From: a virus
Lineage: Duplodnaviria; Caudoviricetes
Reading direction: 5' to 3' (one strand)
Length of the DNA: 64,000 bases
Virus record (IMG/VR): IMGVR_UViG_3300045015_000053
Shown: one piece after another, positions 1 through 64,000 of the stretch
Position numbering within the stretch: the stretch's first letter is position 1
Layout of the letters: the number at the start of each line of letters is the position of its first letter
The notes under the pieces: model-generated
The model's input: the letters and a program-made list of their open reading frames with translations, nothing else
The model's database searches: none
Told to the model about the DNA's origin: nothing
Program-made: the position numbers and the translations under genes

Positions 1-1
1 T

Positions 2-124
2 GACGACAACCCGATGATGATCTACGACGTTCCGAGTCTCAGCGAAGACGAACGGGACGACCAGATTCTTAACGGCATCCGTCAGCTTTTGGGCAAGAAC
101 CAAAAACAAGCGACCGACAGCTAA
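2..124 (+). CDS. 3' end of a gene truncated by the window edge; possibly YeaH/DUF444 (context guess only)
   Basis: Open frame DDNPMMIYDV...QILNGIRQLLGKNQKQATDS* ends at TAA 122-124, directly upstream of SpoVR, where YeaH usually lies in prkA-yeaH-spoVR operons. Confidence 0.35.
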   Translation, partial: DDNPMMIYDVPSLSEDERDDQILNGIRQLLGKNQKQATDS

Positions 125-148
125 GTCGCTCGAAATAGGGGACAGAAC

Positions 149-1768
149 ATGGCTTCTCGATTCATGGCCGGTATGCCACTGCTGATGGGCGACAACACGG
201 TTCCAGGCGCACCGATGCCGAAGGAACTGAAGGAACTGATTCCGACCATCTTCAAGGTATGCACGGAGTTCGGCCTCGACTACTACCCGACCGTCGTCCA
301 ACTCCTCACCTACGACGAGGTGAGCGAGATCGCGGCCTACGGCGGGTTCCCCGTCCGCTACCCCCACTGGCAGTGGGGCATGGAGTACGAAGAACTCCAA
401 CGCGGCTACGAGTACGGGATGCACAAGATCTACGAGATGGTGATCAACAGCAACCCGTGCTACCTGTACTGTCTGCACAGCAACACGCTGGTGGACAACA
501 TCACGGTGATCGCGCACGCCCTCGGCCACTGCCACTTCTTCAAGAACAACGTGTTCTTCGAGCCGACGCAGAGGTTCGCGCGTGACTACAACATGATCAA
601 CGAACTCGCGAACCACGGCAACCGGGTTCGCGAGTACATGGGTCGTTGGGGCAAAGAAAAGGTCACCGAGTTCATCGACCACATCCTCCGCATCGACTCG
701 CTCATCGACCCCGCCTCGGCGTGGGACGAGAAAGAGTCGAAGGACGTGGTCGTTCGCGACACCCGCAAGTACCAGCAACCGCGTCGGCTCAAAGTCGATC
801 AGGGTCGCCGGCACATGGAAGACTGGATCAACCCGCGTGAGTGGAAGGAACGCGAGAAGAAGCGGATCACCAAGAACGAGGCGTCCGAAGACCTCGGTCT
901 GTTCGGGGGGCCGCTGAAGGACATCATGGGGTTCCTCCGGGTCAACGCCCCGCTCCGTCCGTGGCAGGCCGACATCTTCAGCATGCTCTACGAGGAAGCC
1001 CTGTACTTCTCTCCGCAGGGCAAGACGAAGATGATCAACGAGGGCTTCGCGTCGTGGGTGGACTTCAACATCATGGCGCGAATGGGGTACATCGGCCTCG
1101 GCCAGAGTCATCACTCGGCCGGCATCATCGAGTACGCCGACCACAAGATGGGCGTACTCGGCGGTCACTACTCGCTCAACCCGTACAAGCTCGGCTTCAG
1201 CATCCTGCTCGACATCGAGGAGCGGTGGGACAAGGGCCAGTTCGGGAAAGAGTGGGACGAGTGTAAAGACCTGAAGAAGAAAGAGGCGTGGGACACGAAG
1301 GCCATGCTCGGCAAGCAGAAGGTGTTCGAGGTCTGCCGCAACTACGACGACCCGACCCTGATCGCCGAGTTCTTCACCGAAGACCTCTGCCGCAAGATGG
1401 AGTTCTTCACATGGAAGCATTACCCGAACGGCGACACGAAGTACGAGAGCAACGACTACCCGGCGATCAAGGCCAAGCTGATGCGGCGGTTCATCAACCG
1501 TGGTCTGCCCGACCTGAAACTGGTCGAGCCGAACTATCGCGGACGCGGGTATCTGCTGCTCGAAGACTTCAGCGAACCGGGCCACACGCTGTACGACCCG
1601 TACCTGCGAGAAGTGCTGACTTCGATCCGCTACCTGTGGAACAACGACGTGGTCGTCGTGACTAAGAACAAGGACGGCGCGGAGATCGTCTACCACTGCC
1701 ACGGGTCCGACGCCGACAAGGGCGTGTCGGTCAAGTCGCGTGAAGCGTACCTGAAGGACGGATACTAA
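149..1768 (+). CDS. spoVR: SpoVR/YcgB family protein
   Basis: Motifs GFPVRYPHWQWG, KIYEMVIN, AHALGHCHFFKNN, TKMINEGFAS, LNPYKLG. Confidence 0.9.
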   Translation: MASRFMAGMPLLMGDNTVPGAPMPKELKELIPTIFKVCTEFGLDYYPTVVQLLTYDEVSEIAAYGGFPVRYPHWQWGMEYEELQRGYEYGMHKIYEMVINSNPCYLYCLHSNTLVDNITVIAHALGHCHFFKNNVFFEPTQRFARDYNMINELANHGNRVREYMGRWGKEKVTEFIDHILRIDSLIDPASAWDEKESKDVVVRDTRKYQQPRRLKVDQGRRHMEDWINPREWKEREKKRITKNEASEDLGLFGGPLKDIMGFLRVNAPLRPWQADIFSMLYEEALYFSPQGKTKMINEGFASWVDFNIMARMGYIGLGQSHHSAGIIEYADHKMGVLGGHYSLNPYKLGFSILLDIEERWDKGQFGKEWDECKDLKKKEAWDTKAMLGKQKVFEVCRNYDDPTLIAEFFTEDLCRKMEFFTWKHYPNGDTKYESNDYPAIKAKLMRRFINRGLPDLKLVEPNYRGRGYLLLEDFSEPGHTLYDPYLREVLTSIRYLWNNDVVVVTKNKDGAEIVYHCHGSDADKGVSVKSREAYLKDGY

Positions 1769-2043
1769 TGGGCAGGCAACTGCTTCAAGTAGAAGATATT
1801 CTGTATTACCGGGACAAGGTACTCGACAACGACCCCTATGTCGAGTACGTTGGGTGGGAGTTCCCTGACGGGAAGATCCTTCTGCTTCATCCGGTCGTTA
1901 AAATCTTCGAGTCGGTGGACCACATCCGCCGACACCCCGGATCGACACTGTGTCTGCAAACGGTTGCCAGACCAGACGGAACCAAAGACTACCTGCCACC
2001 AGAAAACATGAAAAAGAAATGGTGGCAGTTCTGGAAAAAATGA
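1768..2043 (+). CDS. hypothetical protein with C-terminal KKWWQFWKK
   Basis: ATG overlaps the spoVR stop. Confidence 0.65.
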   Translation: MGRQLLQVEDILYYRDKVLDNDPYVEYVGWEFPDGKILLLHPVVKIFESVDHIRRHPGSTLCLQTVARPDGTKDYLPPENMKKKWWQFWKK

Positions 2044-2207
2044 TGGAAGTGAACATTTTCCACAACGAAACTGCTCAGGACGTGATGGAGCAGCTTCGTT
2101 TCATCCTGATGGAGTTCGGCGTCAAACTCGAAGTCAAAGAGTCTGACAAAGAAAGTACCACTTACAAGTTCTCGCACGCATTGCCGCTCGAAAAACCCGA
2201 CGAATGA
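2040..2207 (+). CDS. small hypothetical protein (55 aa)
   Basis: ATGA overlap with the previous gene. Confidence 0.55.
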   Translation: MMEVNIFHNETAQDVMEQLRFILMEFGVKLEVKESDKESTTYKFSHALPLEKPDE

Positions 2208-2220
2208 CGTGCGGTCCAAG

Positions 2221-2226
2221 TAGATA
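2221..2226 (+). promoter_or_regulatory. putative late promoter TAGATA, 5 nt before ATG
   Basis: gTAGATAcggtcATG; recurrent motif and spacing. Confidence 0.6.
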
Positions 2227-2231
2227 CGGTC

Positions 2232-2924
2232 ATGAAAAAGAAGAAACCCGTTCTACCGCCGTCATACGACATCTTCGACGCCCTGAATCAAGTCCACCGC
2301 GACAGCATCTGTACGGAAACCAGAGAGATCTGGCTGCACAGTACGCACGCGGGCGACGACGAACCGGGCGTCGAATATCGTATGGCGACGATGTTCCTCA
2401 AGAACCTCAACCTTCTTGAGAAGGACGGGAGCCGCCGGCCCATACTCGTTCACATGCACGTTACGGGCGGCGAGTGGAACGACGGGATGGCGATCTACGA
2501 CGCCATCAAGCTCTCCCCCTGTCCGATCACCATCATCGCCTACGCTCAAGCGTCCTCGATGTCGGGAATCATCCTCCAAGCCGCCAAAACCCGGCTGATG
2601 ATGCCCAACTGCGAGTTCATGGCTCACACCGGCAGTCTCGACACCAACAACGAAACCCTTGTCGCTTTCAAGCTCGCGCAGCGGAACATGGAGTGTCACA
2701 AGCTGATGCTCTCGATCTTCGCCGAGCGGTGCATGAAGGTCGAAAAGTACAAGGGTCTGGCTCTCGAAGAGGTCATGGCGAAGATCGACTGGTGGATGAA
2801 GAACGACGGCGAGATCAACATCCTCGCGGCCGAGGCCGTCGAGAACGGGTTCGCCGACGCCGTGATCGGAAGCAAAGAATACCCCACGGTTTATGACGCC
2901 TGGGGACGAATCATGTCCGGCTGA
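2232..2924 (+). CDS. clpP: ClpP-like serine protease
   Basis: GGEWNDGMAIYDAIK, AQASSMS (catalytic Ser), RLMMPNCEFMAH (His), AAEAVENGFADAVI. Confidence 0.85.
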   Translation: MKKKKPVLPPSYDIFDALNQVHRDSICTETREIWLHSTHAGDDEPGVEYRMATMFLKNLNLLEKDGSRRPILVHMHVTGGEWNDGMAIYDAIKLSPCPITIIAYAQASSMSGIILQAAKTRLMMPNCEFMAHTGSLDTNNETLVAFKLAQRNMECHKLMLSIFAERCMKVEKYKGLALEEVMAKIDWWMKNDGEINILAAEAVENGFADAVIGSKEYPTVYDAWGRIMSG

Positions 2925-2926
2925 TC

Positions 2927-2955
2927 TTGACAGTGGCTCTCGCCTTTCTTAAAGT
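2927..2955 (+). promoter_or_regulatory. sigma70-type promoter for the dnaE N-half unit
   Basis: TTGACA-17 nt-TAAAGT. Confidence 0.7.
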
Positions 2956-2979
2956 TGCTCTACCTCAGAGGGCAGGGCC

Positions 2980-3102
2980 ATGCTTGGTTTTGAACACCTT
3001 CACAGCGGTTTCGATTTTTCGATTCTGGATCAGTTCGTCACATGGGAACCCGACCATGAACCAATGGTTGAAGGCGATTTGGATGCGGAGTGCGTTTCCT
3101 AG
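2980..3102 (+). CDS. 40-aa ORF resembling the first strand of the DnaE PHP domain
   Basis: MLGFEHLHSGFDFSILDQF vs DnaE GLEHLHLHTDFSLLDGF; purine-rich RBS upstream. Confidence 0.45.
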   Translation: MLGFEHLHSGFDFSILDQFVTWEPDHEPMVEGDLDAECVS

Positions 3103-3292
3103 CGGGACACAGGTACGCATCACCGGCAACCACACCCTGGTAAAAGGGTCTTTGGTTTTGAACTGCACTGGTCTGACTGGCATAGTTGACCGCTATTGCC
3201 ATTGGTCCGACTGTTTCGTTGTGCTTCTGGACGATCCGCCGCACCACGAACTCTGGCTCGGCGAACTGGAGATCCAAAAGGTATTACCATGA
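3056..3292 (+). CDS. hypothetical protein
   Basis: ATG 3056; ATGA overlap with the dnaE start. Confidence 0.55.
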   Translation: MNQWLKAIWMRSAFPSGTQVRITGNHTLVKGSLVLNCTGLTGIVDRYCHWSDCFVVLLDDPPHHELWLGELEIQKVLP

Positions 3293-4710
3293 GCATCCCT
3301 GTCACCGGCCTGGAACACCTTCACCTGCACACGGATTTCTCGCTTCTCGACGGGTTCGGGATGGTGGAGGAGTACACGGAGCGGTGGAAGAAGCACGGCC
3401 GCTTCCTGTGCATCAGTGACCACGGGATGATGGGAGCCGTACCGCGCCAGATCAAAGCCTGTGAAGCCGTCTGCGAAGAACTCAAAGACAAAAACGCCTT
3501 CTCGCCCATCTTCGCCTGCGAACTTTACGTCAACCGCTACCACACCGAAGCCACGCCCGACGTTGCCAGCCGCGAAAAGCTGCTCGCGGGCATGAACCCT
3601 GATGAAAAGGCCGGTTTCAAAGTCCGTGGCAGTCACCTGCTCGCCATCGCCTACAACGAAGTTGGCTACAGTAACCTCGTCAGAATGACGACGTGGGCGT
3701 ACCTGAACGGTTTCTACGGCAAGCCCCGCGTCAACTACGAACAACTTCTGAAACACAAAGAGGGTCTGATCTTCACGAGTTGCTGCTACAACTCCGAGAT
3801 CGGTCGCGCCTTCGAGTACGGCGGGACCAGTTACGAAGAGAAGCGTGACGCCGCCGCTGTCGTCATCGAGCGGTACATTCAGATGTTCGGTTCGGAATAC
3901 TTCTACCTCGAAATCATGCTCCTCGATTTCGAGAAACAAAAACCCTACGACAAGTTCATCATCTGGGCGGCAGATAAGTACAAGCTCCGTCTGATCGTCA
4001 CCAACGACTGCCACTACTGTCTGCCCGAAGACTCCGAGTACCAGCGTCTGATGTTGATGCAGCAGACCGGAAAGACAATCAAAGACATTCAAAAGGCACT
4101 CAACGAAGAGGGCATAAAAGACCTGTTCGAGCTTCAGGACCAAAACTTGTGGATGAAGACCGAAGAAGAACTGAATGACATGTGGGTGAAGAAGTACAGC
4201 GACACTATCGATCTGGACATCTTCCAGTGCGCCAAAGCGAACACCGTCAAGATCTGCGAGATGTGTAAGGGCGTGAAGCTCGACCGCCGCAACAAACTGC
4301 CCAAGCTCAAGAACGCCGAGGACGAACTCCAAACCCACATCCTGAATGGGTTCAAGGAACGCCACATCGTCGGCAAACACTACAAGGCTCGCGCGGCTCA
4401 GGAATACGAACTGATCTGTCGCAAGGGGTTCGCGTCTTACTTCCTGATTCAGAAGAAGATGGTGGACGAAGCCCGGCGGTACTACCGCGACGTGCTGAAG
4501 CTCGGAAGTGGCTACGAGGCTGTGGGTCCGGGCCGTGGGTCGGCCGTGGGCGCACTCACCTGCTATCTGTTGGGCATCACCGACGTTGACCCGGTGGAAG
4601 AAGATCTGCTGTTCGACCGCTTCTTGAGCGACAGTCGCGGCGGTCGGCAGATCAAACTGCGGTTCTCGAACATCGACCCGATCATCACCAAAAAAGAAGA
4701 AGCCGCTTGA
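3289..4710 (+). CDS. dnaE: DNA polymerase III alpha, N-terminal half (PHP domain to GPGRGS motif)
   Basis: HLHLHTDFSLLDG, ISDHG, IVTNDCHY, GPGRGSAVGALTCYLLGITDVDP...LLFDRFL; ends before the catalytic DxD. Confidence 0.92.
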   Translation: MSIPVTGLEHLHLHTDFSLLDGFGMVEEYTERWKKHGRFLCISDHGMMGAVPRQIKACEAVCEELKDKNAFSPIFACELYVNRYHTEATPDVASREKLLAGMNPDEKAGFKVRGSHLLAIAYNEVGYSNLVRMTTWAYLNGFYGKPRVNYEQLLKHKEGLIFTSCCYNSEIGRAFEYGGTSYEEKRDAAAVVIERYIQMFGSEYFYLEIMLLDFEKQKPYDKFIIWAADKYKLRLIVTNDCHYCLPEDSEYQRLMLMQQTGKTIKDIQKALNEEGIKDLFELQDQNLWMKTEEELNDMWVKKYSDTIDLDIFQCAKANTVKICEMCKGVKLDRRNKLPKLKNAEDELQTHILNGFKERHIVGKHYKARAAQEYELICRKGFASYFLIQKKMVDEARRYYRDVLKLGSGYEAVGPGRGSAVGALTCYLLGITDVDPVEEDLLFDRFLSDSRGGRQIKLRFSNIDPIITKKEEAA

Positions 4711-4722
4711 GGCGGCTTCTTC
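4696..4722. terminator. bidirectional hairpin between convergent genes
   Basis: GAAGAAGCCGC-ttgag-GCGGCTTCTTC, perfect 11-bp stem. Confidence 0.75.
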
Positions 4723-4725
4723 GGG

Positions 4726-5964
4726 TCACATGTCGTCGTCTTCTTCCCACGGCATCTTTTCATGCTCGTCGTCTTCGTCGTCCGAGTCGTCGTCGTCTTC
4801 GTCATCGAGGTCGTCATCCCCGCTTTCATTGTCGTCATCTAGACCCAGATCGTCGCTGAAGTCGAGTTTGTGGTCGTCATCCCCGCCTTCATCTCCCATC
4901 CCGCCCTTGCCCGGAGGTGGCGGCGGGCTGTCTTCGTCCCCGCCGGCCATGTCGTCCATCTCCCCGCCGAGGTCCGGCTTCTCGCCGCTGTCTCCGAGGT
5001 CGTCGCCGCCCATGTCACCCTTGCCCGGTGGCGGTGGCGGCATGTCTTCGTCACCGCCTTCGCCCGGACCACCTTCATCATCCAGATCGAGGTTGTCTCC
5101 AACATCGCCGCCGTCTTCGTCCCCTTCGCCGTCGTCGTCTAGATCGAGGTCGTCCTCTTCGTCGCTGACTTTACGTTTCTCTTCTGACGGGTCAACGTCT
5201 TCGATGTCCATGCTGTCGTCGTGGGCCGGCTCGTCAACTTCTTCGCGGATCGCATGTTCGAGACGCCGCTGGAACGCTTCGCCCTTTTTGCTTTCGATGA
5301 TCTTGGCGAGAGCTTTGAAAGCCTCTGGGATCGTCAGCAAGTCGTTCACGAGAGCTTGAACCCCTCCGCTCCGGTTGATTTCGCGGACGAGGGCGTTACG
5401 CAAGTTGGCGTTCTCGTTGGCGAGGTACGCGACGTACCGAATCGCCTGAACCGGGTCCGGGTAGAACGCGCCGGCCGAGTGCGCAACGACGTGCGGTGCC
5501 TTTTTGCTCTTAACGTTCTCGGTCAGCCCCTTCTTGACGTGCTTGGCGAATTCGGCCGTCGTCATGCCTTTGGTGGCTTTGAGGAACGATTCGGTGGTCG
5601 TGGGACCGCCCTTCGGCCAACTTGCCACGGACTTTCCGCCGGACACGCCCTGTGTGGACTTGCTCACTCCGTTTTTGCCACCGTACCAGCCGTCACCCGG
5701 CTCGTACACGAGTCCTTTGTCGCCCATGTGTGCGAAGCCGCCCTTTTCAGCCTTCTTGGGGGCTTTGTCGGTGCCGCTCTTGTACGGCGCGGGCGTACCT
5801 TTGCTGCCGACGTTGGGGACTTCCCAATTCTTGCCTTTGGTCGAGCCTTTCTTGGGGCTTTTCTCTTTTGGGCCTTTGTAGTCTGGGGTCGCTTCGACTG
5901 GCGGTGCGGTGACGACTTTCCCTTTAGAGGAAAGGTACTCTTTGAATGTCTTGAACGATTTCAT
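4726..5964 (-). CDS. putative head-internal/prohead-core protein with long acidic D/E/G/P tail
   Basis: GGAGG RBS; starts MKSFKTFKEYL; TAAATA 57 nt upstream; two PPPPPGKG repeats. Confidence 0.65.
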   Translation of the reverse strand: MKSFKTFKEYLSSKGKVVTAPPVEATPDYKGPKEKSPKKGSTKGKNWEVPNVGSKGTPAPYKSGTDKAPKKAEKGGFAHMGDKGLVYEPGDGWYGGKNGVSKSTQGVSGGKSVASWPKGGPTTTESFLKATKGMTTAEFAKHVKKGLTENVKSKKAPHVVAHSAGAFYPDPVQAIRYVAYLANENANLRNALVREINRSGGVQALVNDLLTIPEAFKALAKIIESKKGEAFQRRLEHAIREEVDEPAHDDSMDIEDVDPSEEKRKVSDEEDDLDLDDDGEGDEDGGDVGDNLDLDDEGGPGEGGDEDMPPPPPGKGDMGGDDLGDSGEKPDLGGEMDDMAGGDEDSPPPPPGKGGMGDEGGDDDHKLDFSDDLGLDDDNESGDDDLDDEDDDDSDDEDDEHEKMPWEEDDDM

Positions 5965-5974
5965 GTTCCTCCGG

Positions 5975-6412
5975 TTATTGCAATGGCCGTGCGGCAGGAC
6001 CACTGCTCTGGCCGATGAGTGTATTTAGGAAGACTTCGACCAACTCGTCCAAAGTTGTTTGATTGGTCTTCAACTCGCTCAGTCTCTTCGCGATGTATGT
6101 GACGATGCTGATGTTGGCCGGCTGAACCGCCGCTTGGAAAATGGCGACCGCGATCTTCGGAACCAGATTCCGTTCTCGCGCGGCTTCGTAAATGGCTTCA
6201 TAGGCGGCGTCAAGGCGGTTCTTGTCCTTCGGCACCTTACTCAGTCTCTTGACGAGTTCTTGTGCCGCCCCCATCGCTTTGCTGCTGGCCGAGGGTGGGG
6301 AATACGGTTTTTCGCCCGTGCCGGACGCAACACGGTCCAGTCTGCGTTCACCGCGACTCGGCACCAGACCGGCGAGGGCTTCGGCCACCCATTCGGTGAA
6401 CTTCGTTTCCAT
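5975..6412 (-). CDS. hypothetical protein with CTS-like N-terminus
   Basis: METKFTEWVAEA; GGAG RBS. Confidence 0.65.
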   Translation of the reverse strand: METKFTEWVAEALAGLVPSRGERRLDRVASGTGEKPYSPPSASSKAMGAAQELVKRLSKVPKDKNRLDAAYEAIYEAARERNLVPKIAVAIFQAAVQPANISIVTYIAKRLSELKTNQTTLDELVEVFLNTLIGQSSGPAARPLQ

Positions 6413-6458
6413 GCTTCTCCGGTAGAAATCTTTGTCTCGAAGGTATATACTTGCAACT

Positions 6459-6695
6459 ATGATTTCTTTCCGCGAGTATCTGGAACGCGACCGGCTCAAG
6501 AAGCACGTTCGCCACCACAACACGACAAAAGCGTTGGAAGACGCTTTTCCGGGTGAAGAACTGGACAAAGCCAAAAACGCGGTCTATACTAACTGGCGTG
6601 GAAGGAATAAGAGAGCCGCGATGAGGAAATTCATCGCGGACAAGGATACGAAGTGGGCGAATCTTTGGGGTAAGATCCGAAACGACGCTGACTGA
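6459..6695 (+). CDS. small basic protein with CTS-like N-terminus
   Basis: MISFREYLER; TATATA 6444-6449 upstream. Confidence 0.65.
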   Translation: MISFREYLERDRLKKHVRHHNTTKALEDAFPGEELDKAKNAVYTNWRGRNKRAAMRKFIADKDTKWANLWGKIRNDAD

Positions 6696-6701
6696 GTAAA
6701 T

Positions 6702-7079
6702 GGGGATGAAAAGGTTTCGATACGGTACGGAGGTTGTGAGTTGCACGCCGTGGTTGAGCGAAGGGCCACGTTAAAAATCGTTCAAACTCCATCTGGCAAA
6801 ACCAGTGGTCTGCGTCTGGTGGGCGACCGCCCGGCGCTCCGTCTCGCGGCTTGACCGCGACGGGTCCGCGAGGGACTTCAGATAACTCGCGGGTCCGCAA
6901 CACATCTGGATCGGTCATCAGGGTTGCTCCCTGACTGATGGCCGGAACTACCAGGGAAGCTTGCTCGTGACCTTGATGTCGGTAAGAGGTTACGGGGACT
7001 CCAGGCCCGACTAAGCGTGTGAACGAAATTTACAGTTGAAGTAGCGTACACGCGGGTTCGACTCCCGCCATCTCCACTA
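6702..7079 (+). ncRNA. ssrA: tmRNA, tag (A)GKTSGLRLVGDRPALRLAA
   Basis: 5' GGGGATGAAAAGGTTTCGA; 3' T-arm GCGGGTTCGACTCCCGC and CATCTCC-A with G3:U wobble; tag frame 6795-6854 ends LAA-TGA. Confidence 0.93.
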
Positions 7080-7115
7080 GAATACCCCGCGATTGCTCGC
7101 GGGGTATTCTTGTTT
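7080..7115 (+). terminator. intrinsic terminator after tmRNA
   Basis: GAATACCCCGCGA-ttgc-TCGCGGGGTATTC then TTGTTT. Confidence 0.85.
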
Positions 7116-7128
7116 CCAGAGGCAGATC

Positions 7129-7659
7129 ATGTTCGCAATCTTCTCCGGTCAGCACGACGATCATCAACTCGACGGCATATTTTCGACGCAAGAGAAAGCC
7201 GATGCCGCTCTTGTCGAAGTCTCGAAGATCCGCGACCATGCTGTCATTTCTCAAATCGTTGTTGACGAGTTGTGCGGGCGAAAAGCGATCCCTCATTGGC
7301 GTGCAACAGTAAACGTGGCTACTGGTGAGCTTTTGTTCGACAAAGAAGACGGATCGTATCGATTCTACGAGGGTGTGAGTTACAACTGGGAAGATGCTCC
7401 CTACCCCGAACTCGACACTTATGTCAATGTGATTCAGATAATCCCTTACCGTCACAACGGCTACATCCCGAAAAACTTCTCAGTCTTCTCGGCCAAAAGT
7501 CAGGAAGCCGCAAGAGAGTTGGCGCTTGCGGCGTGGGCGGAACTGAATCGGAGGCTCGATTTAAGCAAGATCTACCACGCGACCGGCTCGATCTGGTATC
7601 CGAAGGAATTGACCGAAAAACTGTACGAAGACGGGGTTTGCAAATTCCCTTCGGCTTGA
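7129..7659 (+). CDS. hypothetical protein
   Basis: ORF with GAGG RBS. Confidence 0.65.
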   Translation: MFAIFSGQHDDHQLDGIFSTQEKADAALVEVSKIRDHAVISQIVVDELCGRKAIPHWRATVNVATGELLFDKEDGSYRFYEGVSYNWEDAPYPELDTYVNVIQIIPYRHNGYIPKNFSVFSAKSQEAARELALAAWAELNRRLDLSKIYHATGSIWYPKELTEKLYEDGVCKFPSA

Positions 7660-7751
7660 TCGGTCTATATTGTCGTCGTGGTGACTGCTGGCTTGTTCGT
7701 GACCTCCCTTTCTGATAGACTTTCAAAGTCACTCAGTTACGGAGTTTAGCG

Positions 7752-8009
7752 ATGTTTTCCAAAGCCGGTCACTGGATTTCTTACAAGTGGTTCTCGTTCA
7801 TCCTCTGGGCCTTTCCCAGTCGCGCCGAACGGTTCCACGAACGTAAAGGTATGAGAAGGGCAATCGGCGGGCGGTGGGGTCTGTGGGAAGTTGACATGGG
7901 CGGCTGGATGGGGAAGTTTCACATCTGGTTGCGATCCCAATGCGAACACTACCCTTCCCCGCCGTTCGCCACCTCAACTGAACCTCTGGAAACGGAAGAG
8001 TACAAATGA
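7752..8009 (+). CDS. Trp-rich hypothetical protein
   Basis: ORF with ATGA overlap to the next gene. Confidence 0.55.
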   Translation: MFSKAGHWISYKWFSFILWAFPSRAERFHERKGMRRAIGGRWGLWEVDMGGWMGKFHIWLRSQCEHYPSPPFATSTEPLETEEYK

Positions 8010-8401
8010 AGCGTCTCATCTTGGCCGTCGCCCTGTTCGCTCTCGTCGGCTGCGGCCCGACTCTGTACGAACTGAAACAACGTACCACCTCGGATTTGAA
8101 CGTCATCGCTCAAGAGTGGGACGGGAAGGCGAATCCCCCCGATCTGAAGGGCCGGCTCGATCCGTGGGGCAACCAGTACCAAGCCGCCGTGACAAAGGAA
8201 AAGCTCAACTACAAGTTGAGCGTCCGGTCGCCCGGACCAGATCGTCTGCCGTACAATTCTGATGATCTTGTCGTCACGCGACAAGCCGCTCACGGCGAAA
8301 CCACACAGAATCTCGAAAACGAGGGATTCTTTTACTCCATCTCGAAGGGCATCTTTGGCGGCGCACGCGACGGCGTCACCGGCAAAGAGTCCAAAAAGTG
8401 A
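8006..8401 (+). CDS. lipoprotein with GspG/T2SSG-like C-terminal motif
   Basis: Lipobox ALVG-C; DPWGNQY ... SVRSPGPDRLPYNSDDL. Confidence 0.65.
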   Translation: MKRLILAVALFALVGCGPTLYELKQRTTSDLNVIAQEWDGKANPPDLKGRLDPWGNQYQAAVTKEKLNYKLSVRSPGPDRLPYNSDDLVVTRQAAHGETTQNLENEGFFYSISKGIFGGARDGVTGKESKK

Positions 8402-8436
8402 TCAGCCCGAACCTCTAACGACCGGATGAGGACAAT

Positions 8437-8919
8437 ATGTCACTCGTACTTTCCAGCAGCAACCCTCGCGTCCGCGTGAAGACCTACGGCTTCGCCGAGG
8501 AAGTGGTCACGATTACATGTGAGGATCAGTGGAAGCCGCCGTTCCGACAAGTGGACGTGCCGATCAAGAAGTTCCTACAAATGGCGACAAGCTTCTTCCA
8601 GAGCTACGTCAGCGGCCAAGAAGCGCCGGCGTCAATTCGGATGTGTGGGGACCGGGTGCTGATGAATCTGGCCGAAGGGTGTCTGTTCGACGTGGCGGCG
8701 TGTGATTTGTTTCACATGATTCGCTACGTCATGACCAACACCGACGTGCGGCCTAACGACCCAAGACACCAGTTCTTCGAGTCGTGCAAGAGTCTGCCGA
8801 GGCCGAAATCGGAGGCGAACGGCACCGTGGACGTGATGATTCGATTCTTACAGGACGCCAAGATCGTGCCGGGCTTCAATACCCACCTCGGCAATAATTC
8901 AACTCGATACCAAGTCTAG
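8437..8919 (+). CDS. hypothetical protein
   Basis: ORF with GAGG RBS. Confidence 0.65.
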   Translation: MSLVLSSSNPRVRVKTYGFAEEVVTITCEDQWKPPFRQVDVPIKKFLQMATSFFQSYVSGQEAPASIRMCGDRVLMNLAEGCLFDVAACDLFHMIRYVMTNTDVRPNDPRHQFFESCKSLPRPKSEANGTVDVMIRFLQDAKIVPGFNTHLGNNSTRYQV

Positions 8920-8920
8920 G

Positions 8921-8972
8921 TTGGATTCTTTGTTTATGGTCTGTTATACTTCCTGAGTCACCACTCAGGAGG
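8921..8972 (+). promoter_or_regulatory. extended -10 promoter plus RBS-sequestering hairpin
   Basis: TTGGAT-18-TATACT with TG at -15/-14; TCCTGAGT-cacc-ACTCAGGA covers AGGAGG. Confidence 0.5.
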
Positions 8973-8978
8973 TATGAC

Positions 8979-10028
8979 ATGAGCGACGACAAAGAACTCA
9001 ACGATATACTCGACGCTTCGCCCTCTCGCCGTCGTCGGCGGGACAGGGCCGACCACGACGAATCTCCCGCCGTCTGCGAAAAAGGGGTCGATCCCGACGC
9101 ATGGTCGCGGAGCAACGTTCAATGGACGAGCGGCGACGACCTCCGCTTCATCCCCGCCGCAAAGACGTGCCGTAAGCTTCCGCCCGGCGCATACGAAATC
9201 AAGTCCAATCCGAACGTCGGCACTTACTTCGAGAAGATCCCCGTCAGCATCGACGGGCTGGTGCGGTTTCCCCAAGCCAACACCGACAAGGTGCTTCTGG
9301 AGATCCAGAAGTTCTGGGAACGCGAAGCACTGTTCCGCGAGTACCGTCAGACCTACAAACGCGGCATCCTGATGTGGGGACCGCCCGGCGGCGGTAAGTC
9401 ATGCTGCATCAAGTTCGTGATGAAGGACGTGATCGAGGAACGCAAGGGCATCGTGATCAAGTTCACGAACCCGCACATGTTCGTTGAGGGCATGCGGATT
9501 CTGCGTGAGATCGAGCCGAACACGCCGGTCGTGGTGCTGCTCGAAGACATCGACTCGACCATCGAGCGGTGGAGCGAGACGGAAGTTCTCAACATCCTCG
9601 ACGGCGTGGACAAGATCGACCGCGTGGTCTTCCTCGCGACCACCAACTACCCCGAACTCCTCGGCGCGAGAATCATCAACCGGCCGAGCCGCTTCGACAA
9701 GCGGTTCAAGATCGACAAGCCGAACCCGGAATCGCGGATGATCTTCCTCAAGCACATCCTGTGCGACGAGGCGCGGGCGGCGAAAGAGAAACTGACCCCC
9801 GAAAAGCGGGAGCAGTTTATCAAGAAGCGTGCCGCCGAACTGGGCATCAATCTCGACAAGTGGGTGCGGGACTCGGACGGCTTCAGCATCTCGCACCTGA
9901 AGGAACTGTTCATCGCCGTCATCATCCTCGGCGACGAGTACGCCGACGCCATCAAGACCCTGAAGTCGATGAAGGATCAGATCAGGCACGGCGACGACGA
10001 CGGCACCACGAAGATGGGCTTCATTTGA
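8979..10028 (+). CDS. AAA+ ATPase (classic AAA clade)
   Basis: Walker A GPPGGGKS, Walker B LLEDID, SRH ATTNYPE...NRPSRFD. Confidence 0.88.
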   Translation: MSDDKELNDILDASPSRRRRRDRADHDESPAVCEKGVDPDAWSRSNVQWTSGDDLRFIPAAKTCRKLPPGAYEIKSNPNVGTYFEKIPVSIDGLVRFPQANTDKVLLEIQKFWEREALFREYRQTYKRGILMWGPPGGGKSCCIKFVMKDVIEERKGIVIKFTNPHMFVEGMRILREIEPNTPVVVLLEDIDSTIERWSETEVLNILDGVDKIDRVVFLATTNYPELLGARIINRPSRFDKRFKIDKPNPESRMIFLKHILCDEARAAKEKLTPEKREQFIKKRAAELGINLDKWVRDSDGFSISHLKELFIAVIILGDEYADAIKTLKSMKDQIRHGDDDGTTKMGFI

Positions 10029-10037
10029 AGCGGCGGT

Positions 10038-10080
10038 CAATGCAAGAACCCGGCCGCAGAATGGCCGGGTTCTTGCATTG
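10038..10080. terminator. 18-bp perfect hairpin
   Basis: CAATGCAAGAACCCGGCC-7 nt-GGCCGGGTTCTTGCATTG. Confidence 0.75.
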
Positions 10081-10106
10081 ACAACACAAAGAAACCCATC
10101 GATAAT
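10078..10106 (+). promoter_or_regulatory. sigma70-type promoter for the dnaE C-half
   Basis: TTGACA-17 nt-GATAAT. Confidence 0.75.
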
Positions 10107-10135
10107 TTGCTGTCCACCAGCCAGCGAGATCAATC

Positions 10136-12991
10136 ATGAAGAACGAGGAAGTTGACACACTTCGCATGATGTGCAAGGACGCCCTCGCCGCACGCAACCT
10201 TCAAAACTGCCCGATTCACACCAAGCGACTGAAGTGGGAGATCGCCGAGATCAAGGCCCAAGACGAGGCCGCGTACTTCATCGACCTTCACGCCCGTGGC
10301 GTGAAGTACCCCAAGAACGAAAACAACCTTCTCGTCGCGTGGCTGCTCGGCATCTGCGACGACTATGAGATCGAGAAAGACCCTGAGTGCAACTACGGGG
10401 AGTTCCCCGACATTGACGTGGACTACCTCAAGGTGGTCCGCGACTACCTGAAGAACGAGTGGGCGTTGAAGGAGTTCGACGGCCAGGGCTTCCATACTTG
10501 CAGCATCGGCAACTACAACACCTTCGGGATCAAGCAGGGCTTCATCGAGTGCGCGGTCACCTACGGGGAAGACCGCCACGAGATCAACGCCATCACCAAG
10601 CAACTCAAACTCAAGGACGACGAGGGCAAGGGGCTGACGTTCGACAAGGCTCTCGAACTGTATCCCGAACTCAAGGCGTATTCCGAGAAGTACCCGCACA
10701 TCGCGCGGGCGGTGAAGAAGATGCTTCACCGAAACAAGAACATGGGGAAGCACGCGGGCGGTCTGATCATCGCCGACAGCCCCATCGACAACCTCGTGCC
10801 GCTCGTCAAGAACGCGAAGGACGGGAGCATCAGTTCGGCGTGGGTGGAGGGTCTGCACGGTCAGGACTTGGGGCCGGTAGGTCTGATCAAGTTCGACATG
10901 CTCGTCATCGCGGACCTTGAACGGATCGCGATGATCAACCGGATCATCAAGAAGCGGCACGGGCTTCAGGGCGTGTGCGCCAAGCCGGAAACGCCGGACT
11001 GGGACTGGAGCGACGGCAGCTACCGCCACGACCCGAAGACCCTCGAACTGGCGAACAAGGCCGACCTTCTGGGCATCTTCCAGTTCGACTCGGACGGGAT
11101 TCGGAAGTTGGTCCGCGAGGGCGGGGTGACCAACTTCCGCGACATCGTCGCGTACAGTGCGATCTACCGGCCCGGCCCGCTCAACATGAAGATGGACAAG
11201 GCGTACACCGAGCGGAAGCACGGCCGGGAGGAGTACACCGTACACCAACTGCTCGAAAAGTACCTCGGCTACACCTACGGTGTCATGTGCTTCCAAGAGC
11301 AGGTAATGCAGATGCTCCACTTCGCGGGCAACATCCCGCTGAAGGATACCTACGCCGTCGTCAAAGCCATCGCCAAGAAGAAGGTCAAGGGTTTCGCCAA
11401 GTACAAAGAAAAGTTCATGAAGAACGCGGCGGTCAATCTCGGCCTGACCGAAGAACAGGTTGTCCACCTGTGGGGTCAGATCGAGAGCTTCGCCGAGTAC
11501 GGTTTCAACCGCTCGCACAGTTGTGCGTACAGCTACATATCGGCGCGTCTGCTGTATCAGAAGGCCAACTACCCGTTGGAGTTCTGGGCCGGCACGCTCG
11601 CGTGCGAAGAAGACACTGACACGCTGAACCTGTACCGCCGTCAGGCTCAACGGGCCGGGGTGTCGCCGAACTACATCGACCTGAACAAGAGCCACCACAC
11701 TTTCAGCATCTGCGACGAAGACAATCAGATCTACATGGGCTTCGGAAACATCAAGGGCGTGGGCGAAGCCGCCGCCCGGAAGATCGTGGAGGTGCGAGAG
11801 GCGGGCGGGCCGTTCAAGGGCATCGAAGATTTCATGCTGCGGTACGGAACCGACGCGAAAGTTCTCCGCGCCCTCATCGGGTTGAGACTGTTCAAGGAAA
11901 GCGACCCAGTGACGCTCGCGAAGTTCGTGGAGAACTACAAGGAGTACATCACCAAGCAGCGGCAGCGGCACCAGCGGTACAAGGACAGCATGGAACGCTA
12001 CGACGCCAAGATCAAAGAACTGGTTCCGACCAATCTCCACCCTTTCATTTACCGGGACGGTTTCCTAGACAGCGTTCAGAAGAAGCTCGACAAGGACTTG
12101 GAGAAGGAAGTCGAGATCGAGGAAGAGTACGAAACTGGCGAGACGCAAGAGATCGAAAAGGTCGTTCGCGTTCCGAAGAATGACAACAGCGAGGCTTACG
12201 AGGCCGGCGAAGACATTCTTGTTTACGAGGCCGGCGAGGGCGATCAGGACTACGAGGACGTTGAAGCGTACACCGAGGTTGTCGAGAAGGTGACCGTTCC
12301 GGTGATGGCCACTCGGATCATCAAGAAGCTGAAGAAGTACAACCCGTATAAGCAATTGAAGAAGGAGTTTCAGTTGCGGGCGCGGACCATGAGCCAGTAC
12401 GTCGAGCGGAACGAAGAAGAGGCGAAGAACACGCCGAGTCTGGCGACGTTCAATTCGTCGTCCGTCACCATCGACCCGAAATACGTCGCCCTGCTCCGCT
12501 CGCGGTTGCAGTCCGAGGTGACGTATCTGGGGTTCGAGTGGCAGACGGAGATGGAACGCAGCCCGGATTTCAACCCAGACACGCCGCACACTTACGACGA
12601 CGCGGAGATTCTGGCTTCGCAGGGGAAGAGTACCGTGATGCTGGACGGCCAGATCATGGAAGTGCAAAGTAAATTGGCGAAGAACAAGCGGACGAAGTAC
12701 CACTCTCTTGTATTGATAGACGCACTCGGTCGGCGCGGGTACATCAACGTATGGTCGGACGACTGGGAGCGGTGCAAGGACATTCTCAAGAAGGGGAACT
12801 TGGTCCGCTTGGTGGTCCGACAGCCCACCAAAGGATTCAGCAGCTACTCGCTGTGGTCCCCTCGCGACCGTCGCAGCGGTCTGGGCGGTGTCGTCCAAGC
12901 CGTCCGTCTGATGAAGGCGGAAGAAGAAACGCTGTCGGAAGACGACTTCGAGAAGAAGATGACCGAATTAACCGGGGAGACAGATGAGTGA
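10136..12991 (+). CDS. dnaE: DNA polymerase III alpha, C-terminal half (catalytic palm, fingers, HhH, OB)
   Basis: FPDIDVDY, GKHAGGLII, IKFDML, GIFQFDS, AIYRPGP, YGVMCFQEQVM, YGFNRSHS, GFGNIKGVG. Confidence 0.93.
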   Translation: MKNEEVDTLRMMCKDALAARNLQNCPIHTKRLKWEIAEIKAQDEAAYFIDLHARGVKYPKNENNLLVAWLLGICDDYEIEKDPECNYGEFPDIDVDYLKVVRDYLKNEWALKEFDGQGFHTCSIGNYNTFGIKQGFIECAVTYGEDRHEINAITKQLKLKDDEGKGLTFDKALELYPELKAYSEKYPHIARAVKKMLHRNKNMGKHAGGLIIADSPIDNLVPLVKNAKDGSISSAWVEGLHGQDLGPVGLIKFDMLVIADLERIAMINRIIKKRHGLQGVCAKPETPDWDWSDGSYRHDPKTLELANKADLLGIFQFDSDGIRKLVREGGVTNFRDIVAYSAIYRPGPLNMKMDKAYTERKHGREEYTVHQLLEKYLGYTYGVMCFQEQVMQMLHFAGNIPLKDTYAVVKAIAKKKVKGFAKYKEKFMKNAAVNLGLTEEQVVHLWGQIESFAEYGFNRSHSCAYSYISARLLYQKANYPLEFWAGTLACEEDTDTLNLYRRQAQRAGVSPNYIDLNKSHHTFSICDEDNQIYMGFGNIKGVGEAAARKIVEVREAGGPFKGIEDFMLRYGTDAKVLRALIGLRLFKESDPVTLAKFVENYKEYITKQRQRHQRYKDSMERYDAKIKELVPTNLHPFIYRDGFLDSVQKKLDKDLEKEVEIEEEYETGETQEIEKVVRVPKNDNSEAYEAGEDILVYEAGEGDQDYEDVEAYTEVVEKVTVPVMATRIIKKLKKYNPYKQLKKEFQLRARTMSQYVERNEEEAKNTPSLATFNSSSVTIDPKYVALLRSRLQSEVTYLGFEWQTEMERSPDFNPDTPHTYDDAEILASQGKSTVMLDGQIMEVQSKLAKNKRTKYHSLVLIDALGRRGYINVWSDDWERCKDILKKGNLVRLVVRQPTKGFSSYSLWSPRDRRSGLGGVVQAVRLMKAEEETLSEDDFEKKMTELTGETDE

Positions 12992-13553
12992 CATTGTGAT
13001 CACCAACGAGAATTTCAGCCAGCACTTCCACGACGTGCGGACCAACAGTCCCAAACGCGGGCAGGTGATGGCTCGGTACGCTGCCACGGCCGAACTGGTG
13101 GACGGCGATTTGAAGCGGGACATCATCGACATGTTGTGCCTGCACGAGCAGATCGAGTCGGTCATGAAGATCCTCCGCAAGCTCGCCGGCGCGACGGAAA
13201 AGGATGCCATCAAGATCCCGCTGGAGATGTCGCGTGACCTGTTGACGATGACGCCCGACGAGGTGGCCGCGAAGCCCTATCCTTACGTCTGTGAGTTCTT
13301 CTTCTATACGAAGAAGGAACTGATCCCGGTCGATCCGCACTGGACGTGTATCAGCATCGACAACTTGGAGCAATTCCTCGACGCGGCCGACAACAAGTGC
13401 AAAATGACTGCCCGCGTCCTTTCTGACGAGGAGAAACCGAAGGTCGAGCCTACATACGGGCATGACGAAGCAGGAAGCTCCGGTACGGCGTGTACTGACG
13501 ACAGAGAGGCCGAGGCCGGGTCAATTTTCGACATCGATCCAAGCACACCCTGA
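12984..13553 (+). CDS. hypothetical protein
   Basis: Overlaps the dnaE stop; codon pattern like its neighbours. Confidence 0.65.
   Translation: MSDIVITNENFSQHFHDVRTNSPKRGQVMARYAATAELVDGDLKRDIIDMLCLHEQIESVMKILRKLAGATEKDAIKIPLEMSRDLLTMTPDEVAAKPYPYVCEFFFYTKKELIPVDPHWTCISIDNLEQFLDAADNKCKMTARVLSDEEKPKVEPTYGHDEAGSSGTACTDDREAEAGSIFDIDPSTP
13451..13456 (+). promoter_or_regulatory. putative late promoter TACATA, 5 nt before ATG 13462
   Basis: cTACATAcgggcATG. Confidence 0.45.
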
Positions 13554-14001
13554 CGGCACGATGGTTTCCGGTCAGTGGTGGGACTGTCGGGAGTTGTTTC
13601 AAGAAGACTTTACGAAGCGGACGACCACAATTCTGTTAGCGCACCGGCAAGGTCACTTCAATCGAGTCAGGTCTTTCGTGTCTCTGGCCGAAGAGATCCT
13701 CGGCGTCTCGAACTCCGAGATCGGGCCGACACAACGCAAAACGATCAGCCACATCCTCCCATCGGACTTTTGGGTGAACTGTCCGATGAGGAGGAGCTTG
13801 TTTTCCATCTTGTTGCGTGTGGCCTTGAAGTACGAGGGTGATTTTGACGAGGCTGTTGAGAAGAACCACTACGCTCAGAAAACCAAACCGGCCATCGAGC
13901 GGTTCTTTGCGGGCTACACCCACTACACCGGGCGGATGACCGGCTGGTGCGACCAGTTCGCCGGCCGATCTTCCAAGAGAGTCGAGAGATTGTTGGTGTG
14001 A
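13462..14001 (+). CDS. hypothetical protein, paralog of 42464..43114
   Basis: Shared W..CRE.F, P..FW..C..RRSL..ILLR, TKPA..RF..G.T. Confidence 0.7.
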   Translation: MTKQEAPVRRVLTTERPRPGQFSTSIQAHPDGTMVSGQWWDCRELFQEDFTKRTTTILLAHRQGHFNRVRSFVSLAEEILGVSNSEIGPTQRKTISHILPSDFWVNCPMRRSLFSILLRVALKYEGDFDEAVEKNHYAQKTKPAIERFFAGYTHYTGRMTGWCDQFAGRSSKRVERLLV

Positions 14002-14042
14002 GCTTCTAAATAGTTGGTGCCTAAGCACGCAAAGGATGAACA

Positions 14043-14702
14043 ATGAGCAAAATACTTGGACCGGAATTTGACGACTGGGTCGCACAATGGGAGAAGGCGC
14101 AATCTGACGGCACGTTCGAGAACGCGCCGAAGCCGCCCGTTCAAAACAACAACAGTTTCTTCGGCATGAACTATTCGACCGAGGATTCCGACCTTCCGCC
14201 GGGCGATGCGGACACCCAATACTGGAACCAAGTTTACCAGCGTTCCGACCATTCCGGCCAAGCCCCGGACATCGCCGCTCCAGAAGAGATGTTGACCGAA
14301 ACCAAGAAAAAGCCGGTCGAGAAGAAGCCGGAACCGCCCAAGAAGAAGGTCAAGCCCCTACCCGAACGGCGTCCGCTGAACGAAGAGGCCGTCGATCCGA
14401 ACATCAAGAAGATCGTGAAGGGCAACCAAAACAGTCCGAACCCGATTTACTACTACAGTGCCGGCAAGGACCAAGAGCCGCACGTCACGCCGAACTTCAC
14501 TGACGGCCCGAAGATGCGCGAACTGATCGACCTCAAGTTGAAAGTTCACGCTCTGGAAGGCAAGGTCAACACTATGATTGGAGAAGGTAAGCCCGACACG
14601 CAGGTGGACAAAGTCGAGAGGGAACTTCGCAAAATTCGTGAAAAGCTCGATGAACTGAGCGACACCTTGAACGGCGGATGGGCAGGCTCAATAGAGGACT
14701 AA
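14043..14702 (+). CDS. hypothetical protein, late-promoter associated
   Basis: TAAATA 14007-14012; AAGGA RBS; C-terminal coiled coil. Confidence 0.65.
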   Translation: MSKILGPEFDDWVAQWEKAQSDGTFENAPKPPVQNNNSFFGMNYSTEDSDLPPGDADTQYWNQVYQRSDHSGQAPDIAAPEEMLTETKKKPVEKKPEPPKKKVKPLPERRPLNEEAVDPNIKKIVKGNQNSPNPIYYYSAGKDQEPHVTPNFTDGPKMRELIDLKLKVHALEGKVNTMIGEGKPDTQVDKVERELRKIREKLDELSDTLNGGWAGSIED

Positions 14703-14705
14703 CTC

Positions 14706-15254
14706 ATGGCGTTGAAACCCTGGACCGCACCAGAAACGGTCAACAAGTTGCTCGAAAAAGTCTTTGACAAACACCACGGCGACCGACTGACTAACCTGAA
14801 GATCTCAGTTAGTTTTGACGATTCCAAGCCGTTCGCCAAGAACAAGATGAATCTCGGAAAACTGGTGAAGGTCAGGGATCTTGACAAGTTGCACATGTCC
14901 GTCAAGTACGACTACTACGTCGTGGTTTCTTCGGATTTGTGGCACTCGGCGTTGAACGATCACCAGCGGGAAGCCTATATTGACCTGCACCTGACCCGAT
15001 TGGCTCCCGAATACCAGCCCGTGACCGTTGTCGAGGGCAAGAAAAAGAAGGTGGTGAAGGACCAGTGGGGTCGGGTAGAATACACAAAGGATCTCAAGCT
15101 GGATGCTAACGGCGATCCGATATGGCGTGTGTCGCCGATTGACCTCTACACTTGTGCCGAAAACGCCCGCAAATACGGGCTTTGGCTTGAGGCGATGGAG
15201 GAGTTCGACGCGGCTTGTCGGCACGGGAAGGCCACTGCTAAGGACCAGCAGTAA
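14706..15254 (+). CDS. phage metallopeptidase-like fold protein lacking an intact HExxH
   Basis: DYYVVVSSDLW...HQREAYIDLHL resembles the W..L...Q..AL.DHEL.H family. Confidence 0.45.
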   Translation: MALKPWTAPETVNKLLEKVFDKHHGDRLTNLKISVSFDDSKPFAKNKMNLGKLVKVRDLDKLHMSVKYDYYVVVSSDLWHSALNDHQREAYIDLHLTRLAPEYQPVTVVEGKKKKVVKDQWGRVEYTKDLKLDANGDPIWRVSPIDLYTCAENARKYGLWLEAMEEFDAACRHGKATAKDQQ

Positions 15255-15275
15255 GCCGCTATACCAGAGGGGAAA

Positions 15276-16433
15276 ATGAGTAAGTCAGAGAAGACCGCCG
15301 GGTTGACCGAATCGACCGGCGGCGAGAAGCATGGTCAAGATTCGGACGACAATTCCAAGCAAGATTCAGACCGTAAACCTACCTGTCTGGACCGCGCCTA
15401 CAAACTCTGTGCGGAGCGGCTCCAAGACGCACCTCGTCGGGTGGCGATCTTCGCCCACCCGGTTCCCGACCCTGACGCCATCGGCTCGATGATGGGCCTG
15501 TCGTGGTTCATGCGGAAAGCCTTCGATGTCGAGGTGGACTGCTTCTACGACGGTGTCATCAGCCACCCGCAGAACGTCTCCGTGGTAAACCTTCTTGACC
15601 CCGAACTCAAGAACATGGAAGACTTCCAGACGCAGAACTATGCGTTGCGGATGCTGGTGGACACCGTTCCGTCGCACGCCGCAGTCGGCAAGAACCAAGT
15701 CGATTTCGACTTGGTGTTCGACCACCACAAGGAAACTCCCAACGGCGGTTTCCGTGGCATCTTCGTCAATCTGAAGGCCGGTAGCTGTTGCGCTACCATC
15801 TACCAGTTCATCAAGTCGCGCGGCCTCGCGTTCGACTCCGGTAACGACCGGGACAGCCAGATCGCGACCGCGATGATGGTCGGCATCGCCACCGACACCG
15901 AGAACCTGCTCTCGGACGACACGACCGAGTACGAGTTCGAGGCGTACTGGAAGCTGTTCCCGTACCGCGATTCGGACGCACTGAAAAAGATCGTCAACTA
16001 CAAGCGGCCCAAGTCGTGGGTGGACGCGAAAGCGAACGCTTCTCGTGAAGCGGTCATCAACGGCGAGGGCGTAGGCGTCGTCGGCCTCGGCTTCATCAAC
16101 AGCCGCCAACGCGACCTGATCGCCGACGTTGCCGACGAGATGTCCACATGGGTCAACGTCGAAACCGCAATCGCTTTCGCGGTCGTGGACGGCGACCGGA
16201 TCGAAGGTAGTGTTCGCTCCACGAACCCCAGTGTTTCGGTTCCGGCCTTGTGCAAGGAACTGGGCATGAAGTGCGGTTCCGGCGGCGGCAAGCTCGGCAA
16301 GGGTGCCTACCGCTACGGTCTGGGCGGCGTGTCGGTCGAAGAGGACGAGGAAGAGGATACACGGGCCAAGATGTGGGAGTTCATCAAGACGAAGGAAACC
16401 CGCCGAATCACAAAGATTGCTCGCGGTAGCTGA
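15276..16433 (+). CDS. DHH/DHHA1 phosphoesterase (NrnA/DhhP-like)
   Basis: HPVPDPDAIGS, LVDT, FDHHK, GIATDT, C-terminal GGG. Confidence 0.88.
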   Translation: MSKSEKTAGLTESTGGEKHGQDSDDNSKQDSDRKPTCLDRAYKLCAERLQDAPRRVAIFAHPVPDPDAIGSMMGLSWFMRKAFDVEVDCFYDGVISHPQNVSVVNLLDPELKNMEDFQTQNYALRMLVDTVPSHAAVGKNQVDFDLVFDHHKETPNGGFRGIFVNLKAGSCCATIYQFIKSRGLAFDSGNDRDSQIATAMMVGIATDTENLLSDDTTEYEFEAYWKLFPYRDSDALKKIVNYKRPKSWVDAKANASREAVINGEGVGVVGLGFINSRQRDLIADVADEMSTWVNVETAIAFAVVDGDRIEGSVRSTNPSVSVPALCKELGMKCGSGGGKLGKGAYRYGLGGVSVEEDEEEDTRAKMWEFIKTKETRRITKIARGS

Positions 16434-16456
16434 AAACTGTTAAGATCGCGCGTGTA

Positions 16457-16493
16457 AATAGCGTCGTGCCGTTTTGTGCGGCACGACGCTATT
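16457..16493. terminator. 15-bp perfect hairpin overlapping a TAAATA motif
   Basis: AATAGCGTCGTGCCG-7 nt-CGGCACGACGCTATT. Confidence 0.7.
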
Positions 16494-16509
16494 ATGATTT
16501 AGGAGGCGT

Positions 16510-16770
16510 ATGACGCAGAGCGAAGTGGTTAAACTTCAACCACAACCGGCAGAACAGCAGATCCATGTGGCCGATTATGTGCCGAACCAACCACGATTCA
16601 GCATCCGCTGTCAAAAGTGTCGTTGGGCGGTTGTGAACGGCGGCACGCGACCCGAACTCGCCGGTCTTCACGAGATCCCGAACAATTGCCCGACCTGTGG
16701 CAAAGCGAGGCAGTTCAAGTGTCCGAAGTGTGGCCGACCGGCGAAAATGACGCGAGTCAAGGGTGCCTGA
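16510..16770 (+). CDS. small zinc-ribbon protein
   Basis: CQKC, CPTCG, CPKCG; AGGAGG RBS. Confidence 0.7.
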   Translation: MTQSEVVKLQPQPAEQQIHVADYVPNQPRFSIRCQKCRWAVVNGGTRPELAGLHEIPNNCPTCGKARQFKCPKCGRPAKMTRVKGA

Positions 16771-17993
16771 TCCACAAGAAGGGCGACCTCCCTTCTTGTA
16801 GCGGCAGGTTCGTTCCGCACATCAACTACGTTGACGGGAACGGTCTTTATCGCGGCAAAGAGAACACCCCCGCCGAACTCAAGTTCAAGGTGTTCAAGTT
16901 TTCCAACAGGAAGCGTCCCGACGACATCAACAAAAGACTCATCGTCTCCGTCTTCAGCGAATTCGGGTGTGAGTCCCTGGCAGTCAACTACTGCTTGCCG
17001 TTCCTGTTCAATACACAGCCGCAATACTACCGGATCGCGGTCAGTTGGTACGGCCGCGAGTACCTCTATCGCCACTTGGTGGACGAGTTCTGGGAGCTTG
17101 AGGAGCCGCACCAGTGGCTCCGCGAGTACAGCCGGGCGTTCGCCCACGAGTCGAAAACGATGGACAAGATCGAACGCGCCCTGTCGCAACAAGGCGTGTT
17201 CCTCCCCGCCGCCGTGTTGGGCAACTTCTGCGTCGGCTACTTCTGCACGCAGTGCAAGATTTACTGGGGCGATCCGACCAACAGCGCAAAAGTCTGTCAG
17301 CAGTGCAAAAGCCCGCACCTCGTCCACAGCATGTTCTCCCGCGTTCCAGAATTCCGACCCCACATCACTCCGGTCCCGCGTCCCGGCCCCGAAGCGATGA
17401 AGAAGGTCGCTCACATGGTCAAGCCGAATATGGTCGGCATTTTCGCGCGGCGGCGAGTCTCTTATGGCAGGAACCTGTCTGCGGATTTTTACGCCGATCT
17501 GATCCGGCGTTTGGAATCGATGGGCTACAACGTGATTTGGCTCGGAGAGAAGCAAAGTACACTCCCGTGTCCGCTGCCGCACGTCACGGACTTTTCACGC
17601 ATGCCAGAATCGCGTGATCTCGAACTCACCCTGTCGATCATTTCGCAGTGCAAGTTCACGGTCCAACTTTGGACGGCCTCAACACGGTTTGCGGCGATGA
17701 TGGGGGTTCCGTACCTGATCGTGGAGACGCCGGACCAAATCGCCGGCCCGCCCGGACAGGAAGGCATTCGCCTCGCTCTTTTGACGAAGAGTTACAAGCA
17801 CAAGAAGATGGTGTACTCGCACTTCCGGTGTTTCGAGGACGACACCCCTGGCGGGCTGGCCGCAATTGAGAGGGGCATCAGGGAAATGGAAGCCGGCAAC
17901 TTCAAGGACGTGATCGGCCCGGTCGAGAACGAGTACAACGTCATCAAAAAAATGTCACAGTGCAAAGTATGGGACAGTATGGAGGACAGGTGA
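16617..17993 (+). CDS. GT9-like glycosyltransferase with Zn-finger insert (true start uncertain, probably near 16767)
   Basis: RNLSADFYADLIRRL..GYNVIWLG...LELTLSIISQCKFTV...AAMMGVPYLIV. Confidence 0.65.
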   Translation: MSLGGCERRHATRTRRSSRDPEQLPDLWQSEAVQVSEVWPTGENDASQGCLIHKKGDLPSCSGRFVPHINYVDGNGLYRGKENTPAELKFKVFKFSNRKRPDDINKRLIVSVFSEFGCESLAVNYCLPFLFNTQPQYYRIAVSWYGREYLYRHLVDEFWELEEPHQWLREYSRAFAHESKTMDKIERALSQQGVFLPAAVLGNFCVGYFCTQCKIYWGDPTNSAKVCQQCKSPHLVHSMFSRVPEFRPHITPVPRPGPEAMKKVAHMVKPNMVGIFARRRVSYGRNLSADFYADLIRRLESMGYNVIWLGEKQSTLPCPLPHVTDFSRMPESRDLELTLSIISQCKFTVQLWTASTRFAAMMGVPYLIVETPDQIAGPPGQEGIRLALLTKSYKHKKMVYSHFRCFEDDTPGGLAAIERGIREMEAGNFKDVIGPVENEYNVIKKMSQCKVWDSMEDR

Positions 17994-19129
17994 ACCGACT
18001 GGATCTCAAAGAGTACCTCGATTTGGCCTGCAAGCGTAACGGCCTCATCCGGCACTCCTACGAAGACAAGAACATCCCCAACGAGTTCGAGAACATTTGC
18101 GTCATGCCGTTCTTCGGCGACACGCGGCACACGTTCTTGGCTTCGAGTCTGTTGATGAGGCGATACCGAGAGGAGACAAAGGGGTCCAAATACTTTGTGC
18201 TGATCTCTTGGCCGGGCCATCAGAACTTGTTCTCGTGTGCCGACGAATTCTGGTCGCCAGATCCGAGTCTCGCCAAGAAGTTGTTGTCCGGTGTCAGTCG
18301 GTTTTCAAACAAGTCCGACGCCTATTCGTTGATGTTGACCGGCGTCCTCGAATCGTTCCGCGACGTGTCGAAGCCAGAGGTTTTCAACGAGTACCACTAC
18401 AACGGCATCCAACAGGCGTTCTGGGATCGTTACCGTCACGTCAAGGTTTGGTTGCCTCAGATCTCTTCGCACGCCGTTTTGAACAAGGAATTCAGTCGGG
18501 AGGTCGCTGCGGCTCCGGGGTACAAGGTGTTGCTGTTGCCGACGCTGTCTGTCGATTCGTGGAAGTTGGGGCGAGTCGTCCAGACGCCGGTCCACAGAGA
18601 CTTCTGGATCGCTCTGGTCAAACACTTGAAGCGTGAGGGTTTCGCGCCGGTCGTAGTCAGGAACTACAACACCTACGACATCAGCCAGGATACCGCCGCC
18701 GACGCGGTCCATTTGGCCGATCCCGATGTCAACAAGCTGACTGCGGCGATGAGGCTGTGCGGGTGCGTTCTCGACGTGTTCAACGGTGCGTCTAGGTACG
18801 CGATAGCGGCCCGGACGCCTTACCTGTGCTGTGACGAGCGGTCGCGGTATTTTGGGAGCCGGGACTACGAGGTAGACGACCTGTGCGGGTCTAAGGTGCC
18901 GCGAGAGTACGTCTATACTTTTTCTTCAATTTGTCAGATGCCGGCCCCCTATTGGGAACCCTCGCTATTTCGGCACGTTACAATGAAGCTGCAAGAGTTT
19001 CTGCCGGGCCTCGACCGTGATCGCTGGCCGCTGACGACAGAGACGAACCAGATTGTTCCTTACGACTCCGTGCGGAAGATCAAAAGGAAGAAACTGGGTA
19101 CAAAACTTCTCAAGATTATTAGGGACTGA
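17990..19129 (+). CDS. second GT9-like glycosyltransferase
   Basis: GTG with GGAGG RBS; RDFWIALVKHL..GFAPVVV...LTAAMRLCGCVLDVFNG.SRYAIAARTPY. Confidence 0.6.
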   Translation: MNRLDLKEYLDLACKRNGLIRHSYEDKNIPNEFENICVMPFFGDTRHTFLASSLLMRRYREETKGSKYFVLISWPGHQNLFSCADEFWSPDPSLAKKLLSGVSRFSNKSDAYSLMLTGVLESFRDVSKPEVFNEYHYNGIQQAFWDRYRHVKVWLPQISSHAVLNKEFSREVAAAPGYKVLLLPTLSVDSWKLGRVVQTPVHRDFWIALVKHLKREGFAPVVVRNYNTYDISQDTAADAVHLADPDVNKLTAAMRLCGCVLDVFNGASRYAIAARTPYLCCDERSRYFGSRDYEVDDLCGSKVPREYVYTFSSICQMPAPYWEPSLFRHVTMKLQEFLPGLDRDRWPLTTETNQIVPYDSVRKIKRKKLGTKLLKIIRD

Positions 19130-19138
19130 GGGCTTTAT

Positions 19139-19423
19139 ATGTCAGTCGCGAATGTTCGGGTGGTTGCGAGCAACACGTCGTACAACGCCACCCGCGATGA
19201 ACGTGATCGGAACTTCAAGCATTTGTTCAAGGCTTTCAAGAGGGCGGTCGGTGCGGCCGGCGTGTTGAAGGAGTACAAGCGTCACGAGAGCTACGAGAGT
19301 CCTGCCAGGAAGAAACGCAGGAAGAAGCGTGAGTCCATGATCAACGCCTTGCGAGCCAAAATGCGTGAAAGCTTCCCGTACAGCAACAAGGACAAACCCA
19401 ATAAAGAGAGGGAAGTTGAGTAA
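19139..19423 (+). CDS. rpsU: ribosomal protein bS21
   Basis: FKHLFKAFKRAVGAAGVLKEYKRHESYESPARKKRRK matches the bS21 FKR...AGVL.E....E.YEKP core. Confidence 0.85.
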   Translation: MSVANVRVVASNTSYNATRDERDRNFKHLFKAFKRAVGAAGVLKEYKRHESYESPARKKRRKKRESMINALRAKMRESFPYSNKDKPNKEREVE

Positions 19424-19718
19424 AGGCAAAAAGCAGGACATCGCCAGCTTCAGCATGCCGATGGCGATGCAGGAAAAGCTCAAGCGGGTCAAAGAGAAAA
19501 AGGGTATCAAGTCGGTCAGCAAGCTCGTGCGTGATCTTGTTGACCGATATGTCATCGAAGACGACGACGTGGTGCCTGTAGTTCTGAAAGTACCCGCCCA
19601 ACTCAAGGGCAACCCACAAGCACTCCGTCAATGGCTCGACAACCGCATTCCGAACGTCGTCGCGGCCCTCAGCCAGCCCGAAAAGGTGGAGAAGAGTGAA
19701 GAAAGCGATGAAGAATAA
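19416..19718 (+). CDS. ribbon-helix-helix (CopG-like) DNA-binding protein
   Basis: TTG start; SFSMPMAMQEKLKRVKEKKGIKSVSKLVRDLVDRY. Confidence 0.6.
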   Translation: MSKGKKQDIASFSMPMAMQEKLKRVKEKKGIKSVSKLVRDLVDRYVIEDDDVVPVVLKVPAQLKGNPQALRQWLDNRIPNVVAALSQPEKVEKSEESDEE

Positions 19719-20187
19719 GTCGCTCGTTGCGTATTCGGAGGTGCCGAGGAAGACCGAAGAGGTCAGCCGCGACGATCCGGCCGAAGTTTTCAAAAAGCTG
19801 AACTGTCTGCGGGTCATCTGCGCCCGCGAACGTGGGATCGGCCTCGCCGCCGTCCAAATCGGTATGACCGACCGGATGTTCGTAGTCCGCAACCCGGACG
19901 ACAGCTTCAGGTTCTTCATCAACACCAAGTATCTCCCGGTCGGCGAGCAAACTTTTACCAGTTGCGAGTCGTGCCTCTCCATCCCCGGTCGCATGTTTCT
20001 TGTTCCCCGAAAGAGCGAGATCCGGGTGGTCGGGACGGAAGTGTTTGTCGGATCTGAGGTTACGTTCAAGGATGTCGATTTTACCGAGTCGGACCCGCTT
20101 TACTCGGCGGTTTTCCAGCACGAGATCGACCACTGCGACGGGGTGATGATCAACGAGGTAGGTCAGGAAATTCGGGTTCGATGTTAA
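19708..20187 (+). CDS. def: peptide deformylase
   Basis: GIGLAAVQIG, CESCLSIPG, FQHEIDHCDG. Confidence 0.92.
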   Translation: MKNKSLVAYSEVPRKTEEVSRDDPAEVFKKLNCLRVICARERGIGLAAVQIGMTDRMFVVRNPDDSFRFFINTKYLPVGEQTFTSCESCLSIPGRMFLVPRKSEIRVVGTEVFVGSEVTFKDVDFTESDPLYSAVFQHEIDHCDGVMINEVGQEIRVRC

Positions 20188-20257
20188 AAGAACGGCTTTA
20201 CGACTTGGCCGGTTCTGCCTATACTGAAAGTCGTGCCAACGGATCATTGGAGATTCC

Positions 20258-20533
20258 ATGCTCAGTCGTAAGCACTTGAACGACGTGTGTCTTCTGTATT
20301 CTGGAGACTCACGTCGTTGCCGTTTTCTCACGCAAGACGATTCCGACCCCTCGAAGTGGCACTGTTTGAAGCTTACCTCGCGCCGTCAGGACATAGACGT
20401 TGAAGTGGCCGATTTCATCAAAGACTGTCGGCGGAAGGGTCAAGACCCTGCGAAATCTGGGATGCCGCTCGGTGACAACTGCGGCGGCTACCCTGTATTG
20501 AAGAACATCAATCAGGGCTATGATTGCCCATAG
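20258..20533 (+). CDS. Cys-containing hypothetical protein
   Basis: GGAG RBS. Confidence 0.6.
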   Translation: MLSRKHLNDVCLLYSGDSRRCRFLTQDDSDPSKWHCLKLTSRRQDIDVEVADFIKDCRRKGQDPAKSGMPLGDNCGGYPVLKNINQGYDCP

Positions 20534-20557
20534 GTGAAAAAACCGCAAACCATGATC

Positions 20558-20563
20558 TATATA
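20558..20563 (+). promoter_or_regulatory. putative late promoter TATATA, 5 nt before ATG 20569
   Basis: cTATATAcgatcATG. Confidence 0.6.
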
Positions 20564-20568
20564 CGATC

Positions 20569-21099
20569 ATGGAAGACATGACAGGAAAGGTTCTCAACCG
20601 CCAGAAGGTCATCGAGATCGTAGAGGGGACAAAAAGACCTATCCTCTGGAACGTAAGATGTCTAAACTGCGGTGCCGAGAGAACTAACAATCGCGCCAAC
20701 TTCTTAAAGGGGTACGGTTGTAAAACGTGTAGTATGCTCGCAAAGGGCCAAGCTGGTCTGAACAGGTTGTTTAGACAGTACAAGCGACAAGCGAAGAATC
20801 GTGGATTCCAACTTACGCTTGAAGACTTGAAGTTTTTGAGTGGTTCCAATTGTCACTATTGCGGTGTGGTTCCTCAATCCGTGATATACGGCAACTCTCC
20901 AGGGACTTGGAGTGAGTATATGTACAATGGAATCGACCGCAAAGATAACACCCAGGACTACGTTCTGACAAACTGCGTCTCCTGTTGTTGGCGTTGCAAT
21001 AGAACATTTGGTCCTTTGTTTGATTACGAAGAAAAACTGATACTCGCCGAGGCGTTGCGAAAAATCGACCGGCGGCGACAAAGTCAAGACTGTCCCTAA
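20569..21099 (+). mobile_element. free-standing HNH/His-Me finger homing-type endonuclease
   Basis: CHYCG...NGIDRKDN..DY...NCVSCCWRCN; visibly more AT-rich than its flanks. Confidence 0.75.
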
Positions 21100-21137
21100 T
21101 CCGGCCGTTTTCATCAGTCACCCGTGGAGACTCGCGT

Positions 21138-21545
21138 ATGAGCGATCAAGTCTTGGACGACGATTTGGATGAGGACAAGAAAGACCAGCCCACAGTCAAG
21201 GACGTGGTCGCGGACGCGAAGTTGTGGATGGGCAGTTACTTCTCGGACAAGCCCTACTACTGCGGCGGTTCGATACCCCATCACATCCTCTACAACCAGA
21301 AGCGGATCAACCTCGTCCTCGACTGCACGTTCGATCACGCGATGGACATCGCCCACGAAGCGTTGGAGAAGAACTTGACCGACGAGGACTGGGAATACAT
21401 CGATGCCGGCGGGGTCGGCCCTGACATCAAAAGCCTGATTTCCGTGCTACATAGCATGTCGGACGAGAAGGTGCCGCAGGAGTACAGTCCGGGCATGCTG
21501 GTCGTCTACCTCGAACTCTGCATGGGTCTTGATGTCGCGTATTGA
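21138..21545 (+). CDS. acidic hypothetical protein
   Basis: GGAG RBS. Confidence 0.65.
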   Translation: MSDQVLDDDLDEDKKDQPTVKDVVADAKLWMGSYFSDKPYYCGGSIPHHILYNQKRINLVLDCTFDHAMDIAHEALEKNLTDEDWEYIDAGGVGPDIKSLISVLHSMSDEKVPQEYSPGMLVVYLELCMGLDVAY

Positions 21546-21918
21546 ATTCGTCTGGACGCCTGAGATGGACCTGTGGTTCATCTCAGGCGATTTCTTTGAG
21601 CAGCCCATCCCCCGCGAAAAAGAGTACCTGCTCAAGTATTTCGAGTCGCGGCTCCAGCGGCAGTTCGTGAGATACTTTTTGTTGTTTCGGTCGCCGCGAA
21701 ACTTCACCGATCACACCGGCCTTCGGGTTCTCCCGCTCTGGCTTCGCAAGCTCCGCAAGAAGATGAACATTCTCGAAACCGCCCACGCGAAGGCGAAGGC
21801 GGATTTTGATTTGGAGCTTGTAGCAAAGATCGAAACCGGCGTATATAAGGTATGTCACTCCTCACGTTCAAAGACTGGCGCAAAAAGCAAAACGAGTCCA
21901 GTCCACAAACCCGTTTGA
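21529..21918 (+). CDS. hypothetical protein
   Basis: ORF overlapping the previous stop. Confidence 0.55.
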   Translation: MMSRIEFVWTPEMDLWFISGDFFEQPIPREKEYLLKYFESRLQRQFVRYFLLFRSPRNFTDHTGLRVLPLWLRKLRKKMNILETAHAKAKADFDLELVAKIETGVYKVCHSSRSKTGAKSKTSPVHKPV

Positions 21919-22076
21919 TGCAAGGTATCGCGCGAGGCAACTACCCGCCGACCGCGTCCCCGTTCACCCACTCCACGCCGGCTCCGTGGCAGTTGGACGC
22001 CAACGAAAAGGCGCTGAAGAAGGGCAAAAAGCGTAAGCATCGGAAGAAAAAGGGCGGTGCGAAAAAAAAAGACTGA
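21852..22076 (+). CDS. basic protein with CTS-like N-terminus; possible -1 frameshift extension to 22252
   Basis: TATATA 21842-21847 plus 4 nt; MSLLTFKDWRKKQNES; A9 run at 22062-22070. Confidence 0.65.
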   Translation: MSLLTFKDWRKKQNESSPQTRLMQGIARGNYPPTASPFTHSTPAPWQLDANEKALKKGKKRKHRKKKGGAKKKD

Positions 22077-22217
22077 AGAGGCCGAAGAAGATCGACCGGC
22101 CTCGTCCGTTCAACGGCAGTCTTGACCAGTGGGTTGCGGCGGCGGATAATCTTGAGAAGGCTCTTTTGAAACTCAAAGACGCCCGATCCAAAGCCAAGTT
22201 GAAGAAACCCAAAGCCA

Positions 22218-22655
22218 ATGAACGAGATAACCCTCAATCAAAAACAACATGACGACATGGAGGTCGTTGTCGATCAGAGCGGCAGCACGTTTCTCATCGT
22301 CGCCGTTCAACACAAGGATTCGTCTCGGAACACACTGAACCGGATCACCTGCAAACGTGGCGTGCCGATGGCCGGACACGTTTACGACTCCAAACAAGAC
22401 TGCTACTTCTTCCCTTGCGTTGATTACTTGCTGATCGGCACCATCAATGCCGCCGCCCACGTCATCTCCAAGAGCAACGGCTGGTCGCTCCGCGTTCCCA
22501 TCGCCCTGTCGATCATTCCCGGCCTGCTCGAAGACGTTCAGAAGTCCGACCTCAAGCATTTTGTGGAGTCGTATGACCCAGAACAACACACTTTCAAGTA
22601 CCTCCAACTCATCGACGCCAACGAGTCGTACCCTCCCGTCAAACAATCGGTATGA
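22218..22655 (+). CDS. hypothetical protein
   Basis: ORF; start may be 22257. Confidence 0.6.
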   Translation: MNEITLNQKQHDDMEVVVDQSGSTFLIVAVQHKDSSRNTLNRITCKRGVPMAGHVYDSKQDCYFFPCVDYLLIGTINAAAHVISKSNGWSLRVPIALSIIPGLLEDVQKSDLKHFVESYDPEQHTFKYLQLIDANESYPPVKQSV

Positions 22656-22677
22656 CGATCTGCCGCTGGCCGTCACA

Positions 22678-23001
22678 ATGGTCGCGAAGTCCCTGACACG
22701 CTACGGCGTGGCGGCGGTCATTTGCGACCGCCAGCTTTTCGCCATCGGACAGGGCGACACGGCCGAACTCGACGCGGTCGCGGCGTTCGGAACTGACCTC
22801 AACTCGGCCACGATGTACACGACCCGTAAACCCGACCAAGCGGTCATTACGCTTCTGGAAAAGTGCGGGCTGCGGCGGATCGCGGTTTTGCAGACGGCAC
22901 CGGACGGACACGATTCGTCGCGCGGGATCGTGGACTACTTGGGCGGGTGCGTTTTCCGCATGAGGGACATGATGAAGTCTTTGCCGGGGATGGATAGATA
23001 A
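22678..23001 (+). CDS. cytidine-deaminase-fold protein lacking Zn ligands
   Basis: TAELDAV...ATMYTTRKPDQAVITLLEKCGLRRI vs HAExxA...ATLYVTxEPCxxC...GIxRV. Confidence 0.5.
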   Translation: MVAKSLTRYGVAAVICDRQLFAIGQGDTAELDAVAAFGTDLNSATMYTTRKPDQAVITLLEKCGLRRIAVLQTAPDGHDSSRGIVDYLGGCVFRMRDMMKSLPGMDR

Positions 23002-23006
23002 GCTTC

Positions 23007-23801
23007 ATGGGATGCTCGAACTCTAATATGTCGGTCAACGCCACGTTTCCGACCGTCGATACAAACACCTGCCCCGACCGTCTCGGATGTCCTCCGGGCG
23101 TTTGCCCCGATTTCACAATCCGCCGTCACGACACCAAGCCGCCCTTCAAGGTACATGTCGAAGACTGCGACGGCGCTTTGGATCTGCAAGACAAGGTCGT
23201 TGAGTTCAGCATGTGGGCGAAGGCCAAGCTGAAGACCGACATCACCACTTCCGACTTCACCCTCTCTTTTGCCGACCGCATCGGATTCGATCAGGTACTC
23301 GAAGGCGACATCTTGATCTTCGACCGCGCTCGCGGCCCGGAACACATGAAGGTGATCGGGTTCGATGAGGACAACTACATCGTCATCGTCCAGCGGGCCG
23401 TTAACGGCTCGTCACCCTCGAATTGGAAGAAGGGGACCGTCATCAGGATCATGAAGGAGATGAGTGCGCCCGCCTCGTCCGAACTGATCCTCCAAGACAT
23501 CGTCAACAAGGACGGTACGACGGACAAAGACCAGTTGACCGACAGTTTCCTCGTCTACGAGTGGCAGCCGAGGGACACCTGCCTGCCGGGGTGCTACTGG
23601 GCCGAGTTCAAACTACTTTCTTTGAAGTTGATGGAAACAGACCCAGGTGGGGACGAAGACGACACTACTATAACGATGACGATTTCTCCTTCCGACGCCG
23701 GATGCAAATTGGGCGAGGGGGTAGAATGGGTTAGACGTTTCCCGGTCAGCGGTGAAGGTTATCTGATTAAGGTGTTCGATAGTCCCACCGCAGAACTATA
23801 A
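23007..23801 (+). CDS. virion protein with BppU N-terminal-like domain
   Basis: FTIRRHDTKPPF..HVED..GALDL....VEFSM and GCYWAEFKL; TAGATA 22995-23000 upstream. Confidence 0.55.
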   Translation: MGCSNSNMSVNATFPTVDTNTCPDRLGCPPGVCPDFTIRRHDTKPPFKVHVEDCDGALDLQDKVVEFSMWAKAKLKTDITTSDFTLSFADRIGFDQVLEGDILIFDRARGPEHMKVIGFDEDNYIVIVQRAVNGSSPSNWKKGTVIRIMKEMSAPASSELILQDIVNKDGTTDKDQLTDSFLVYEWQPRDTCLPGCYWAEFKLLSLKLMETDPGGDEDDTTITMTISPSDAGCKLGEGVEWVRRFPVSGEGYLIKVFDSPTAEL

Positions 23802-23813
23802 CGGAGAGGGAAC

Positions 23814-25469
23814 ATGCCGACGACAGCGGAGTTTCAGGTCGAGCGTCTCGAAAACGCCGGCATCAAACACGTTTTCACAGTGCCGGGCGATTTCTGCTTG
23901 GGCTTGTGCGATGCGATCTCCAAGAGCAAGATCAAGCTCGTCAACTGTGCCGATGAAGCGTCGGCCGGTTTCGCCGCAGACGCCTACGCACGGGTTCACG
24001 GCATCGGGTGTGTGCTTACGACCTACAACGTCGGCACCCTGAAGTTGTGCAACGCCATCGCCGGGGCATACGCCGAGCGGTCGCCGGTCATCGTGTTGGC
24101 GGGTGCGCCGGGCATGAACGAGCGGCACGAGGACTTCAAGCTGCACCACATGGTTCGCGGCTTCAACATGCAACAGAAGATCTTCAAGGAACTGACGTGT
24201 GCGTCCGTCGTACTTGACGACCCCGTCAGAGCCGCCTTCAAGGTCGATGAAGCGATGGAAGAGATGTACTGGCACCGCCAGCCCATCTACATCGAGATCC
24301 CCCGCGACGTGGCGAACATGCGGGTGAAGTACGACGTGTACCAGCAGGGTACGCCGAAGTCCCAGACGAACAACCAGCCCGCGATGAAAGAGGCGATGTC
24401 CGAAGCCGTCTCGATGCTGCGGGACGCCAAGCGGCCGGTCATCTTTGCCGGCGTGCAGCTACAGCGGTTCGGACTCGGCAAACAGATGCTGCGGTTCGCG
24501 GAAAAGAACAACCTGCCGTTCGTTACGACACCCCTCAGCAAATCGCTGGTGGACGAGCGACACGACCTGTTCCTCGGCGTTTACGCCGGGATGAGTACCG
24601 AGTCGCGGGTGAAGCAGTACGTCGATCAGAGCGATTGCGTGTTGATCTTGGGGGAGATGTTGACCGACATCACTCTGGGGTTCCAGAAGGCACAGTTCAA
24701 GACGGAGAACAGCATCTTCGTGACGGCGGAAGGGTTGGCGATCTGCAACCACAACTATCGCGGAGTTCGGTTCACCGACTTCTGTGCGGAACTGTTCAAG
24801 GTGACATCCGTGAATCACGACCACCCGGTCATTGAGGTGCCGGGCAAGCCGGCTTACAAGCCCGAACCGGAAAAGAAACTGACGGTGCAGCGGTTTTTCG
24901 ACAAGGTCGAGTCGGTTTTGAACGAAGAGACGGTGGTGTGCGCCGACATCGGGGAGAGCCTGTTCGGTTCGATGCACATGAACATGAACGGCGGGGAGTT
25001 CATCTGCCAAGCGTTCTACACCAGCATGGGCTTCGCGATCCCCGCCGCCTTGAGCGTCGGGTTGTCGAAGCCGGCAATGCGTCCGCTGGTTCTGGTCGGC
25101 GACGGTGCGTTCCAGATGTCCGTGGCCGAATTGGGGACCATCGTCAAACAAGGTTTGAATCCCATCGTGTTCGTGCTGAACAACAGCGGGTACGGAACCG
25201 AGCGTCTGCTTTTGGACGGCCCCTTCAACGACATTCCGGCGTGGGAATACCACAAAGTAGTTGAAGTGTTCGGCGGCGTCGGGTATAAAGTGCAGACCGA
25301 AGGCGAGTTGGAAGAGGCCGTCAAAGCCGCTCTCCAAAACAAGAAATTGACTGTGATCAACGTTGTAGTTGATCCCAAAGACACGTCTTGGTCCCTCAAA
25401 CGTGCAACCGAGGGCTTCAAGGCAAACCGCTTCCTAGAAGAAGCGAACAACACGAACGGAAGGAAATAA
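23814..25469 (+). CDS. ThDP-dependent 2-oxoacid decarboxylase (pyruvate/indolepyruvate decarboxylase family)
   Basis: VPGDF, ADEASAGFAADAYAR, LHH, GDGAFQMS...NN.GYGTE. Confidence 0.92.
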   Translation: MPTTAEFQVERLENAGIKHVFTVPGDFCLGLCDAISKSKIKLVNCADEASAGFAADAYARVHGIGCVLTTYNVGTLKLCNAIAGAYAERSPVIVLAGAPGMNERHEDFKLHHMVRGFNMQQKIFKELTCASVVLDDPVRAAFKVDEAMEEMYWHRQPIYIEIPRDVANMRVKYDVYQQGTPKSQTNNQPAMKEAMSEAVSMLRDAKRPVIFAGVQLQRFGLGKQMLRFAEKNNLPFVTTPLSKSLVDERHDLFLGVYAGMSTESRVKQYVDQSDCVLILGEMLTDITLGFQKAQFKTENSIFVTAEGLAICNHNYRGVRFTDFCAELFKVTSVNHDHPVIEVPGKPAYKPEPEKKLTVQRFFDKVESVLNEETVVCADIGESLFGSMHMNMNGGEFICQAFYTSMGFAIPAALSVGLSKPAMRPLVLVGDGAFQMSVAELGTIVKQGLNPIVFVLNNSGYGTERLLLDGPFNDIPAWEYHKVVEVFGGVGYKVQTEGELEEAVKAALQNKKLTVINVVVDPKDTSWSLKRATEGFKANRFLEEANNTNGRK

Positions 25470-26083
25470 TGCACAACAACTCGAACCCTGCTCAGGGCAA
25501 CCAGCAACAACCGTACCGGCCGCAGCCACAGGGCAACCGCCCGTGGCAGAAACGCGACGACCGGCCACCTGAGAAGGGCAGGCACCGCATCAACCTGAAC
25601 ATTCGTGTTCCAGAGGTGCGGGTTGTGCAGGACGGCAAGCAACTCGGCGTCATGCGGACGAGCGAAGCGATGGCCCTCGCGACGGAAGCGGGGCTGGATC
25701 TGGTCGAGATCGCGCCGCAGGGTCGTCCACCCGTCTGTTCGATCATGGACTACGGACAGTTCAAGTACCAAGAGAAGATCAAACAAAAAGAAAACGACAA
25801 GAAGCAGCGGGAAGCTTCGCACCAACTCAAGGAAATTCGTCTATCCCCGACCATCGGCGATAACGACATCGCCGTCAAGGTCAAGCAGGCGAAGGGCTTC
25901 TTGGCCGAGGGCAAGAAGGTTCAGGTGGTGGTCGTTTTCCAGCGGCGTCAACTCAGTCACAAGGACATGGGGTTCGAGGTCGCGAAGAAGTTCATCGACG
26001 CCCTCGGCGAAGAGGTGACTGTCGAGGCGCAACCGAAACTCGAAGGCAACAAGCTCACCTGCCGAGTTGCCGCGAAGCCGTAA
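25469..26083 (+). CDS. infC: translation initiation factor IF3
   Basis: RINLNIRVPEVRVV, GLDLVEIAP...PPVCSIMDYGQFKY, LKEIRLSPTIGDND...K.KQA..FL..G.KV. Confidence 0.95.
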   Translation: MHNNSNPAQGNQQQPYRPQPQGNRPWQKRDDRPPEKGRHRINLNIRVPEVRVVQDGKQLGVMRTSEAMALATEAGLDLVEIAPQGRPPVCSIMDYGQFKYQEKIKQKENDKKQREASHQLKEIRLSPTIGDNDIAVKVKQAKGFLAEGKKVQVVVVFQRRQLSHKDMGFEVAKKFIDALGEEVTVEAQPKLEGNKLTCRVAAKP

Positions 26084-26086
26084 AAC

Positions 26087-27256
26087 ATGGTTCCAGACGC
26101 CAAAGAGTTCAACCGGGCGGTCATCGACCGCCTGAAGGGTTCCGGCCCGCCCGTCACCTCGTGTGGCGAGTGGTACGCCGACTTCGTAGCACTGCCGGAA
26201 GACGTGGTCGAAACGGTCTTCGGCACCGCCGGGGTCAACCTGCAATACTTCCTCGGCCAGATGGACCTGAAACACCCCGATCTGCGGGACAACGTCGAAG
26301 AACGGATCTTCAACTCTCATTCGTCTACAACATTCGGCTCAATGGTCGGGCTGGTCAAACTAGCCATCGATTCCAACAAAAAAGAACTGCTGCCGGCCCT
26401 CTCGCAAGTCGATTTCATCCCCCGCGATTTGTACGAACAGGCCGACACCGAAAGACACATCAGGTGCCTGAAGGATGCAGTCACCCGCCAAGAGTATCGC
26501 AAAAACAAGAAATCTCAGGCCGTTGACACCGCGACGTTCTCGCGGCGCGGCGAAGAGATCTGGAACATGCAGCCCGCGTCGTTCGTTTCTCTGATGCGGT
26601 ACGAGAAGGCTTACGACGAAGAGGTCAAGGCGGCGAAGCACCGTGCGAAGAGGTTCCGCGACCTCGGCTGTGTCGCGATGGCCGGCGAGGTCATGAAGTC
26701 GGTCGAATTGTTCGAGTCGCAACTTTCCGACTCGTATCTCGGCTTCAACCGGCTTACCTTCAACTCCGCGTTGGTGATCCTCGCCAAGTGGCACAAGTAC
26801 GACTTCACCGCGCCGTACATTCTGTCGGCTTGGCCCACCGAGCGGAACTACAGGATCTTGGTTCCCGCCCGTTACTTCGCCGACTACGATTTCTTCGAGA
26901 AGTCCGAAGAACAGGCGATGTGCTGGAACTACAGCCCACGGATCTACCCGCTCGCGGATCTGGAACCGTTGACGCCCGACATGAAAGAAATCATCGGGCT
27001 GTGCGAGGAACACCCGCAGTACGGCAACCGGCCGCTGTTCGATCACTATGTCGTGATGTTGCCGGGCGTAGATTATCCGTCGTTTCGCGAGAAGTCATAC
27101 ACGTTCCGAAGCGACACCGGCTCTTTGACGAGCTTCGATGACTACAACAAAGCTCGGCACTCTCTCGACCGCACGCTCTTGCACGCCGGCGCGTTCAGCG
27201 GGGTCGTGATGGGCGAACGCGACGGCAAATGCTACTTCATCTCAGTTTGGAGTTAG
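26087..27256 (+). CDS. hypothetical protein
   Basis: 389-aa ORF in operon. Confidence 0.7.
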   Translation: MVPDAKEFNRAVIDRLKGSGPPVTSCGEWYADFVALPEDVVETVFGTAGVNLQYFLGQMDLKHPDLRDNVEERIFNSHSSTTFGSMVGLVKLAIDSNKKELLPALSQVDFIPRDLYEQADTERHIRCLKDAVTRQEYRKNKKSQAVDTATFSRRGEEIWNMQPASFVSLMRYEKAYDEEVKAAKHRAKRFRDLGCVAMAGEVMKSVELFESQLSDSYLGFNRLTFNSALVILAKWHKYDFTAPYILSAWPTERNYRILVPARYFADYDFFEKSEEQAMCWNYSPRIYPLADLEPLTPDMKEIIGLCEEHPQYGNRPLFDHYVVMLPGVDYPSFREKSYTFRSDTGSLTSFDDYNKARHSLDRTLLHAGAFSGVVMGERDGKCYFISVWS

Positions 27257-27259
27257 ATC

Positions 27260-27595
27260 ATGAATCTCATCGTTACCGAAAAGGCGTTGAAGGAACTGCG
27301 GCACATCATGGCCGATCAAAACTTCGACGCCAACGTCACCTACGCCCGCCTCACCATCCTCGGCGGCGGATGTTCCGGGTTCCAGCACAAGTTCCACCTT
27401 GATGAGAACTTCAATGAGAAGACCGACATCCTTGTGGAGATCGATGGGCTGAAGTTCGTGACGGACAAGAGGTCGGCTCTGTACCTCGACGGCACCACGG
27501 TCGATTTCCTCGAAGATTTGAACAAGAGGGGTTTCAAAATGAGCAATCCCTCGATAAAGTCAACCTGTGGATGCGGTTCGAGTTTTTCAATGTGA
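27260..27595 (+). CDS. HesB/IscA A-type Fe-S carrier
   Basis: GGGCSGF, YLDGTTVDF, NPSIKSTCGCGSSF. Confidence 0.92.
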   Translation: MNLIVTEKALKELRHIMADQNFDANVTYARLTILGGGCSGFQHKFHLDENFNEKTDILVEIDGLKFVTDKRSALYLDGTTVDFLEDLNKRGFKMSNPSIKSTCGCGSSFSM

Positions 27596-27614
27596 ATCAT
27601 TTCTGGAGATCCAG

Positions 27615-29072
27615 ATGAAGAATTTCATCGACGGCAACTGGACCGATCCGAAGAACGGGGAATCGCTCTCCAAGTTCGACCCCTGTACCGGGAAGGAAGC
27701 CTACAAGGTTCCCAACTCGACGCGAGAAGATGTCGAAGCGGCCGTCTACGCGGCGAAAGCCCGTCAACCCGCTTGGCGGGCGAAGGGCAGGGTTCGTCGG
27801 GCCGAAGTCCTGTCGGACGTGGTCGCCGCCCTGAAGAACAACGTCGATTTGTTCACGAAGCTCATCAGTCTGGAAACCGGCAAGCACCAGAACGAGGCGA
27901 AGGCCGAAGTCCTCGAAAGCCTACACATGCTCGAATACACGGTCGCGCAAGGGCGGGCCGAGTGCGGGCAGTGGCTTCCGTCCGAACTGCCGGAACGCGA
28001 CATCGCGATCATCAGGAAGCCGAAGGGTGTGGTGGGCATCATCAGCCCGTGGAATTTCCCGATGGCAATCGGGGGTTTCTGGTGTGCGGCTCCCGCGTTG
28101 CTCGAAGGTAACGCGGTGGTCTGGAAGCCGAGTGAGAACACGGCACTCGTTGCCGAAGCCGTAGTCAAGATGTACGCGGAGGCGGGTCTTCCGCCCGGTC
28201 TACTCAACCTCGTCCACGGTGGAGGTGTGACCGGCGCGGATCTGGTGAAGGAAGATGTGGACCACATCTGCTTCACCGGCTCACGGGACGTGGGCCAATA
28301 CATCCGCCGCGTGTGCGCTGAAACGTGGGGCAAAACCTGCTCGCTGGAGACTGGGAGCAAGTCTGCCGTCATCGTATTCTCGGACGCCGACGTTGACTTC
28401 GCGGTCAACGCTTGCATTCCAAGCGCATTCAAGACAACCGGCCAGCGGTGCGTTTCCGCTGGCCGGTTGCTCGTACAACGTGATCGGTGGGGCAGTTTCG
28501 TAGACGCCTTCGTCGCCGCCGCCCGAAAGATCACATGGGGCAACCCGTTCCAAGAGAACGCACCGTACTACGGCCCGCTCATCACCGAAAAACAGATGCA
28601 CCGCGTCCTGCGGTACAACCAGATGACCCTGAAGCACGCCCTGCTCGAAGGCAAGTGCGAGGAGATGGACGGCGGCTACTACATGTCGCCGCACATTTAC
28701 AAAGCCGAATGGGACAATCTGGCTCTCGCCGTGCCGCTCCGCGAAGAGGTCTTCGGCCCACACGTCGCCATCATCCCGTTCGACACGGTGGACGAAGCCA
28801 TCAACATCTACAACGACACGCCCTACGGCTTGTCGTTGGGGGTGATTACCCCGGACGCCGTTAAAGCCCGGCAATGTCGTGAAGGGTGCGAGTACGGGAT
28901 GGCCTACTGGAACAACGGGTGTGTCGGTGCGGAGAGCCACGTTCCGTTCGGAGGCGTCAAGGCGAGCGGCTACGGCGGCGCGAGTGCGGCCGGGACGTTC
29001 GACACCACCTCCCACAAAGTTGCGTGGAGCAGCAACTACGGAGAAATCGGGTTCCCGCAAGGTCTGAAGTAA
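27615..29072 (+). CDS. NAD(P)-dependent aldehyde dehydrogenase
   Basis: IISPWNFP, WKPSE, FTGS, LETGSKS (Glu), GQRCVS (Cys), EEVFGP. Confidence 0.93.
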   Translation: MKNFIDGNWTDPKNGESLSKFDPCTGKEAYKVPNSTREDVEAAVYAAKARQPAWRAKGRVRRAEVLSDVVAALKNNVDLFTKLISLETGKHQNEAKAEVLESLHMLEYTVAQGRAECGQWLPSELPERDIAIIRKPKGVVGIISPWNFPMAIGGFWCAAPALLEGNAVVWKPSENTALVAEAVVKMYAEAGLPPGLLNLVHGGGVTGADLVKEDVDHICFTGSRDVGQYIRRVCAETWGKTCSLETGSKSAVIVFSDADVDFAVNACIPSAFKTTGQRCVSAGRLLVQRDRWGSFVDAFVAAARKITWGNPFQENAPYYGPLITEKQMHRVLRYNQMTLKHALLEGKCEEMDGGYYMSPHIYKAEWDNLALAVPLREEVFGPHVAIIPFDTVDEAINIYNDTPYGLSLGVITPDAVKARQCREGCEYGMAYWNNGCVGAESHVPFGGVKASGYGGASAAGTFDTTSHKVAWSSNYGEIGFPQGLK

Positions 29073-29087
29073 ACGGCCGATCAAATT

Positions 29088-29119
29088 AAGAAATCCCGGT
29101 TCGATGACCGGGATTTCTT
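29088..29119 (+). terminator. intrinsic terminator
   Basis: AAGAAATCCCGGT-6 nt-ACCGGGATTTCTT then GTTT. Confidence 0.8.
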
Positions 29120-29184
29120 GTTTGGTAACTACAATAGGTGTCAGGAGAACCTGAATCTGAAAGACAACAAGAAAAGGATGAGAC

Positions 29185-29565
29185 ATGTCCAAGCACAAGC
29201 CACTGATCACTCTCGAAGGTTCCGACGTTCCGGGCCTCATTCTCGCCAACGGCGAGACGGTGACGAAGAGAATCCTCTCCGTCAACCCCTGCGGCAGTCA
29301 AGTTTTGGTAGAGCTTTTGACTTACAACGAACAGAACCCAAGTACCGTCTTGACGAGCGGCAAGTTCAACAAGGACGAAGCACGTCACGGTTGGGTCCGC
29401 AAGTTGGGGCCGAGTGTGAAGACCGCTGACTGGAACTTCAAGGCGGGCGACCGCGTCCTCATCAACGGCACCGGCACCCCGGTCCCGAAGTTCGGCGACA
29501 GCGACCGCGAGTGGGTGCTGCTTGAGCCGTACACGCTCAAGGCGGTTCTGGAGGAAGGGTACTAA
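29185..29565 (+). CDS. GroES/Cpn10-like co-chaperonin (gp31 analogue)
   Basis: NPCGSQVLVE...GWVRKLGP...FKAGDRVL...EWVLLE..LKAVLE. Confidence 0.65.
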   Translation: MSKHKPLITLEGSDVPGLILANGETVTKRILSVNPCGSQVLVELLTYNEQNPSTVLTSGKFNKDEARHGWVRKLGPSVKTADWNFKAGDRVLINGTGTPVPKFGDSDREWVLLEPYTLKAVLEEGY

Positions 29566-29577
29566 GCACGAGGTCAG

Positions 29578-30645
29578 ATGGACTACTACCAAGTCTTCGA
29601 CCTCCCCAAAACGGCAACACAGGACGAGATCACCAAAAAGTATCGCGTTCTAGCCAAGCAATATCACCCGGACAGAAATCCGGGTGACAAGGCTGCCGAA
29701 GACAAATTCAAAGAAATCAGTGCGGCATATGACGTGATCGGCGACCCGGAGAAGCGTTCCTTCTACGATGCGCACGGTCACGCACCCGGCCGACGTTCAG
29801 CACCGCCCCCGCCACGACCCAGTACCGTTCAGGCTTCGGACTTCTACAAGTCCGTGTTCAACACGTTCTTCGGCGGGGACGTGAGCGGCCGGCACGTCCA
29901 AGTCCGGCTCGAAATCGATCTCGAAGACACACTCAAAGACATCGTCAGAAACGTCACATACTCCAAACGCAAAACGTGTCCGACGTGTCGCGGGTGCGGG
30001 GCTTCTTCGTTCAAGCCGTGCGGCCACTGCCTCGGCAGCGGCCAAGTCACCAAGACCGAAAACCCGCCGTTCGTTTTCACCGGCCCGTGTCCGCACTGCC
30101 AGGGACAGGGCAAGACCGACGCCGTTAGGTGCGGGGACTGTAGCGGCAGTGGCTACAGTCTGATCAAGGACTGCAACATCGACGTGAAGATCCCGGCCGG
30201 TATCGATCAAGGCATGCAGGTCAGGGTTCGCGGCGCGGGCGAGGCCGGCTCTCCGGGCGAACCGCCCGGAGATCTGTTCGTCGTGGTGTTGATCAAGAAG
30301 CACGAGTTCTTCTCGCGAGAAGGGGCCAATCTCACCATCGAGATCCCGGTCAGTTATTCCACTTTGGTAGCCGGCGGCGAGATCCTGATCCCCACACTCG
30401 ACAAGACCTTCATGAGTGTGAAGGTTCCTCCCGGCACTCAGAACGGCACCCGGTTCCGTCTCAAAGGACGCGGGATGCCCGACATTCAGAAGCCCAAGAA
30501 CACCGGCGACATTCTCGCGTCGGTCAAGTTGGAAGTTCCGCAGGGCGTGGACGACGAGTACAAAGAACTGATCGAGAAGCTGAGAGAGGTCGAGGCCAAG
30601 AACCCGTCGCCGAGGGTGAAAGCATATTCGGATCGCGTCAAGTGA
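29578..30645 (+). CDS. dnaJ: DnaJ chaperone
   Basis: J domain HPD; four CxxCxGxG repeats; C-terminal GDL, RLKGRGMP. Confidence 0.95.
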   Translation: MDYYQVFDLPKTATQDEITKKYRVLAKQYHPDRNPGDKAAEDKFKEISAAYDVIGDPEKRSFYDAHGHAPGRRSAPPPPRPSTVQASDFYKSVFNTFFGGDVSGRHVQVRLEIDLEDTLKDIVRNVTYSKRKTCPTCRGCGASSFKPCGHCLGSGQVTKTENPPFVFTGPCPHCQGQGKTDAVRCGDCSGSGYSLIKDCNIDVKIPAGIDQGMQVRVRGAGEAGSPGEPPGDLFVVVLIKKHEFFSREGANLTIEIPVSYSTLVAGGEILIPTLDKTFMSVKVPPGTQNGTRFRLKGRGMPDIQKPKNTGDILASVKLEVPQGVDDEYKELIEKLREVEAKNPSPRVKAYSDRVK

Positions 30646-31003
30646 TGTGGCAGGACTGAACTTTCGACGGCATCTTGCTCCTGTCGGTGGGGTTCCTCTG
30701 GAACACCACCGTCGCCGTTTTACCGAGTCCCGGTGATCCCTTGATCCGGCGGAACTGGTCCCATGTGAAGAACAGTTGTGTGCCGTCCTCCATCTGCATC
30801 ATGATGGGATTTTTGTCTTTGATAAGGAGTGCGATTTTACCGACTTTTGTTAGACTGGGAAGTGCCAGATCCATGCTCGGTAGGGTGACCGGCTGACTCA
30901 TCATGTTGTCGGGCTGTTCGCTCCCGGTCCAGTTCGACGGCAATATCGCCGCAGAACCGCCGTTGAGATACTCCATTAGTGTCACGAAGCCTTTGAAGTT
31001 CAT
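30638..31003 (-). CDS. hypothetical protein with CTS-like N-terminus
   Basis: TAAATA (31016-31011) plus 7 nt; MNFKGFVTLME. Confidence 0.6.
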   Translation of the reverse strand: MNFKGFVTLMEYLNGGSAAILPSNWTGSEQPDNMMSQPVTLPSMDLALPSLTKVGKIALLIKDKNPIMMQMEDGTQLFFTWDQFRRIKGSPGLGKTATVVFQRNPTDRSKMPSKVQSCHIT

Positions 31004-31025
31004 ACTCTGGTATTTAGGAGCCGAC

Positions 31026-31304
31026 ATGAAGCTTTCGGTCAAATCCTGCAATCTGATCGCCGTGAGCGTTGCCGTCGAAACCGATTCGGGCGTTACGATT
31101 ACCGTTCCGGTTTTTTACGACCCGCTTAACCAAGAGGTCATCTTCGTGGACGACAACGCCGCGTGGAACCATGAAGAGTTTTCCGCAGCGATCAGGGACT
31201 ATATGAAGAGTGCGGCGAGCGAAACCTCGATCCCCGTCAACGAAGAAACGTGGAGCCAAATCCGCACCCTGAAAGCCCTCGCCAAACCACCTTCAAAGAA
31301 GTGA
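31026..31304 (+). CDS. hypothetical protein
   Basis: AGGAG RBS. Confidence 0.6.
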   Translation: MKLSVKSCNLIAVSVAVETDSGVTITVPVFYDPLNQEVIFVDDNAAWNHEEFSAAIRDYMKSAASETSIPVNEETWSQIRTLKALAKPPSKK

Positions 31305-31307
31305 CCA

Positions 31308-31925
31308 ATGCCGCAAGCAGAGAAAGCAATCTTCAGTGTCGTCAACCTCACGGACGCCAACAAGAGCCTGTCCGAGCGTGAAAAGAAGCTCCGAAAGTCT
31401 TGCAATTTGAACCCGATCACGCTGAAGCATGTGATCGATTACATCAACTTGCAGGACATCTCGGCCGAATTGAAAGACGTGTTGCGGAAGAAGGCCAGTC
31501 GTTACCCCAACCAAGCGTTGCAGCAGTTCGTGGACAATTTCAAAAAGACTTTGGCCGTCGAACACCGCAAACTCTACAAGGGCTATGTCATTCCGACATC
31601 AGATCAGACAAAACCGGATTCGGCCGAAGTCGTCAAGCCGATACGCCGCGCCCCCGAACCTAAGCCGACGATCAAGCCGAAGAAAATTGTGGTCGAAGAA
31701 ATCGTGACGGCCCCGGTTGCACCCGAACCCATTCCCGAACCCGAAAAGAGGCCGGTTGAAGATCCGTTCGATGTTGGCGTTGAACTGCCGTTCCCGACCG
31801 AGATAAAATTTGCTGAAATGCCGCCGCCGAATCCGGCACTCAGACCGCCCATGCCGCCTGCCCCGCCCGCGAGCAAGAAATTCGTTCCGTTTTCGGCCAC
31901 CCTTAACCCGGAGGACTTCGAGTGA
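31308..31925 (+). CDS. hypothetical protein with Pro-rich C-terminus
   Basis: ORF in operon. Confidence 0.6.
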   Translation: MPQAEKAIFSVVNLTDANKSLSEREKKLRKSCNLNPITLKHVIDYINLQDISAELKDVLRKKASRYPNQALQQFVDNFKKTLAVEHRKLYKGYVIPTSDQTKPDSAEVVKPIRRAPEPKPTIKPKKIVVEEIVTAPVAPEPIPEPEKRPVEDPFDVGVELPFPTEIKFAEMPPPNPALRPPMPPAPPASKKFVPFSATLNPEDFE

Positions 31926-32359
31926 ATGTTCCCGTCAAGATCATCGCGGTTTCGGATCGCTACATCCCGCAGTACAAGACCGAAGGTGCCGCTTGCGCCG
32001 ACGCCGTCGCGTACTTGCCGGACAGACTGATGATCCCCCCGAAAAAGGTCGCCAAGATCCCTCTGGGGTTCAGCATCGCTCTCCCGCTCGGTTGGGAGAT
32101 GCAGATCCGGTCGCGGAGCGGTCATGCCAGCAAAGGGATCATCGTCGCAAACGGCATCGGAACCATAGATTCCGATTACAGAGGTCCGGTTACCACACTC
32201 CTCTATAATTCAACGGACGAATCGTTCTTCGTTGAAGATGGCGACCGTGTGGCTCAGGTGAGTATCCAGCCGACACCTCGTATCGTGTGGGAACGAACGG
32301 AGTTTCTGGAACAGACCGTAAGAGGTGAAGGTGGCTTTGGATCAACAGGAAACAAGTAG
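31922..32359 (+). CDS. dut: trimeric dUTPase
   Basis: GAACAD, RSRSG, GTIDSDYRG, GDRVAQ, RGEGGFGSTG. Confidence 0.95.
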   Translation: MNVPVKIIAVSDRYIPQYKTEGAACADAVAYLPDRLMIPPKKVAKIPLGFSIALPLGWEMQIRSRSGHASKGIIVANGIGTIDSDYRGPVTTLLYNSTDESFFVEDGDRVAQVSIQPTPRIVWERTEFLEQTVRGEGGFGSTGNK

Positions 32360-32378
32360 GTTCAAAGGCGAGAACGCA

Positions 32379-32618
32379 ATGGACGATGCCCGGCAACAAT
32401 TGTCGGACATGATGGTCAAGGACATGATCGCCGAGATCGACGCCGACACCATTCGGCGTTACAAGCTCGGTCAGCGGATCGTTCAGACCGAACACGGCCC
32501 CGAATGGACTTACTTCGTGGACGCGAACAACAAGGTGGTTGACCAGAACGGGTTCCTGCTCGACAACGAGGGCTGCCCGACTGGTCAACGCGGGACATTT
32601 ACATCTGGAGTTGAATGA
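32379..32618 (+). CDS. small hypothetical protein
   Basis: ORF, ATGA-coupled to the next gene. Confidence 0.55.
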   Translation: MDDARQQLSDMMVKDMIAEIDADTIRRYKLGQRIVQTEHGPEWTYFVDANNKVVDQNGFLLDNEGCPTGQRGTFTSGVE

Positions 32619-32869
32619 AGGCTTACGTCGCATTGACAATTGCAAACGAGATCGACGGGCGGGCAACGGTGGTAAGGGCCGACAAAGCGTCCGCGTCCCG
32701 CGAAAAGCTTGAAGAGTGGATGAGATCACGTCAGTCAAGTTGGCGCGAACAGATCCGTCTCGGCCCGCCCCCGCAACAGGGGTTCAACGTGGGCAACCAA
32801 CCCCCTCAGACCATCATCGACTGTGTCTGTCAGACGCAAGTCATCGAAATCGAAGTTGACGAAAACTAA
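32615..32869 (+). CDS. small hypothetical protein
   Basis: GGAG RBS. Confidence 0.55.
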   Translation: MKAYVALTIANEIDGRATVVRADKASASREKLEEWMRSRQSSWREQIRLGPPPQQGFNVGNQPPQTIIDCVCQTQVIEIEVDEN

Positions 32870-32877
32870 GGAGGACC

Positions 32878-33621
32878 GTGCCTACAGACAAGATCCCGCA
32901 CAACCCGCTTGAGGGAGATAGGCCAGAAATCACCCTCAACCTGCACGACGGCAGCGATGAGCAGGTGAGTATCGTCGTCGTTCACAAGGACCGGCCCGAA
33001 TACCTGAACATATGCCTTCAATCCATTGCGACGTGCAGCTACAACAACAATTACGAGTTGATTGTTGTCGATAACGCATCGGGGAAAGAGTCGCAGGAAT
33101 ACCTCGATGACATTCAGGGCGACGTGAAGGTCATTCGCAACTCTACGAATCTGTACTTCTCGGCAGCCGCGAACAAGGGCGCACAGGCGGCAGACAAAGC
33201 CTCCAAGTACCTCGTCTTCATGCACCCGGATGTGGTTGTCCTCAACCCCGCGTGGCTCGACCTGATGATCAGCGTCAGCGAATCCACCAAGAGCGGACTC
33301 GTCGGACTGGAACAGGGTCGATACCTTTTCGGTTCGCAGAAGGTGGACTTCATTCAGGAATGGTGCATGCTGATGACCAAAGAGTGCTTCAAGGACGTTG
33401 GCCCGTGGCCGGAAGAACTACCGCAGATCGGCCACAGCTTCCTGATGACCGTGAAGGCCACTCAGAAGGGTTACCGCCCGCAGATGATGTCTACGGCGGT
33501 TTGCCACCACTACAAATCCTTCAGCTTGGACATCAACGAATTTGAGAGGATGACCGAGAAGGCGATGACGACGATCCCGAAACTGATCTCGGTCGCGCAG
33601 AGTATCCCGGTCGGTCGATAA
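32878..33621 (+). CDS. GT2 family glycosyltransferase
   Basis: VSIVVVH, ELIVVDNAS, YFSAAANKGA, YLVFMHPDVVV. Confidence 0.85.
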   Translation: MPTDKIPHNPLEGDRPEITLNLHDGSDEQVSIVVVHKDRPEYLNICLQSIATCSYNNNYELIVVDNASGKESQEYLDDIQGDVKVIRNSTNLYFSAAANKGAQAADKASKYLVFMHPDVVVLNPAWLDLMISVSESTKSGLVGLEQGRYLFGSQKVDFIQEWCMLMTKECFKDVGPWPEELPQIGHSFLMTVKATQKGYRPQMMSTAVCHHYKSFSLDINEFERMTEKAMTTIPKLISVAQSIPVGR

Positions 33622-33629
33622 GGAGTCAG

Positions 33630-34094
33630 ATGGGCAATCCGAAAAGGCACATCATGGGCAGTGACATTTTCATTGCCCGTCCGGTCATGGACACCGAACA
33701 CAATCGAGTCACTTTCACGGTTTGGCAGGGACACGGTTACAACCAACCGGCCGAGCATTACGACGAGATCCAAGTCAACTTCTATTCGGCCCCTGATGTC
33801 ATTTTGCAATACTCGAACGGCAACACCACAAAAGACGAGTGGCGTCGGTACTTCAGGTACAACTTCAAGGACTTGAATCTTGTTTCAAAAGAGCAGGATT
33901 TGCTCGCCGAGTATTTCGTCTACACCTACAGTTACGGCGAGTTCAAAGACGAGCATTTCGCTTACGACGACCCCGAACTCGAACGCGACATTCCGATGGG
34001 CAAGTTCGCCGGCAAGACTCTGGAAGAAGTAGCTGAGTACAAGCGGCTGAACAAGTACCAGTTCAAGTCGAACTTCAAACCCCGCGATTCTTGA
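33630..34094 (+). CDS. hypothetical protein
   Basis: AGGAG RBS. Confidence 0.6.
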   Translation: MGNPKRHIMGSDIFIARPVMDTEHNRVTFTVWQGHGYNQPAEHYDEIQVNFYSAPDVILQYSNGNTTKDEWRRYFRYNFKDLNLVSKEQDLLAEYFVYTYSYGEFKDEHFAYDDPELERDIPMGKFAGKTLEEVAEYKRLNKYQFKSNFKPRDS

Positions 34095-34464
34095 ACGGGT
34101 CAACCAACACCCAACGTCGGCCGATTTTCTCGTAGCCGACTTTGGCACAGGCTTTCTTGTTTCTGGTTTTGCTGCAAAGTGTGTCGCAGGCCGAACGTTT
34201 TCTTTCGTTGAAGCATGCGTTTTTCAGAGCATCTATCTGCTCTTGGGTCAAAGGCTTGAAGTGATCGCCGTAGGCGTCCCAGGCCGCTTGTGCGGCCTGT
34301 GCGACCGGCTTGCTGTTCAGACCGAGTTCGTTGCCGGTTGGCAAGCCGGCCATCTGCGCGGCCACTTCCGCCCCGCTTTTGGCTAAGGCACCGAGCCAGC
34401 CCCACCCTTCGTCTTGTCGCTTTTCACGTTCGATCAGCCACTCTGAGAACTTCATGGTATTCAT
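34075..34464 (-). CDS. hypothetical protein with CTS-like N-terminus and Cys-rich C-terminus
   Basis: M(NTM)KFSEWLIERE; ATGA overlap with the upstream gene. Confidence 0.65.
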   Translation of the reverse strand: MNTMKFSEWLIEREKRQDEGWGWLGALAKSGAEVAAQMAGLPTGNELGLNSKPVAQAAQAAWDAYGDHFKPLTQEQIDALKNACFNERKRSACDTLCSKTRNKKACAKVGYEKIGRRWVLVDPFKNRGV

Positions 34465-34898
34465 TTCGGCACCTTGTTTTTGATGAAATCGACCCACGCC
34501 TCGTGGTGGTGGGTCAGCGGCGGGTGTTTGGTGTAGCAGGCCGCGTAAGCCATGCAGAAGTTTTCTTCGTCGTTGTCTTGGTTCTGTTTCTTGTTCTTCT
34601 TGGCACAGGCCGTCCACGCCTTCTTCAGTTCCGGCGTCATCAACTTTTCCCACACCATGTGGCCGATCTCGTGTAGTGTGGTGAACTCGCGGCCGTAATT
34701 CCACGGGCCGGCGACCGTCACGGTCTTCCCTTTGATCAACCCGATGTGTTCGTCGTCGCCCTTCAGGGTGTTGCCTGGGACGTACTTGAACTTGAACCCT
34801 TTCATGAGGTCCGCGTGTTTCTTGGGAAGCTTCTTCAACATCGCCTTGATGTTGCGTTCTTCCTCTTCCGCTTCTAAAAGGAACTGACTGAAGTCCAT
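34461..34898 (-). CDS. zincin-like HExxH protein with CTS-like N-terminus
   Basis: MDFSQFLLEA; TTLHEIGH...DEENFCMAY. Confidence 0.7.
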   Translation of the reverse strand: MDFSQFLLEAEEEERNIKAMLKKLPKKHADLMKGFKFKYVPGNTLKGDDEHIGLIKGKTVTVAGPWNYGREFTTLHEIGHMVWEKLMTPELKKAWTACAKKNKKQNQDNDEENFCMAYAACYTKHPPLTHHHEAWVDFIKNKVPK

Positions 34899-34903
34899 GA
34901 TCG

Positions 34904-34909
34904 TATATA
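34904..34909. promoter_or_regulatory. palindromic TATATA, putative bidirectional late promoter
   Basis: Exactly 5 nt from ATG 34898 (-) and from ATG 34915 (+). Confidence 0.7.
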
Positions 34910-34914
34910 GATTG

Positions 34915-35709
34915 ATGCTAAACTCGTTTTCAAACTGGTTCCGCGTAGATGAGGCCGCGAACGTGGAATATCAGGAAGGTCTTGTCGCTTCGTTCTTTTC
35001 CAAGCGGATCGCCGAAGCCGTCAAGAAGTTCTTCGAGGAGGACCGGCGGGAGTCTCTGCCGTACTACCTTTCTCAGATCGTCACTGGTGACGTGAAGGAC
35101 GATGTCGGCGTTTTCCCAATCCCTTCGCAGATCGGGCGTGTCAGTCTGACGCCCGATTTCAGCGGCTGGAAGGTCGAGTTGAAACCCGCCAACGAGCGAA
35201 CCTATGCGTTCGCCGGCGCGGGGAACATCGGCATCCCGTATGACAAGTCGGTTCTGAGAAACGCCCAGTCTTTTGAAGACCCGGCGGTTGACGGCATGTT
35301 GAGTCGCATGGACGACCAACTCGTTCACGAGTGCAGCCACATTTCCACCTCGAAGATCGGGGACGACGCAACGATTAAGGGCAAGCCCTACTGGGAGAGG
35401 TTTCAAAAGGGAAGCCCGGAATACGCAGAGGCTCAGATCAAGTATTACACCGATCCGGGCGAGGTTCGCGCTCACGCCCGTCAATACGCGAACATTTATC
35501 TGAAACGATACGGGAGCGACTTCGACCGTCGCAAGTTCGAGCAGATGGCGTGGAGCGACAACAAGTTGCACAGGTTCGTAAATCGGCTCAGGGATAAGGG
35601 TGTTCAGGGGCAGTTCCCGCAGTTGAGCGAGAGGATGTCTAAGGCGTATTCGGACTTCATGAGTTCGGTGGAATACTTTGTGGACCAGGGACGGATTATT
35701 TTCAGTTGA
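34915..35709 (+). CDS. zincin-like HExxH protein with CTS-like N-terminus
   Basis: MLNSFSNWFRVDEA; LVHECSH...YYTDPGEVRAH. Confidence 0.7.
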   Translation: MLNSFSNWFRVDEAANVEYQEGLVASFFSKRIAEAVKKFFEEDRRESLPYYLSQIVTGDVKDDVGVFPIPSQIGRVSLTPDFSGWKVELKPANERTYAFAGAGNIGIPYDKSVLRNAQSFEDPAVDGMLSRMDDQLVHECSHISTSKIGDDATIKGKPYWERFQKGSPEYAEAQIKYYTDPGEVRAHARQYANIYLKRYGSDFDRRKFEQMAWSDNKLHRFVNRLRDKGVQGQFPQLSERMSKAYSDFMSSVEYFVDQGRIIFS

Positions 35710-35728
35710 GCGACCCTACAATACAGGC

Positions 35729-36436
35729 ATGGGCAAAGCTTCAAAAGCATCAAAAAATCCAAAAGGCGAGAAACCAATGTCTCCTCGTCGCAACTCAACC
35801 GGGTCGTACCGACTCGAATTCCTCAACCCCGCTCAGAAGCTCGCTTGGGCCACAATCGATTCACACGACGTGTGTTTCCTTGTGGGTCCGGCCGGTACGG
35901 GCAAGACACAACTGGCGACCGCTTACGCGATCCAGAGGTTCTTGGCCGGCGAGTGCCGCAAGATCTTCATCACTCGACCGATTGTCGAGGCCGAAGAGAA
36001 GTTGGGGTTCCTTCCGGGGTCGTTCGAGGAAAAGGTCTACCCGTACATGCTGCCGATCTACGACTCCATCGAAAAGTGTGTCGGTCTAGACACCCCGATG
36101 GCCGAGAAGATCAAGAAGTGTCTCGAAGTCGCGCCGCTGGCGTACATGAGGGGTAGAACCCTTGAGAGTGCCGTGTGTATCCTTGACGAAGCCCAAAACT
36201 GCACACGCAGCCAAATCAAACTGTTCCTCACCCGTCTCGGTGCCGACTCGAAGATGATTGTCACCGGCGACCCGATGCAGAGCGATTTGCGTGGCGGTAC
36301 CGAAGGACTCGAAGACGTTCTGGACGATCTCTCCGATCTCGAAGGAATCGGCATCGTGGAAATGAAGGCCGACGCCATCGTCCGTCACCCGCTGGTCGGA
36401 AAGATCATCGAGAGATTCGAGAGGCCGCGTGAATGA
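35729..36436 (+). CDS. phoH: PhoH family ATPase
   Basis: GPAGTGKT, TRPIVEA..LGFLPG, PLAYMRGRTL, LDEAQN, TGDP.QSDL. Confidence 0.95.
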   Translation: MGKASKASKNPKGEKPMSPRRNSTGSYRLEFLNPAQKLAWATIDSHDVCFLVGPAGTGKTQLATAYAIQRFLAGECRKIFITRPIVEAEEKLGFLPGSFEEKVYPYMLPIYDSIEKCVGLDTPMAEKIKKCLEVAPLAYMRGRTLESAVCILDEAQNCTRSQIKLFLTRLGADSKMIVTGDPMQSDLRGGTEGLEDVLDDLSDLEGIGIVEMKADAIVRHPLVGKIIERFERPRE

Positions 36437-36837
36437 ACGCACTCTACGATAAAGGCCGTCAGAAGTTCTTGGAAGGGGCCGTCGCTTGGTTGACCGACGA
36501 CATCAAGTGTTGTCTGGTCAACGGCACCGATTACACCGTTAACCTCGGCTCTGACGAATTTCTCTCCGACATTCCCGGTGCGGCGATCATCGCCACCAGT
36601 GGCAATTTGGCTTCCAAGACAAGCACTGGTGGTGTCGCGGACGCCGCCGACATCAATTTCACAGCGGTTAGCGGCGACCAAATCGACGCAATTGTGATCT
36701 ACAAGGACACCGGCTCGGACGCCACCAGTCCGTTGCTGCTCTACTGTGACAGCGGCGTCGGCTTGCCTTTTACTCCTATCGGATCTGACATCCTTCTCGG
36801 ATGGGAAAACGGGTCCACGAAGATTTTCAAGCTGTAG
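36433..36837 (+). CDS. putative virion structural protein
   Basis: NALYDKGRQKFLEG..W..D.IK..LV..DYT...EFLSDI resembles a recurrent phage tail-associated family (recall). Confidence 0.55.
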   Translation: MNALYDKGRQKFLEGAVAWLTDDIKCCLVNGTDYTVNLGSDEFLSDIPGAAIIATSGNLASKTSTGGVADAADINFTAVSGDQIDAIVIYKDTGSDATSPLLLYCDSGVGLPFTPIGSDILLGWENGSTKIFKL

Positions 36838-36869
36838 CAATTTAGCGTAAGTCTGCTGTAAATAGGACG

Positions 36870-38945
36870 ATGGCAGACATCGATCAAGTAGACGACACTG
36901 GTAGCGAAGAAGCGGTGGGAAGTCCGACTTTGGGCTTTCTTTACATCGGCGGCGGCACCATCTACGTCGGTAGCATTGGTAGTAACGTACCAAGCAACCG
37001 ACTGGATTTTCCGCTGGAGCTTTCTTGGTCCGTTAACAAGACGATCTCCTCCAAGCTCAGTTTCGAGTGGTCGGTAGGGGAACAGCCGAACTATTGGTTC
37101 CGTGTCGTCGGCGATTGCCAGCAGACCGACCAGTGCAGTTCTTCGATGCCGATCAGCACCCCTCAGCGTTGCATGCAGGGGTCTTACTTCATGACGATGG
37201 TGTTGGCGACATCCCCACAAGACGTGTGCCGTCAGCTTTCCAAGAGCAATTTCGTTTGGCGTATCACGGAGATGGGGCGGTTTTCCACCCCTGCGAACGC
37301 CGAAACAGCAAGGGCGATGGCAGACGCGGGGTTGATCGACCTCAACTGTAACACCCTGATTCCGGTTCCGTTCTCGCAGTTCGCCGACTGCTTGCAATTC
37401 AACTTGTCGGGCGACGAAGTCGTCGCTGTCGGCGGTTACATGAAGGTGTACGACACCTTCTTCAGCTACGAAGGCACGGGCGGTTTCGCGATCTCAGGAT
37501 CGGCCGAAAGCCCAGACCCGAACGAACTGGAAGGGAGCGGCGGGTTCCACCTCGGCGGCGGCGCGACCTACACGTCTACTCAGTTCAACTACGTTGGAAG
37601 TGGCGGATTCCACATCGGCGGCGGTGCGTCGAATACGAGCAGTCAGTTCAACGTTTCCGGCAGCGGCGGGATTCACGTCGGCGGCAGTGCGGACGTTACT
37701 TCTACGCAGTTCGATGCGGAAGGCGAAGGCGGATTCCATCTAGGCGGCAGTGCCGAATCCGTAGTCAGGTTGTCGTTCACTTCGAGCGGGTACGGAATTT
37801 TCGGCCCCACTTTTGCGGGCGTCCAGTTGAAGGGTTCTGCGGCCGTCGCCGCACAATACTACTTCAGCTACGAAGGGACGGGCGGGTTCCACATCGGCGG
37901 GTCCGGTGTCGGCGCGAGCAGTCAATTCAACGCAGAGGGCAGCGGCGGGTTCCACATCGGCGGTGAAGTTTTGACGACTTCCCCCGATTACAACCCCGAA
38001 GGTAGTGGCGGGTTTGAACTCGGCGGCGGTGCCGAGTCGTCTTTCAGTCTGGAGGCGTCCGGCAGCGGCGGCGCTCACCTGGGCGGCAGTGCGTTGACTT
38101 CTTTGAAGTTGCCGGCGGTTGGTAGTGGCGGGTTCCACATCGGCGGCGGCGGGTTGGGCAACAGGTTCTTCGGTAGCGGCGGCTTCCACTTGGGCGGCAG
38201 TGCCGTTGTCGATTCGACTTGGAAGGGCGAGTACATTGACGAGGCCGGTTGGGACGCCGTTTGTTTGGATCTTTCTCCGAACTTCGGTGCGGGGACGCCG
38301 ACCCTTTATGTTCCGACCGTATCGACCGTGAATGTTTGCGGTGCGAGGGGCATACCCACTAGCTTGCAAGTGGTTCAGAATTTCTCCGGGTCGAAGTTGC
38401 TGGACAACTTCCTGACCCGCAACGGACTGACCTTCCCGAACATTTTGAAGATCAGCTATCGCCGGTCCAGTGGGACTTGGCACGGCACATACCAGTACCG
38501 TGGTGCGGCCAACGACGTTTCGCGCGAGCGGTGGAACTTCTTCGTGGAGTTCGGTTGTGTGTCGGACGCCTACGGCCTTTCGGTTTCGCCGGTTTGGAAG
38601 TTCGACTTCAACGTGACGCGGGTCAACGAGCAGAGCGGACTCAGCTTCGACACGCGGATCTTGTCGTATTTCAATACCGAACCGCTGTCTGGCTACTTTA
38701 ACAAGAATGGCGTGGACCTGAACCTGGGATTGAATCCGAAGACGAAGGTCTTGAACATCATTTCCTCGAACGCGGTTCTCCAAGAGGTGACGCTGTTCGA
38801 CGGCATCGGACTTTTCTCGCCGGCCGCGTGGGGAACGAAGGACTTCCAGTACCGCGTACAACTGGTCGGCACCTTCAGTCAGTCGCCGAGCTACGACATC
38901 TTCCCGGTCTTCCCGAAACCGGAGGAGTACGCAGTAACAGTTTGA
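36870..38945 (+). CDS. Gly-rich repeat virion protein
   Basis: TAAATA 36859-36864 plus 5 nt; about 11 GSGGFHLGGSA-type units. Confidence 0.65.
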   Translation: MADIDQVDDTGSEEAVGSPTLGFLYIGGGTIYVGSIGSNVPSNRLDFPLELSWSVNKTISSKLSFEWSVGEQPNYWFRVVGDCQQTDQCSSSMPISTPQRCMQGSYFMTMVLATSPQDVCRQLSKSNFVWRITEMGRFSTPANAETARAMADAGLIDLNCNTLIPVPFSQFADCLQFNLSGDEVVAVGGYMKVYDTFFSYEGTGGFAISGSAESPDPNELEGSGGFHLGGGATYTSTQFNYVGSGGFHIGGGASNTSSQFNVSGSGGIHVGGSADVTSTQFDAEGEGGFHLGGSAESVVRLSFTSSGYGIFGPTFAGVQLKGSAAVAAQYYFSYEGTGGFHIGGSGVGASSQFNAEGSGGFHIGGEVLTTSPDYNPEGSGGFELGGGAESSFSLEASGSGGAHLGGSALTSLKLPAVGSGGFHIGGGGLGNRFFGSGGFHLGGSAVVDSTWKGEYIDEAGWDAVCLDLSPNFGAGTPTLYVPTVSTVNVCGARGIPTSLQVVQNFSGSKLLDNFLTRNGLTFPNILKISYRRSSGTWHGTYQYRGAANDVSRERWNFFVEFGCVSDAYGLSVSPVWKFDFNVTRVNEQSGLSFDTRILSYFNTEPLSGYFNKNGVDLNLGLNPKTKVLNIISSNAVLQEVTLFDGIGLFSPAAWGTKDFQYRVQLVGTFSQSPSYDIFPVFPKPEEYAVTV
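37461..38210 (+). repeat. intragenic degenerate tandem repeats of about 20 aa
   Basis: xEG[ST]GGF[HE][LI]GG[SG]A repeated about 11 times; approximate bounds. Confidence 0.8.
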
Positions 38946-38968
38946 AAACCATGAATTTGGAGGAATGA

Positions 38969-39565
38969 ATGATTGAAACGCTTGCAACCACACTGATCGT
39001 CATCTTCTGTGTGTTGATCTTCTTGGCCCAGTCAGCGGGCATAGCCAGTTTCTTTTTCTTGCTCTCGCAGAACCGCAAGTTGGCGGCTGCGAACGCCCAG
39101 TTGTTGGCCGACGCTGTACAACGCGATGCGAATCACAAAAAGGTCGAAGACTTGTTCAAGGAACTGGTCGAATTGACCTCGAAGGGGGTCAACGCTCACG
39201 CGGCAGTTACGGATCAACAGAAGAAGATCGAGGACTCGTTGAAAGAGGTGGTCAACGGTCAGTTCCAACTCGCGAACCTCACGACCGAGGGCATCAAGGC
39301 CACCACTGAGTACGTCGGCAAGACCTCGAAGGCGATGACGGACAGCGTCTTCGACTTGATCGAGAAGAACACCGACGACGTGTTGAAGCTGAACACCGAA
39401 AACGCCCAGAAGGTGTACGACTCGCTCTACGTCAACATCCAGATGATGAACTCTCTGATGAGTGCGATGGGTTACCGGCCGACCGGACCCGTCGAACCCG
39501 GCCTACAAGACCCGAAGCGGGGACAGAACTATTCCGCGCCACCGGCCCCATCCGAGGGCTTCTAA
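38969..39565 (+). CDS. membrane-anchored coiled-coil protein
   Basis: N-terminal hydrophobic helix followed by heptad-rich helix; GGAGG RBS. Confidence 0.65.
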   Translation: MIETLATTLIVIFCVLIFLAQSAGIASFFFLLSQNRKLAAANAQLLADAVQRDANHKKVEDLFKELVELTSKGVNAHAAVTDQQKKIEDSLKEVVNGQFQLANLTTEGIKATTEYVGKTSKAMTDSVFDLIEKNTDDVLKLNTENAQKVYDSLYVNIQMMNSLMSAMGYRPTGPVEPGLQDPKRGQNYSAPPAPSEGF

Positions 39566-39598
39566 CTCCCTAAAATGAAGATATGGCGGGGGTTAACG

Positions 39599-40558
39599 AT
39601 GAACTACAAGAGCTTCACCAGCCGTAGGGCTTTCGGCATCGAGCTTGAGACATCTCAGACGTTGTCGCAGAGCAAGATCAAAAAACTGATTACCGAGAAG
39701 CACCACCGGCCGGTGACGGTCAAGGAGTTCATGCACTCCAAAAACAACCGCAACTGGCACGTTAAAACCGACGCCAGTTGCGGCGGTCCTGGGGAGAGCT
39801 ATGGCCTCGAAGTGGCGAGCTACAAGGGGTCGGGCGTCGAAGACATGATCTCGATTGCAGACACGGCCCAACACCTTCGAGACAACGGTCTAAAGGTGAA
39901 CCGGAACTGCGGCCTGCACGTCCACGCCGATGTCAGCGATTTCACAACTCAGCACGTCGGATTTTTGTTGGCGCGGTGGATCGCCATAGAGCCGTGGATC
40001 TTAAACGCGGTTCCGATCCGTCGCAGTTTCAGCGTTTACTGTCGCGGCCTGCGATACGTTCGGCCGCTCAAGGACAAGATCTACACCGCAAACGAGCTTT
40101 GGGAACACTTCAAACCCGACAACCCCGCCTACACCAACGGCTTGTTCGGGTTGGAACTTCAAATGCCGCAGGACTACCGCCGGGTCGCTTTGAACTTGGT
40201 CAACTTCAACGACGAACACCTGAAGGCGCGTAAAAAGCGGTGTACGGTCGAGCTTCGGTTGCCGGAAGGAACGCTGCGGCGGGTTGATGTGAAAAACTGG
40301 CCCCGGTTCTTCGTCAATTTGGTTGACGCCGCGTTCCGAGACAAGAAGACCGTTCCGTTGACCGCCGAAACACTTGACGAGTTTTTTGACGCCTGTGGGG
40401 TCGGTCACGAGGGCGATTTTTCCATCCTCAGTCCGGGCCTTCGGGAGACTAAACTCTGGCTCCTGCACCGTTTGCGAAAGTACCACTTCAAGCTCGATTC
40501 TAAGGCCATTGACGATTACATCCATCGGATGACTTGGCCCGAAAAACTGGCCTTCTGA
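39599..40558 (+). CDS. putative amidoligase (COOH-NH2 ligase family)
   Basis: FGIELE, W....DAS, LEVAS, CGLHVH, TVELRLPEGT. Confidence 0.8.
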   Translation: MNYKSFTSRRAFGIELETSQTLSQSKIKKLITEKHHRPVTVKEFMHSKNNRNWHVKTDASCGGPGESYGLEVASYKGSGVEDMISIADTAQHLRDNGLKVNRNCGLHVHADVSDFTTQHVGFLLARWIAIEPWILNAVPIRRSFSVYCRGLRYVRPLKDKIYTANELWEHFKPDNPAYTNGLFGLELQMPQDYRRVALNLVNFNDEHLKARKKRCTVELRLPEGTLRRVDVKNWPRFFVNLVDAAFRDKKTVPLTAETLDEFFDACGVGHEGDFSILSPGLRETKLWLLHRLRKYHFKLDSKAIDDYIHRMTWPEKLAF

Positions 40559-40709
40559 ACTCGTATATAATTGACTTGACCGGGTTGACGAATTGTGTCA
40601 TCTTGGTCACCAGACGAGTTTCTGCAAGTTGATTTAGGTCAACCGCAGTTTCTCGGCCTTACTACCGACTACTACCGACAAGTACCGAACACTAACCCGA
40701 AGGACCACC

Positions 40710-41216
40710 GTGAATACTACCGTATCCACCAACGACCAACTTGTGACCGACCACATCCGTTTCGCCGATTCCATTGCGGCCCGGCGTAAGCGGAGAATCC
40801 CGCCCTGCGTCTCGCTCGAAGAACTCCAGTCTGCGGCCTACATGGGGCTGGTGGACGCATCGAAGCGGTACGACGGGCAGCAGGCGTTCAAGACGTTCGC
40901 CGGGCCGAGGATCGAGGGAGCGATCACCGATTACCTCCGCGAACTGCGTTGGGGCAGCCGCCGCTCGCCGGTGAAGACCCAAGCCGTTGGCGAAAGCGAC
41001 CGCAGCAACGAAACGGAAGTGAACGATCTGTTCGAGGTTGCCGGCCGTTTGGCAAACGACAACACCAGAGAGATTCTGAAGTGGCACTTTGTCGAGGGGC
41101 AGACGCAGAGCGAGATCGCGTCGAGGCTTGGGAAGACCCGTTCTTCCGTCAACCAGACGATTCAGAACTTTGCAAAAGAGGCGCGGTCGCGTTGGACGCA
41201 GGAACGCCTCTGTTGA
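40710..41216 (+). CDS. sigma70-family sigma factor (FliA/WhiG-like regions 2 and 4)
   Basis: EELQSAAYMGLVDASKRYD..AFKTFA..RIEGAITDYLR; HFVEGQTQSEIASRLG.TRSSV. Confidence 0.85.
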   Translation: MNTTVSTNDQLVTDHIRFADSIAARRKRRIPPCVSLEELQSAAYMGLVDASKRYDGQQAFKTFAGPRIEGAITDYLRELRWGSRRSPVKTQAVGESDRSNETEVNDLFEVAGRLANDNTREILKWHFVEGQTQSEIASRLGKTRSSVNQTIQNFAKEARSRWTQERLC

Positions 41217-41226
41217 GGGCCGAACA

Positions 41227-41460
41227 ATGACGGCGAAGGCGCGAGAAGATTGGCGTGCGAACGTCAAGACTATGGACGGCCTTCGCCGTCGTTATTCCCA
41301 CCTGCACCCGTTGATCCTTCAGCGGACCATCGAACGTGCGGAGTCGGCCGGCGAGGTGTTCGACATTCTCGAAGCCATGCCGCTGGCGTATCCCGTGGTG
41401 TGGGACTCAGAGACACGCAGGTGGGTCGAGCCGCCTGACATCTGGTTGGAAAACAAATGA
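41227..41460 (+). CDS. small hypothetical protein
   Basis: GAGG RBS; ATGA overlap with the next gene. Confidence 0.6.
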   Translation: MTAKAREDWRANVKTMDGLRRRYSHLHPLILQRTIERAESAGEVFDILEAMPLAYPVVWDSETRRWVEPPDIWLENK

Positions 41461-42074
41461 AGTTGTACGAAAAATTCCTCTCTCGATTGGGCCTCGATCT
41501 GCCCGTCATCGAACACTCTTCCAATTGGTCGTTCTTGTTTCGGACCTACGGTGACGGGTGGCTGACACCCTTCATCACCATGAAGGTCGATTGGGTCTGC
41601 CCCGAAAACCGCGTCGGCTACTACCAACTGCTTTTCCACCAGCCCATTCACGACGGCTACTCCATCCGCCGCTTCTTCGAGGAGTACAAGCAGCTTCGTT
41701 TGACTTGGGACGAGTACGACACCTTCTTCGAGAACTGGGAGGTTCGTCGCTACATCAAGCCGGGAATGCAAGAAAGTCTCGAACCCGTTTACGGCGACGA
41801 TCTCGTCCTCCGCGCCTGGGAGGTGTTCGTCTACACTCACGACAGTTGGATCGCGAAGCAGCCGTCCGAGTTTCGGATGTACGTCGAGAACGTCATTGAC
41901 GACACCAAGTCAAAAGACCAGCGACTGGCCGCGTACCAGAACGCTTTGATTTTCATGTCGAACTGCGAGCCGTCTGCTTTAAGGGTCTGGAAGAACGAAA
42001 TCTTTGAACGGTGGAATAATAACTACGCTCACTGGTTGGGTAAGTTCCTGACCCCCGAAGGAAAGAAAGCATGA
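41457..42074 (+). CDS. aromatic-rich hypothetical protein
   Basis: ATGA-coupled ORF. Confidence 0.65.
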   Translation: MKLYEKFLSRLGLDLPVIEHSSNWSFLFRTYGDGWLTPFITMKVDWVCPENRVGYYQLLFHQPIHDGYSIRRFFEEYKQLRLTWDEYDTFFENWEVRRYIKPGMQESLEPVYGDDLVLRAWEVFVYTHDSWIAKQPSEFRMYVENVIDDTKSKDQRLAAYQNALIFMSNCEPSALRVWKNEIFERWNNNYAHWLGKFLTPEGKKA

Positions 42075-42439
42075 AAAGAAAAATGTCAGTCTGCAAGATC
42101 TGGATGATCGGATCTCCCGCTTTGGTGTTGGGCATCGCCCACTACTCCGAAGACGACCCGAACGACGCATATTGGACGAAGTTCCAGTTGTTCACTGGGG
42201 AAGAGTATCTCGAATCCGCAGATCCCGGTTTGAAGAATTACGCCGCGAAGAACGTCAAGTACCACGGCGACACGATAATCCTTGTCGGCAAGCAACTTCA
42301 AGTTTTGAAGAAGGTCCACGACTTCGATCTGGGCGAGGCACCTTCCGTCGAAATCACCAAAGAGGAGGCCGACCTCTTGCACAAGGAACTGGCCGTAGAC
42401 GGCTGGCAGGATTTCGACTGGGAAACTTGGGGCAAATGA
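42071..42439 (+). CDS. hypothetical protein
   Basis: ATGA-coupled ORF. Confidence 0.6.
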   Translation: MKRKMSVCKIWMIGSPALVLGIAHYSEDDPNDAYWTKFQLFTGEEYLESADPGLKNYAAKNVKYHGDTIILVGKQLQVLKKVHDFDLGEAPSVEITKEEADLLHKELAVDGWQDFDWETWGK

Positions 42440-42463
42440 CCTTCCGCCTTTAACTGGAGCAGT

Positions 42464-43114
42464 ATGGGTGCGACTTTTGGCGATCAAAAGTCCGTCCTGA
42501 TCGTTGACGAAAACCCCGAACCCGGTCGGTTCGCGTTGTACGCGGACCCGCCGAAGCAGCCCTCTTGGGAGAAGTGTCGGGAGAAGTTCGCGGCGATGAT
42601 CAAACCGGAGACGCCGGGTTTCTTGTTCAGTCACAGCCCGACTCAGGGGACGCATGTCGCGGGATTTCTTTCTAAGTCCGAAGACATACTTGATCTGAAT
42701 CTACGAAGTGTGTATTCTTTGACCGACCGGGAGAACGTCCTGTGGGTCGAGCCGGCACGTTTTTGGATGGACTGCTGGATTCGTCGCTCGCTGCTCACCA
42801 TCCTGCTGCGGTGCGGGATGTACTACGACTGCGGCAGCGACAACTACGAGGATGCGTTGTTTGGCAAGGGCGATGAAAAGGATCAAGCCCGTGAGTACAC
42901 TAACCGGACGAAACCGGCTGTGATGCGGTTCATGTTCGGGTTCACCAAGTTTGTGATGCCCGAAGGGATGTCCGAGCCGACCGGCGTAGTCCAGTCAAAA
43001 ATCTGGGTGGACGTTTTCAACAGCAAGACGACGCAGGAACTGAAATCGATTCTGGTGGCCGAAACACCCATGCCCTGTTTCGGCCGACTCGGAGCAGACG
43101 CAATCTGGGCATAG
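42464..43114 (+). CDS. hypothetical protein, paralog of 13462..14001
   Basis: GGAG RBS; shared motifs. Confidence 0.7.
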   Translation: MGATFGDQKSVLIVDENPEPGRFALYADPPKQPSWEKCREKFAAMIKPETPGFLFSHSPTQGTHVAGFLSKSEDILDLNLRSVYSLTDRENVLWVEPARFWMDCWIRRSLLTILLRCGMYYDCGSDNYEDALFGKGDEKDQAREYTNRTKPAVMRFMFGFTKFVMPEGMSEPTGVVQSKIWVDVFNSKTTQELKSILVAETPMPCFGRLGADAIWA

Positions 43115-43123
43115 GAGACAAAT

Positions 43124-43441
43124 ATGCTGAACCTCACCGATGAAACTTTCAAGGCCGAACTCGCGAAGCCGGGTGTTCTGGTGGTCGATTTCTGGGCCGT
43201 CTGGTGTCCCCCGTGCCGCGCCATGTCACCCGTTCTCGACAAGGTAGCCGCCGCGTTCCCGAACGTGACCTTTGCGAAGGTCAACGCCCCGGAGAACAGT
43301 GAACTATCGACCGAGTATCAGATCCAGACCATCCCGGCGTTCTTGATTTTCAAAGACGGCAAGCTGGTACACCGCTGGAGCGGTTCGTGCAGTGCCGAGC
43401 AGTTCGGACAGATTTTGAAGGACCACGGTGTAACCGGCTGA
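43124..43441 (+). CDS. trxA: thioredoxin
   Basis: VVDFWAVWCPPCR, IQTIPAFLIFKDG. Confidence 0.93.
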   Translation: MLNLTDETFKAELAKPGVLVVDFWAVWCPPCRAMSPVLDKVAAAFPNVTFAKVNAPENSELSTEYQIQTIPAFLIFKDGKLVHRWSGSCSAEQFGQILKDHGVTG

Positions 43442-43504
43442 ACAAACCGGGGAATTTTGTCTATAGTGACCCTGTTCCAGACATTCCCCAGTTACGAGAC
43501 AGCC

Positions 43505-43888
43505 ATGAATACGCCTGCAATGCAGTTCAAAGACGCCGACGCCGCGAAGAAGTGGGAAGAGGGTTTGAGCAAGAACACCGACTCCTACGGTCGCGGCGTG
43601 TACACCTACGCATCGCGGTGGGCGCTGCTGATGGAGCAGAAGCTTGCCGAGGGCAAGAAACTTCAAGAGGTCGCCGAGAAGACCTCGCACGAGGCCGATA
43701 CGGAAGGCATCACCGGGTACATGTACGGGTGCGCCGTGGGCATCCTCGCGACCGTGTGGGTCCACGGCGAAATGCTTCGCCGGTGGCACAACAAGGAAAT
43801 CCAAATCGGGACCGAGGGCGATGAGGCCAACGAGAAGCCCGGAGCCGTTCTCAGCCCGGCCCTGCTCGGCGTCTCCCAGAGCAACTAA
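43505..43888 (+). CDS. hypothetical protein
   Basis: ORF. Confidence 0.6.
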   Translation: MNTPAMQFKDADAAKKWEEGLSKNTDSYGRGVYTYASRWALLMEQKLAEGKKLQEVAEKTSHEADTEGITGYMYGCAVGILATVWVHGEMLRRWHNKEIQIGTEGDEANEKPGAVLSPALLGVSQSN

Positions 43889-43917
43889 GAAACCGGCATC
43901 CAACAGAGGACCGAACA

Positions 43918-44748
43918 GTGAGTTCCCCCAACGTGTTCTTTACGTCCGATACGCACTTCGGACACGACAATATCATGAAGTATTGTCGGCGCGACAAGTT
44001 CATGACGGCCGAAGAAGTTCAGATGCTCGACGCTTCCGACCGGGGCGAGATCGACCAGCGGAAGGTCCGCATCAGTCCGGCGAGCATCGACCGGATGAAC
44101 ACCGCGATGATCGACAACATCAACGCGGTTGTCAAGCCCAACGACGTGCTGTGGCACTTGGGGGACGTGTTCTGGGGTCACAACAACTTCGACTTCGCGA
44201 AGTCGATCCGCGACCGGATCAACTGCAAGACGATCCACCACGTCTGGGGCAACCACGACGAACCGGAGATCGTGTCGCTGTTCGCGTCCTCGCAACACTA
44301 TGCCGAGGTGGTGGTCGAACACCAGAAGATCTTCATGTGCCACTACCCGATGCGGGCGTGGGACAAGAGCCACAAGGGTTCGTGGCAACTCTACGGCCAC
44401 GTCCACGGCGGCAAGTGGGACGAAGACAAGTACGGTCTGGAAGCCAAAACTCGTTCGGCTCTCGAAGGTCGCTTCCGTGGGACTATCGACAAGTTTTACA
44501 AGGAAATGGGCCTGAACGTCAGTAGTGCGGTCGATTCGTGGGTGGGCGATCTCGCCCGGCTACTGTCGCAAGACGTGGCCGACGAGAACTGCCACATGCT
44601 GACGCTGGACGCGGGTGTCGATACGCACGACTATCGGCCGTGGAGCATGGACGAACTCCGCGCCGAACTCAAGCCGAAGCTGGAAGCGGCTCGGTTGCGT
44701 CGTGAAGCTGAAAAGGCCGCGATCCCGGCCGGTTCCCGCAAAGCCTGA
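43918..44748 (+). CDS. calcineurin-like metallophosphoesterase
   Basis: SDTHFGH, LGDV, GNHD, CHYP, GHVH. Confidence 0.88.
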   Translation: MSSPNVFFTSDTHFGHDNIMKYCRRDKFMTAEEVQMLDASDRGEIDQRKVRISPASIDRMNTAMIDNINAVVKPNDVLWHLGDVFWGHNNFDFAKSIRDRINCKTIHHVWGNHDEPEIVSLFASSQHYAEVVVEHQKIFMCHYPMRAWDKSHKGSWQLYGHVHGGKWDEDKYGLEAKTRSALEGRFRGTIDKFYKEMGLNVSSAVDSWVGDLARLLSQDVADENCHMLTLDAGVDTHDYRPWSMDELRAELKPKLEAARLRREAEKAAIPAGSRKA

Positions 44749-44769
44749 TCTTGTTCCCAGAGACGAGCC

Positions 44770-45210
44770 ATGCAACGGACGAGAATGACTTTCGCTCAGT
44801 TTGACGAACAGTTCATCGTAAAAGGTGGACTGTTCCTCGCCGTCCACTCGAAACTCGCAACCAACTGCAACGGCGACCGCGTCAAAATCTTCGAGATCGA
44901 TTTGATCTGCGAATGGCACGGCACAGACAAGCTCCGCTACTTCGCCGTCGAGTTCGACACCGAGAAGCAATACGACCGCATCGTAGTATACCTGAAACTC
45001 TGCGCCGACCTCCTTCGGGATTCGGTCCTTTCCAGCATCGATACGCTCGATGAGTTCGAGGCTGCCGGCCCGCGTACCGAAACACACGCATGCCTCGTTT
45101 GTGCGGGGCGGGGTCTGGTTTGGGAACGCATGGTAATTTCGGGGGTTGAAAGCAACGCTAGTTACTGCCCCAATTGCAGTGGCGCAGGCAAGACCACTCA
45201 CCCGGTGTAA
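44770..45210 (+). CDS. hypothetical protein, tandem paralog A (C-terminal CxxC...CxxC)
   Basis: Shares G.RV...D.ICEW...FDTE......YL...A.LL with the next gene. Confidence 0.65.
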   Translation: MQRTRMTFAQFDEQFIVKGGLFLAVHSKLATNCNGDRVKIFEIDLICEWHGTDKLRYFAVEFDTEKQYDRIVVYLKLCADLLRDSVLSSIDTLDEFEAAGPRTETHACLVCAGRGLVWERMVISGVESNASYCPNCSGAGKTTHPV

Positions 45211-45211
45211 A

Positions 45212-45652
45212 ATGAAACGCGACCGCATTGACTTCGCCACGTTCAAGGCGAATTTCATCGACCACCCGGACGGCTACTTCTCGGTCTATTCCAATCTGGA
45301 AGAGGACTACGAGGGGAACCGTGTCAGGTTACTGTTGCTCGACATGATCTGCGAGTGGCGGCTCGATGACGGGTGCATCAAGTTTGTCGAGGTGCCTTTC
45401 GACACCGAGGAAGAGTTTAAGCAACTCATCGCGTACCTCCGCGTTACCGCCGGTCTGCTCAATGCCGCGATTTTGGAGCGGATCGGCGAACTGTCCTATA
45501 CTGAGAGCAGACCCGAATCGGAGGCCGTTCCTTTCCCTCCGAGCAGTCTCCCGAAACTGTCCGACGAGAAGCTGGAACAGATCAGGAAACAGGTGGTCAG
45601 CTACGAGCTTTCGCTGCTCGCGGACGCTCTGCGTGAACAACGGGGAGAATGA
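45212..45652 (+). CDS. hypothetical protein, tandem paralog B
   Basis: As for paralog A. Confidence 0.65.
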   Translation: MKRDRIDFATFKANFIDHPDGYFSVYSNLEEDYEGNRVRLLLLDMICEWRLDDGCIKFVEVPFDTEEEFKQLIAYLRVTAGLLNAAILERIGELSYTESRPESEAVPFPPSSLPKLSDEKLEQIRKQVVSYELSLLADALREQRGE

Positions 45653-45653
45653 C

Positions 45654-46097
45654 ATGTTCGGTTTGTTCGGCTGGCTGTTCGGTCGGAGTTCCAACAAGGG
45701 GAAATCGCCCAAGAAGCCCGTCGAACCCGAACGGCTTCGATTCGTCAAAGCTCTTTGCGAGCGTAATCCAGAGGTCAACAAGTCCCCCGGCCAGTGGTCG
45801 TTGGGTTACATGTACACCTTCTGCATGATTTTCCCTGACGGCATCAAGATTGAAGTCGAATACAACATCGTGCGGCGCGAGTGGGACATGGAAATCTGGA
45901 GTGCCAACGCCGGCACCTTCCTGTACTACTACGACTGCCTCGACCGCAAGCCTTACGAAACCATCGACTACTTGATTGATCGTTTCGGCTTGCAGGCCAA
46001 GCTGAACAGGGCCATCGCAGAGAAGAAAGCCCGCGAAAGCAAGAAGAATGATCAAGTCGCCAAAATCAAGGCGAAATACCTCGGAGATCAGTCGTGA
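45654..46097 (+). CDS. hypothetical protein
   Basis: GGAG RBS. Confidence 0.6.
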   Translation: MFGLFGWLFGRSSNKGKSPKKPVEPERLRFVKALCERNPEVNKSPGQWSLGYMYTFCMIFPDGIKIEVEYNIVRREWDMEIWSANAGTFLYYYDCLDRKPYETIDYLIDRFGLQAKLNRAIAEKKARESKKNDQVAKIKAKYLGDQS

Positions 46098-46432
46098 CTC
46101 GTGACATTGAAGACAAGGCGACAGAACGCGCCAGAAAAGTCGATACCACTCTGTTGCCGTTCAAGTCCTCGGCGACGGACTGGCTGACGTGGATCAACGA
46201 CGCCGGACAGTGGATGTTCATCGAGAAGGCGGTCGTAGCCGCCGCCGCAACCCACTACGGTTACGAGTTCGACGCCGCGTTCAAGTGGGTGGGACAGACC
46301 ATTCTCGACTGGTTGCAGAAACCGGAGAACGCCATCAGGCCGCGTGAGATCTGGAACTTCAACTTCCGTGGTGGGTTCAGTGTGAAGTTCGGCGCGTTCC
46401 AGAACCAGTGTTTTGTGTTCATGCCGCGATAG
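46094..46432 (+). CDS. hypothetical protein
   Basis: GTGA overlap. Confidence 0.55.
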   Translation: MTRDIEDKATERARKVDTTLLPFKSSATDWLTWINDAGQWMFIEKAVVAAAATHYGYEFDAAFKWVGQTILDWLQKPENAIRPREIWNFNFRGGFSVKFGAFQNQCFVFMPR

Positions 46433-46434
46433 CG

Positions 46435-46464
46435 AAGAAGCCCCGGAGATCTCCGGGGCTTCTT
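46435..46464. terminator. 30-bp perfect palindrome between convergent genes
   Basis: AAGAAGCCCCGGAGA/TCTCCGGGGCTTCTT. Confidence 0.8.
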
Positions 46465-46467
46465 GCT

Positions 46468-46767
46468 TTAGAACGTCAGTTCCGAGGCCGCGAACGACAA
46501 GAGCATGCCGTTGTCGAGTGCGACGAGCCAGTTCGGAACCGAAACTCTGGCCTCCGACACTTTCTTGACTTTCTCTTTGCCGTACTGGTTTTTCTTGTCG
46601 AGCTTCACTTTGAACTCGTGGATGTACGGATAGGTGTATGGCCCGGCCAACACCGTACCCATCAAGTCCTGAAGTGCGCCCCCAACGGAATTGACTTTGA
46701 CCCGCTTGCCCTCGTCGTTTCGTCCCTGGACGAGTGTGGCATCATCGGACAGTTTGGGATGGAGCAT
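46468..46767 (-). CDS. hypothetical protein
   Basis: ORF converging on the terminator. Confidence 0.6.
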   Translation of the reverse strand: MLHPKLSDDATLVQGRNDEGKRVKVNSVGGALQDLMGTVLAGPYTYPYIHEFKVKLDKKNQYGKEKVKKVSEARVSVPNWLVALDNGMLLSFAASELTF

Positions 46768-46921
46768 AGCAATTAAGTAGTAACCCGGCTCAGAATTTGC
46801 TCCTGCGGCATACGATAAGAGATCGGCAAAAATCTGGAATTAGGGTTTACAAAGTCCGGGGGTTTGTCGATACTGAAATTGTGACGGGTGGGACGCGACG
46901 AGCAAATAAAACAACGACAAG

Positions 46922-46950
46922 TTGACAAACTGCTCCGAACGGCCTACACT
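46922..46950 (+). promoter_or_regulatory. sigma70-type promoter of the long non-coding unit
   Basis: TTGACA-17 nt-TACACT. Confidence 0.8.
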
Positions 46951-47135
46951 GACTTGACAAGACACCGGAGACACGCCGTGCCGGGTAGGATCGAATGAAT
47001 GGGCGACGTTCGGTCGCCGGCACGGTGTGCTTATGGCGGTCGGTTTGAAACGGCAAGCACGCAAAAACGGACAACGTTCAACTAAGATTGCGTTCTCCAA
47101 ACTTGTGCGACCCGTATGCCTTCCGACCGCCTCCT

Positions 47136-47230
47136 GGGGGAGTAGCTCAGAGGCCAGAGCGCAATCTAGGGAGCCGATTAAAAACCGGCAAACGTGATTG
47201 AGGTCGTTGGTTCGACTCCAACCTCCCCCA
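47136..47230 (+). ncRNA. tRNA-like RNA with 29-nt insert in place of the anticodon loop
   Basis: GGGGGAG/CTCCCCC-A acceptor, GCTC/GAGC D stem, CAATC/GATTG stem, GTTGG-TTCGACT-CCAAC T arm. Confidence 0.75.
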
Positions 47231-47635
47231 CTCGGCAGGATGTTAGTAGCGGACTACATTACACCAACACCAATGTGTCTCTACGATTTTTTGCCTGCCA
47301 CAACATGCCCCTGGTGGGGCGATCTGCCGGAATGGGCGACGGCAGACGTAACGCCAGGGGCTTCTTAAATCCAGAACGGGTCAGCGAAAAAGCACCAACG
47401 GCATGTAAGAGTGCCTACCCGTTCTGGACTCGTCTTCCGCCTTATCAGCGGAAGTGGTGGAGGCGACGGTGTCACCAACATCGCTGCCCTTCGGAGAGTA
47501 AACTCCGAGCGACTCCGGTCGCGAAACAAATCTGGTGGATCGCTGGCTACTGCCGGCCCCCGGAGTACAGTCTTCGGACGGGCTTGACCCGGAAACAAAA
47601 CTGATGTGGAGTTCCTGTAAAAAGGGGCTTCATAT

Positions 47636-47707
47636 GGGGAGCAGGTGTCAAGGGACACGTCCTGGCTAATCACCGGGAAGAGTGGGGTTCGATTCCCCGG
47701 CTCCCCT
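47636..47707 (+). tRNA. atypical tRNA, anticodon AAT (Ile-like) with C37 and 4-nt D loop
   Basis: GGGGAGC/GCTCCCC; GTGTC-AAGG-GACAC; CCTGG-CTAATCA-CCGGG; TTCGATT T loop. Confidence 0.55.
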
Positions 47708-47921
47708 CTGGCGATGGGGATATACCCCTCGCCTCTCACTCGCAACATTTTTGACCCGGTCGGGGTGCGATCCCCGTGGGTATGCAGTAGCGGGTGTACA
47801 TTCATGAAAAGCGGAGGGACGTAATGTCCGAACACTACCAGAGGGGACCGCCCCTGAGAATGTACTACCCCTATATGGCACCCATGTCCGCATACCGCAT
47901 CTGATCGCGCGGGCCGGGTGA

Positions 47922-47959
47922 CAAAAACCCCAGTGAAACCCACTGGGGTTTTTGTTTTT
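47922..47959 (+). terminator. intrinsic terminator
   Basis: CAAAAACCCCAGTG-aaacc-CACTGGGGTTTTTG then TTTTT. Confidence 0.88.
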
Positions 47960-47974
47960 CAAGATAGATACAGC

Positions 47975-48769
47975 ATGCACACCGTCTTCGCCGAGTGGCT
48001 GTTCGAGCGGACCACCGATCCCGAACGCCGCGCCAGAATCGACAAGGCTTTCAACACCCTGAAGGCGTTCATGGAAAAGGTCGTCAAAGAAGACACCTTC
48101 TCCGACTACTTCCAGACGGACGGCGACTTCTACTACTTCTTTCCCTGCGTCAAGCACCTGCCCGAAGTCTTCAAAGGGAACATGGAGTTCATCGCTCAGA
48201 AGTTCGACAAGGAAGCTCAACAAGACACGAACCCTCTGATGGGCCAGCAGATCGACTACAGCGGCGGGTTCAACTTCCTCGACCACGATCCGCCGCTGTT
48301 CACCTTCGTCTTCCAGACCGACCGCAAGACGTTCATCCAGAACTTTCCGAAGTATTGTGCCAACTGGTTGTCACAGGTTCGGCAGACCTTCAATCACGAG
48401 TACAACCACTACCTCGACTGGCTCGACTCGGACGGGAAGGCGATCCCCGCCAAGAACATCTGGAACGCCGGCGCGGGCGAGGCCCAACGGAAGAAATACT
48501 TCAACTCGACGCACGAGGTCAACTCGTTCTTCACCGACATGGTGATGGACGACTTCGAGTTCGTGCGGGGCGGGATGTTCTCGAAGATGCCGCCGGCCAA
48601 GAAACTCGCGGTGTTCGAGAAGATGTACGGCCGGGACGCTCGCGAGTACGTCGCCAAGTTCTGGACCCGCAAACAGGGCTTCTCCGAGTTCTCCACGGAA
48701 ACCCGCAAGCGGCTGTCGAAACGACTGTACGCCGCCTACCAGCAACTGAAGGCCGAAATCTCGGCTTGA
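47975..48769 (+). CDS. zincin-like HExxH protein with CTS-like N-terminus
   Basis: TAGATA 47965-47970 plus 4 nt; MHTVFAEWLFER; FNHEYNH...YFNSTHEVNSF. Confidence 0.7.
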   Translation: MHTVFAEWLFERTTDPERRARIDKAFNTLKAFMEKVVKEDTFSDYFQTDGDFYYFFPCVKHLPEVFKGNMEFIAQKFDKEAQQDTNPLMGQQIDYSGGFNFLDHDPPLFTFVFQTDRKTFIQNFPKYCANWLSQVRQTFNHEYNHYLDWLDSDGKAIPAKNIWNAGAGEAQRKKYFNSTHEVNSFFTDMVMDDFEFVRGGMFSKMPPAKKLAVFEKMYGRDAREYVAKFWTRKQGFSEFSTETRKRLSKRLYAAYQQLKAEISA

Positions 48770-48775
48770 AATGTC

Positions 48776-48792
48776 GCGCAATTTCGGAGACT
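48776..48792 (+). repeat. 17-bp intergenic direct repeat, copy 1
   Basis: GCGCAATTTCGGAGACT, identical at 50749-50765. Confidence 0.8.
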
Positions 48793-48842
48793 GTTTTCCC
48801 CGTGCTTGTTGGTAGTGTTCACACTCTACCAATGAGGGAAAC

Positions 48843-49151
48843 ATGCTGCACTACGTCACGCCGGAAATGGGCGACAAGGCTCCCGAAAGCGCCAAGACGT
48901 TCGCCAAACTCGCCCACTACGGCCGGCACTATTTCCTCGATTCCACCCTCGGCCCGGACGTGATCAAGGGCATGGGAGTCGTCTACCGTGGGCAGTACAA
49001 GGAAGACGCCAGCGACGACCCCCTCAAGATGGAACTGCGTTGCGAGAAGGGTTCCAAACTCGCGAACCACTACAGCTACAAGGTGACCATCCGGGCGTTC
49101 GAGAAACTTGGTAAAACCATCGACATCGCAGTGGACTGCCCACTGGATTAA
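48843..49151 (+). CDS. hypothetical protein
   Basis: GAGGG RBS. Confidence 0.6.
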   Translation: MLHYVTPEMGDKAPESAKTFAKLAHYGRHYFLDSTLGPDVIKGMGVVYRGQYKEDASDDPLKMELRCEKGSKLANHYSYKVTIRAFEKLGKTIDIAVDCPLD

Positions 49152-49159
49152 GGAGCAAC

Positions 49160-49573
49160 TTGTCAGAGATCGCTGTAGTTTGTACGCACTGTCAGAATCC
49201 GATGAACGTCCCGAAAACGTTCACCGGCCGGTTCGCCGAGTTCCATTGCAAGAACTGCGGCCGGTCCTTCGGTGTGACCCCGACCGACTCTCAGGTCCGC
49301 ACTCTCAGTCGCGGCGCGGAGTCGATGAGGGGGAAGGTCGCCGAGCAGATGGCTAAGGCCGGGCAAGAGATCCTCGGCCTGCCCGTTCAACTGACCCAGA
49401 TGAAAGAGGTCAAGTGGGCGGTCCAGTGCCGAGTCGAAGCTGTCACCCCCACAGGGGTCGCCATTCCGCTCGGAATTGTTCGATTTTCTGATGCGGGCAA
49501 GGTGTATTCCGAGCAATCCGGGTCTACACTGTCCGAGATCATGGACCGCGTAGACCCCAAATCCCGATGCTAA
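49160..49573 (+). CDS. zinc-ribbon hypothetical protein
   Basis: CTHC...CKNCG; AGGAG RBS with TTG start. Confidence 0.6.
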   Translation: MSEIAVVCTHCQNPMNVPKTFTGRFAEFHCKNCGRSFGVTPTDSQVRTLSRGAESMRGKVAEQMAKAGQEILGLPVQLTQMKEVKWAVQCRVEAVTPTGVAIPLGIVRFSDAGKVYSEQSGSTLSEIMDRVDPKSRC

Positions 49574-49582
49574 GGTGCTTCA

Positions 49583-50452
49583 ATGGGACGTGAAGTTCGT
49601 CGTGTGCCGGCCGATTTCAACTGGCCGCTCAAGAAGGTCTGGTCGGGCTTTCAGATGCCCGACGAACTTCACAGTCTCCCTTGCTACCACTGCGGCGGGC
49701 AGGGCGTGAACGCGGCCACCCGCGTTCTGTCCGATAGCTGGTACGATCAGGCCGGTTTCGTGATGGTGGGCTACCAGTTCGCACCGCACGTCACGGACGC
49801 AGAGATCGCCGAGATGGTCAAGAAGGCCGGTGGGCGGTGGACGTACCGTTACGGCCAAGACCGCAACGGGAACGTCGCGGAACGCCCGCCGTGGAAGGTC
49901 ATCGGCGACTATCGCGGCTGGTGTCACGACCTCACCCAAGACGAAGTTCAGCTTCTCTTCGATGAGGGTCGTTTCTACCGGCTCAAAGAAACGGGCGTCT
50001 GCCCCACCGCCGCTGAGATCAACGAGGCGTACCAGCACGGCATGGGCCACGACGCCATCAACATGTGGATCTGCGTCAAGGCCCGCGCACAACGCATGGG
50101 CATCTACGGCCACTGCACCCACTGCAACGGTGAAGGCCGACTCTGGCGGGACGAAGAACACAAGCGGTTGCACGAAGAGTGGCAAGAGACGCCCGTTCCC
50201 GAAGGTCCGGCCTACCAAATCTGGGAGACGGTCAGTGAGGGTTCGCCCGTTTCGCCGGCCTTCTTGAAACCAGAAGACCTCGCGCGGTGGATGGTGCGTA
50301 ACGACGACTCCGTCACCAGCGGCACCAGCTTCGAGGGGTGGGTCAAGTTCATCACGAAGGTCGGGTTCGCGCCGAGTGGTGTGGGCGTCGGCGGCAACAT
50401 CAAGAGCGGCGTCGAGACACTTTCCGAACGTGTCGAAGAGGACGATCAGTGA
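49583..50452 (+). CDS. phage hypothetical protein with split CxxC.G.G motifs
   Basis: MGREVRRVP; CYHCGGQG; CTHCNGEG; YQIWETVSEGSPVSPAF. Confidence 0.7.
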   Translation: MGREVRRVPADFNWPLKKVWSGFQMPDELHSLPCYHCGGQGVNAATRVLSDSWYDQAGFVMVGYQFAPHVTDAEIAEMVKKAGGRWTYRYGQDRNGNVAERPPWKVIGDYRGWCHDLTQDEVQLLFDEGRFYRLKETGVCPTAAEINEAYQHGMGHDAINMWICVKARAQRMGIYGHCTHCNGEGRLWRDEEHKRLHEEWQETPVPEGPAYQIWETVSEGSPVSPAFLKPEDLARWMVRNDDSVTSGTSFEGWVKFITKVGFAPSGVGVGGNIKSGVETLSERVEEDDQ

Positions 50453-50742
50453 AAATCTCCGTCACGCAGGCCGACATCGATCAGGCCGCGAATTGGCAAG
50501 AAGACTTGCAACGAAACCCGGTCGCGTGGGCGATTCGCCGGACGACCGGCATTCCAACCTCGGCCGGGCCGGGCGCGGCGGTGATCGACTACTGCACGCC
50601 GTGGCAGTCCGAGTGCTGGTTGCCGGACGAGATCATCGACTGGCTCGAAAACTTCAACAACGGCGAGGAGGTCGAGCCGATTGAGTTCGAGATCGATTTC
50701 GATCTGGAGGCTCACGAGACGCGGCGGGCCGGTCGGCGATAA
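50449..50742 (+). CDS. hypothetical protein
   Basis: GTGA overlap; MKISVTQADID. Confidence 0.6.
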   Translation: MKISVTQADIDQAANWQEDLQRNPVAWAIRRTTGIPTSAGPGAAVIDYCTPWQSECWLPDEIIDWLENFNNGEEVEPIEFEIDFDLEAHETRRAGRR

Positions 50743-50748
50743 ACTTCG

Positions 50749-50765
50749 GCGCAATTTCGGAGACT
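50749..50765 (+). repeat. 17-bp intergenic direct repeat, copy 2
   Basis: GCGCAATTTCGGAGACT. Confidence 0.8.
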
Positions 50766-50819
50766 CGGTCTGGGCGGTTTCTAAGTGGTGGAGACGGTTT
50801 CGCGAACGGGAGACGGGCC

Positions 50820-51131
50820 ATGACGTTCGGCGACGAAGTGATGGTGATCGAACGGCTGGTGCGGTGTGGTTCGGGAGTCAACTACAACTCCCGAACCATG
50901 TATCCGGCCTTGATCGGTAAAACCGGCGTCGTCAAGTTCTACGACGACGAGGCGTACAACACCGACTACCCGACCGGGTACGAGCGTGTGACTGTGACGG
51001 TCGAGATCGACGGGAAGGAACACGACGTGGACGGCGCACACGTCGTCAAGGTGTGTCAGGTGTGCAAGCACATGGGTTGTCGCGGCGGCGAACATACCTA
51101 CAACCAAACCTGCCTTTGCACTCGGAAGTAA
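50820..51131 (+). CDS. hypothetical protein
   Basis: GGAG RBS. Confidence 0.6.
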   Translation: MTFGDEVMVIERLVRCGSGVNYNSRTMYPALIGKTGVVKFYDDEAYNTDYPTGYERVTVTVEIDGKEHDVDGAHVVKVCQVCKHMGCRGGEHTYNQTCLCTRK

Positions 51132-51132
51132 C

Positions 51133-51363
51133 ATGAAGATCTTCTCACGCATCACCGTTTACCAGATGCTCGACGGGATGGAGAAGCGGGGTGACATCAA
51201 CGGTCGCCCCTACAACTTCTCGCTGACCGTGACCTTCTACAAGCTGAAGGCCGGGTTCAAGTGGACCCTTGATAGCGGGAACCGGGTACGAAACCTTCGC
51301 GGGCCGTTCGCGACCATCGAAGAGGCTGAAGCTGCGGCGAAAACCCAACTCGAAGCTTTCTGA
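51133..51363 (+). CDS. small hypothetical protein
   Basis: Coupled ORF. Confidence 0.55.
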   Translation: MKIFSRITVYQMLDGMEKRGDINGRPYNFSLTVTFYKLKAGFKWTLDSGNRVRNLRGPFATIEEAEAAAKTQLEAF

Positions 51364-51371
51364 GGTGTCCA

Positions 51372-52001
51372 ATGTTTGACGAAGTGACCCAAGAGTTCAT
51401 CGACAGCATGGAGTGGTCGCCGGAAACCCCGGACGACATCAAGAAGCTCGTGATCGGCAACCTCAAGGGGCTGTCGATCATGATGGAGACGCGGCACAAG
51501 CAGCGTCCCAAACTGTACCTGTTCATCGCGCGGAAGGACAGCAGCGAGGATTACTGTCGCGGCCACCGAATGGCGAGCTATAGTTCCGACTTCGAGATGA
51601 AGAACTTCCTCACCCGCGACGAACTGATCAAGTTGTGGGCCGAGTACCTTCAGAAGAACATGAACCTCGACTGCAACGAGTCGGGTTACGCCTTCGCCGT
51701 CTTCCGCGACGGAACCAAACTGTTCGATGACCATGTTACGTTCGACGGCGGCGAGCGGTTCGGCTACAACACCGACGAGTATTACGCCAACTACGAACGG
51801 CTCGAAGTCGAAGAGGCCGACTGCAACGTCGAGATGACCGAGATCTACGCTCTGGTACGCGAAGCGGCCAACAAGCTGCAAGGTGCCAAACTCACGCAGG
51901 AAGAACGCGAGAGGGCCGAGAGAGCTAACGCCGATGCTGCCGCCGCGAAGGAAAACCGCCGGTTGCAGTTCCTCCAACTTCAGAAGGAGTTCGGACAATG
52001 A
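51372..52001 (+). CDS. hypothetical protein
   Basis: GAGG RBS. Confidence 0.65.
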   Translation: MFDEVTQEFIDSMEWSPETPDDIKKLVIGNLKGLSIMMETRHKQRPKLYLFIARKDSSEDYCRGHRMASYSSDFEMKNFLTRDELIKLWAEYLQKNMNLDCNESGYAFAVFRDGTKLFDDHVTFDGGERFGYNTDEYYANYERLEVEEADCNVEMTEIYALVREAANKLQGAKLTQEERERAERANADAAAAKENRRLQFLQLQKEFGQ

Positions 52002-52441
52002 GTCGCCGTCAAAGTGCCTACGAGATGCCGCCGCCCCCACCGCCCCCGCCTCTGGTGCCGATCAGAGGACGTTTCGACGCCGGTCGCGTGCCGGACTACT
52101 ACGCCGAGCGTGGGTGGTGCGAGGAATGGGCCGGTTGGAACAAGTTGACCGTCTGCACGCAGAAGTACCTGCGTGATCTGCTGCGGCAACTGTGGGAGAA
52201 CAAGAAACATCACGGGGAAAACCCGATTGTTTCGATCCACGTCAAGAACCCGTCCGGCAAGGGCAGTCGGATTCACGAGTGCTGCCGCGTGGACGGCTGG
52301 CAGACCGGGTTCGAGGCGGAATACAACCGCGAGATCGAATACTTCTGTGTGACCGAGACGGCGCTCTGCACGGACGGCAAAGACCACCAGTTCTGGCACA
52401 AGTTCAAAATCGAGGATGTCATCTGGGTGATGGTGACGTGA
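51998..52441 (+). CDS. hypothetical protein
   Basis: ATGA overlap. Confidence 0.6.
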   Translation: MSRRQSAYEMPPPPPPPPLVPIRGRFDAGRVPDYYAERGWCEEWAGWNKLTVCTQKYLRDLLRQLWENKKHHGENPIVSIHVKNPSGKGSRIHECCRVDGWQTGFEAEYNREIEYFCVTETALCTDGKDHQFWHKFKIEDVIWVMVT

Positions 52442-52443
52442 AT

Positions 52444-52474
52444 GAGAAGGCCGGGCAAAGCGCCCGGCCTTCTC
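52444..52474. terminator. hairpin between convergent genes
   Basis: GAGAAGGCCGGGC-aaagc-GCCCGGCCTTCTC. Confidence 0.8.
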
Positions 52475-52477
52475 TCT

Positions 52478-52690
52478 TTACTGCGATCTCGCACAGTCGG
52501 GACAGATCACGAGTTCCTTCACGATCTGTTTCCCGACCCCTCCGTTGTCGATGCACTCCATGTGATCGAACTTGCCGCGTTTGAATACGGGCTTGTACCG
52601 GGCGGGGTGGACTACTTCTTGGTAAAACGTGACCTTGTGCTGCTTCACCCTCGGTTGGGTGACGTTCCTGCAATTGGAGCAGACGTACAT
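52478..52690 (-). CDS. small zinc-ribbon protein
   Basis: MYVCSNC...CPDC; start chosen at an internal ATG. Confidence 0.5.
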   Translation of the reverse strand: MYVCSNCRNVTQPRVKQHKVTFYQEVVHPARYKPVFKRGKFDHMECIDNGGVGKQIVKELVICPDCARSQ

Positions 52691-52774
52691 TGTCTCGGCC
52701 GTTTTTGGATTGCCTTCTCGACAGGCCGAAGCCGGAAGGGTAAAGTGAGGTACACCGTATTGTGGGAGTTTCAA

Positions 52775-53008
52775 ATGGAAGATATGAGCAAACTCGAAAA
52801 ATTGCTGGACGTACCGATTGTCTTCGGGCTACAAGCTCAGGGACACATCCCCACGATCCAGAAGATGCTCGCGGCCGGCGCGACGTGGAAGGAGATCGGA
52901 AACAAGATCGGCTGGTGCCAAAACACCGCCAAAGAACACTACGAACGCTACCTTCAAAGGGAGAACGGCAATGCAAAGGGAAAGACACCCGCTGCCGATG
53001 GAGTCTGA
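52775..53008 (+). CDS. small HTH-like protein
   Basis: GGGAG RBS; GATWKEIGNKIGW. Confidence 0.5.
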   Translation: MEDMSKLEKLLDVPIVFGLQAQGHIPTIQKMLAAGATWKEIGNKIGWCQNTAKEHYERYLQRENGNAKGKTPAADGV

Positions 53009-53279
53009 CGAGATGGCCGAAGCCCTCCGGGTTTCGCATTGCGACCGCAAGAGGCAGAACCACAAGTGTCAGGGCGTCGTCACCATCGCCCCCGGCCAAC
53101 TGCGGCTCGACTGCAAACTGTGCGGCGAGGATCGGCACACGCTGGACGAGACGATGGTTCTGGTGCGAGAGGCCAGAGAGATCTGTGACATCGTCGGCGT
53201 GAACTACGACGCACTGGACGCTCAGAAGAGACGTGAATTGTTGTTGGCGGTACTGGATCTGGCTCAGAACGGCCTGTGA
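52971..53279 (+). CDS. Cys-containing hypothetical protein
   Basis: GGAG RBS. Confidence 0.55.
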   Translation: MQRERHPLPMESDEMAEALRVSHCDRKRQNHKCQGVVTIAPGQLRLDCKLCGEDRHTLDETMVLVREAREICDIVGVNYDALDAQKRRELLLAVLDLAQNGL

Positions 53280-53335
53280 CGCACTCAGTCCGGCAGATTC
53301 CACATTGCTGCTTCCTCTGCCGGACTGAGGGTTGT

Positions 53336-53761
53336 TCACTCGAAGTAGAAGTTGAAGTCGGCTCTCAACACGTTGATCTGCTTGTCGGCTTTGCCTTCGT
53401 CCAAAACAAACGTTCCCAAGATGAGCTTGCGTTCGCCTGCGGTCCTGTCTTCCATCTCTTTTTCGATTTGGAACAACTTCTCGATGATCTCGTTCAGATC
53501 CTGCCGCCACATGGTGTGGATTCTGCCTTTGAATGACATCCGCCATCGGTCAATCGATTGCAGGCTGAAGGAGATCATCGGCAGGTTGATCTTATCGACG
53601 CCCTTCTCGATGTCTTCGGCGACCAGTTCACGCGGGAGCAGCGAGGTCGATTTCTCTTCGCTGGCGTAAATCGTTTTGACTTGGTGTTCTTTGCCACTCT
53701 TGTCTCGTACCGTCACTTTTTGAAACAGCTTCATCAGTGCTTCTTCGTTCTCGCGGATCAT
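53336..53761 (-). CDS. hypothetical protein
   Basis: GAGG RBS. Confidence 0.6.
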   Translation of the reverse strand: MIRENEEALMKLFQKVTVRDKSGKEHQVKTIYASEEKSTSLLPRELVAEDIEKGVDKINLPMISFSLQSIDRWRMSFKGRIHTMWRQDLNEIIEKLFQIEKEMEDRTAGERKLILGTFVLDEGKADKQINVLRADFNFYFE

Positions 53762-53842
53762 TTTTCCTCGGTTGTTTGAACTCCTCGGTCGGCATCTACA
53801 TCTTAGTCACTTGTTTTCTTTTGGTTTGGGGTAGATACCGTT

Positions 53843-54724
53843 ATGCACGACCTCAAGTTCTCCGATTGGCTCAACGTCCAAGAAATGGCGCTCAGGAAAA
53901 TGGAACTGGTGCCGCCGCACAACCCGGACGATCCGAAATCCGCTTGGGGGCCAAAAGGCCGCAAGTACGGTTGGGACGACACCGACCGCAAGCTCGTCAC
54001 GTCCGAGGGCGGCGTGAAGAAATTCACGAAGCTGTTCGCGAACACCGAGTGGGACTTCGAGTTTTACCTCGTGCGGTCCAAAGAAGCCGCGAAGTGGGTC
54101 GAACACGGCGAAGTGACGACAGAGTGGGTTCACGATAACATCCCGCAGATGGCGACGTACCAACCGGCCGAAGACGCCATCAACGTGATCTTCACCAACA
54201 ACACCGGCGCGGAGAAGATGCACTTCTCGGCGTGGACCGCCGCTCACCGCTTGGGCCACGTCATCCAAAGGAGTCCGAACGTCGAGTATTGGAAGGAGTT
54301 CACGGCCGGTCTTCAAAGACAAATGGAAGGCATTCTGAGCCGCCACTACAACCACAAGGCCACCAGAGCTTTCTACGGCAGTAGTTTCCCAGACCAGAAG
54401 ACGGAGAAGTTGCTCGGCCGACTCGCGACGAACATGGGTACGATGCGGTCGGCTCGCCAAAACAACATCCGCAACTACTTCGAGTTCGCCTACGAACTCC
54501 TGGCCCAGTTCCTGACGACCAAGAACAAAGTTCAGTTCAACGGGCAGTTGGAGCGGATGCTCGCGACCAAGTTCGCGTGGGGCAAGCCGAGCGGCGGGGC
54601 GTACCAGAAGTACGACTCCGACAAAGAACAGATCGCGAGCGAGGTGGAGGACATCGCCGATTACTGTAACGAGTACCTCGAAGAAGTCATGCGAGAGTGC
54701 GTCGGCCGAACATTCGTGATGTAA
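53843..54724 (+). CDS. protein with CTS-like N-terminus and degenerate HxxxH (HRLGH)
   Basis: TAGATA 53832-53837 plus 5 nt; MHDLKFSDWLNVQEM. Confidence 0.7.
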   Translation: MHDLKFSDWLNVQEMALRKMELVPPHNPDDPKSAWGPKGRKYGWDDTDRKLVTSEGGVKKFTKLFANTEWDFEFYLVRSKEAAKWVEHGEVTTEWVHDNIPQMATYQPAEDAINVIFTNNTGAEKMHFSAWTAAHRLGHVIQRSPNVEYWKEFTAGLQRQMEGILSRHYNHKATRAFYGSSFPDQKTEKLLGRLATNMGTMRSARQNNIRNYFEFAYELLAQFLTTKNKVQFNGQLERMLATKFAWGKPSGGAYQKYDSDKEQIASEVEDIADYCNEYLEEVMRECVGRTFVM

Positions 54725-54729
54725 CACAA

Positions 54730-54760
54730 CGACCCAGGTGGCAATGATCCATCTGGGTCG
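54730..54760. terminator. bidirectional hairpin
   Basis: CGACCCAGGTGG/CCATCTGGGTCG. Confidence 0.7.
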
Positions 54761-54764
54761 CTGA

Positions 54765-55089
54765 ACTTTTGGGGTTATGATTGGTCCGGCTCGCTCTGTG
54801 GTGCAAACGCTAAACGGGCTTGAATCAGCCCTTTCACTCCCACAGGGAGCTATCCTTGACGACATGCCCTTCCTCTATGGCTCTGCCGGGCCAACGGGCC
54901 ACTTCCACCGCCTAGCGGTCTTAACTAGAGGTTCCGCAACATGACGTATTCTTCCGAGAGATTTCCAACCACTCGTATCCTTTTGCCCTCGGTTGCGATG
55001 TCGTCTTTCCGTCCATTTGGTTTTTCGGTCGAAACCTACTGGCCGTTAGAACGGTTTTGTCTCCTCGGACGCCGAAGCGTTTGAGGGTT
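54765..55089 (-). ncRNA. about 325-nt structured non-coding RNA (family unassigned)
   Basis: Minus-strand TAGATA at 55100-55095; UUCG hairpins; long-range helix 55005-54998/54865-54858 with nested helices; no ORF. Confidence 0.6.
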
Positions 55090-55097
55090 TGACTTAT

Positions 55098-55898
55098 CTA
55101 GGCACTCACCTCAATTGTTGGTTTCAGCCACTGTACAAAAAGGTGTGGGTTTTCTCGCACATACGCCGGCATCATTTCGAGCGACACCACCTTGTTGCGC
55201 GACTCGTCCAGCGGCATTTGGCGGTCGAACGGGTCTTTGCCGGCCTTCATCCGCTCGGCGATCTTGTCCACGTCCGTAAATTGCGGCAAGTCGAACTCGA
55301 CGTGCATGTACGATTCGATCTTCTTCTTCACCCGCTCCGCGCCTCCCATGAACCCGAAGTGCCAGCCCCCTTTGTCCATCGTCAACACCGGCGACTTGTG
55401 GCGGAACGTGTGCATGTCCCACCGCTGTTCGTAGATCAGCCCCATCCGGGCGATCCGCGTACCCATCCAGTTGCTGCCGATCCGCAGGTTCAAGTAGTAT
55501 TGGTAGATCTCCTGCTTGAAGGCGATGTCGCCGCGATGAAGGTAGTCCACCGCTTTTTTGACGACTGCCGCGTTGGGGATCTCGTCAACGTCCGACATCA
55601 TCACGGTGTCTTCCGGCTTGGCCCCTATCTGCAACAGCCCCTGCCACGCCATCTGCCGCTGGAACTGTTCGCGTGCGTGTGGCTCGCCTTTGGGCAACTG
55701 CGTCTTGATCACCGCAAGCTTGCGACCCCACTTGGCAAAGAACTCGCGCCGCTCATTGAACAGGAACGGCTTCGGCTTCCCCGAATGGGTACTGTCGGCT
55801 TCGACCAACACGAACTTGTCAACGACCGGGTCCAGTTCGTTGAGCCGGATCGTCAGTAGCTCGAACTCGTTGAAGAATGGGAAGCAGTCGTAGATCAT
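55098..55898 (-). CDS. GT17 (MGAT3-like) glycosyltransferase
   Basis: IYDCFPFFNEFELL.IRL.EL..VVD.FVLVE...THSG, SDVDEIP, GGWHFGFMGG. Confidence 0.88.
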   Translation of the reverse strand: MIYDCFPFFNEFELLTIRLNELDPVVDKFVLVEADSTHSGKPKPFLFNERREFFAKWGRKLAVIKTQLPKGEPHAREQFQRQMAWQGLLQIGAKPEDTVMMSDVDEIPNAAVVKKAVDYLHRGDIAFKQEIYQYYLNLRIGSNWMGTRIARMGLIYEQRWDMHTFRHKSPVLTMDKGGWHFGFMGGAERVKKKIESYMHVEFDLPQFTDVDKIAERMKAGKDPFDRQMPLDESRNKVVSLEMMPAYVRENPHLFVQWLKPTIEVSA

Positions 55899-57334
55899 TT
55901 CAGCCCCTTCACGCGGATCACCTTGTTGTCGTAGACCTCGCGCAACTTGCCCTCTTTCAGCAGCCGGTATGATTCTTTCCAGTGCGAGCCGACGAACGGG
56001 TGGTGGTTGCCGGCTTCAATAGCCTCGGTCCCGATCTTGATCTTCTTGGCGTACCGCTCGTAGCCCCTGATCGGGTAGTGGTGCAACCACATTTCTTTCA
56101 GAAGGCCGATGGCCCCGGCGTAGTCGATGATGTTGTCCTGCCCCATCCCGATCTTGATGCCCTTGTAGGGGCGGTAGGCAAACCGGCCGCTGCACCACTT
56201 CCCGAACTTGCGGTCGTGGCGGTGGTAGATGGGCATCTGCTTGGTGCTGAACGGCTCCTCGATAAGATCGGTCGGCGGATGCTCGTAGAGGCAATCAGCC
56301 AGCACCGCTCCGAAGTTGGGCTGCACCATTCTCAGGTTTTCCATACCGCACCAGAACTCGTCGCCGTCGATGGGAACGACCCATGACGCCCCCCGTTCCA
56401 ACGCCATCTCCCCCATTCGGCTCTGCCACAGGTCTTGACGGTACTCGTTGGACGGTTCGTCAACGATGTGGACGTTCTTGAAAGTGGCCGCGATCTCACG
56501 GGTGCGGTCGGTCGAGGCGTTATCCATTAGGATCACTTCGTCAACGCCGTTGGCGAAGTTGTGTTCGAGGCATTCGGCGAGGATGTCCTCTTCGTTACGC
56601 ACCAGCATGGTGGCGACGATTTTCTGTCGTTGGTGTTCGAGCTTGATCATGCCGGGTGCCTCGCCGTTCGCGTTCTTGTAGTGCAAAGTGGGCAACTTCT
56701 CTTTGTTCAGGCCGTGTGCCTTGAGTTGGTGATCGATCAGGTGTTCGTGGCACCACGTCGCCGACTCCTTCAGCAAGTAGGTGTCCATCAGGTCGGGGAG
56801 CGTCATCATGACTTCCATCGTGTTCCGATCCGCGATGAACAGGTTGTCCGTCAACTCCATGAACACGCTGTTCTGGGGGAAGTAGACCGTTCCGGGCTTC
56901 GGCGAGAAGTCGATGGGGAGGCCGGTGAAGACGTAATCGGGGCGGAATCTAATGACGGTGTCGTACCTGAAGCCGTTCCGCTGTTCGTAGTCCTTTAGGA
57001 GCATCCACGCCCGCTTCAGGATGTGGAACATGCAGAAGCTGTCGTGACCCTGTCGGTTCTTGTGGCAACTGGCGTCGAACTTCCGGTACTTCTCGAAGTA
57101 GCGGTTCTTCAGCACCGCCGATTCGAGTACCGCGTTGAAGTTCGAGATCTCCACCGTCTTCGCGTTGAAGATGGCCTTCGTCTTCTCCGCGTCGATCAGG
57201 GGTGCGTCGGGCGTGCATTCCTCGCGGTCCCATGTGGCGAGAAATATGTCCGCGTGGAACTTGTTTTTCATCTGCCTGACGAACTCTTCGCTGTTGTAGC
57301 GGAGGTGGCCGGAAAGGAATATCGCTTTACGCAT
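55895..57334 (-). CDS. two-domain glycosyltransferase-like protein (C-terminal GT2-like)
   Basis: KAIFLSGHLR...YDTVIRFRPD; VRNEEDIL..CLEH...G....I.MDNASTD, W...IDGDEFW. Confidence 0.78.
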   Translation of the reverse strand: MRKAIFLSGHLRYNSEEFVRQMKNKFHADIFLATWDREECTPDAPLIDAEKTKAIFNAKTVEISNFNAVLESAVLKNRYFEKYRKFDASCHKNRQGHDSFCMFHILKRAWMLLKDYEQRNGFRYDTVIRFRPDYVFTGLPIDFSPKPGTVYFPQNSVFMELTDNLFIADRNTMEVMMTLPDLMDTYLLKESATWCHEHLIDHQLKAHGLNKEKLPTLHYKNANGEAPGMIKLEHQRQKIVATMLVRNEEDILAECLEHNFANGVDEVILMDNASTDRTREIAATFKNVHIVDEPSNEYRQDLWQSRMGEMALERGASWVVPIDGDEFWCGMENLRMVQPNFGAVLADCLYEHPPTDLIEEPFSTKQMPIYHRHDRKFGKWCSGRFAYRPYKGIKIGMGQDNIIDYAGAIGLLKEMWLHHYPIRGYERYAKKIKIGTEAIEAGNHHPFVGSHWKESYRLLKEGKLREVYDNKVIRVKGLK

Positions 57335-57336
57335 GC

Positions 57337-57903
57337 TCAGTTCTTGATGAAGAGGGGTTTGTTGATTTTGAATACCGTACCGACCTTCTTGGCGAGCATT
57401 TCGACGTAGCGGCCGTCGTCGGCGATGTCGTTGCCGGGCCACGGGGTCGTCTTCACCACGTCGGCGGCGGCGATCCAGTTGCCCAGGTCGCACTCCGTGA
57501 TCTTCGGCTGACAGCGGCAGACGCTCCAGCCGAACTCGCGGTGGAGCATGTCGCACATGACCATCTTGCAGTCGTTGCTGTCGCGGAAGACCTTCAGCAT
57601 TTCTTCGAGGTAGCCGGGGACGTAGTAGTTGTCGTCGTTGGTCAAGCCGATCACGTCGCCGGTGCAGTGCTTGATCGCGAGATTGCGATACGGGTGGCCC
57701 CAGAATCCCAGAAGTGCGGGGGTTTCGAGCATGACGAGACGTGGGTCGGCGAACGACGCGACGAGTTGTTTGGCGTTGTCGTTCGGGCCGTCAGTCGTTA
57801 TGATCGCTTCCCAGTCCTCGTGCGTCTGACGCTTCAGACAGAGGATCATGGCGAGCAGTCGGTCAACGGGGTACTTCACACGCACGCAGATGGATGCTTT
57901 CAT
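57337..57903 (-). CDS. GT2 family glycosyltransferase
   Basis: QTHEDWEAII..DGPND, RNLAI...TGD.I..TNDDNYY.P. Confidence 0.82.
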   Translation of the reverse strand: MKASICVRVKYPVDRLLAMILCLKRQTHEDWEAIITTDGPNDNAKQLVASFADPRLVMLETPALLGFWGHPYRNLAIKHCTGDVIGLTNDDNYYVPGYLEEMLKVFRDSNDCKMVMCDMLHREFGWSVCRCQPKITECDLGNWIAAADVVKTTPWPGNDIADDGRYVEMLAKKVGTVFKINKPLFIKN

Positions 57904-57954
57904 CTGAAAGCATTGTAGTCCGAAACTTTTTCTAGATTTTTTTCAAGTCTGGTG

Positions 57955-57983
57955 TTGGAAATCGAAAACAAGGTCGCTACTAT
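57955..57983 (+). promoter_or_regulatory. sigma70-type promoter of the tRNA array
   Basis: TTGGAA-17 nt-TACTAT, 5 nt before the first tRNA. Confidence 0.6.
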
Positions 57984-57988
57984 AAACA

Positions 57989-58059
57989 TGCGGAGTGGAG
58001 GAGAGGTTCCTTGTGAGGCTCATAACCTCAAGACGCTGGTTCGAGTCCAGCCTCCGTAA
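57989..58059 (+). tRNA. tRNA-Met(CAT), initiator-like, copy 1
   Basis: TGAGG-CTCATAA-CCTCA; GCTGG-TTCGAGT-CCAGC; U1-A72. Confidence 0.85.
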
Positions 58060-58065
58060 CTAGAC

Positions 58066-58136
58066 TGCGGGTTGGAGGAGAGGTTCCTTGTGAGGCTCAT
58101 AACCTCAAGACACTGGTTCGAGTCCAGTACCCGCGA
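58066..58136 (+). tRNA. tRNA-Met(CAT), initiator-like, copy 2
   Basis: D and anticodon arms identical to copy 1; U1:G72. Confidence 0.85.
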
Positions 58137-58138
58137 CT

Positions 58139-58505
58139 CAGGCAGACGGAAAGAATTTTGGAAATCTGCCAAAAGGCGTGAACCACTTACGGGTGAAAGC
58201 GTCTATACTACACGGGCCGACGATGTCCATCCAAAAGGGATGGCTCACTCGACCCAAACCCAATGAAGCCGTAGGGGTGGATTTGGGGTCCAAATAATGC
58301 GAGTTCAATCTCGCGGAAGTCACTGCCATGTTCGTCGTAAACCACAAGCCAGGGAAACAGATGCAAGCGCAGGCAGTGCGCGTTTGCACTGGCATTACCG
58401 TCAACGGACCCGCCGCCGCATGGTGCGAACGTCCGCAAGGTAATGATAAGACCAAGACTCCCTGACTTCTCATCAGAGATCAGTCGGGGATTAACTCCCC
58501 CGGCG
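58139..58505 (+). ncRNA. about 365-nt structured non-coding RNA (family unassigned)
   Basis: Helices GGCAGA/TCTGCC, CCATCC/GGATGG, GCGAG-TTCAAT-CTCGC, ACTGCC/GGCAGT, CATTACC/GGTAATG, TCCCTGACT/AGTCGGGGA; terminator follows. Confidence 0.62.
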
Positions 58506-58514
58506 ATAGCACAC

Positions 58515-58560
58515 AAGAACCCTCGCCGGGGTCAAAGCTCTGGCGAGGGTTCTTTCGTTT
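58515..58560 (+). terminator. intrinsic terminator
   Basis: AAGAACCCTCGCC...GGCGAGGGTTCTT then TCGTTT. Confidence 0.8.
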
Positions 58561-58601
58561 GGGAGACTGAGATGACGTATAAACGCAGGGGCTTTTAATC
58601 T

Positions 58602-58675
58602 GGCCCCGAAAGCTTTAGCTAGATGAGCAACAGCCTTTTAAGCTGTGGAAGAGGGTGCGATTCCCTACGGGGCTA
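58602..58675 (+). tRNA. tRNA-Lys(TTT), non-canonical (A8, T loop TGCGATT)
   Basis: ACAGC-CTTTTAA-GCTGT; GGCCCCG/CGGGGCT. Confidence 0.8.
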
Positions 58676-58681
58676 CTGAAT

Positions 58682-58754
58682 GGCCCGCTTGCTACAACGG
58701 AGAAGCGCCGAGCTTTTAACTCGGTCACGGTCGGTTCGATTCCGACGCGGGCTA
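58682..58754 (+). tRNA. tRNA-Lys(TTT)
   Basis: CCGAG-CTTTTAA-CTCGG; TTCGATT T loop. Confidence 0.9.
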
Positions 58755-58771
58755 CTCCAAATGACGTGTAA

Positions 58772-58859
58772 TTGTGTTGTCGTTGTCACCGCGAGTTGCA
58801 TGCCAACTTGCTTGACAAAATCACACTGCAAAAGACTTACGAAGCTGAATGGGAAAGAC
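58772..58859 (+). pseudogene. 3' remnant of an HNH endonuclease
   Basis: After TAA 58769 the frame reads LCCRCHRELHANLL, like the CANCHRKIHHGLI/CSNCHRKLH ends of the two intact HNH genes. Confidence 0.55.
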
Positions 58860-58933
58860 GGCTGTGTAGCATAATTGGTAGTGCGACGGTTTCATAAGCC
58901 GTGTCAGCGTCGGTTCGACTCCGACCACAGCTA
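58860..58933 (+). tRNA. tRNA-Met(CAT), elongator-like (Ile2 not excluded)
   Basis: GGCTGTG/CACAGCT; ACGGT-TTCATAA-GCCGT. Confidence 0.85.
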
Positions 58934-58989
58934 CTAACGCCTGGATTCATCTCCGGGCCGTTCTTTGACAAGTAGGTAAGCCATAATAC

Positions 58990-59030
58990 GGTGACTCACA
59001 CGTCAATTACCAGTTGACGTGTGAGTCACC
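58990..59030. other. 17-bp perfect inverted repeat
   Basis: GGTGACTCACACGTCAA-ttaccag-TTGACGTGTGAGTCACC. Confidence 0.85.
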
Positions 59031-59036
59031 TGAAAC

Positions 59037-59108
59037 GGCCCGTTCGACTTCTGGCGAGGTCAGCAGTTTTTCAAACTGTTCAGGCGAGATCGAAACTCGC
59101 ACGGGTCA
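59037..59108 (+). tRNA. tRNA-Glu(TTC), non-canonical (T loop ATCGAAA)
   Basis: GGCCCGT/ACGGGTC; GCAGT-TTTTCAA-ACTGT; GCGAG/CTCGC. Confidence 0.75.
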
Positions 59109-59174
59109 CTGCACGACATTGCGGATGATAGAACCTGTCAAAAGGTTTAGCGCCTTCTGTAATGCGTGCTACAT

Positions 59175-59246
59175 GGCCCATTCGACTTCTAGTGAGGTCA
59201 CCTGTTTCTCGAACAGGTCAGGTCGGAGCGTAACCGACATGGGTCA
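59175..59246 (+). tRNA. tRNA-Glu(CTC), non-canonical (T loop AGCGTAA, no D-loop GG)
   Basis: GGCCCAT/ATGGGTC; CCTGT-TTCTCGA-ACAGG; GTCGG/CCGAC. Confidence 0.72.
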
Positions 59247-59265
59247 CTGACGGCTTCCAAAGAAT

Positions 59266-59336
59266 GCGGGATTGATGAAGTGGTATCGTGTCACGCTTCC
59301 AACGTGAACTCGCCGGTTCGATTCCGGCATCCCGTA
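59266..59336 (+). tRNA. tRNA-Gly(TCC)
   Basis: TCACG-CTTCCAA-CGTGA; A73. Confidence 0.9.
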
Positions 59337-59393
59337 CTTGCAAGGTTCCATTTTTGTCTATAGTGTGTGGGGCAACTCAAACACGAGGCAATC

Positions 59394-59690
59394 ATGAAAC
59401 GGCAAAAGATCAAGCTCGAAGGCGGTCCACTGGATGGCGCGGAGATGGAGGTCGATGAACACATCTTCAAGTCCATCTTGGCTCAAGGTGGGCTGACGCT
59501 GGAGTGGCCCTTCGAGGAAGAAAAGTTCGATCCGATGAAGTTTACAGTCAGGGCGAACAAACCCGTGACGTATCAGGATCGAGGAATGTCGTCAATCGAT
59601 GATCAACCGATTTACGACTACGAATCGGCGTACCCTCTGTGGTACGAAAACGACAAGGACCAGATCATGGAAATGATCAAAGGTAATTAA
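59394..59690 (+). CDS. hypothetical protein inside the tRNA array
   Basis: GAGG RBS; IKLEGGPLDG motif. Confidence 0.65.
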   Translation: MKRQKIKLEGGPLDGAEMEVDEHIFKSILAQGGLTLEWPFEEEKFDPMKFTVRANKPVTYQDRGMSSIDDQPIYDYESAYPLWYENDKDQIMEMIKGN

Positions 59691-59699
59691 GTTGATCTT

Positions 59700-59832
59700 G
59701 TTGTGGTAGCTCAGTAGTAGAGCAGCGGACATGGCGAAAGCCTGTTGTCTCGCAATTTTTGCCCGCAAGGGATGCCTGATGGGATTACATTTTAATCCGC
59801 CGGTCGCAGGGTGCGAATCCTTGCCCACAACA
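59700..59832 (+). tRNA. tRNA-Lys(TTT) with 59-nt intron-like insert (59731-59789) between positions 32 and 33
   Basis: GTTGTGG/CCACAAC-A; GCGGA/TCCGC stem; removing 59731-59789 gives loop C-TTTTAA. Confidence 0.75.
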
Positions 59833-59838
59833 CTAGAC

Positions 59839-59913
59839 TGCCGAAGATTCAGTGCTGGTACTGTAGTTCGCCTTTGAAGCGAAATGTCTCAGGTTCGATT
59901 CCTGATTCGGCAA
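59839..59913 (+). tRNA. tRNA-Gln(TTG), non-canonical D region
   Basis: TTCGC-CTTTGAA-GCGAA; G8 and extra linker nt around CAGT/ACTG. Confidence 0.8.
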
Positions 59914-59918
59914 CTTAC

Positions 59919-59992
59919 CAGGGCGTGGGAAAGCTTGGAAATCCGCTTGCGTCGGAAGCAAGAGATCGGCGGTTCAAATCCGCCCGCCCTGA
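59919..59992 (+). tRNA. tRNA-Pro(CGG), copy 1
   Basis: CAGGGCG/CGCCCTG; CTTGC-GTCGGAA-GCAAG. Confidence 0.85.
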
Positions 59993-59995
59993 CTT

Positions 59996-60066
59996 CGGGG
60001 ATTGGTATAGTGGAAGCACACATGCTTCGGGAGCATGTAGCGCAGGTTCGATTCCTGTATCCCCGA
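59996..60066 (+). tRNA. tRNA-Pro(CGG), copy 2
   Basis: CGGGGAT/ATCCCCG; CATGC-TTCGGGA-GCATG. Confidence 0.88.
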
Positions 60067-60116
60067 CTGAATAGGAAGGAATAGGAAAGCCTTCCGAAAT
60101 GATCGAAGTAAAACAT

Positions 60117-60191
60117 TGTCGAGGATTGAGTGCTGGTACTCTTGTCTGCCTCTGAAGCAGAATGTCTCAGGTTCGATTCCTGACTCGACAA
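60117..60191 (+). tRNA. tRNA-Gln(CTG), non-canonical D region
   Basis: TCTGC-CTCTGAA-GCAGA; variable and T arm identical to the 59839 copy. Confidence 0.8.
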
Positions 60192-60244
60192 CTAGATTGG
60201 CTCTGAGATTTGTGTTTTTCAGAGCCGACTTGCTAAGATAGTGT

Positions 60245-60664
60245 ATGAAGAAATGCACTATTTGTCGGCAAGATAAGGCTCTTGCCGACTTCAACAAAAA
60301 GCCAAGTACAAAAGACGGATACCAGACAAAGTGTCGCAAGTGCAGTAAGCGTCTTGCAAAGGCGCGGTACTACGACAATCGCGACACTGAAATGAAAAGA
60401 ATCAAGGACCGTCAAGAAGATCTTGCTAATCGGTTTTATGAATTCAAGCGAACTTTGCGGTGCGAGTTTTGTCCTGAGACAACAGCTTGCTGTTTGGACT
60501 TCCATCACCGCGACCCGAACTCGAAGGAATTCAACATCGCATTCGCTTGTCGCCAGGGTTACTCTTGGGACAAGCTCATGGAGGAAGTGAATAAGTGTGT
60601 GGTGGCCTGTGCGAACTGTCACAGGAAGATACATCACGGTTTGATTGATTGCCCGCTCGTATAA
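60245..60664 (+). mobile_element. HNH endonuclease, stop codon inside the next tRNA
   Basis: CTIC...KDGYQTKCRKC; CEFC...LDFHH...KCVVACANCHRKIH. Confidence 0.88.
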
Positions 60665-60720
60665 CGGTAGTACAACTGACTCTGACTCAGTTAGTGAAGG
60701 TTCGACTCCTTCGTGGGCAT
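60650..60720 (+). tRNA. tRNA-Gln(CTG)
   Basis: ACTGA-CTCTGAC-TCAGT. Confidence 0.88.
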
Positions 60721-60725
60721 CTGAC

Positions 60726-60796
60726 TGAGGAATCATCTAATGGTAGGATGCAAGGCTTTGACCCTTGTCGTGGCGGTTCGAGTCCGTCTTCCTCAA
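60726..60796 (+). tRNA. tRNA-Gln(TTG)
   Basis: CAAGG-CTTTGAC-CCTTG. Confidence 0.9.
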
Positions 60797-60798
60797 CT

Positions 60799-60856
60799 TC
60801 CGACATGTTAGGAGAGAACACGCCAAGTGCGGCAGGTTCGAGGTCTGCTGTCGGAT
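60799..60856 (+). ncRNA. 58-nt tRNA-like RNA without a normal anticodon arm
   Basis: TCCGACA/TGTCGGA; TGTT/AACA; CGC-CAAGT-GCG; GCAGG-TTCGAGG-TCTGC. Confidence 0.6.
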
Positions 60857-60858
60857 AC

Positions 60859-60929
60859 GCGGGATTCGTTTAGTGGCAAGATCCAACTTTCCCAAAGTTG
60901 AGTCGCCGGTTCGATTCCGGCATCCCGTA
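60859..60929 (+). tRNA. tRNA-Gly(CCC)
   Basis: CAACT-TTCCCAA-AGTTG; A73. Confidence 0.88.
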
Positions 60930-60933
60930 CTGT

Positions 60934-61006
60934 GGGCCATTGGCATGTCTGGCGATTGCAGCGGACTGTTAACCCGCCGAGGTTGGTTCGATTCCAACAT
61001 GGCCCT
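60934..61006 (+). tRNA. tRNA-Asn(GTT)
   Basis: GCGGA-CTGTTAA-CCCGC. Confidence 0.88.
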
Positions 61007-61026
61007 CTCGCTCCAAGAAAGGCAAC

Positions 61027-61281
61027 ATGAGCAAGACAACGTATTACCGGCAGTGCCGACTTCAACGCGGCAATTGCCACCAAGTGAGTTGGATTCCCGA
61101 ACCGTACTGCGTCAAGGACAAAGTCCTGAAGCTCAAGAACAGTGACGGTGTTTGGGAGAACGGATGGGTGGTGAAGGGAGCCGGAACCAACCGGATCACC
61201 GACGTGCCGCACGCCGAAGGTTTGATTCGCGCACACCGGAAAGCTACTGGTGATTCGCTGCCGAAAGGTCCGAACAATTGA
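61027..61281 (+). CDS. hypothetical protein inside the tRNA array
   Basis: AAGG RBS; YRQC.L...VSWIP. Confidence 0.65.
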   Translation: MSKTTYYRQCRLQRGNCHQVSWIPEPYCVKDKVLKLKNSDGVWENGWVVKGAGTNRITDVPHAEGLIRAHRKATGDSLPKGPNN

Positions 61282-61284
61282 AAC

Positions 61285-61342
61285 AGGGGCAGGGTTTAGC
61301 CACCCTGATCGGTCGGGAGTAGCTACCCCGCCCGTGGCCCCT
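61285..61342 (+). ncRNA. two-arm tRNA-like element
   Basis: GGGGC/GCCCC closing helix; AGGGT-6 nt-ACCCT; GGtcGGG-AGTAGCTA-CCCcgCC. Confidence 0.4.
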
Positions 61343-61346
61343 ACAC

Positions 61347-61417
61347 GCGGGATTCGTTAAGTGGTAAGACGCATGCTTGCCAAGCATGAGACGCCGGTTC
61401 GATTCCGGCATCCCGCA
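61347..61417 (+). tRNA. tRNA-Gly(GCC)
   Basis: CATGC-TTGCCAA-GCATG; A73. Confidence 0.9.
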
Positions 61418-61544
61418 CTCCGATTTTGAAGGCTCTGGTTCCCCTTGTGGGTGGTAAAAAGATCGCGCATAATCATCACGTTGCTGCGATTGGGCTGTAG
61501 AAATCGAAACCCCCAATGTCTGCGTAGCAGACAGGGAGTAAGTG

Positions 61545-62720
<1,176 letters not shown>

Positions 62721-62783
62721 AGATCTAGTAGTTAAACAGGGGGAGAACTGGCCCCCACCCCGTCGCGAGACGGGGCTACTGAT

Positions 62784-62854
62784 GGCCCTATAGTCTAGTG
62801 GCAGGACGTAACCCTCTCAAGGTTAAGATTGGAGTTCGATTCTCCATAGGGTCA
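62784..62854 (+). tRNA. tRNA-Glu(CTC)
   Basis: TAACC-CTCTCAA-GGTTA; TTCGATT T loop. Confidence 0.9.
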
Positions 62855-62903
62855 CAGGCTCGACTACGTCCGACGCTCAGTTTTTCGGACGTTATAATTT
62901 GTC

Positions 62904-63329
62904 ATGGAGAAGACATGTTACAAGTGTAAACAATTGAAGCTTGCGGACGAGTTCTCGAAAGATACTCGGAGTAAAGATGGGTTGTGTGCGGCTTGTAGAG
63001 CTTGCCGAAGCGAGCTTAAAAAGCAGTATTACAACCGCGAACATGATGGCTTGAGGATCAAGCAGCTTGAGAAGCGTCGGAAGCTTCAGGATTGGGTTAG
63101 CACATTCAAGAAAGAGTGTAGTGTTTGCGGAGAGGATCATCCGGCTTGTTTGGATTTTCATCATGATGGCGAGAAGGAAGCAGGTATTGCCAACATGATC
63201 AATCGCAACAATATGACCGACGAAATGAGATCGAAGGTTTTGGCTGAGATCGCCAAATGCAAAGTCTTGTGTTCAAACTGTCACAGGAAGTTGCACTGGA
63301 AAGAAAGAAGAGAAGGCCCATTCGTCTAG
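62904..63329 (+). mobile_element. HNH endonuclease (paralog of 60245), stop codon inside the next tRNA
   Basis: CYKC...KDGLCAACRAC; CSVCGEDHPACLDFHH...KCKVLCSNCHRKLH; TATAAT plus 5 nt before ATG. Confidence 0.88.
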
Positions 63330-63385
63330 TGGTAGGACATCAGATTTTCACTCTGACAACCGGAGTTCAATTCTCCGATGGGTCA
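63315..63385 (+). tRNA. tRNA-Glu(TTC)
   Basis: TCAGA-TTTTCAC-TCTGA; TTCAATT T loop. Confidence 0.9.
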
Positions 63386-63441
63386 CTCAAAAGAAAGAAA
63401 CGAATCGGTATATACCCCACAGGCCGAACACAAGGGGTTTC

Positions 63442-64000
63442 ATGTTTAGTTTCAAAGAATGGTTTGACGAGTCTCTAAAGTGGGATTACCTCGCGAGCGA
63501 AGCCGAGTTGTATCCCGAAGGGTTCCGTGATTTTGCGAACCGGATGCTCGGCCGCAAAAAGAAGCCGATGGATTTGCCAGACGACGGCACGTTGCCGATG
63601 GCTGCGTCCGAAAAGAATCCGGCCGTCTATCCGGGGATGAACAATCCCAGAGACGCAATCGCAGCCACCAAAGACAAACCGGCGGTTTACCCAGGCGTGA
63701 ACAACCGAAGGGACGCGATTGCGGCGACCAAAGACAAGCCGGCCGTGTATCCGGGTGTGAACAACCCAAGAGATCCGATTGCGGCTACGAAGAACAAGCC
63801 GGCCGTGTACCCAGGCGAGAACGACGAAAAGCTCCCGATGGGACACGAGTTGAATAGCGTTATGCACGTTTACAAGCAGGTGCAGGACGGTATCACACGG
63901 ATCTGGAAGGATGACGCTGTGAGGGCGTTGTTCAAAAACGATCCGAGCGGAACGAATCAAAAGAAGGCCGACGACTTGGTGAAGTCTTGGAACGCCTTCA
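63442..64000 (+). CDS. protein with CTS-like N-terminus and 20-aa tandem repeats (runs off the window; not in the ORF track)
   Basis: TATATA 63409-63414; AAGGGG RBS; MFSFKEWFDES; no stop to the window end. Confidence 0.7.
   Translation, partial: MFSFKEWFDESLKWDYLASEAELYPEGFRDFANRMLGRKKKPMDLPDDGTLPMAASEKNPAVYPGMNNPRDAIAATKDKPAVYPGVNNRRDAIAATKDKPAVYPGVNNPRDPIAATKNKPAVYPGENDEKLPMGHELNSVMHVYKQVQDGITRIWKDDAVRALFKNDPSGTNQKKADDLVKSWNAF
63619..63819 (+). repeat. 60-bp tandem repeat, about 3.3 copies
   Basis: PAVYPG[MV]NN[PR]RD[AP]IAATK[DN]K at 63619, 63679, 63739, partial at 63799. Confidence 0.9.

Follow-up and report, generated by a model that had tools for sequence, protein, structure and literature searches.

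How can a replicative DNA polymerase work when its gene is cut through the catalytic centre? This question was raised by a huge lake-water phage, in which DnaE was encoded by two intein-free genes within the window analysed here, a stretch of 64,000 nucleotides. C-family polymerases copy all bacterial chromosomes and are drug targets. In every C-family polymerase studied so far, to our knowledge, a single chain carries the active site, either directly or once an intein has been spliced out.

The N-half gene was located at 3289-4710 on the plus strand and encoded 473 amino acids (a product identical to cluster P0004), comprising a PHP domain and the first part of a Pol-beta-like palm. The C-half gene was located at 10136-12991 on the same strand. 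It encoded 951 amino acids, which covered a palm head without the GS loop, the catalytic strand, thumb, remaining palm, fingers, HhH and C-terminal region. Each half was a separate open reading frame with its own start and stop, and opposite-strand genes lay in between. The catalytic core, which a DnaE-type enzyme has on one polypeptide, was thus divided over two frames. An earlier note on this DNA had placed the halves 5.4 kb apart, and we measured a gap of 5425 nt; the motif positions also agreed, with GPGRGS at 4525-4542 (+, N-half residues 413-418) and PDIDVD at 10406-10423 (+). The PHP domain was found at 3316-3918 (+; Pfam envelope, N-half residues 10-210; PF02811, 3e-31), and all nine metal-ligand positions were present in the N-half (H12, H14, D21, H45, E78, H116, C165/C166, D240 and H242). 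It was followed by the palm segment at 4327-4638 (+; residues 347-450), the copy carrying the dNTP-binding GS loop, which matched PF07733 positions 3-98 (2e-22). In the C-half, D92 and D94 of the PDIDVD catalytic strand corresponded to D401 and D403 of E. coli. D254 in a KFD motif (10895-10897, +) is probably the third catalytic carboxylate, judged by motif as the equivalent of E. coli D555. The finger domain (residues 289-432; PF17657, 3e-38) and HhH (residues 514-583; PF14579, 1e-16) occupied 11000-11884 (+). Pfam assigned PF07733 positions 100-259 to the C-half in addition to the finger and HHH_6 domains, so that the domains of the halves were complementary and the cut fell at position 98/100. 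This site was the loop between the RFL helix, on the GS loop side, and the DxD catalytic strand. The GS loop and three carboxylates of a DnaE-type palm were all there, on two chains, together with an N-terminal PHP domain, finger and HhH domains and a Pol III alpha-like fold. The same domains and fold (Z 19-22) are seen in canonical DnaE1 enzymes whose PHP proofreader is active, for example those of M. tuberculosis and T. aquaticus (5lew, 2hpi), and so are the GS and Asp motifs and a complete set of PHP metal ligands. However, canonical DnaE1 is one polypeptide with a single copy of the junction.

Here the junction was present twice. The first 88 residues of the C-half (10136-10399, +) formed a helical copy of the palm segment that closes the N-half, in which the GPGRGS loop was deleted and a conserved N-x-NNLL was found instead. 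A profile of 45 C-half heads was aligned by hhalign with an unsplit relative. The heads were colinear with residues 335-449 (Prob 98.1%, E 1.2e-13), and a 15-residue gap fell exactly over the GPGRGS loop, which confirmed the suggestion that the C-half starts with a copy of the N-half end lacking this motif. Direct BLASTP of the N-half against the C-half was only marginal (E 0.02), and each half matched overlapping stretches of one unsplit relative. The earlier note had called the copy degenerate. This description did not hold, since the head was conserved across 190 protein clusters with R31, E35, Y47, N61, N64 and L65 invariant. Against the related locus L012, dN/dS was 0.037 both in the head and in the palm and thumb, with an overall value of 0.083. 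These values indicated purifying selection, strong in the head, and not the pseudogene-like decay that had been named as evidence against a functional split. On the other side of the junction, the N-half tail (4636-4707, +) consisted of RGG and a short amphipathic strand (RGGRQIKLRFSNIDP...AA) that was kept across the clade. This tail may be what is left of the catalytic strand after loss of the aspartates. A duplication followed by reciprocal loss would fit this junction anatomy.

More than 120 clusters of N-halves (445-490 aa) showed the split layout, as did 190 clusters of C-halves (about 830-950 aa), none of which contained a PHP domain. The contigs carrying split halves were those of huge phages, up to 669 kb. 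Six loci (the window, L004, L006, L007, L008 and L009) carried both halves, with spacers of 1-6 kb, so the synteny check proposed earlier gave a positive result. In 70 N-halves, G413, R416, G417 and S418 were invariant and the PHP ligands were invariant or nearly so; in 70 C-halves, D92, D94, D96 and D254 were invariant. In two relatives (P0091 and P0108), the N-half was interrupted by a mini-intein precisely at GPGRG^S. Insertion sites of this type are usually seen in motifs that are essential and conserved. Rather than a peculiarity of one genome, the split is an ancient feature that a large phage clade has conserved. Five unsplit relatives were nested inside the split clade in trees, which suggests a secondary re-fusion of the two genes in one sub-lineage.

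Structure models were used to examine how the halves fit together. The complex of the N-half with C-half residues 1-520 gave an ipSAE of 0.84 (runs 0.85, 0.84 and 0.82), and the best of 3 controls gave 0.00. Among solved complexes, 58 of 80 reached the mark of this tool, against 2 of 110 mismatched pairs. At least 93% of the contacts agreed between runs, and the partner pLDDT was at least 84. N-half residues 411-413 contacted C-half residues 96-98, which placed the GS loop against the catalytic strand. The interface included all residues of the N-half tail from 443 to 467, C-half head residues 34-65 and the PDIDVD strand. Since solved DnaE structures exist, the score may in part come from what the model retains of the single-chain fold. 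When the N-half was folded alone, its tail had a pLDDT below 50. In the C-half folded alone, the PDIDVD strand likewise had a pLDDT below 50, and the head was all-helical with a pLDDT of 85-96. The C-half model was aligned with E. coli Pol III alpha (2hnh) by VIA-align with Z 20.9 and an rmsd of 4.1 A over 411 residues, and its residues 40-520 matched residues 334-820 of the 2hnh chain.

We consider it likely that the C-family replicative polymerase of this phage consists of two polypeptides, which would associate non-covalently and share a composite active site. The PHP domain, which likely acts as a 3'-5' proofreading nuclease, would come from the N-subunit, together with the half of the Pol-beta-like palm that binds dNTPs through GPGRGS. 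The three catalytic aspartates would be on the C-subunit, as would the thumb, fingers, HhH and C-terminal domains. With the GS loop on one subunit and the aspartates on the other, the polymerase active site would be formed solely where the subunits meet. Both subunits keep the junction in a conserved form, reduced reciprocally (the N tail without aspartates, the C head without the GS loop), and we infer that these copies are docking elements today. An intein-less two-subunit DnaE with an overlapping, reduced junction had been anticipated, and it was supported by the complementary invariant motifs, the co-occurrence of the halves and the complex model. The earlier proposal had left a choice between an active site built from both chains and a PHP half serving separately as proofreader. 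The two are compatible, because the conservation of the nine PHP ligands means that the N-half could also be the proofreader.

A more elaborate form of the two-chain replicase can be proposed tentatively, as an obligate heterodimer with a reciprocally swapped palm. The N-half helices and GS loop would pair with the C-half catalytic strand to give the live active site, and the GS-less helices of the C-half would pair with the aspartate-less strand of the N-half to give a dead pseudo-palm that acts as a clasp. In such a dimer, the partial duplication at fission would have generated the dimerisation interface itself. The split state would also be reversible, because one sub-lineage would have re-fused the genes and lost both remnants.

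The alternative that survived best, although we regard it as improbable, is that the two genes are independent. The C-half would be a self-sufficient polymerase whose N-x-NNLL head completes the palm, and the N-half would be a lone PHP nuclease or pyrophosphatase with a vestigial palm. Stand-alone PHP proteins occur in bacteria, and the C-half head was well folded and conserved. When AF2 modelled the C-half by itself, the part of the head from about residue 40 onwards superposed on the canonical palm helices of E. coli DnaE; therefore the C-half could fold a complete-looking palm alone. However, GPGRGS and its flanking helices were invariant in the N-half, which is hard to square with a vestige. 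Pol-beta-type nucleotidyltransferases hold the triphosphate by the GS loop, and the C-half has no such loop. In addition, PDIDVD was left unplaced in the C-half folded alone, the confident complex model put the GS loop at the catalytic strand, and the halves were syntenic in all loci examined.

The spacer between the halves contained seven plausible ORFs (two on the minus strand, four small ones and an AAA+ ATPase) and a tmRNA, one gene fewer than the eight reported earlier. An 11-bp GC-rich hairpin at 4696-4722 lay between the N-half stop and the end of the convergent minus-strand gene, and was terminator-like on the minus strand. That gene (4726-6003, -) encoded 425 aa, in which a Lys-rich N-terminal part and a very acidic tail flanked a conserved central block, and it had no match in Pfam or PHROG. 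The split loci compared had a homologue of it in their spacers, and in an unsplit relative one lay upstream of the fused gene. The second ORF (5975-6574, -) had a 145-aa homologue in L004. The tmRNA gene (6702-7079, +) was a full-length Rfam match (RF00023, 113 bits) that was missed by ARAGORN; the spacers of L004, L006 and L007 also contained a tmRNA, and in L003 it preceded the fused gene on the upstream side. The four small ORFs (7093-7659, 7752-8009, 8006-8401 and 8437-8919, all +) had no functional assignment, and two of them had homologues in L004. The AAA+ ATPase gene (8979-10028, +; PF00004, 2.5e-11) lay directly upstream of the C-half. This position was kept in L004, L006, L007 and L012, and in L003 the gene was upstream of the fused gene. 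Pfam and PHROGs gave no match to HNH, GIY-YIG, LAGLIDADG or Vsr in the spacer ORFs, most of which were wholly unannotated. A TTGACA-17 promoter had been assigned to each half. For the C-half a good site was present, TTGACA-17-GATAAT at 10078-10106 (+), preceded by a 14-bp hairpin at 10042-10076 (+), and it is promoter-like by consensus match only. For the N-half, the ATG overlapped the stop of ORF 2927-3292 and the nearest TTGACA-17 site was 334 nt upstream. Promoter-like sites in the region were not above chance (5 against 3.1 +/- 1.4 in shuffles).

We judged it very unlikely that the products are joined into one canonical chain by a split intein, RNA trans-splicing or ribosomal bypass. There is precedent in the 'fractured' dnaE genes of cyanobacteria and marine metagenomes, whose pieces are rejoined covalently by split inteins (Wu et al. 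1998; Dassa et al. 2009, PMC2677866), and relatives of this phage carried inteins elsewhere in both halves. As here, two genes must act together in those systems. However, their insertion points differ, and the pieces often flank a free-standing homing endonuclease gene (PMC2677866), whereas here neither intein parts nor a recognisable endonuclease were found. A split intein has an N-part and a C-part ending in HN, followed by Cys, Ser or Thr. In agreement with the earlier note, Pfam detected no HINT or intein family in either half, Cys or Ser did not occupy a fixed first position in the conserved tail, and the head did not close with HN before Cys, Ser or Thr. The head was confidently all-helical, in contrast to the beta-rich intein fold. 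Neither the region nor six related loci gave an intron match in Rfam, minus-strand genes lay between the halves, a joined product would carry the junction twice, and four lake metagenome runs contained no joined DNA form. Least credible of all was a broken gene or assembly artefact, in which inserted DNA would have interrupted a DnaE that is now in decay. A single intact 1179-aa gene is present in the nearest deposited phage (LR756511.1), but the same split with intact frames occurred in hundreds of independently assembled contigs, dN/dS along the C-half was 0.04-0.15, and contigs from other lake-water runs spanned the N-half stop with no difference.

Genes in pieces are also found in T4-like phages, where the splits are recent, tied to an inserted mobile endonuclease gene and without a conserved duplicated junction. 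NrdA of Aeh1, a T4-like phage, is said to be split by mobE (Friedrich and colleagues, 2007), and a split gp43 DNA polymerase was reportedly described in T4-like phages by Petrov and colleagues in 2006. The likeness is an essential phage enzyme in two polypeptides that reassemble non-covalently without splicing. In contrast, the split here was old, had a variable spacer of ordinary genes and cut the nucleotidyltransferase core itself. The group 2.2 jumbo phages have a 'minimal' split Pol III alpha of two distantly encoded proteins (Iyer et al. 2021, Viruses 13:63, PMC7824862). These were described as the NTP-binding and Mg2+/template-binding parts of a Pol-beta-like module and predicted to form one enzyme (PMC7824862). 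By the published description, they are intein-free and are divided between the NTP-binding and Mg2+-binding subdomains, and therefore break at about the same structural boundary as the genes here. However, that version is reported to lack the PHP domain and the remaining Pol III alpha domains, and it is found alongside a family B polymerase (PMC7824862). Here a full-length DnaE was split (PHP, palm, thumb, fingers, HhH and C-terminal region), and the halves kept a conserved overlapping copy of the junction. PolB, as well as PolA, was not found in the 188-kb record (37% complete), with PF00136 included in the search. As this record covers only part of the genome, a further replicative polymerase may be encoded outside it.

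These results pointed to a natural and widespread version of the enzyme in which the dNTP-binding loop and the catalytic aspartates are on different polypeptides. It would be a ready-made system to separate nucleotide binding, catalysis and PHP proofreading. It would also be a case study of an essential enzyme that survived fission, with overlapping duplicated segments kept as an interface, and if the trees are right, a rare documented fission followed by re-fusion. The split is also relevant to the annotation of huge-phage genomes, in which the halves are now called separate 'Pol III alpha' fragments or hypothetical proteins.

The two dnaE genes were located on the plus strand of the window, separated by 5425 nt. 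The gene of the N-half, at 3289-4710, coded for 473 amino acids with a PHP domain (3e-31) and positions 3-98 of PF07733. The gene of the C-half, at 10136-12991, coded for 951 amino acids with PF07733 positions 100-259, the finger domain, and HHH_6. This meant that the Pfam model was cut between positions 98 and 100. The GPGRGS motif of the dNTP-binding GS loop was found at 4525-4542 in the N-half, and the PDIDVD motif at 10406-10423 in the C-half. The ORF positions, domains, and motif coordinates bore out the separation into a PHP-to-GPGRGS part and a PDIDVD part described in the earlier note. In the spacer, two minus-strand ORFs (4726-6003 and 5975-6574) were followed by a plus-strand tmRNA (6702-7079; full-length, Rfam 113 bits), which was absent from the ARAGORN output, four small ORFs, and a plus-strand AAA+ ATPase gene (8979-10028; PF00004). 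The tmRNA was as claimed, but the genes listed here fell short of the eight claimed with it. A strong hairpin was present 3' of the N-half stop (4696-4722), and a hairpin followed by TTGACA-17-GATAAT was present 5' of the C-half gene. A separate promoter for each half had been proposed. The site before the C-half was found, but promoter-like sites were no more numerous than expected by chance and the N-half ATG overlapped the stop of the preceding ORF.

The source record of the window was a 188-kb IMG/VR viral record with a CheckV completeness of 37%, which implied a huge phage, and several lake-water metagenomes contained the window's DNA. DnaN and DnaB were not found in this 188-kb, 37% complete record. 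A SpoVR-like gene (149-1768, +) was located upstream of the polymerase genes; a related locus, L008, carried a full PrkA-DUF444-SpoVR trio at 735-7073, with an intein in SpoVR. Genes for ribosomal protein S21, peptide deformylase, and IF3 lay downstream of the C-half in relatives. The window also contained 20 tRNA genes in arrays (47136-63386, +); several came in pairs whose anticodons were identical or synonymous (Gln, Glu, Pro, Met, Gly).

The C-half began with a head of 88 residues, which had been described as a degenerate second copy of the segment closing the N-half, lacking GPGRGS. The nearest deposited relative was LR756511.1, an uncultured phage of 595 kb with a single DnaE of 1179 amino acids (P0003). 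The tblastn matches of the two halves overlapped by approximately 276 nt on its DnaE gene, and when all three sequences were aligned, the terminal ~100 residues of the N-half and the opening ~100 of the C-half fell on the same stretch of P0003. The decisive comparison was that of the head profile with this unsplit relative. The profile of 45 heads was colinear to P0003 residues 335-449 (probability 98.1%, E 1.2e-13, 91 columns), and a 15-residue gap in the alignment corresponded exactly to the GPGRGS loop. These results indicated that the junction homology was real and that the head was a second copy without GPGRGS. Other comparisons gave smaller signals. Direct BLASTP of the N-half tail against the head was marginal (E 0.02), the profiles of the two overlap copies, compared with each other, reached 86.8% across 37 columns, and the head profile matched PDB sequences weakly (E 2.2), solely at E. 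coli Pol III alpha residues 312-344 and 398-412.

Relatives were gathered by protein searches and lookup of the encoding contigs. An IMG/VR related-locus search with the single C-half protein gave no return, megablast of the region against deposited phages gave no match, and tblastn of the head matched only the unsplit LR756511.1. The split extended beyond the window's genome. The N-halves made up more than 120 clusters, with lengths of 445-490 aa and identities of 55-83%, and the C-halves, all lacking PHP, made up 190; the contigs reached 669 kb. At the C-terminus, every N-half had RF[LM]S..RGG, then an amphipathic strand and a tail, both short, and all C-halves had a head of ~88 residues with KRLKWE..EI, YFLDL, N-x-NNLL, and LLGI ahead of PDIDVD. 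Invariant residues were G413, R416, G417, S418, and the PHP ligands in the N-half, and D92, D94, D96, and D254 in the C-half. In the head, R31, E35, Y47, N61, N64, and L65 were also invariant. Between the C-half and L012, the closest C-half with DNA, dN/dS was 0.083 overall, with 0.037 both in the head and in the palm and thumb. These values were not pseudogene-like for the C-half, the half for which the ratio was computed, and together with the invariant head residues they spoke against calling the copy degenerate. For the N-half only dN was obtained, since its closest nucleotide relative, L004, was saturated at synonymous sites.

Structure prediction of each half was performed with AF2. The N-half model had a pLDDT of 85.6, with tail residues 450-473 below 50. 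The model of C-half residues 1-520 had a pLDDT of 85.8, with residues 87-95, covering most of the PDIDVD strand (91-96), below 50. It resembled E. coli Pol III alpha (Z 20.9, rmsd 4.1 Å, 411 residues), with model residues 40-520 corresponding to chain residues 334-820. The main rival explanation is that the C-half works alone; in its favour, the model of the C-half by itself lets the head sit in the canonical place of the palm. We consider this rival unlikely. The N-half and C-half 1-520 were then modelled together, with their own alignments and three controls. The pair gave an ipSAE of 0.84 and the best control 0.00; among solved complexes 58 of 80 attain the tool's mark, against 2 of 110 mismatched pairs. 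Since DnaE has been solved as a single chain, this pass may reflect model memory and is to be read as likeness, not binding. Contact agreement between runs was at least 93%, and partner pLDDT at least 84. The interface consisted of N-half 409-421, containing the GS loop, and tail 443-467, with C-half head 34-65 and strand 83-98. The lowest-error contacts were those of N-half 391-398 with C-half 97-105 and of N-half 411-413 with C-half 96-98. The multimer modelling suggested in the earlier note thus placed the GS loop and the strand at a predicted interface.

The arrangement of the split was shared among related loci, the synteny that the earlier note had proposed to check. In L004, L006, L007, and L008, the N-half was 1.5-6 kb upstream of the C-half, and the acidic minus-strand protein had a homologue in every spacer compared, including that of the window. 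The tmRNA was present in the spacers of the window, L004 (6664-7046), L006 (6779-7132), and L007 (6149-6502), and in the LR756511.1 locus (8723-9077). Rfam scores were 97-122 bits, and the position beside the DnaE genes was kept. In the window, L004, L006, and L007, the gene directly before the C-half coded for an AAA+ ATPase. This gene also precedes the fused DnaE in relatives and gave a weak DnaC-like PHROG match; a role as clamp loader or helicase loader is possible. In L009, a far more distant split lineage (N-half 33% identical), the halves were ~1 kb apart with two plus-strand ORFs between them, and the C-half had the same GS-less head. No homing endonuclease was found among the window's spacer ORFs with Pfam and PHROGs. 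The protein of 4726-6003 (-) had no family match, a Lys-rich N-terminal part, a conserved central block APH...PDPVQA...LR.ALV.E..RSG, and an Asp/Glu-rich tail of ~170 residues, and may be a DNA mimic or replisome partner. N-half C-termini (window 4702-4707; relatives P0004-P0123) ended in -AA in 32 of 119 and in A in 41, resembling an ssrA-like ClpXP degron, and the N-half gene has the tmRNA and a ClpP-like gene (2232-2924) as neighbours. A connection between these may exist as a candidate only, and coincidence is possible.

The origin of the unsplit relatives was addressed with trees. The closest unsplit proteins at 50% clustering (P0003, P0249, P0253, P0256, and P0259) were 50-55% identical to the N-half and had neither tail nor head. 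In the N-part tree (tail columns left out; IQ-TREE, LG+C20 PMSF), they formed one clade (100/99), nested in split clades of 12 (99/99), 31 (100/100), and 35 rows (99/98). None of 200 bootstrap trees needed just one change of state, and constraining the split rows to monophyly cost 66.6 lnL units (p-AU 0.023, for a group named after the tree was seen). The C-part tree (head columns left out) also placed the five inside the split clade, with nesting that lacked starred support. The fused gene of LR756511.1 (10978-14517) was found at the place of the C-half, with the acidic gene, the tmRNA, and the AAA+ gene all upstream of it. The nesting suggested gene re-fusion, and the unsplit relatives probably arose by secondary re-fusion with rearrangement; multiple parallel fissions are the alternative explanation of the same pattern. 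Short forms ending just past the RFL helix were scattered among unsplit DnaEs, and the one looked at, P0306, had no second half on its short contig (L011). The loop after this helix may be a recurrent break point.

Split intein, intron, and artefact were rejected as readings: neither half had an intein Pfam match, the conserved tail and head lacked splicing residues and the head was predicted helical (pLDDT 85-96), Rfam gave no intron in the region or in six related loci, and contigs of other lake runs crossed the N-half stop unchanged, with no joints and no joined DNA form. The split was therefore intein-free, as had been claimed. Inteins were common in the polymerase family, and none was at the split point. 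Two relatives (P0091 and P0108) had a mini-intein in the N-half, placed precisely at GPGRG^S, a LAGLIDADG intein lay in the PHP domain of N-half P0010, and many relatives' C-halves carried PF14890 inteins.

Cyanobacteria and metagenomic 'fractured' loci are known to have split-intein dnaE (PMC2677866). For other jumbo phages, Iyer et al. 2021 (PMC7824862) predicted a minimal Pol III alpha that is split without an intein, at the subdomain boundary where the window's DnaE is cut. This was the nearest case in the literature searched, which yielded no full-length DnaE that carries PHP, is split without an intein, and has an overlapping junction. The complementary invariant motifs, the co-occurring halves, purifying selection on both overlap copies, and the complex model favoured the two-subunit replicase of the earlier note. 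We hold with reasonable confidence that the halves would associate non-covalently into a two-chain replicase whose active site is composite, the PHP proofreader being on the N-chain.

What the first reader, a model, noticed from the sequence alone, without database searches (positions are those of the whole stretch)
23814..29072. Phage-encoded 2-oxoacid decarboxylase plus aldehyde dehydrogenase: a two-step pathway
Seen: the ThDP enzyme retains the PDC/IPDC catalytic set (PGD Asp, HH pair, GYGTE Glu). The ALDH retains its Glu and Cys. Both lie in one apparent operon with IF3 and IscA. Known: such pairs convert pyruvate to acetate (PDH bypass), branched or aromatic keto acids to acids (Ehrlich pathway), or indolepyruvate to indole-3-acetic acid. 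Inference: auxiliary metabolism for NAD(P)H or acetate supply, or production of an auxin-like metabolite.
Basis: partly seen in the sequence, partly recalled or inferred. Interest (0 to 1): 0.6.

Follow-up and report, generated by a model that had tools for sequence, protein, structure and literature searches.

The report
Huge-phage amino-acid breakdown enzymes
A very large phage, probably of planctomycete bacteria, carries two intact metabolic enzymes side by side, but they do not look like one pathway: the aldehyde dehydrogenase belongs to a widespread phage family tied to lysine/arginine breakdown, and the keto-acid decarboxylase is a separate, long-kept phage gene.

Summary
Observation confirmed; the two-step pathway is only weakly supported. 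Both genes are intact, under purifying selection and viral. They lie in a 188-kb fragment of a ~500-kb T4-like phage, probably of Planctomycetota. Each enzyme forms its own phage-only clade.

They are not an obligate pair. The ALDH follows the decarboxylase in 13 of 25 phage loci. One complete 572-kb phage has the decarboxylase and no ALDH. Four 96-100%-complete phages have the orthologous ALDH and no ThDP enzyme.

The ALDH keeps most ALDH7/Pcd amino-acid-binding residues (E101, R278-C279, G438-A439, F148, W156, F445, C-terminal QG). In 60 of 79 other viral loci it lies beside lysine 6-dehydrogenase-like, lysine 6-aminotransferase (LAT)-like, arginine dihydrolase-like or cyclodeaminase-like genes. 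This phage very probably encodes a LAT elsewhere.

Best reading: an NAD+-linked amino-acid semialdehyde dehydrogenase, plus a separate decarboxylase for medium or large keto acids whose pocket lacks the pyruvate-specific Y/W/I residues. Substrates are inferred, not shown. The scan found the pair before on other DNA (e1-5404169; it also concluded 'not obligate'). The ALDH assignment is new here.

The parts
23028..23801 (+). Conserved phage protein of unknown function (257 aa); the constant upstream neighbour of the decarboxylase. From memory it resembles baseplate-type domains (not tested).
   Evidence: Upstream of the KDC in all phage loci; ESM Atlas clusters 96-100% viral; no Pfam, NCBIfam or PHROG hit
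23814..25469 (+). ThDP-dependent 2-oxoacid decarboxylase (KDC), PDC/IPDC/KdcA fold, 551 aa, of an uncharacterised PVC-type subfamily
   Evidence: catalytic D26, E48, H111, H112, E463; pocket I286, I379, L383, F384, T462, L466
25469..26083 (+). Translation initiation factor IF3; start overlaps the KDC stop (TAATG)
   Evidence: TIGR00168 168 bits, cut-off 60; follows the KDC within 0-1.6 kb in all phage loci; best matches in Planctomycetota
26087..27256 (+). Unknown clade-specific protein, 389 aa
   Evidence: No family hit; no usable Atlas hit; 23-51% identity in most relatives
27260..27595 (+). A-type Fe-S carrier (IscA/ErpA-like), 111 aa
   Evidence: TIGR00049 98.6 bits, cut-off 58.8; present in only part of the relatives
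27615..29072 (+). Aldehyde dehydrogenase, 485 aa, of a phage-specific subfamily with ALDH7/Pcd-like substrate residues; probably an NAD+-linked amino-acid semialdehyde dehydrogenase
   Evidence: neighbours in other phages
29088..29119 (+). Perfect 13-bp inverted repeat with a U-rich 3' arm; terminator-like end of the unit
   Evidence: -26.9 kcal/mol, z = -5.66; not listed by the consensus scan
29185..30645 (+). GroES-like gene (29185-29565) and DnaJ (29578-30645): conserved downstream context

Best explanation
The two enzymes are independently acquired auxiliary metabolic genes that share a transcription unit in a gene-insertion hot spot of a huge-phage clade. They most likely serve amino-acid breakdown in separate steps. 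(1) The ALDH oxidises the semialdehyde made from lysine (aminoadipate semialdehyde/P6C, by LAT or lysine 6-dehydrogenase) and/or from ornithine or proline (glutamate semialdehyde/P5C) to aminoadipate or glutamate, giving NADH. (2) The KDC irreversibly decarboxylates medium or large 2-oxoacids left after transamination of branched-chain, Met or aromatic amino acids; host or phage enzymes then remove the aldehyde. Net effect (inferred): host protein-derived amino acids are turned into glutamate/ammonia nitrogen and reducing power for virion production. Shown: intact catalytic residues, phage monophyly, independent presence and absence, shared substrate-channel residues, neighbourhoods. Inferred: every substrate, the cofactor, the physiology.
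For: Independence: the ALDH follows the KDC in 13 of 25 phage rows. It lies 45-59 kb away in three others. It is absent from the complete 572-kb G001. No ThDP enzyme was found in four 96-100%-complete ALDH-bearing phages that carry a terminase gene, with a positive control ringing. Only 1 of 80 cellular KDC loci has any ALDH nearby, and that one is 31% identical. ALDH: all 43 viral sequences form one clade, support 100. E101, F148, W156, R278, C279, A439, E440, F445 are invariant in the 40 tabulated rows; Q482 and G483 are invariant in alignment A2. These align with Pcd/ALDH7, whose Glu121, Arg301, Gly461, Ala462, Phe168, Trp175 and Phe468 bind aminoadipate (PMC11362210). 60 of 79 viral ALDH loci have a LysDH-like, LAT-like, ArgZ-like or OCD-like gene within the locus, often as VOC-ALDH-dihydrolase-LAT with 12-bp gaps. 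In the huge clade: LAT in 6 of 17 records including the closest IMG/VR relative, ArgZ-like in 3 of 18, LysDH-like in 2 of 17, VOC in 7 of 17, all ALDH-positive, and in this genome (Fisher p = 0.017). This phage's exact KDC, its ALDH and a LAT each have a longest contig of 475,914 bp. KDC pocket: non-aromatic I286 at ZmPDC Y290, L383 at W392, T462 at I472; ZmPDC mutants without aromatics at 290 and 551 lose pyruvate activity (PMC13003428).
Against: The ALDH is only 30-31% identical to true Pcd and scores 257 bits against a 730 cut-off. ALDH7 Thr303 is Val280 here, and K273 is extra. Thermus ALDHTt has the same E/R/GAE set yet oxidises hexanal and benzaldehydes (PMC8699947). The LAT/LysDH-linked ALDHs form one subclade, so 60 of 79 is one lineage-level context, not 60 events. 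G006 (97% complete) has both enzymes but no LAT, LysDH-like, ArgZ-like or VOC gene was found; G001 has LAT without the ALDH. The VOC-ALDH test is confounded by fragment length and kinship. The hairpin suggests co-transcription of KDC and ALDH.
Confidence: 0.55

Rival explanations
1. Coupled Ehrlich-type oxidation: the KDC makes branched or aromatic aldehydes and this ALDH oxidises them to acids, as its main or a substantial job in this clade.
For: Same transcription unit ending in a hairpin; both kept within 8 kb in 13 of 25 loci down to about 46% identity; the nearest solved ALDH is broad-substrate (PMC8699947); most larger KDC-bearing records also carry the ALDH somewhere.
Against: Each gene occurs alone in complete or near-complete genomes. 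The ALDH substrate channel is the same in phages that have no KDC. Three unrelated genes sit between the two. Cellular homologues are unlinked.
Confidence: 0.2
2. Dicarboxylic route: the KDC decarboxylates 2-oxoglutarate or 2-oxoadipate (the lysine product downstream of the ALDH) to succinic or glutaric semialdehyde, as in the cyanobacterial KGD/SSADH bypass.
For: The best NCBIfam ALDH hit is GucD (331 bits, cut-off 770); a polar T462 lies in the pocket; KGD plus SSADH is a known pair (PMC10418658).
Against: The other pocket residues are hydrophobic, with no added Arg or Lys. The ALDH keeps the amino-group-binding Glu101. SSADH models score lower (276 bits, cut-off 646). From my own knowledge, cyanobacterial KGD belongs to the acetolactate-synthase-like branch.
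Confidence: 0.1
3. Pyruvate to acetaldehyde to acetate (PDH bypass) for acetate or NAD(P)H supply.
For: The PDC catalytic set is complete, including E463; large-pocket KDCs often also accept pyruvate (PMC13003428).
Against: Y290, W392 and I472 of ZmPDC are I, L and T here; the ALDH scores weakly against acetaldehyde dehydrogenase ExaC (234 bits, cut-off 900); KPSE with E174 suggests NAD+, not NADP+ (own knowledge); no acetate-activating gene was noticed nearby.
Confidence: 0.07
4. Indolepyruvate to indole-3-acetic acid (auxin-like metabolite).
For: The best HMM is TIGR03394 (indolepyruvate/phenylpyruvate decarboxylase); databases label homologues 'indolepyruvate decarboxylase'; an IDO-family gene lies within 10 kb upstream in five distinct relatives.
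Against: Below both cut-offs (334/554.5 and 301/946); I286 stands where KdcA has a small Ser; IDO diverts tryptophan away from the indolepyruvate route and was not found in this fragment; no tryptophan aminotransferase linked.
Confidence: 0.04
5. Cellular contamination or decaying cargo.
For: No capsid gene in the 188-kb fragment itself; many cell-like genes.
Against: Phage-only clades; synteny in complete circular phages with Gp23 and in the curated LR756511; purifying selection and matching GC3.
Confidence: 0.01

Closest known systems
KdcA/KivD of Lactococcus lactis (PDB 2vbf, 6vgs) and phenylpyruvate decarboxylase (PDB 2nxw; TIGR03394)
   Same: Three-domain ThDP fold (TM 0.87-0.89), Asp/Glu/His-His/Glu catalytic set, about 30% identity, non-aromatic residues at the pyruvate-selecting positions.
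   Different: Pocket I286/I379/L383/F384/T462 against KdcA S286/Q377/F381/F382/V461; below all curated cut-offs; belongs to an uncharacterised PVC/Nitrospira subfamily (42-47% identity) and is phage-encoded.
ALDH7 / piperideine-6-carboxylate dehydrogenase Pcd (PDB 6rtr, 4x0t; NF050084), which works with LAT in lysine catabolism
   Same: Equivalents of Glu121, Arg301-Cys302, Gly461-Ala462, Phe168, Trp175, Phe468 and a C-terminal NY...QG tail; association with LAT-like and LysDH-like genes.
   Different: 30-31% identity, 257 of 730 bits, Thr303 is Val, extra Lys273, one-residue insertion (IGGFW); a separate phage clade whose closest cellular sequences are 43-45% identical ALDHs of three Planctomycetota genomes.
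Thermus thermophilus ALDHTt (PDB 6fjx, 6fku)
   Same: Best PDB sequence match by single sequence and by profile; shares the E, QRC and GAE motifs.
   Different: About 33% identity in the structural alignment; characterised only as broad-substrate (hexanal, benzaldehydes); its residues after the motif differ (T for V280, no K273).
Huge phages of Al-Shayeb et al. 2020 (PMC7162821), e.g. LR756511 = SR-VP_PHAGE_COMPLETE_CIR-CU-CL_42_23
   Same: Same block (KDC, IF3, IscA, ALDH) in LR756511; IF3 and S21 are described in the paper; its supplements list TIGR03251 LAT and an aldehyde dehydrogenase as annotations.
   Different: The main text does not mention the decarboxylase, the ALDH or amino-acid catabolism.

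Membership tests
PDC/IPDC/KdcA-type ThDP decarboxylases | TPP_N, TPP_M, TPP_C domains with the GDG...NN motif and the cofactor-activating Glu | tested here: met
   E48, G429-D430-G431, N456-N457
PDC/IPDC/KdcA-type ThDP decarboxylases | Asp, His-His and Glu catalytic set; fold | tested here: met
   D26, H111, H112, E463; TM 0.87-0.89
Pyruvate decarboxylase (ZmPDC type) | Small pocket: Tyr290, Trp392, Ile472 | tested here: not met
   I286, L383, T462
Indolepyruvate decarboxylase TIGR03393 / TIGR03394 | Score above the curated equivalog cut-off | tested here: not met
   301/946 and 334/554.5 bits
ALDH superfamily | Catalytic Asn, Glu and Cys; Rossmann GS motif; EEVFGP | tested here: met
   N147, E245, C279, T221-G-S223, E378
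ALDH7 / Pcd (NF050084) | Score above cut-off, orthology | tested here: not met
   256.7/730 bits; 30-31% identity to over-cut-off members
ALDH7 / Pcd (NF050084) | Aminoadipate-binding Glu121, Arg301, Gly461, Ala462, Phe168, Trp175, Phe468 | tested here: met
   E101, R278, G438, A439, F148, W156, F445 (PMC11362210); G438 is Ala in most other viral members
ALDH7 / Pcd (NF050084) | Thr303 hydrogen bond to the product | tested here: not met
   Val280 in all 40 tabulated viral sequences
ALDH7 / Pcd (NF050084) | Activity on aminoadipate semialdehyde/P6C | not testable with these tools
   Needs an enzyme assay
Coupled KDC + ALDH pathway (Ehrlich oxidation, PDH bypass, IPyA route) | The two genes co-occur and are linked across genomes | tested here: not met
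   13 of 25 linked; each alone in complete or near-complete genomes
Coupled KDC + ALDH pathway (Ehrlich oxidation, PDH bypass, IPyA route) | The product of the first enzyme is a good substrate of the second | not testable with these tools
   Needs an assay
Huge T4-like phage | Gp23-type capsid gene in a genome over 200 kb | tested here: inconclusive
   Not in the 37%-complete G000; present in 4 syntenic relatives, two of them complete circular genomes

The most novel reading that the evidence does not exclude
Two distinct phage lineages (500-670-kb T4-like phages, probably of planctomycetes, and 160-180-kb phages without a T4-type capsid match) share a phage-specific semialdehyde dehydrogenase as the hub of a virus-encoded system that breaks down lysine, arginine and proline (with tryptophan and branched or aromatic arms through IDO and the KDC) to harvest nitrogen and NADH from host protein during infection.
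Probability: 0.3. Interest if true: 0.7.

Novelty: new variant of a known kind. Interest (0 to 1): 0.45.

Why it matters
Catalogued phage metabolic genes mostly concern nucleotides, photosynthesis, phosphate, sulfur and one-carbon metabolism. I found no paper that describes a vertically inherited phage keto-acid decarboxylase, or a phage ALDH linked to lysine/arginine catabolism; the library lacks most subscription journals. If the assignment holds, large aquatic phages actively catabolise host amino acids, which bears on virocell nitrogen budgets. Both proteins also represent uncharacterised subfamilies (the PVC-type KDC with a Thr462 pocket; a 146-locus viral ALDH family) that are simple to assay. 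The case also shows that adjacency in a phage operon can mislead about pathways.

Tried and rejected
Single-sequence DNA-pattern scan with the KDC found nothing; the alignment did. Cellular KDC neighbourhoods gave no conserved partner. The nearest cellular ALDHs gave no pathway clue: nadA/larE-like neighbours in one Planctomycetota genome, hrcA-grpE-dnaJ in Acidobacteriota. Long 'fusion' hits of the ALDH profile were tandem ALDHs or unrelated. The ALDH AF2 model has a poor C-terminus (pLDDT below 50 from residue 428), so its Foldseek ranking does not discriminate subfamilies. The 389-aa gene stays unassigned (Atlas TM at most 0.31). The promoter/terminator scan was at chance level. IDO, LAT, LysDH-like, ArgZ-like and OCD-like genes were not found in the 188-kb fragment, which is 37% complete. 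The KDC tree is the quick IQ-TREE run and the ALDH tree is FastTree; neither has bootstraps, and I did not test a donor lineage. No complex prediction was run, since no binding is claimed. Two papers on ALDH7A1 and Pcd could not be fetched, so the role of the C-terminal QG tail rests on my own knowledge.
Full report
OBSERVATION. The window is G000:C1:9123-73122 of a 188,369-bp IMG/VR virus record that is 37% complete. It holds 50 tRNAs, EF-Tu, bS21, peptide deformylase, PhoH and mostly small + strand genes. The ThDP enzyme (23814-25469) has all three TPP domains, D26, E48, H111-H112, the GDG...NN motif and E463, and folds like KdcA, IPDC and PDC. The ALDH (27615-29072) has N147, E245, C279 and E378. 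IF3, a 389-aa unknown gene and an IscA-type gene lie between them with gaps of -1 to 19 bp, and a strong hairpin follows the ALDH stop.

VIRAL ORIGIN. The block recurs in contigs of up to 673 kb, in complete circular genomes of 511 and 572 kb with a T4-type capsid gene, and in LR756511, a curated complete 595-kb phage of Al-Shayeb et al. 2020. All 25 phage KDC rows form one clade (SH-aLRT 100) nested among homologues mostly from Planctomycetota and Verrucomicrobiota. dN/dS against a relative is about 0.13 for the KDC and 0.18 for the ALDH, and GC3 matches other phage genes. In a 22-genome panel rich in planctomycetes, EF-Tu (68%) and IF3 (50%) match Planctomycetota best. The host is therefore likely, not proven.

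ARE THEY A PAIR? The KDC's constant neighbours are an upstream phage-specific gene and IF3. The ALDH follows in only 13 of 25 rows. In three more it lies 45-59 kb away, and the complete 572-kb G001 has no ALDH at all. Conversely, the ALDH alignment finds 146 viral loci; among the 79 new top loci only 3 have a KDC nearby. Four genomes of 96-100% completeness, each with a terminase gene, carry the orthologous ALDH and no ThDP enzyme, while the positive control rang. Cellular KDC homologues are solo genes. The stretch between peptide deformylase and DnaJ is an insertion hot spot in which IscA, ALDH, a short UDP-glucose-dehydrogenase-like gene, IDO and homing endonucleases come and go.

WHAT THE ALDH IS. 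All 43 viral sequences form one clade (support 100). The closest cellular sequences are 43-45% identical ALDHs from three Planctomycetota genomes. In 60 of 79 loci the ALDH lies near a lysine-6-dehydrogenase-like gene (49; best PDB match is Pyrococcus PH1688, which I recall as a lysine dehydrogenase), a LAT-like aminotransferase (16; TIGR03251 480/521 bits), an ArgZ-like arginine dihydrolase (18) or an ornithine-cyclodeaminase-like gene (9). A VOC-fold gene is present in 48, usually directly upstream. These loci belong to one subclade, so they count as one context. Independent support comes from the huge clade itself, where the same genes are scattered: LAT in 6 of 17 records, ArgZ-like in 3 of 18, LysDH-like in 2 of 17 (one close to what looks by eye like a proline dehydrogenase), and VOC in 7 of 17, all ALDH-positive. 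This genome has the VOC gene at G000:156251-156859. Its exact KDC, its ALDH and a LAT each have a longest contig of 475,914 bp, and that LAT lies in DNA of the same GC content and sample series, syntenic with the LAT region of the closest relative. The sequence agrees: E101, F148, W156, R278-C279, G438-A439 and F445 align with the ALDH7/Pcd residues that bind aminoadipate (PMC11362210), and the C-terminal QG tail aligns with Pcd. It is not an ALDH7 member (257/730 bits, Thr303 replaced by Val), and the nearest solved enzyme is promiscuous (PMC8699947). So 'works like Pcd/P5C dehydrogenase' is an inference. The LysDH-like family also contains polyamine enzymes, and a HAD/AdoMet-decarboxylase gene is a frequent neighbour, so polyamine metabolism is an open variant. 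E174 in KPSE suggests NAD+ (own knowledge).

WHAT THE KDC IS. The pocket (I286, I379, L383, F384, T462, L466) is shared with the uncharacterised PVC subfamily, so the phage kept the donor's specificity. It lacks the Y290, W392 and I472 of pyruvate-specific ZmPDC, whose mutants without aromatics at 290 and 551 lose pyruvate activity (PMC13003428). It adds no basic residue for a second carboxylate. Branched-chain, methionine-derived or aromatic keto acids are the most likely substrates. The database label 'indolepyruvate decarboxylase' is below both cut-offs.

VERDICT. Most likely (0.55): two separate amino-acid catabolic genes in one transcript. Rivals: real coupling 0.2, dicarboxylic bypass 0.1, pyruvate bypass 0.07, auxin 0.04. 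Literature searches found no description of either phage family; LAT and ALDH appear only as annotations in the Al-Shayeb supplements. An earlier scan note on other DNA reached 'not an obligate pair, substrate unknown', and another noted an ALDH-HAD-LysDH operon. I tested both points here; the notes are not independent support. Class: new variant of a known kind; interest 0.45.

Noticed in passing
G000:C1:156251-156859 (-), outside the window; L225:9393-9986: 202-aa VOC-fold protein (methylmalonyl-CoA epimerase/HPPD-like motifs), present in 48 of 79 viral ALDH loci, usually directly upstream of the ALDH, and found only in ALDH-positive huge phages; function unknown, best candidate for a true ALDH partner.
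   Followed up: partly
L200:10001-14200, L196, L205, L211: Tightly packed VOC - ALDH - ArgZ-like dihydrolase - LAT - short UDP-glucose-dehydrogenase-like - LysDH-like cluster, often with an OCD-like gene, in ~160-kb phages: a candidate complete arginine/lysine catabolic operon.
   Followed up: partly
L010:4046-5218, L014, L020, L024, L007/L013: Indoleamine 2,3-dioxygenase-family gene (PF01231) 2.6-9 kb upstream of the KDC in five distinct huge phages.
   Followed up: partly
L185:11697-12542; L007:14443-15312: UDP-glucose/GDP-mannose dehydrogenase-like gene of about 280-290 aa lacking the C-terminal domain, near the ALDH in 33 of 90 loci from both phage lineages.
   Followed up: no
G000:C1:5316-10890 (last gene at window 164-1768): PrkA-YeaH-SpoVR-like cellular operon carried by the phage (identified by eye from the translations).
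   Followed up: no
G000:C1:153544-158993: FolD-like, PRPP-synthetase-like and ClpX-like genes around the VOC gene (identified by eye).
   Followed up: no
window 47136-64000 and beyond: Large tRNA array (50 tRNAs in the contig) with an EF-Tu gene at window 61545-62720 inside it.
   Followed up: partly
L262:2946-3752: Proline-dehydrogenase-like gene two ORFs downstream of the LysDH-like gene in a KDC- and ALDH-bearing huge phage (identified by eye).
   Followed up: no
L009 (GCA_040384205.1, JAWVGZ010000010.1): A 586-kb contig in an NCBI genome assembly carries the same phage block and a LAT; probably a huge phage binned into a MAG, which could give a host clue.
   Followed up: no

Follow-up and report, generated by a model that had tools for sequence, protein, structure and literature searches.

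A huge freshwater lake phage encodes a unit without coding signal that is bracketed by two tandem sigma-70-like promoters and an intrinsic terminator and contains two tRNA mimics. By covariance-model search, this conserved and structured non-coding unit lies outside all catalogued RNA families. We propose that it would yield a non-coding transcript organized like a tRNA operon, which RNase P and RNase Z would cut at the mimics into several stable RNAs; we put the probability of this explanation at roughly 0.45. A sequence-only reading of the same DNA had placed here a non-coding unit running from promoter to terminator with tRNA-like domains inside, a description that is confirmed below and to which conservation in relatives can now be added.

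The window, which is the whole stretch of 64,000 nucleotides that was analyzed, covers positions 9123-73122 of a 188-kb IMG/VR virus record (37% complete by CheckV), in which the RNA unit occupies 56044-57081. Because an exact copy of the product of P0002, the gene upstream of the unit, is present on a contig of 475,914 bp, the source is a huge phage with a genome of at least 476 kb. The runs containing the sequence are lake-water metagenomes; no RNA data set was listed among them, which speaks neither for nor against expression. A 586-kb relative (contig JAWVGZ010000010.1) is colinear with the phage genome. The record includes a tmRNA, a DnaE-type polymerase and 53 ARAGORN tRNA calls, both mimics among them, and its tRNA island begins at window position 57989, about 10 kb downstream of the RNA unit. 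A check for RNA-handling genes revealed a Ro60/Rsr ortholog 76 kb downstream of the RNA, rsr (G000:C1:132725-134518 in the record), on the same strand as the unit; it is supported by vWA_Ro60 (52.6 bits) and TROVE (31.6 bits) matches, by the Rsr structure 2nvo (5e-18) and by thousands of homologs. Genes for RtcB and a CCA-adding enzyme were not found in the 188-kb fragment searched, which represents 37% of the genome, and PHROGs and Pfam searches of the genes flanking the unit yielded no function.

Homolog searches recovered the conserved unit in two further phage sequences. The product of P0001, the gene downstream of the unit, is closely matched (83% identity) by a single homolog, encoded on a 28-kb Logan contig (L004) that keeps the order of minus-strand gene, gap and P0001 homolog (L004:8436-10000). 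The L004 gap is alignable to the window from the promoters through the terminator, and an extra ORF encoding a 125-aa membrane protein lies upstream of the promoters. Contigs of run X10 supply a third, partial variant that is about 90-95% identical, so that the comparison set consists of two full sequences (window and L004) and one partial one. By blastn, no homolog was found in GenBank phages, and exact or gapped patterns retrieved no further homolog from IMG/VR, JGI metagenomes or GTDB genomes. Searches for related loci with P0001, P0002 and the DnaE-like protein returned nothing, and the 90% clusters of ten neighboring proteins led to no new contig reaching the RNA. Distant homologs of P0001 exist, at loci with no comparable upstream gap.

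Both ends of the unit are well defined (Table 1). The two promoters have consensus-like hexamers at 17-nt spacing, as expected for sigma-70-like sites, and at the other end a U tract follows a G+C-rich hairpin at 47925-47951 (near 47935-47952 in the terminator scan); promoters and terminator are conserved in L004, and the promoters are conserved in X10 as well. The downstream promoter, P2, and the U-tailed terminator had both been claimed by the sequence-only reading, and both are real. The hexamers of P2 are identical in L004, where the spacer is different, and X10 departs from the window only at spacer position 46939 and upstream of the site. At P1, L004 reads TTTACA...GATATT, and the changes in X10 are restricted to the spacer and the flanks. 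In the terminator stem, an A-U pair of the window is replaced by G-C in L004, a compensatory change.

The earlier claim that no credible ORF lies between these signals also stands. Indeed, third-position G+C content shows no frame bias at 46800-47999, unlike in both flanking regions, and the alignment with L004 over the gap contains many 1-nt indels and a 38-nt insertion, so that frames are broken. In addition, the gene caller reported zero genes in L004:8436-10000. The unit is therefore without coding signal.

Table 1. Positions of the RNA unit's parts and of the neighboring genes in the window, with identity to L004
Feature	Position	Strand	Description	Identity to L004
P0002	46468-46767	-	gene upstream of the gap	
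ORF-free gap	46768-47974		between P0002 and P0001	
P1	46846-46874	+	upstream promoter-like site, TTTACA-17-GATACT (promoter scan)	
P2	46922-46950	+	promoter, TTGACA-17-TACACT, 10/12 matches (promoter scan); predicted start near 46957	
5' domain	46957-47135	+	fast-evolving; long hairpin 46972-47029 with apical loop AAUGGGCGA	46% (ungapped columns), about neutral
5' domain, second part	47034-47130	+	closed multibranch domain, ends 4 nt before mimic 1	
Mimic 1	47136-47232	+	canonical acceptor, D and T arms; 5-nt variable loop; N73 47230, C-U 47231-47232	79%
Mimic 1, extended arm	47162-47200	+	5-bp stem, purine-rich internal loop, distal stem, A-rich end loop	
D3	47234-47299	+	13-15-bp hairpin (11-nt CACCA-rich loop) inside a GGCAGG/CCUGCC outer helix	87% (D3-D4)
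D4	47307-47361	+	long hairpin; loop GAAUGGGCGA repeats the apical loop of the 5' hairpin	87% (D3-D4)
D5	47366-47432	+	optional, variable hairpin	90% (ungapped columns)
Central block, D6-D9	47434-47635	+	most conserved part	89%
D6	in central block		7-bp stem, 7-nt loop CUUAUCA	
D7	in central block		hairpin	
D8	in central block		about 100 nt, three-way, UCCG/UUCG and UACU loops	
D9	in central block		13-bp hairpin abutting mimic 2	
Mimic 2	47636-47709	+	cloverleaf (ARAGORN); N73 47707, C-U 47708-47709	84%
3' domain	47710-47920	+	hairpin D10; D11 with nested hairpin 47761-47776; D12; D13	80%
D12	47796-47865	+	three-way junction	
Terminator	47921-47958	+	intrinsic; 11-16-bp G+C-rich stem, then U tract (terminator scan)	
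P0001	47975-48769	+	gene downstream; unit ends only about 20 nt before its start	

Identity to L004 is 79-90% from mimic 1 through the 3' domain, compared with 49% and 68% at the fourfold-degenerate sites of P0001 and P0002, respectively; positions 47136-47920 are therefore under purifying selection. This selection is about as strong as that on codon positions 1 and 2 of the flanking genes, at which identity is 83-90%. The stretch upstream of mimic 1 drifts at a roughly neutral rate.

The core of the unit (47136-47958) has a minimum free energy of -378.9 kcal/mol, against -305.4 ± 8.5 kcal/mol for dinucleotide shuffles (z = -8.7), and its opposite strand folds 24 kcal/mol more weakly. We count about 30 local helices grouped in about 14 domains, where at least eight helical domains had been claimed. 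For the covariation test, the structure was predicted from the window alone and the L004 substitutions were permuted among paired positions (2000 permutations). Double-compensatory pairs number 9 in L004, compared with 2.6 ± 1.4 expected (permutation maximum, 8), and only 24 pairs are broken, compared with 42 ± 2.5 expected (permutation minimum, 33). RNAalifold on the two sequences returned 260 pairs, 22 of them compensatory. Structural covariation is thus present, and structure conservation is shown together with strong purifying selection. The substitutions follow the pattern typical of structured RNA, with a UCCG tetraloop in the window swapped for UUCG in L004 and stems rebuilt under altered loops. 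All helices with covariation support are local, spanning at most 100 nt, and candidates for long-range helices are dominated by chance, two sequences being compared. Inside the genome, the RNA has no paralogs beyond T-arm similarity.

Two odd cloverleaves had been noticed in the unit from the start, and both are real: RF00005 and ARAGORN both recognize the one at 47136-47230, and ARAGORN also the one at 47636-47707. Mimic 1 scores 52.7 bits in the window and 52.0 bits in L004 (threshold, 29). Its sequence shows the tRNA features U8, A14, G15-C48, G18-G19, G26 and an AGGUC variable loop, and compensatory changes affect the acceptor stem (two), the anticodon stem (one) and the T stem (one). The position of the 7-nt anticodon loop of a tRNA is taken by 29 nt in the window and by 31 nt in L004. 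These continue the anticodon stem into an extended arm of 15-17 layers, the conserved internal loop of which places GGA opposite RAR (AAA in the window, GAG in L004) and the distal stem of which covaries. ARAGORN alternatively proposes a tRNA-Pro(GGG) with a 22-nt intron, i(37,22). We reject this intron because its removal from the window, or removal of the corresponding 24 nt from L004, leaves A33 or G33, respectively, in place of U33, because no bulge-helix-bulge is present and because the arm covaries. Decoding through the end loop of the arm is likewise rejected, since 15-17 layers would not fit tRNA geometry.

Mimic 2 is built from a 7-bp acceptor stem, a 5-bp D stem with a 4-nt loop, a 6-bp anticodon stem and a canonical T arm. 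It falls below the RF00005 threshold; among Rfam models, tRNA-Sec scores best, with 25.7 bits where 47 are required, and the mascRNA model reaches only 17.9 bits (E = 1.7). It folds as a cloverleaf in both phages, with an acceptor stem that has largely been rebuilt by compensatory changes. Its anticodon loop is CUAAUCA in the window and CCAAAUA in L004, so that neither U33 nor an anticodon is kept. Given the long arm of mimic 1 and the changed loop of mimic 2, neither mimic is a conserved decoder, and neither has a close paralog among the phage tRNAs (at most 68% identity).

Compensatory changes extend to the domains around the mimics. Even in the fast-evolving 5' domain, the window and L004 share a two-part layout (z = -4.0 and -3.2), and the G>A change at 46975 in X10 turns a G-U pair into A-U. 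The outer helix of D3 has a compensatory G-C to A-U change, and D4 in L004 has a compensatory U-A to C-G change as well as one inserted base pair. The loop motif that D4 shares with the 5' hairpin occurs at 47000 and 47333. D5 is precisely absent from an X10 contig, which skips 47366-47432, and in L004 it holds a 38-nt extra hairpin within an outer helix that shows a compensatory U-A to G-C change. Further compensatory changes are found in D7, D8 and D9 of the central block and, in the 3' domain, in D11 (two) and D13 (one), with loops that vary in L004 and X10. The hairpin nested in D11, CGGGG-TGCGAT-CCCCG, had been described as T-loop-like. Its stem is upheld by a compensatory change of GG/CC to AA/UU. 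Its loop reads UGCGAU in the window and CAAGCG in L004, and since it is not conserved it is not a T-loop.

How the unit might be used is best approached through the 3' ends of the mimics. The phage tRNAs called by ARAGORN in the record have no encoded CCA, and N73 is followed by C-U in 49 of the 53 calls, both mimics included, against a background of 5% for the CT dinucleotide. The N73-C-U sequence is retained on both mimics in both phages despite a change of the discriminator, from A to U in mimic 1 and from U to A in mimic 2. After N73, the next tRNA follows within 3-6 nt in the real arrays, and the next helix within 2-4 nt here. We favor cleavage at the mimics mainly because both carry the phage's own tRNA 3'-end signature, and also because every helix supported by covariation is local.

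In the explanation that we favor, host RNA polymerase would initiate at P1, at P2 or at both of these sigma-70-type sites and stop at the terminator, producing a predicted transcript of about 1.0-1.08 kb that would fold into a string of about 14 local domains. The mimics would present the cues for end processing, all of which they retain, namely, the stack of a 7-bp acceptor and a 5-bp T stem, a canonical T loop, the GG of the D loop and N73-C-U. RNase P would then cut on the 5' side of the mimics, ahead of 47136 and 47636, and cleavage after N73, at 47230 and 47707, would fall to RNase Z or an equivalent enzyme. Five products are predicted: a 5' leader, about 180 nt long and poorly conserved; mimic 1, as a 95-nt RNA carrying its specialized long arm; an RNA of about 400 nt with high conservation; mimic 2, of 72 nt; and a 3' RNA of about 250 nt that the terminator hairpin might protect. 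Transcription, cleavage at the mimics and any function are all matters that we infer. Given a genome that combines a tmRNA and a Ro60 ortholog with over 50 tRNA calls, our guess is that the targets of the products lie in the translation or RNA-surveillance machinery, and we would likewise guess that the mimics bind tRNA-recognizing proteins without decoding.

Several side observations touch on cleavage. The unit is modular, D5 being deleted in X10 and expanded in L004, and the sequence preceding the first cut predicted for RNase P drifts about neutrally, both of which speak for cutting at the mimics. On the other side, mimic 2 is flanked by a 13-bp hairpin that abuts it 5' and by a hairpin 2 nt past N73, and these helices may hinder RNase P and RNase Z. 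Moreover, plain punctuation has no need for the conserved special arm of mimic 1.

The transcript might alternatively remain whole, as one large ornate RNA of about 0.8-1 kb that folds as a unit, perhaps multimerizing, and serves as a functional analogue of GOLLD and ROOL; the mimics would then be covalently held docking modules and not cleavage sites. We consider this possible, yet doubtful. The RNA is indeed phage encoded, was sampled from lakes and has a large tRNA island about 10 kb away. Its 5' part is variable and its 3' part conserved, an arrangement that counts against cleavage insofar as it is also the layout of GOLLD, where conservation is lower in the 5' region than in the conserved 3' region and the linker sometimes holds tRNAs (bioRxiv 10.1101/2024.12.08.627333). 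Conserved A-rich loops cap covarying stems, and large folded RNAs typically make tertiary contacts through A-rich end loops carried on variable stems (Kretsch et al., bioRxiv 10.1101/2024.12.08.627333). The presence of the loop motif GAAUGGGCGA in two hairpins and the helices that directly abut both mimics fit an intact RNA as well. Against it, the supported helices are all local, with none long-range, a whole domain is dispensable in X10, and both mimics retain the tRNA 3' processing signature.

Family membership was assessed by running cmscan with the complete Rfam 15 set of 4227 models across 46700-48100 at E <= 10, and only tRNA-type and chance-level matches were obtained. GOLLD, ROOL, YrlA, RNase P, 6S, introns and ribozymes all gave no match in this region, and the lack of a GOLLD or ROOL match at E <= 10 weighs further against the intact RNA. 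The GOLLD profile of Kretsch et al. was itself taken from Rfam (bioRxiv 10.1101/2024.12.08.627333). A search of the whole 188-kb record with RF03087 (ROOL) at E <= 10 returned no match, and as its controls likewise returned none, it is cmscan that decides. The divergent GOLLD-like RNA offered by the sequence-only reading therefore fails as a matter of family membership. Of its two other options, a new large ncRNA class may still hold, and a polycistron cut at the cloverleaves is the one that we favor.

The Ro60 ortholog in the same genome raises another interpretation, compatible with processing at the mimics, in which mimic 1 would be a rearranged Y RNA and the partner of the phage's own Ro60. 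The excised 95-nt RNA would bind Ro60 through its arm, leaving a tRNA-like head exposed. A partner RNA resembling a tRNA is expected in jumbo phages that encode TROVE proteins (PMC7824862), and no canonical Y RNA was found beside rsr or elsewhere in the 188 kb. YrlA is also a tRNA mimic, with an Ro stem leaving from the anticodon-stem position: its anticodon stem continues into the Ro60-binding stem, and its acceptor stem is closed by a loop (PMC4201824). The open acceptor and closed long arm of mimic 1 would thus amount to a circular permutation of YrlA. The YrlA of Mycobacterium smegmatis is an RNase P substrate and has CCA added to it (Chen et al. 2014, PMC4201824).

In YrlA, the strand that runs into the V loop and T arm bears the motif GNCGAAN0-1G (PMC4201824). 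The corresponding strand of mimic 1, GGCAAACG, matches it at 5 of the 6 specified positions and that of L004, GGCGAGCU, at 4 of the 6 with similar spacing, for a motif that is very common in this genome. The match is thus partial and differs between the two phages. Reported YrlA genes sit within 4 kb of rsr (PMC4201824), whereas here rsr is 76 kb away. The YrlA model (RF02553) has no match in the region, and its best score in the genome, 17.3 bits against a threshold of 69, falls in a tRNA array. Because of the distance to rsr, the failed YrlA model and the weak motif, we hold the Ro60 role for mimic 1 to be a minority reading and distinctly unlikely.

It is very improbable that the unit consists of decaying tRNA genes and spacers without a function of their own, or that it is a long cis-acting leader for P0001. 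The mimics do lack a close tRNA paralog, as old pseudogenes might, and the unit does end close to the start of P0001. However, conservation far above the synonymous-site level and compensatory changes throughout argue against both. A leader is further opposed by the strong, conserved terminator that separates the unit from P0001 and by the distant P0001 homologs, which have no such gap upstream.

A broader view, which we regard as rather unlikely, is that the unit belongs to a class of large phage RNAs not described before, its tRNA-shaped modules being embedded in a conserved fold of about 0.8 kb and mimic 1 acting as a permuted, Y-RNA-type handle for Ro60. Such an RNA, intact or processed, might couple the phage's tRNA, tmRNA and Ro60 toolkit to the host's translation or RNA-decay machinery, which we judge rather unlikely to the same degree. 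Huge phages bring extensive translation gear of their own, and very little is known about the roles of their many non-coding stretches. Here, about 1 kb of DNA is kept under selection purely for RNA structure, and the two tRNA look-alikes within it have retained features of tRNA processing and lost decoding. Should processing occur at the mimics, as we favor, the unit would be an example from a bacterial virus of tRNA-shaped punctuation that makes other stable RNAs. An RNA that stays intact would be a new member of a very short list of large ornate RNAs, and a Ro60 partner would represent a new Y RNA topology.

Comparison with known systems places the unit between several of them. With GOLLD and ROOL, it shares a phage origin, a length of roughly 0.6-0.9 kb, heavy structure and proximity to a tRNA island, and with many GOLLD RNAs it also shares an origin in lake samples. 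Unlike GOLLD and ROOL, it has no covariance-model match and no supported pseudoknot or long-range closure, and unlike in GOLLD RNAs that carry tRNAs, the embedded elements here are non-decoding mimics. Mimic 1 is similar to YrlA (RF02553) in that both mimic tRNA, have canonical D and T arms and extend a long helix from where the anticodon stem would be, but its topology is the opposite (open acceptor, closed arm) and rsr is not adjacent.

With respect to processing, the T4 species 1 and 2 RNAs, of about 120-140 nt, are stable small RNAs that are cotranscribed with the T4 tRNA gene cluster and processed from it, among real tRNAs. The products proposed here would resemble them in being non-coding, in sharing a transcript with tRNA-shaped elements and in their proposed release by tRNA processing enzymes. 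They would differ in coming from a unit that has promoters and a terminator of its own and contains no decoding tRNA, and in including RNAs with proposed sizes of about 400 and 250 nt. In MALAT1-mascRNA and in mitochondrial polycistronic transcripts, non-decoding tRNA-shaped elements set the sites for RNase P and RNase Z, whose cuts free the adjoining RNAs. The cleavage logic that we propose would be alike, with the difference that those systems are eukaryotic or organellar and the one described here belongs to a phage.

Besides the structured non-coding RNA that lies between P0002 and P0001, the window carries a full-length tmRNA gene (Table). A second ORF-free stretch directly follows two tRNA-Met genes, and a matching layout is found in L004, the 28-kb related phage contig with a second full copy of the RNA. 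Since the ORF-free stretch after two tRNA-Met genes is present in both, it is suggested that this lineage of phages repeatedly uses structured RNAs co-transcribed with tRNAs.

Features of the window, the phage record and the related sequences
Feature	Position	Strand	Match or remark
tmRNA gene, full-length	window 6702-7079		RF00023, 113 bits
ORF-free stretch after two tRNA-Met genes	window 58139-58505
Matching ORF-free stretch	L004:19878-20364
Octamer GATAGATA	window 47963-47970, 22993, 72213; window-equivalent 95089	+
Extra ORF, 125 aa	L004:8490-8867		predicted membrane protein
Loop GAAUGGGCGAC, 5' domain of the RNA	window 46997-47007
Loop GAAUGGGCGAC, D4 hairpin	window 47330-47340
Interrupted tRNA gene, 59-nt insert	window 59700-59832		ARAGORN intron mode
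Homolog in the 586-kb relative	L029:9671-9804
Interrupted tRNA gene, 36-nt insert	window-equivalent 64871-64998 (beyond window)		ARAGORN intron mode
Interrupted tRNA gene, 624-nt insert	window-equivalent 89740-90437 (beyond window)		ARAGORN intron mode
Ro60/Rsr ortholog, 597 aa	G000:C1:132725-134518 = L012:6726-8519; window-equivalent about 123603-125396 (outside window)	+	vWA_Ro60, TROVE, 2nvo

Across the whole record, CCA is not encoded at the tRNA 3' ends, and C-U follows the discriminator in 49 of the 53 tRNA calls, counting both tRNA mimics of the RNA (e.g., window 57989-63386). The tRNAs of L004 likewise have C-U after the discriminator and no encoded CCA; those near Ro60 in a 586-kb relative are without the discriminator-C-U pattern, which looks like a lineage-specific 3'-processing signal. 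Three tRNA genes are interrupted by inserts in the anticodon loop, and without its 59-nt insert the first of them regains a canonical loop, C-U-UUU-A-A; the homolog of this gene in the 586-kb relative occupies a different location.

Within the RNA, two hairpins share the identical loop GAAUGGGCGAC, which may constitute a protein-binding or loop-docking motif; L004 retains UUGGGCGAC in D4 only, not in the 5' domain. Upstream of the RNA promoters, L004 has an extra ORF after its P0002 homolog, and X10, a partial third variant, carries about 376 inserted nt there, between window positions 46819 and 46828; neither the ORF nor the insert is found in the window. Downstream, the octamer GATAGATA falls between the RNA terminator and P0001 and is kept in L004. 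It stands 3 to 6 nt 5' of start codons at four plus-strand sites (chance expectation, about 1.7 occurrences per strand) and may serve as a signal for transcription start or translation that is specific to the phage.

The 586-kb relative (L028/L029; NCBI GCA_040384205.1, contig JAWVGZ010000010.1, 586,525 bp) is colinear with this phage, with a DNA identity of 65-82% in matched blocks, and should carry the RNA in full length near position 100 kb, which would be the third such copy. Near its Ro60 gene are RlaP, a release-factor-like gene, ClpS, and NAMPT. Directly 3' of the phage's own Ro60/Rsr gene lies a terminator, and no Y RNA was recognized beside the gene. Homologs of the encoded protein number in the thousands, some on other huge contigs at 76% identity, and it matches vWA_Ro60 (52.6 bits), TROVE (31.6 bits), and the Rsr of D. 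radiodurans (2nvo, 5e-18).
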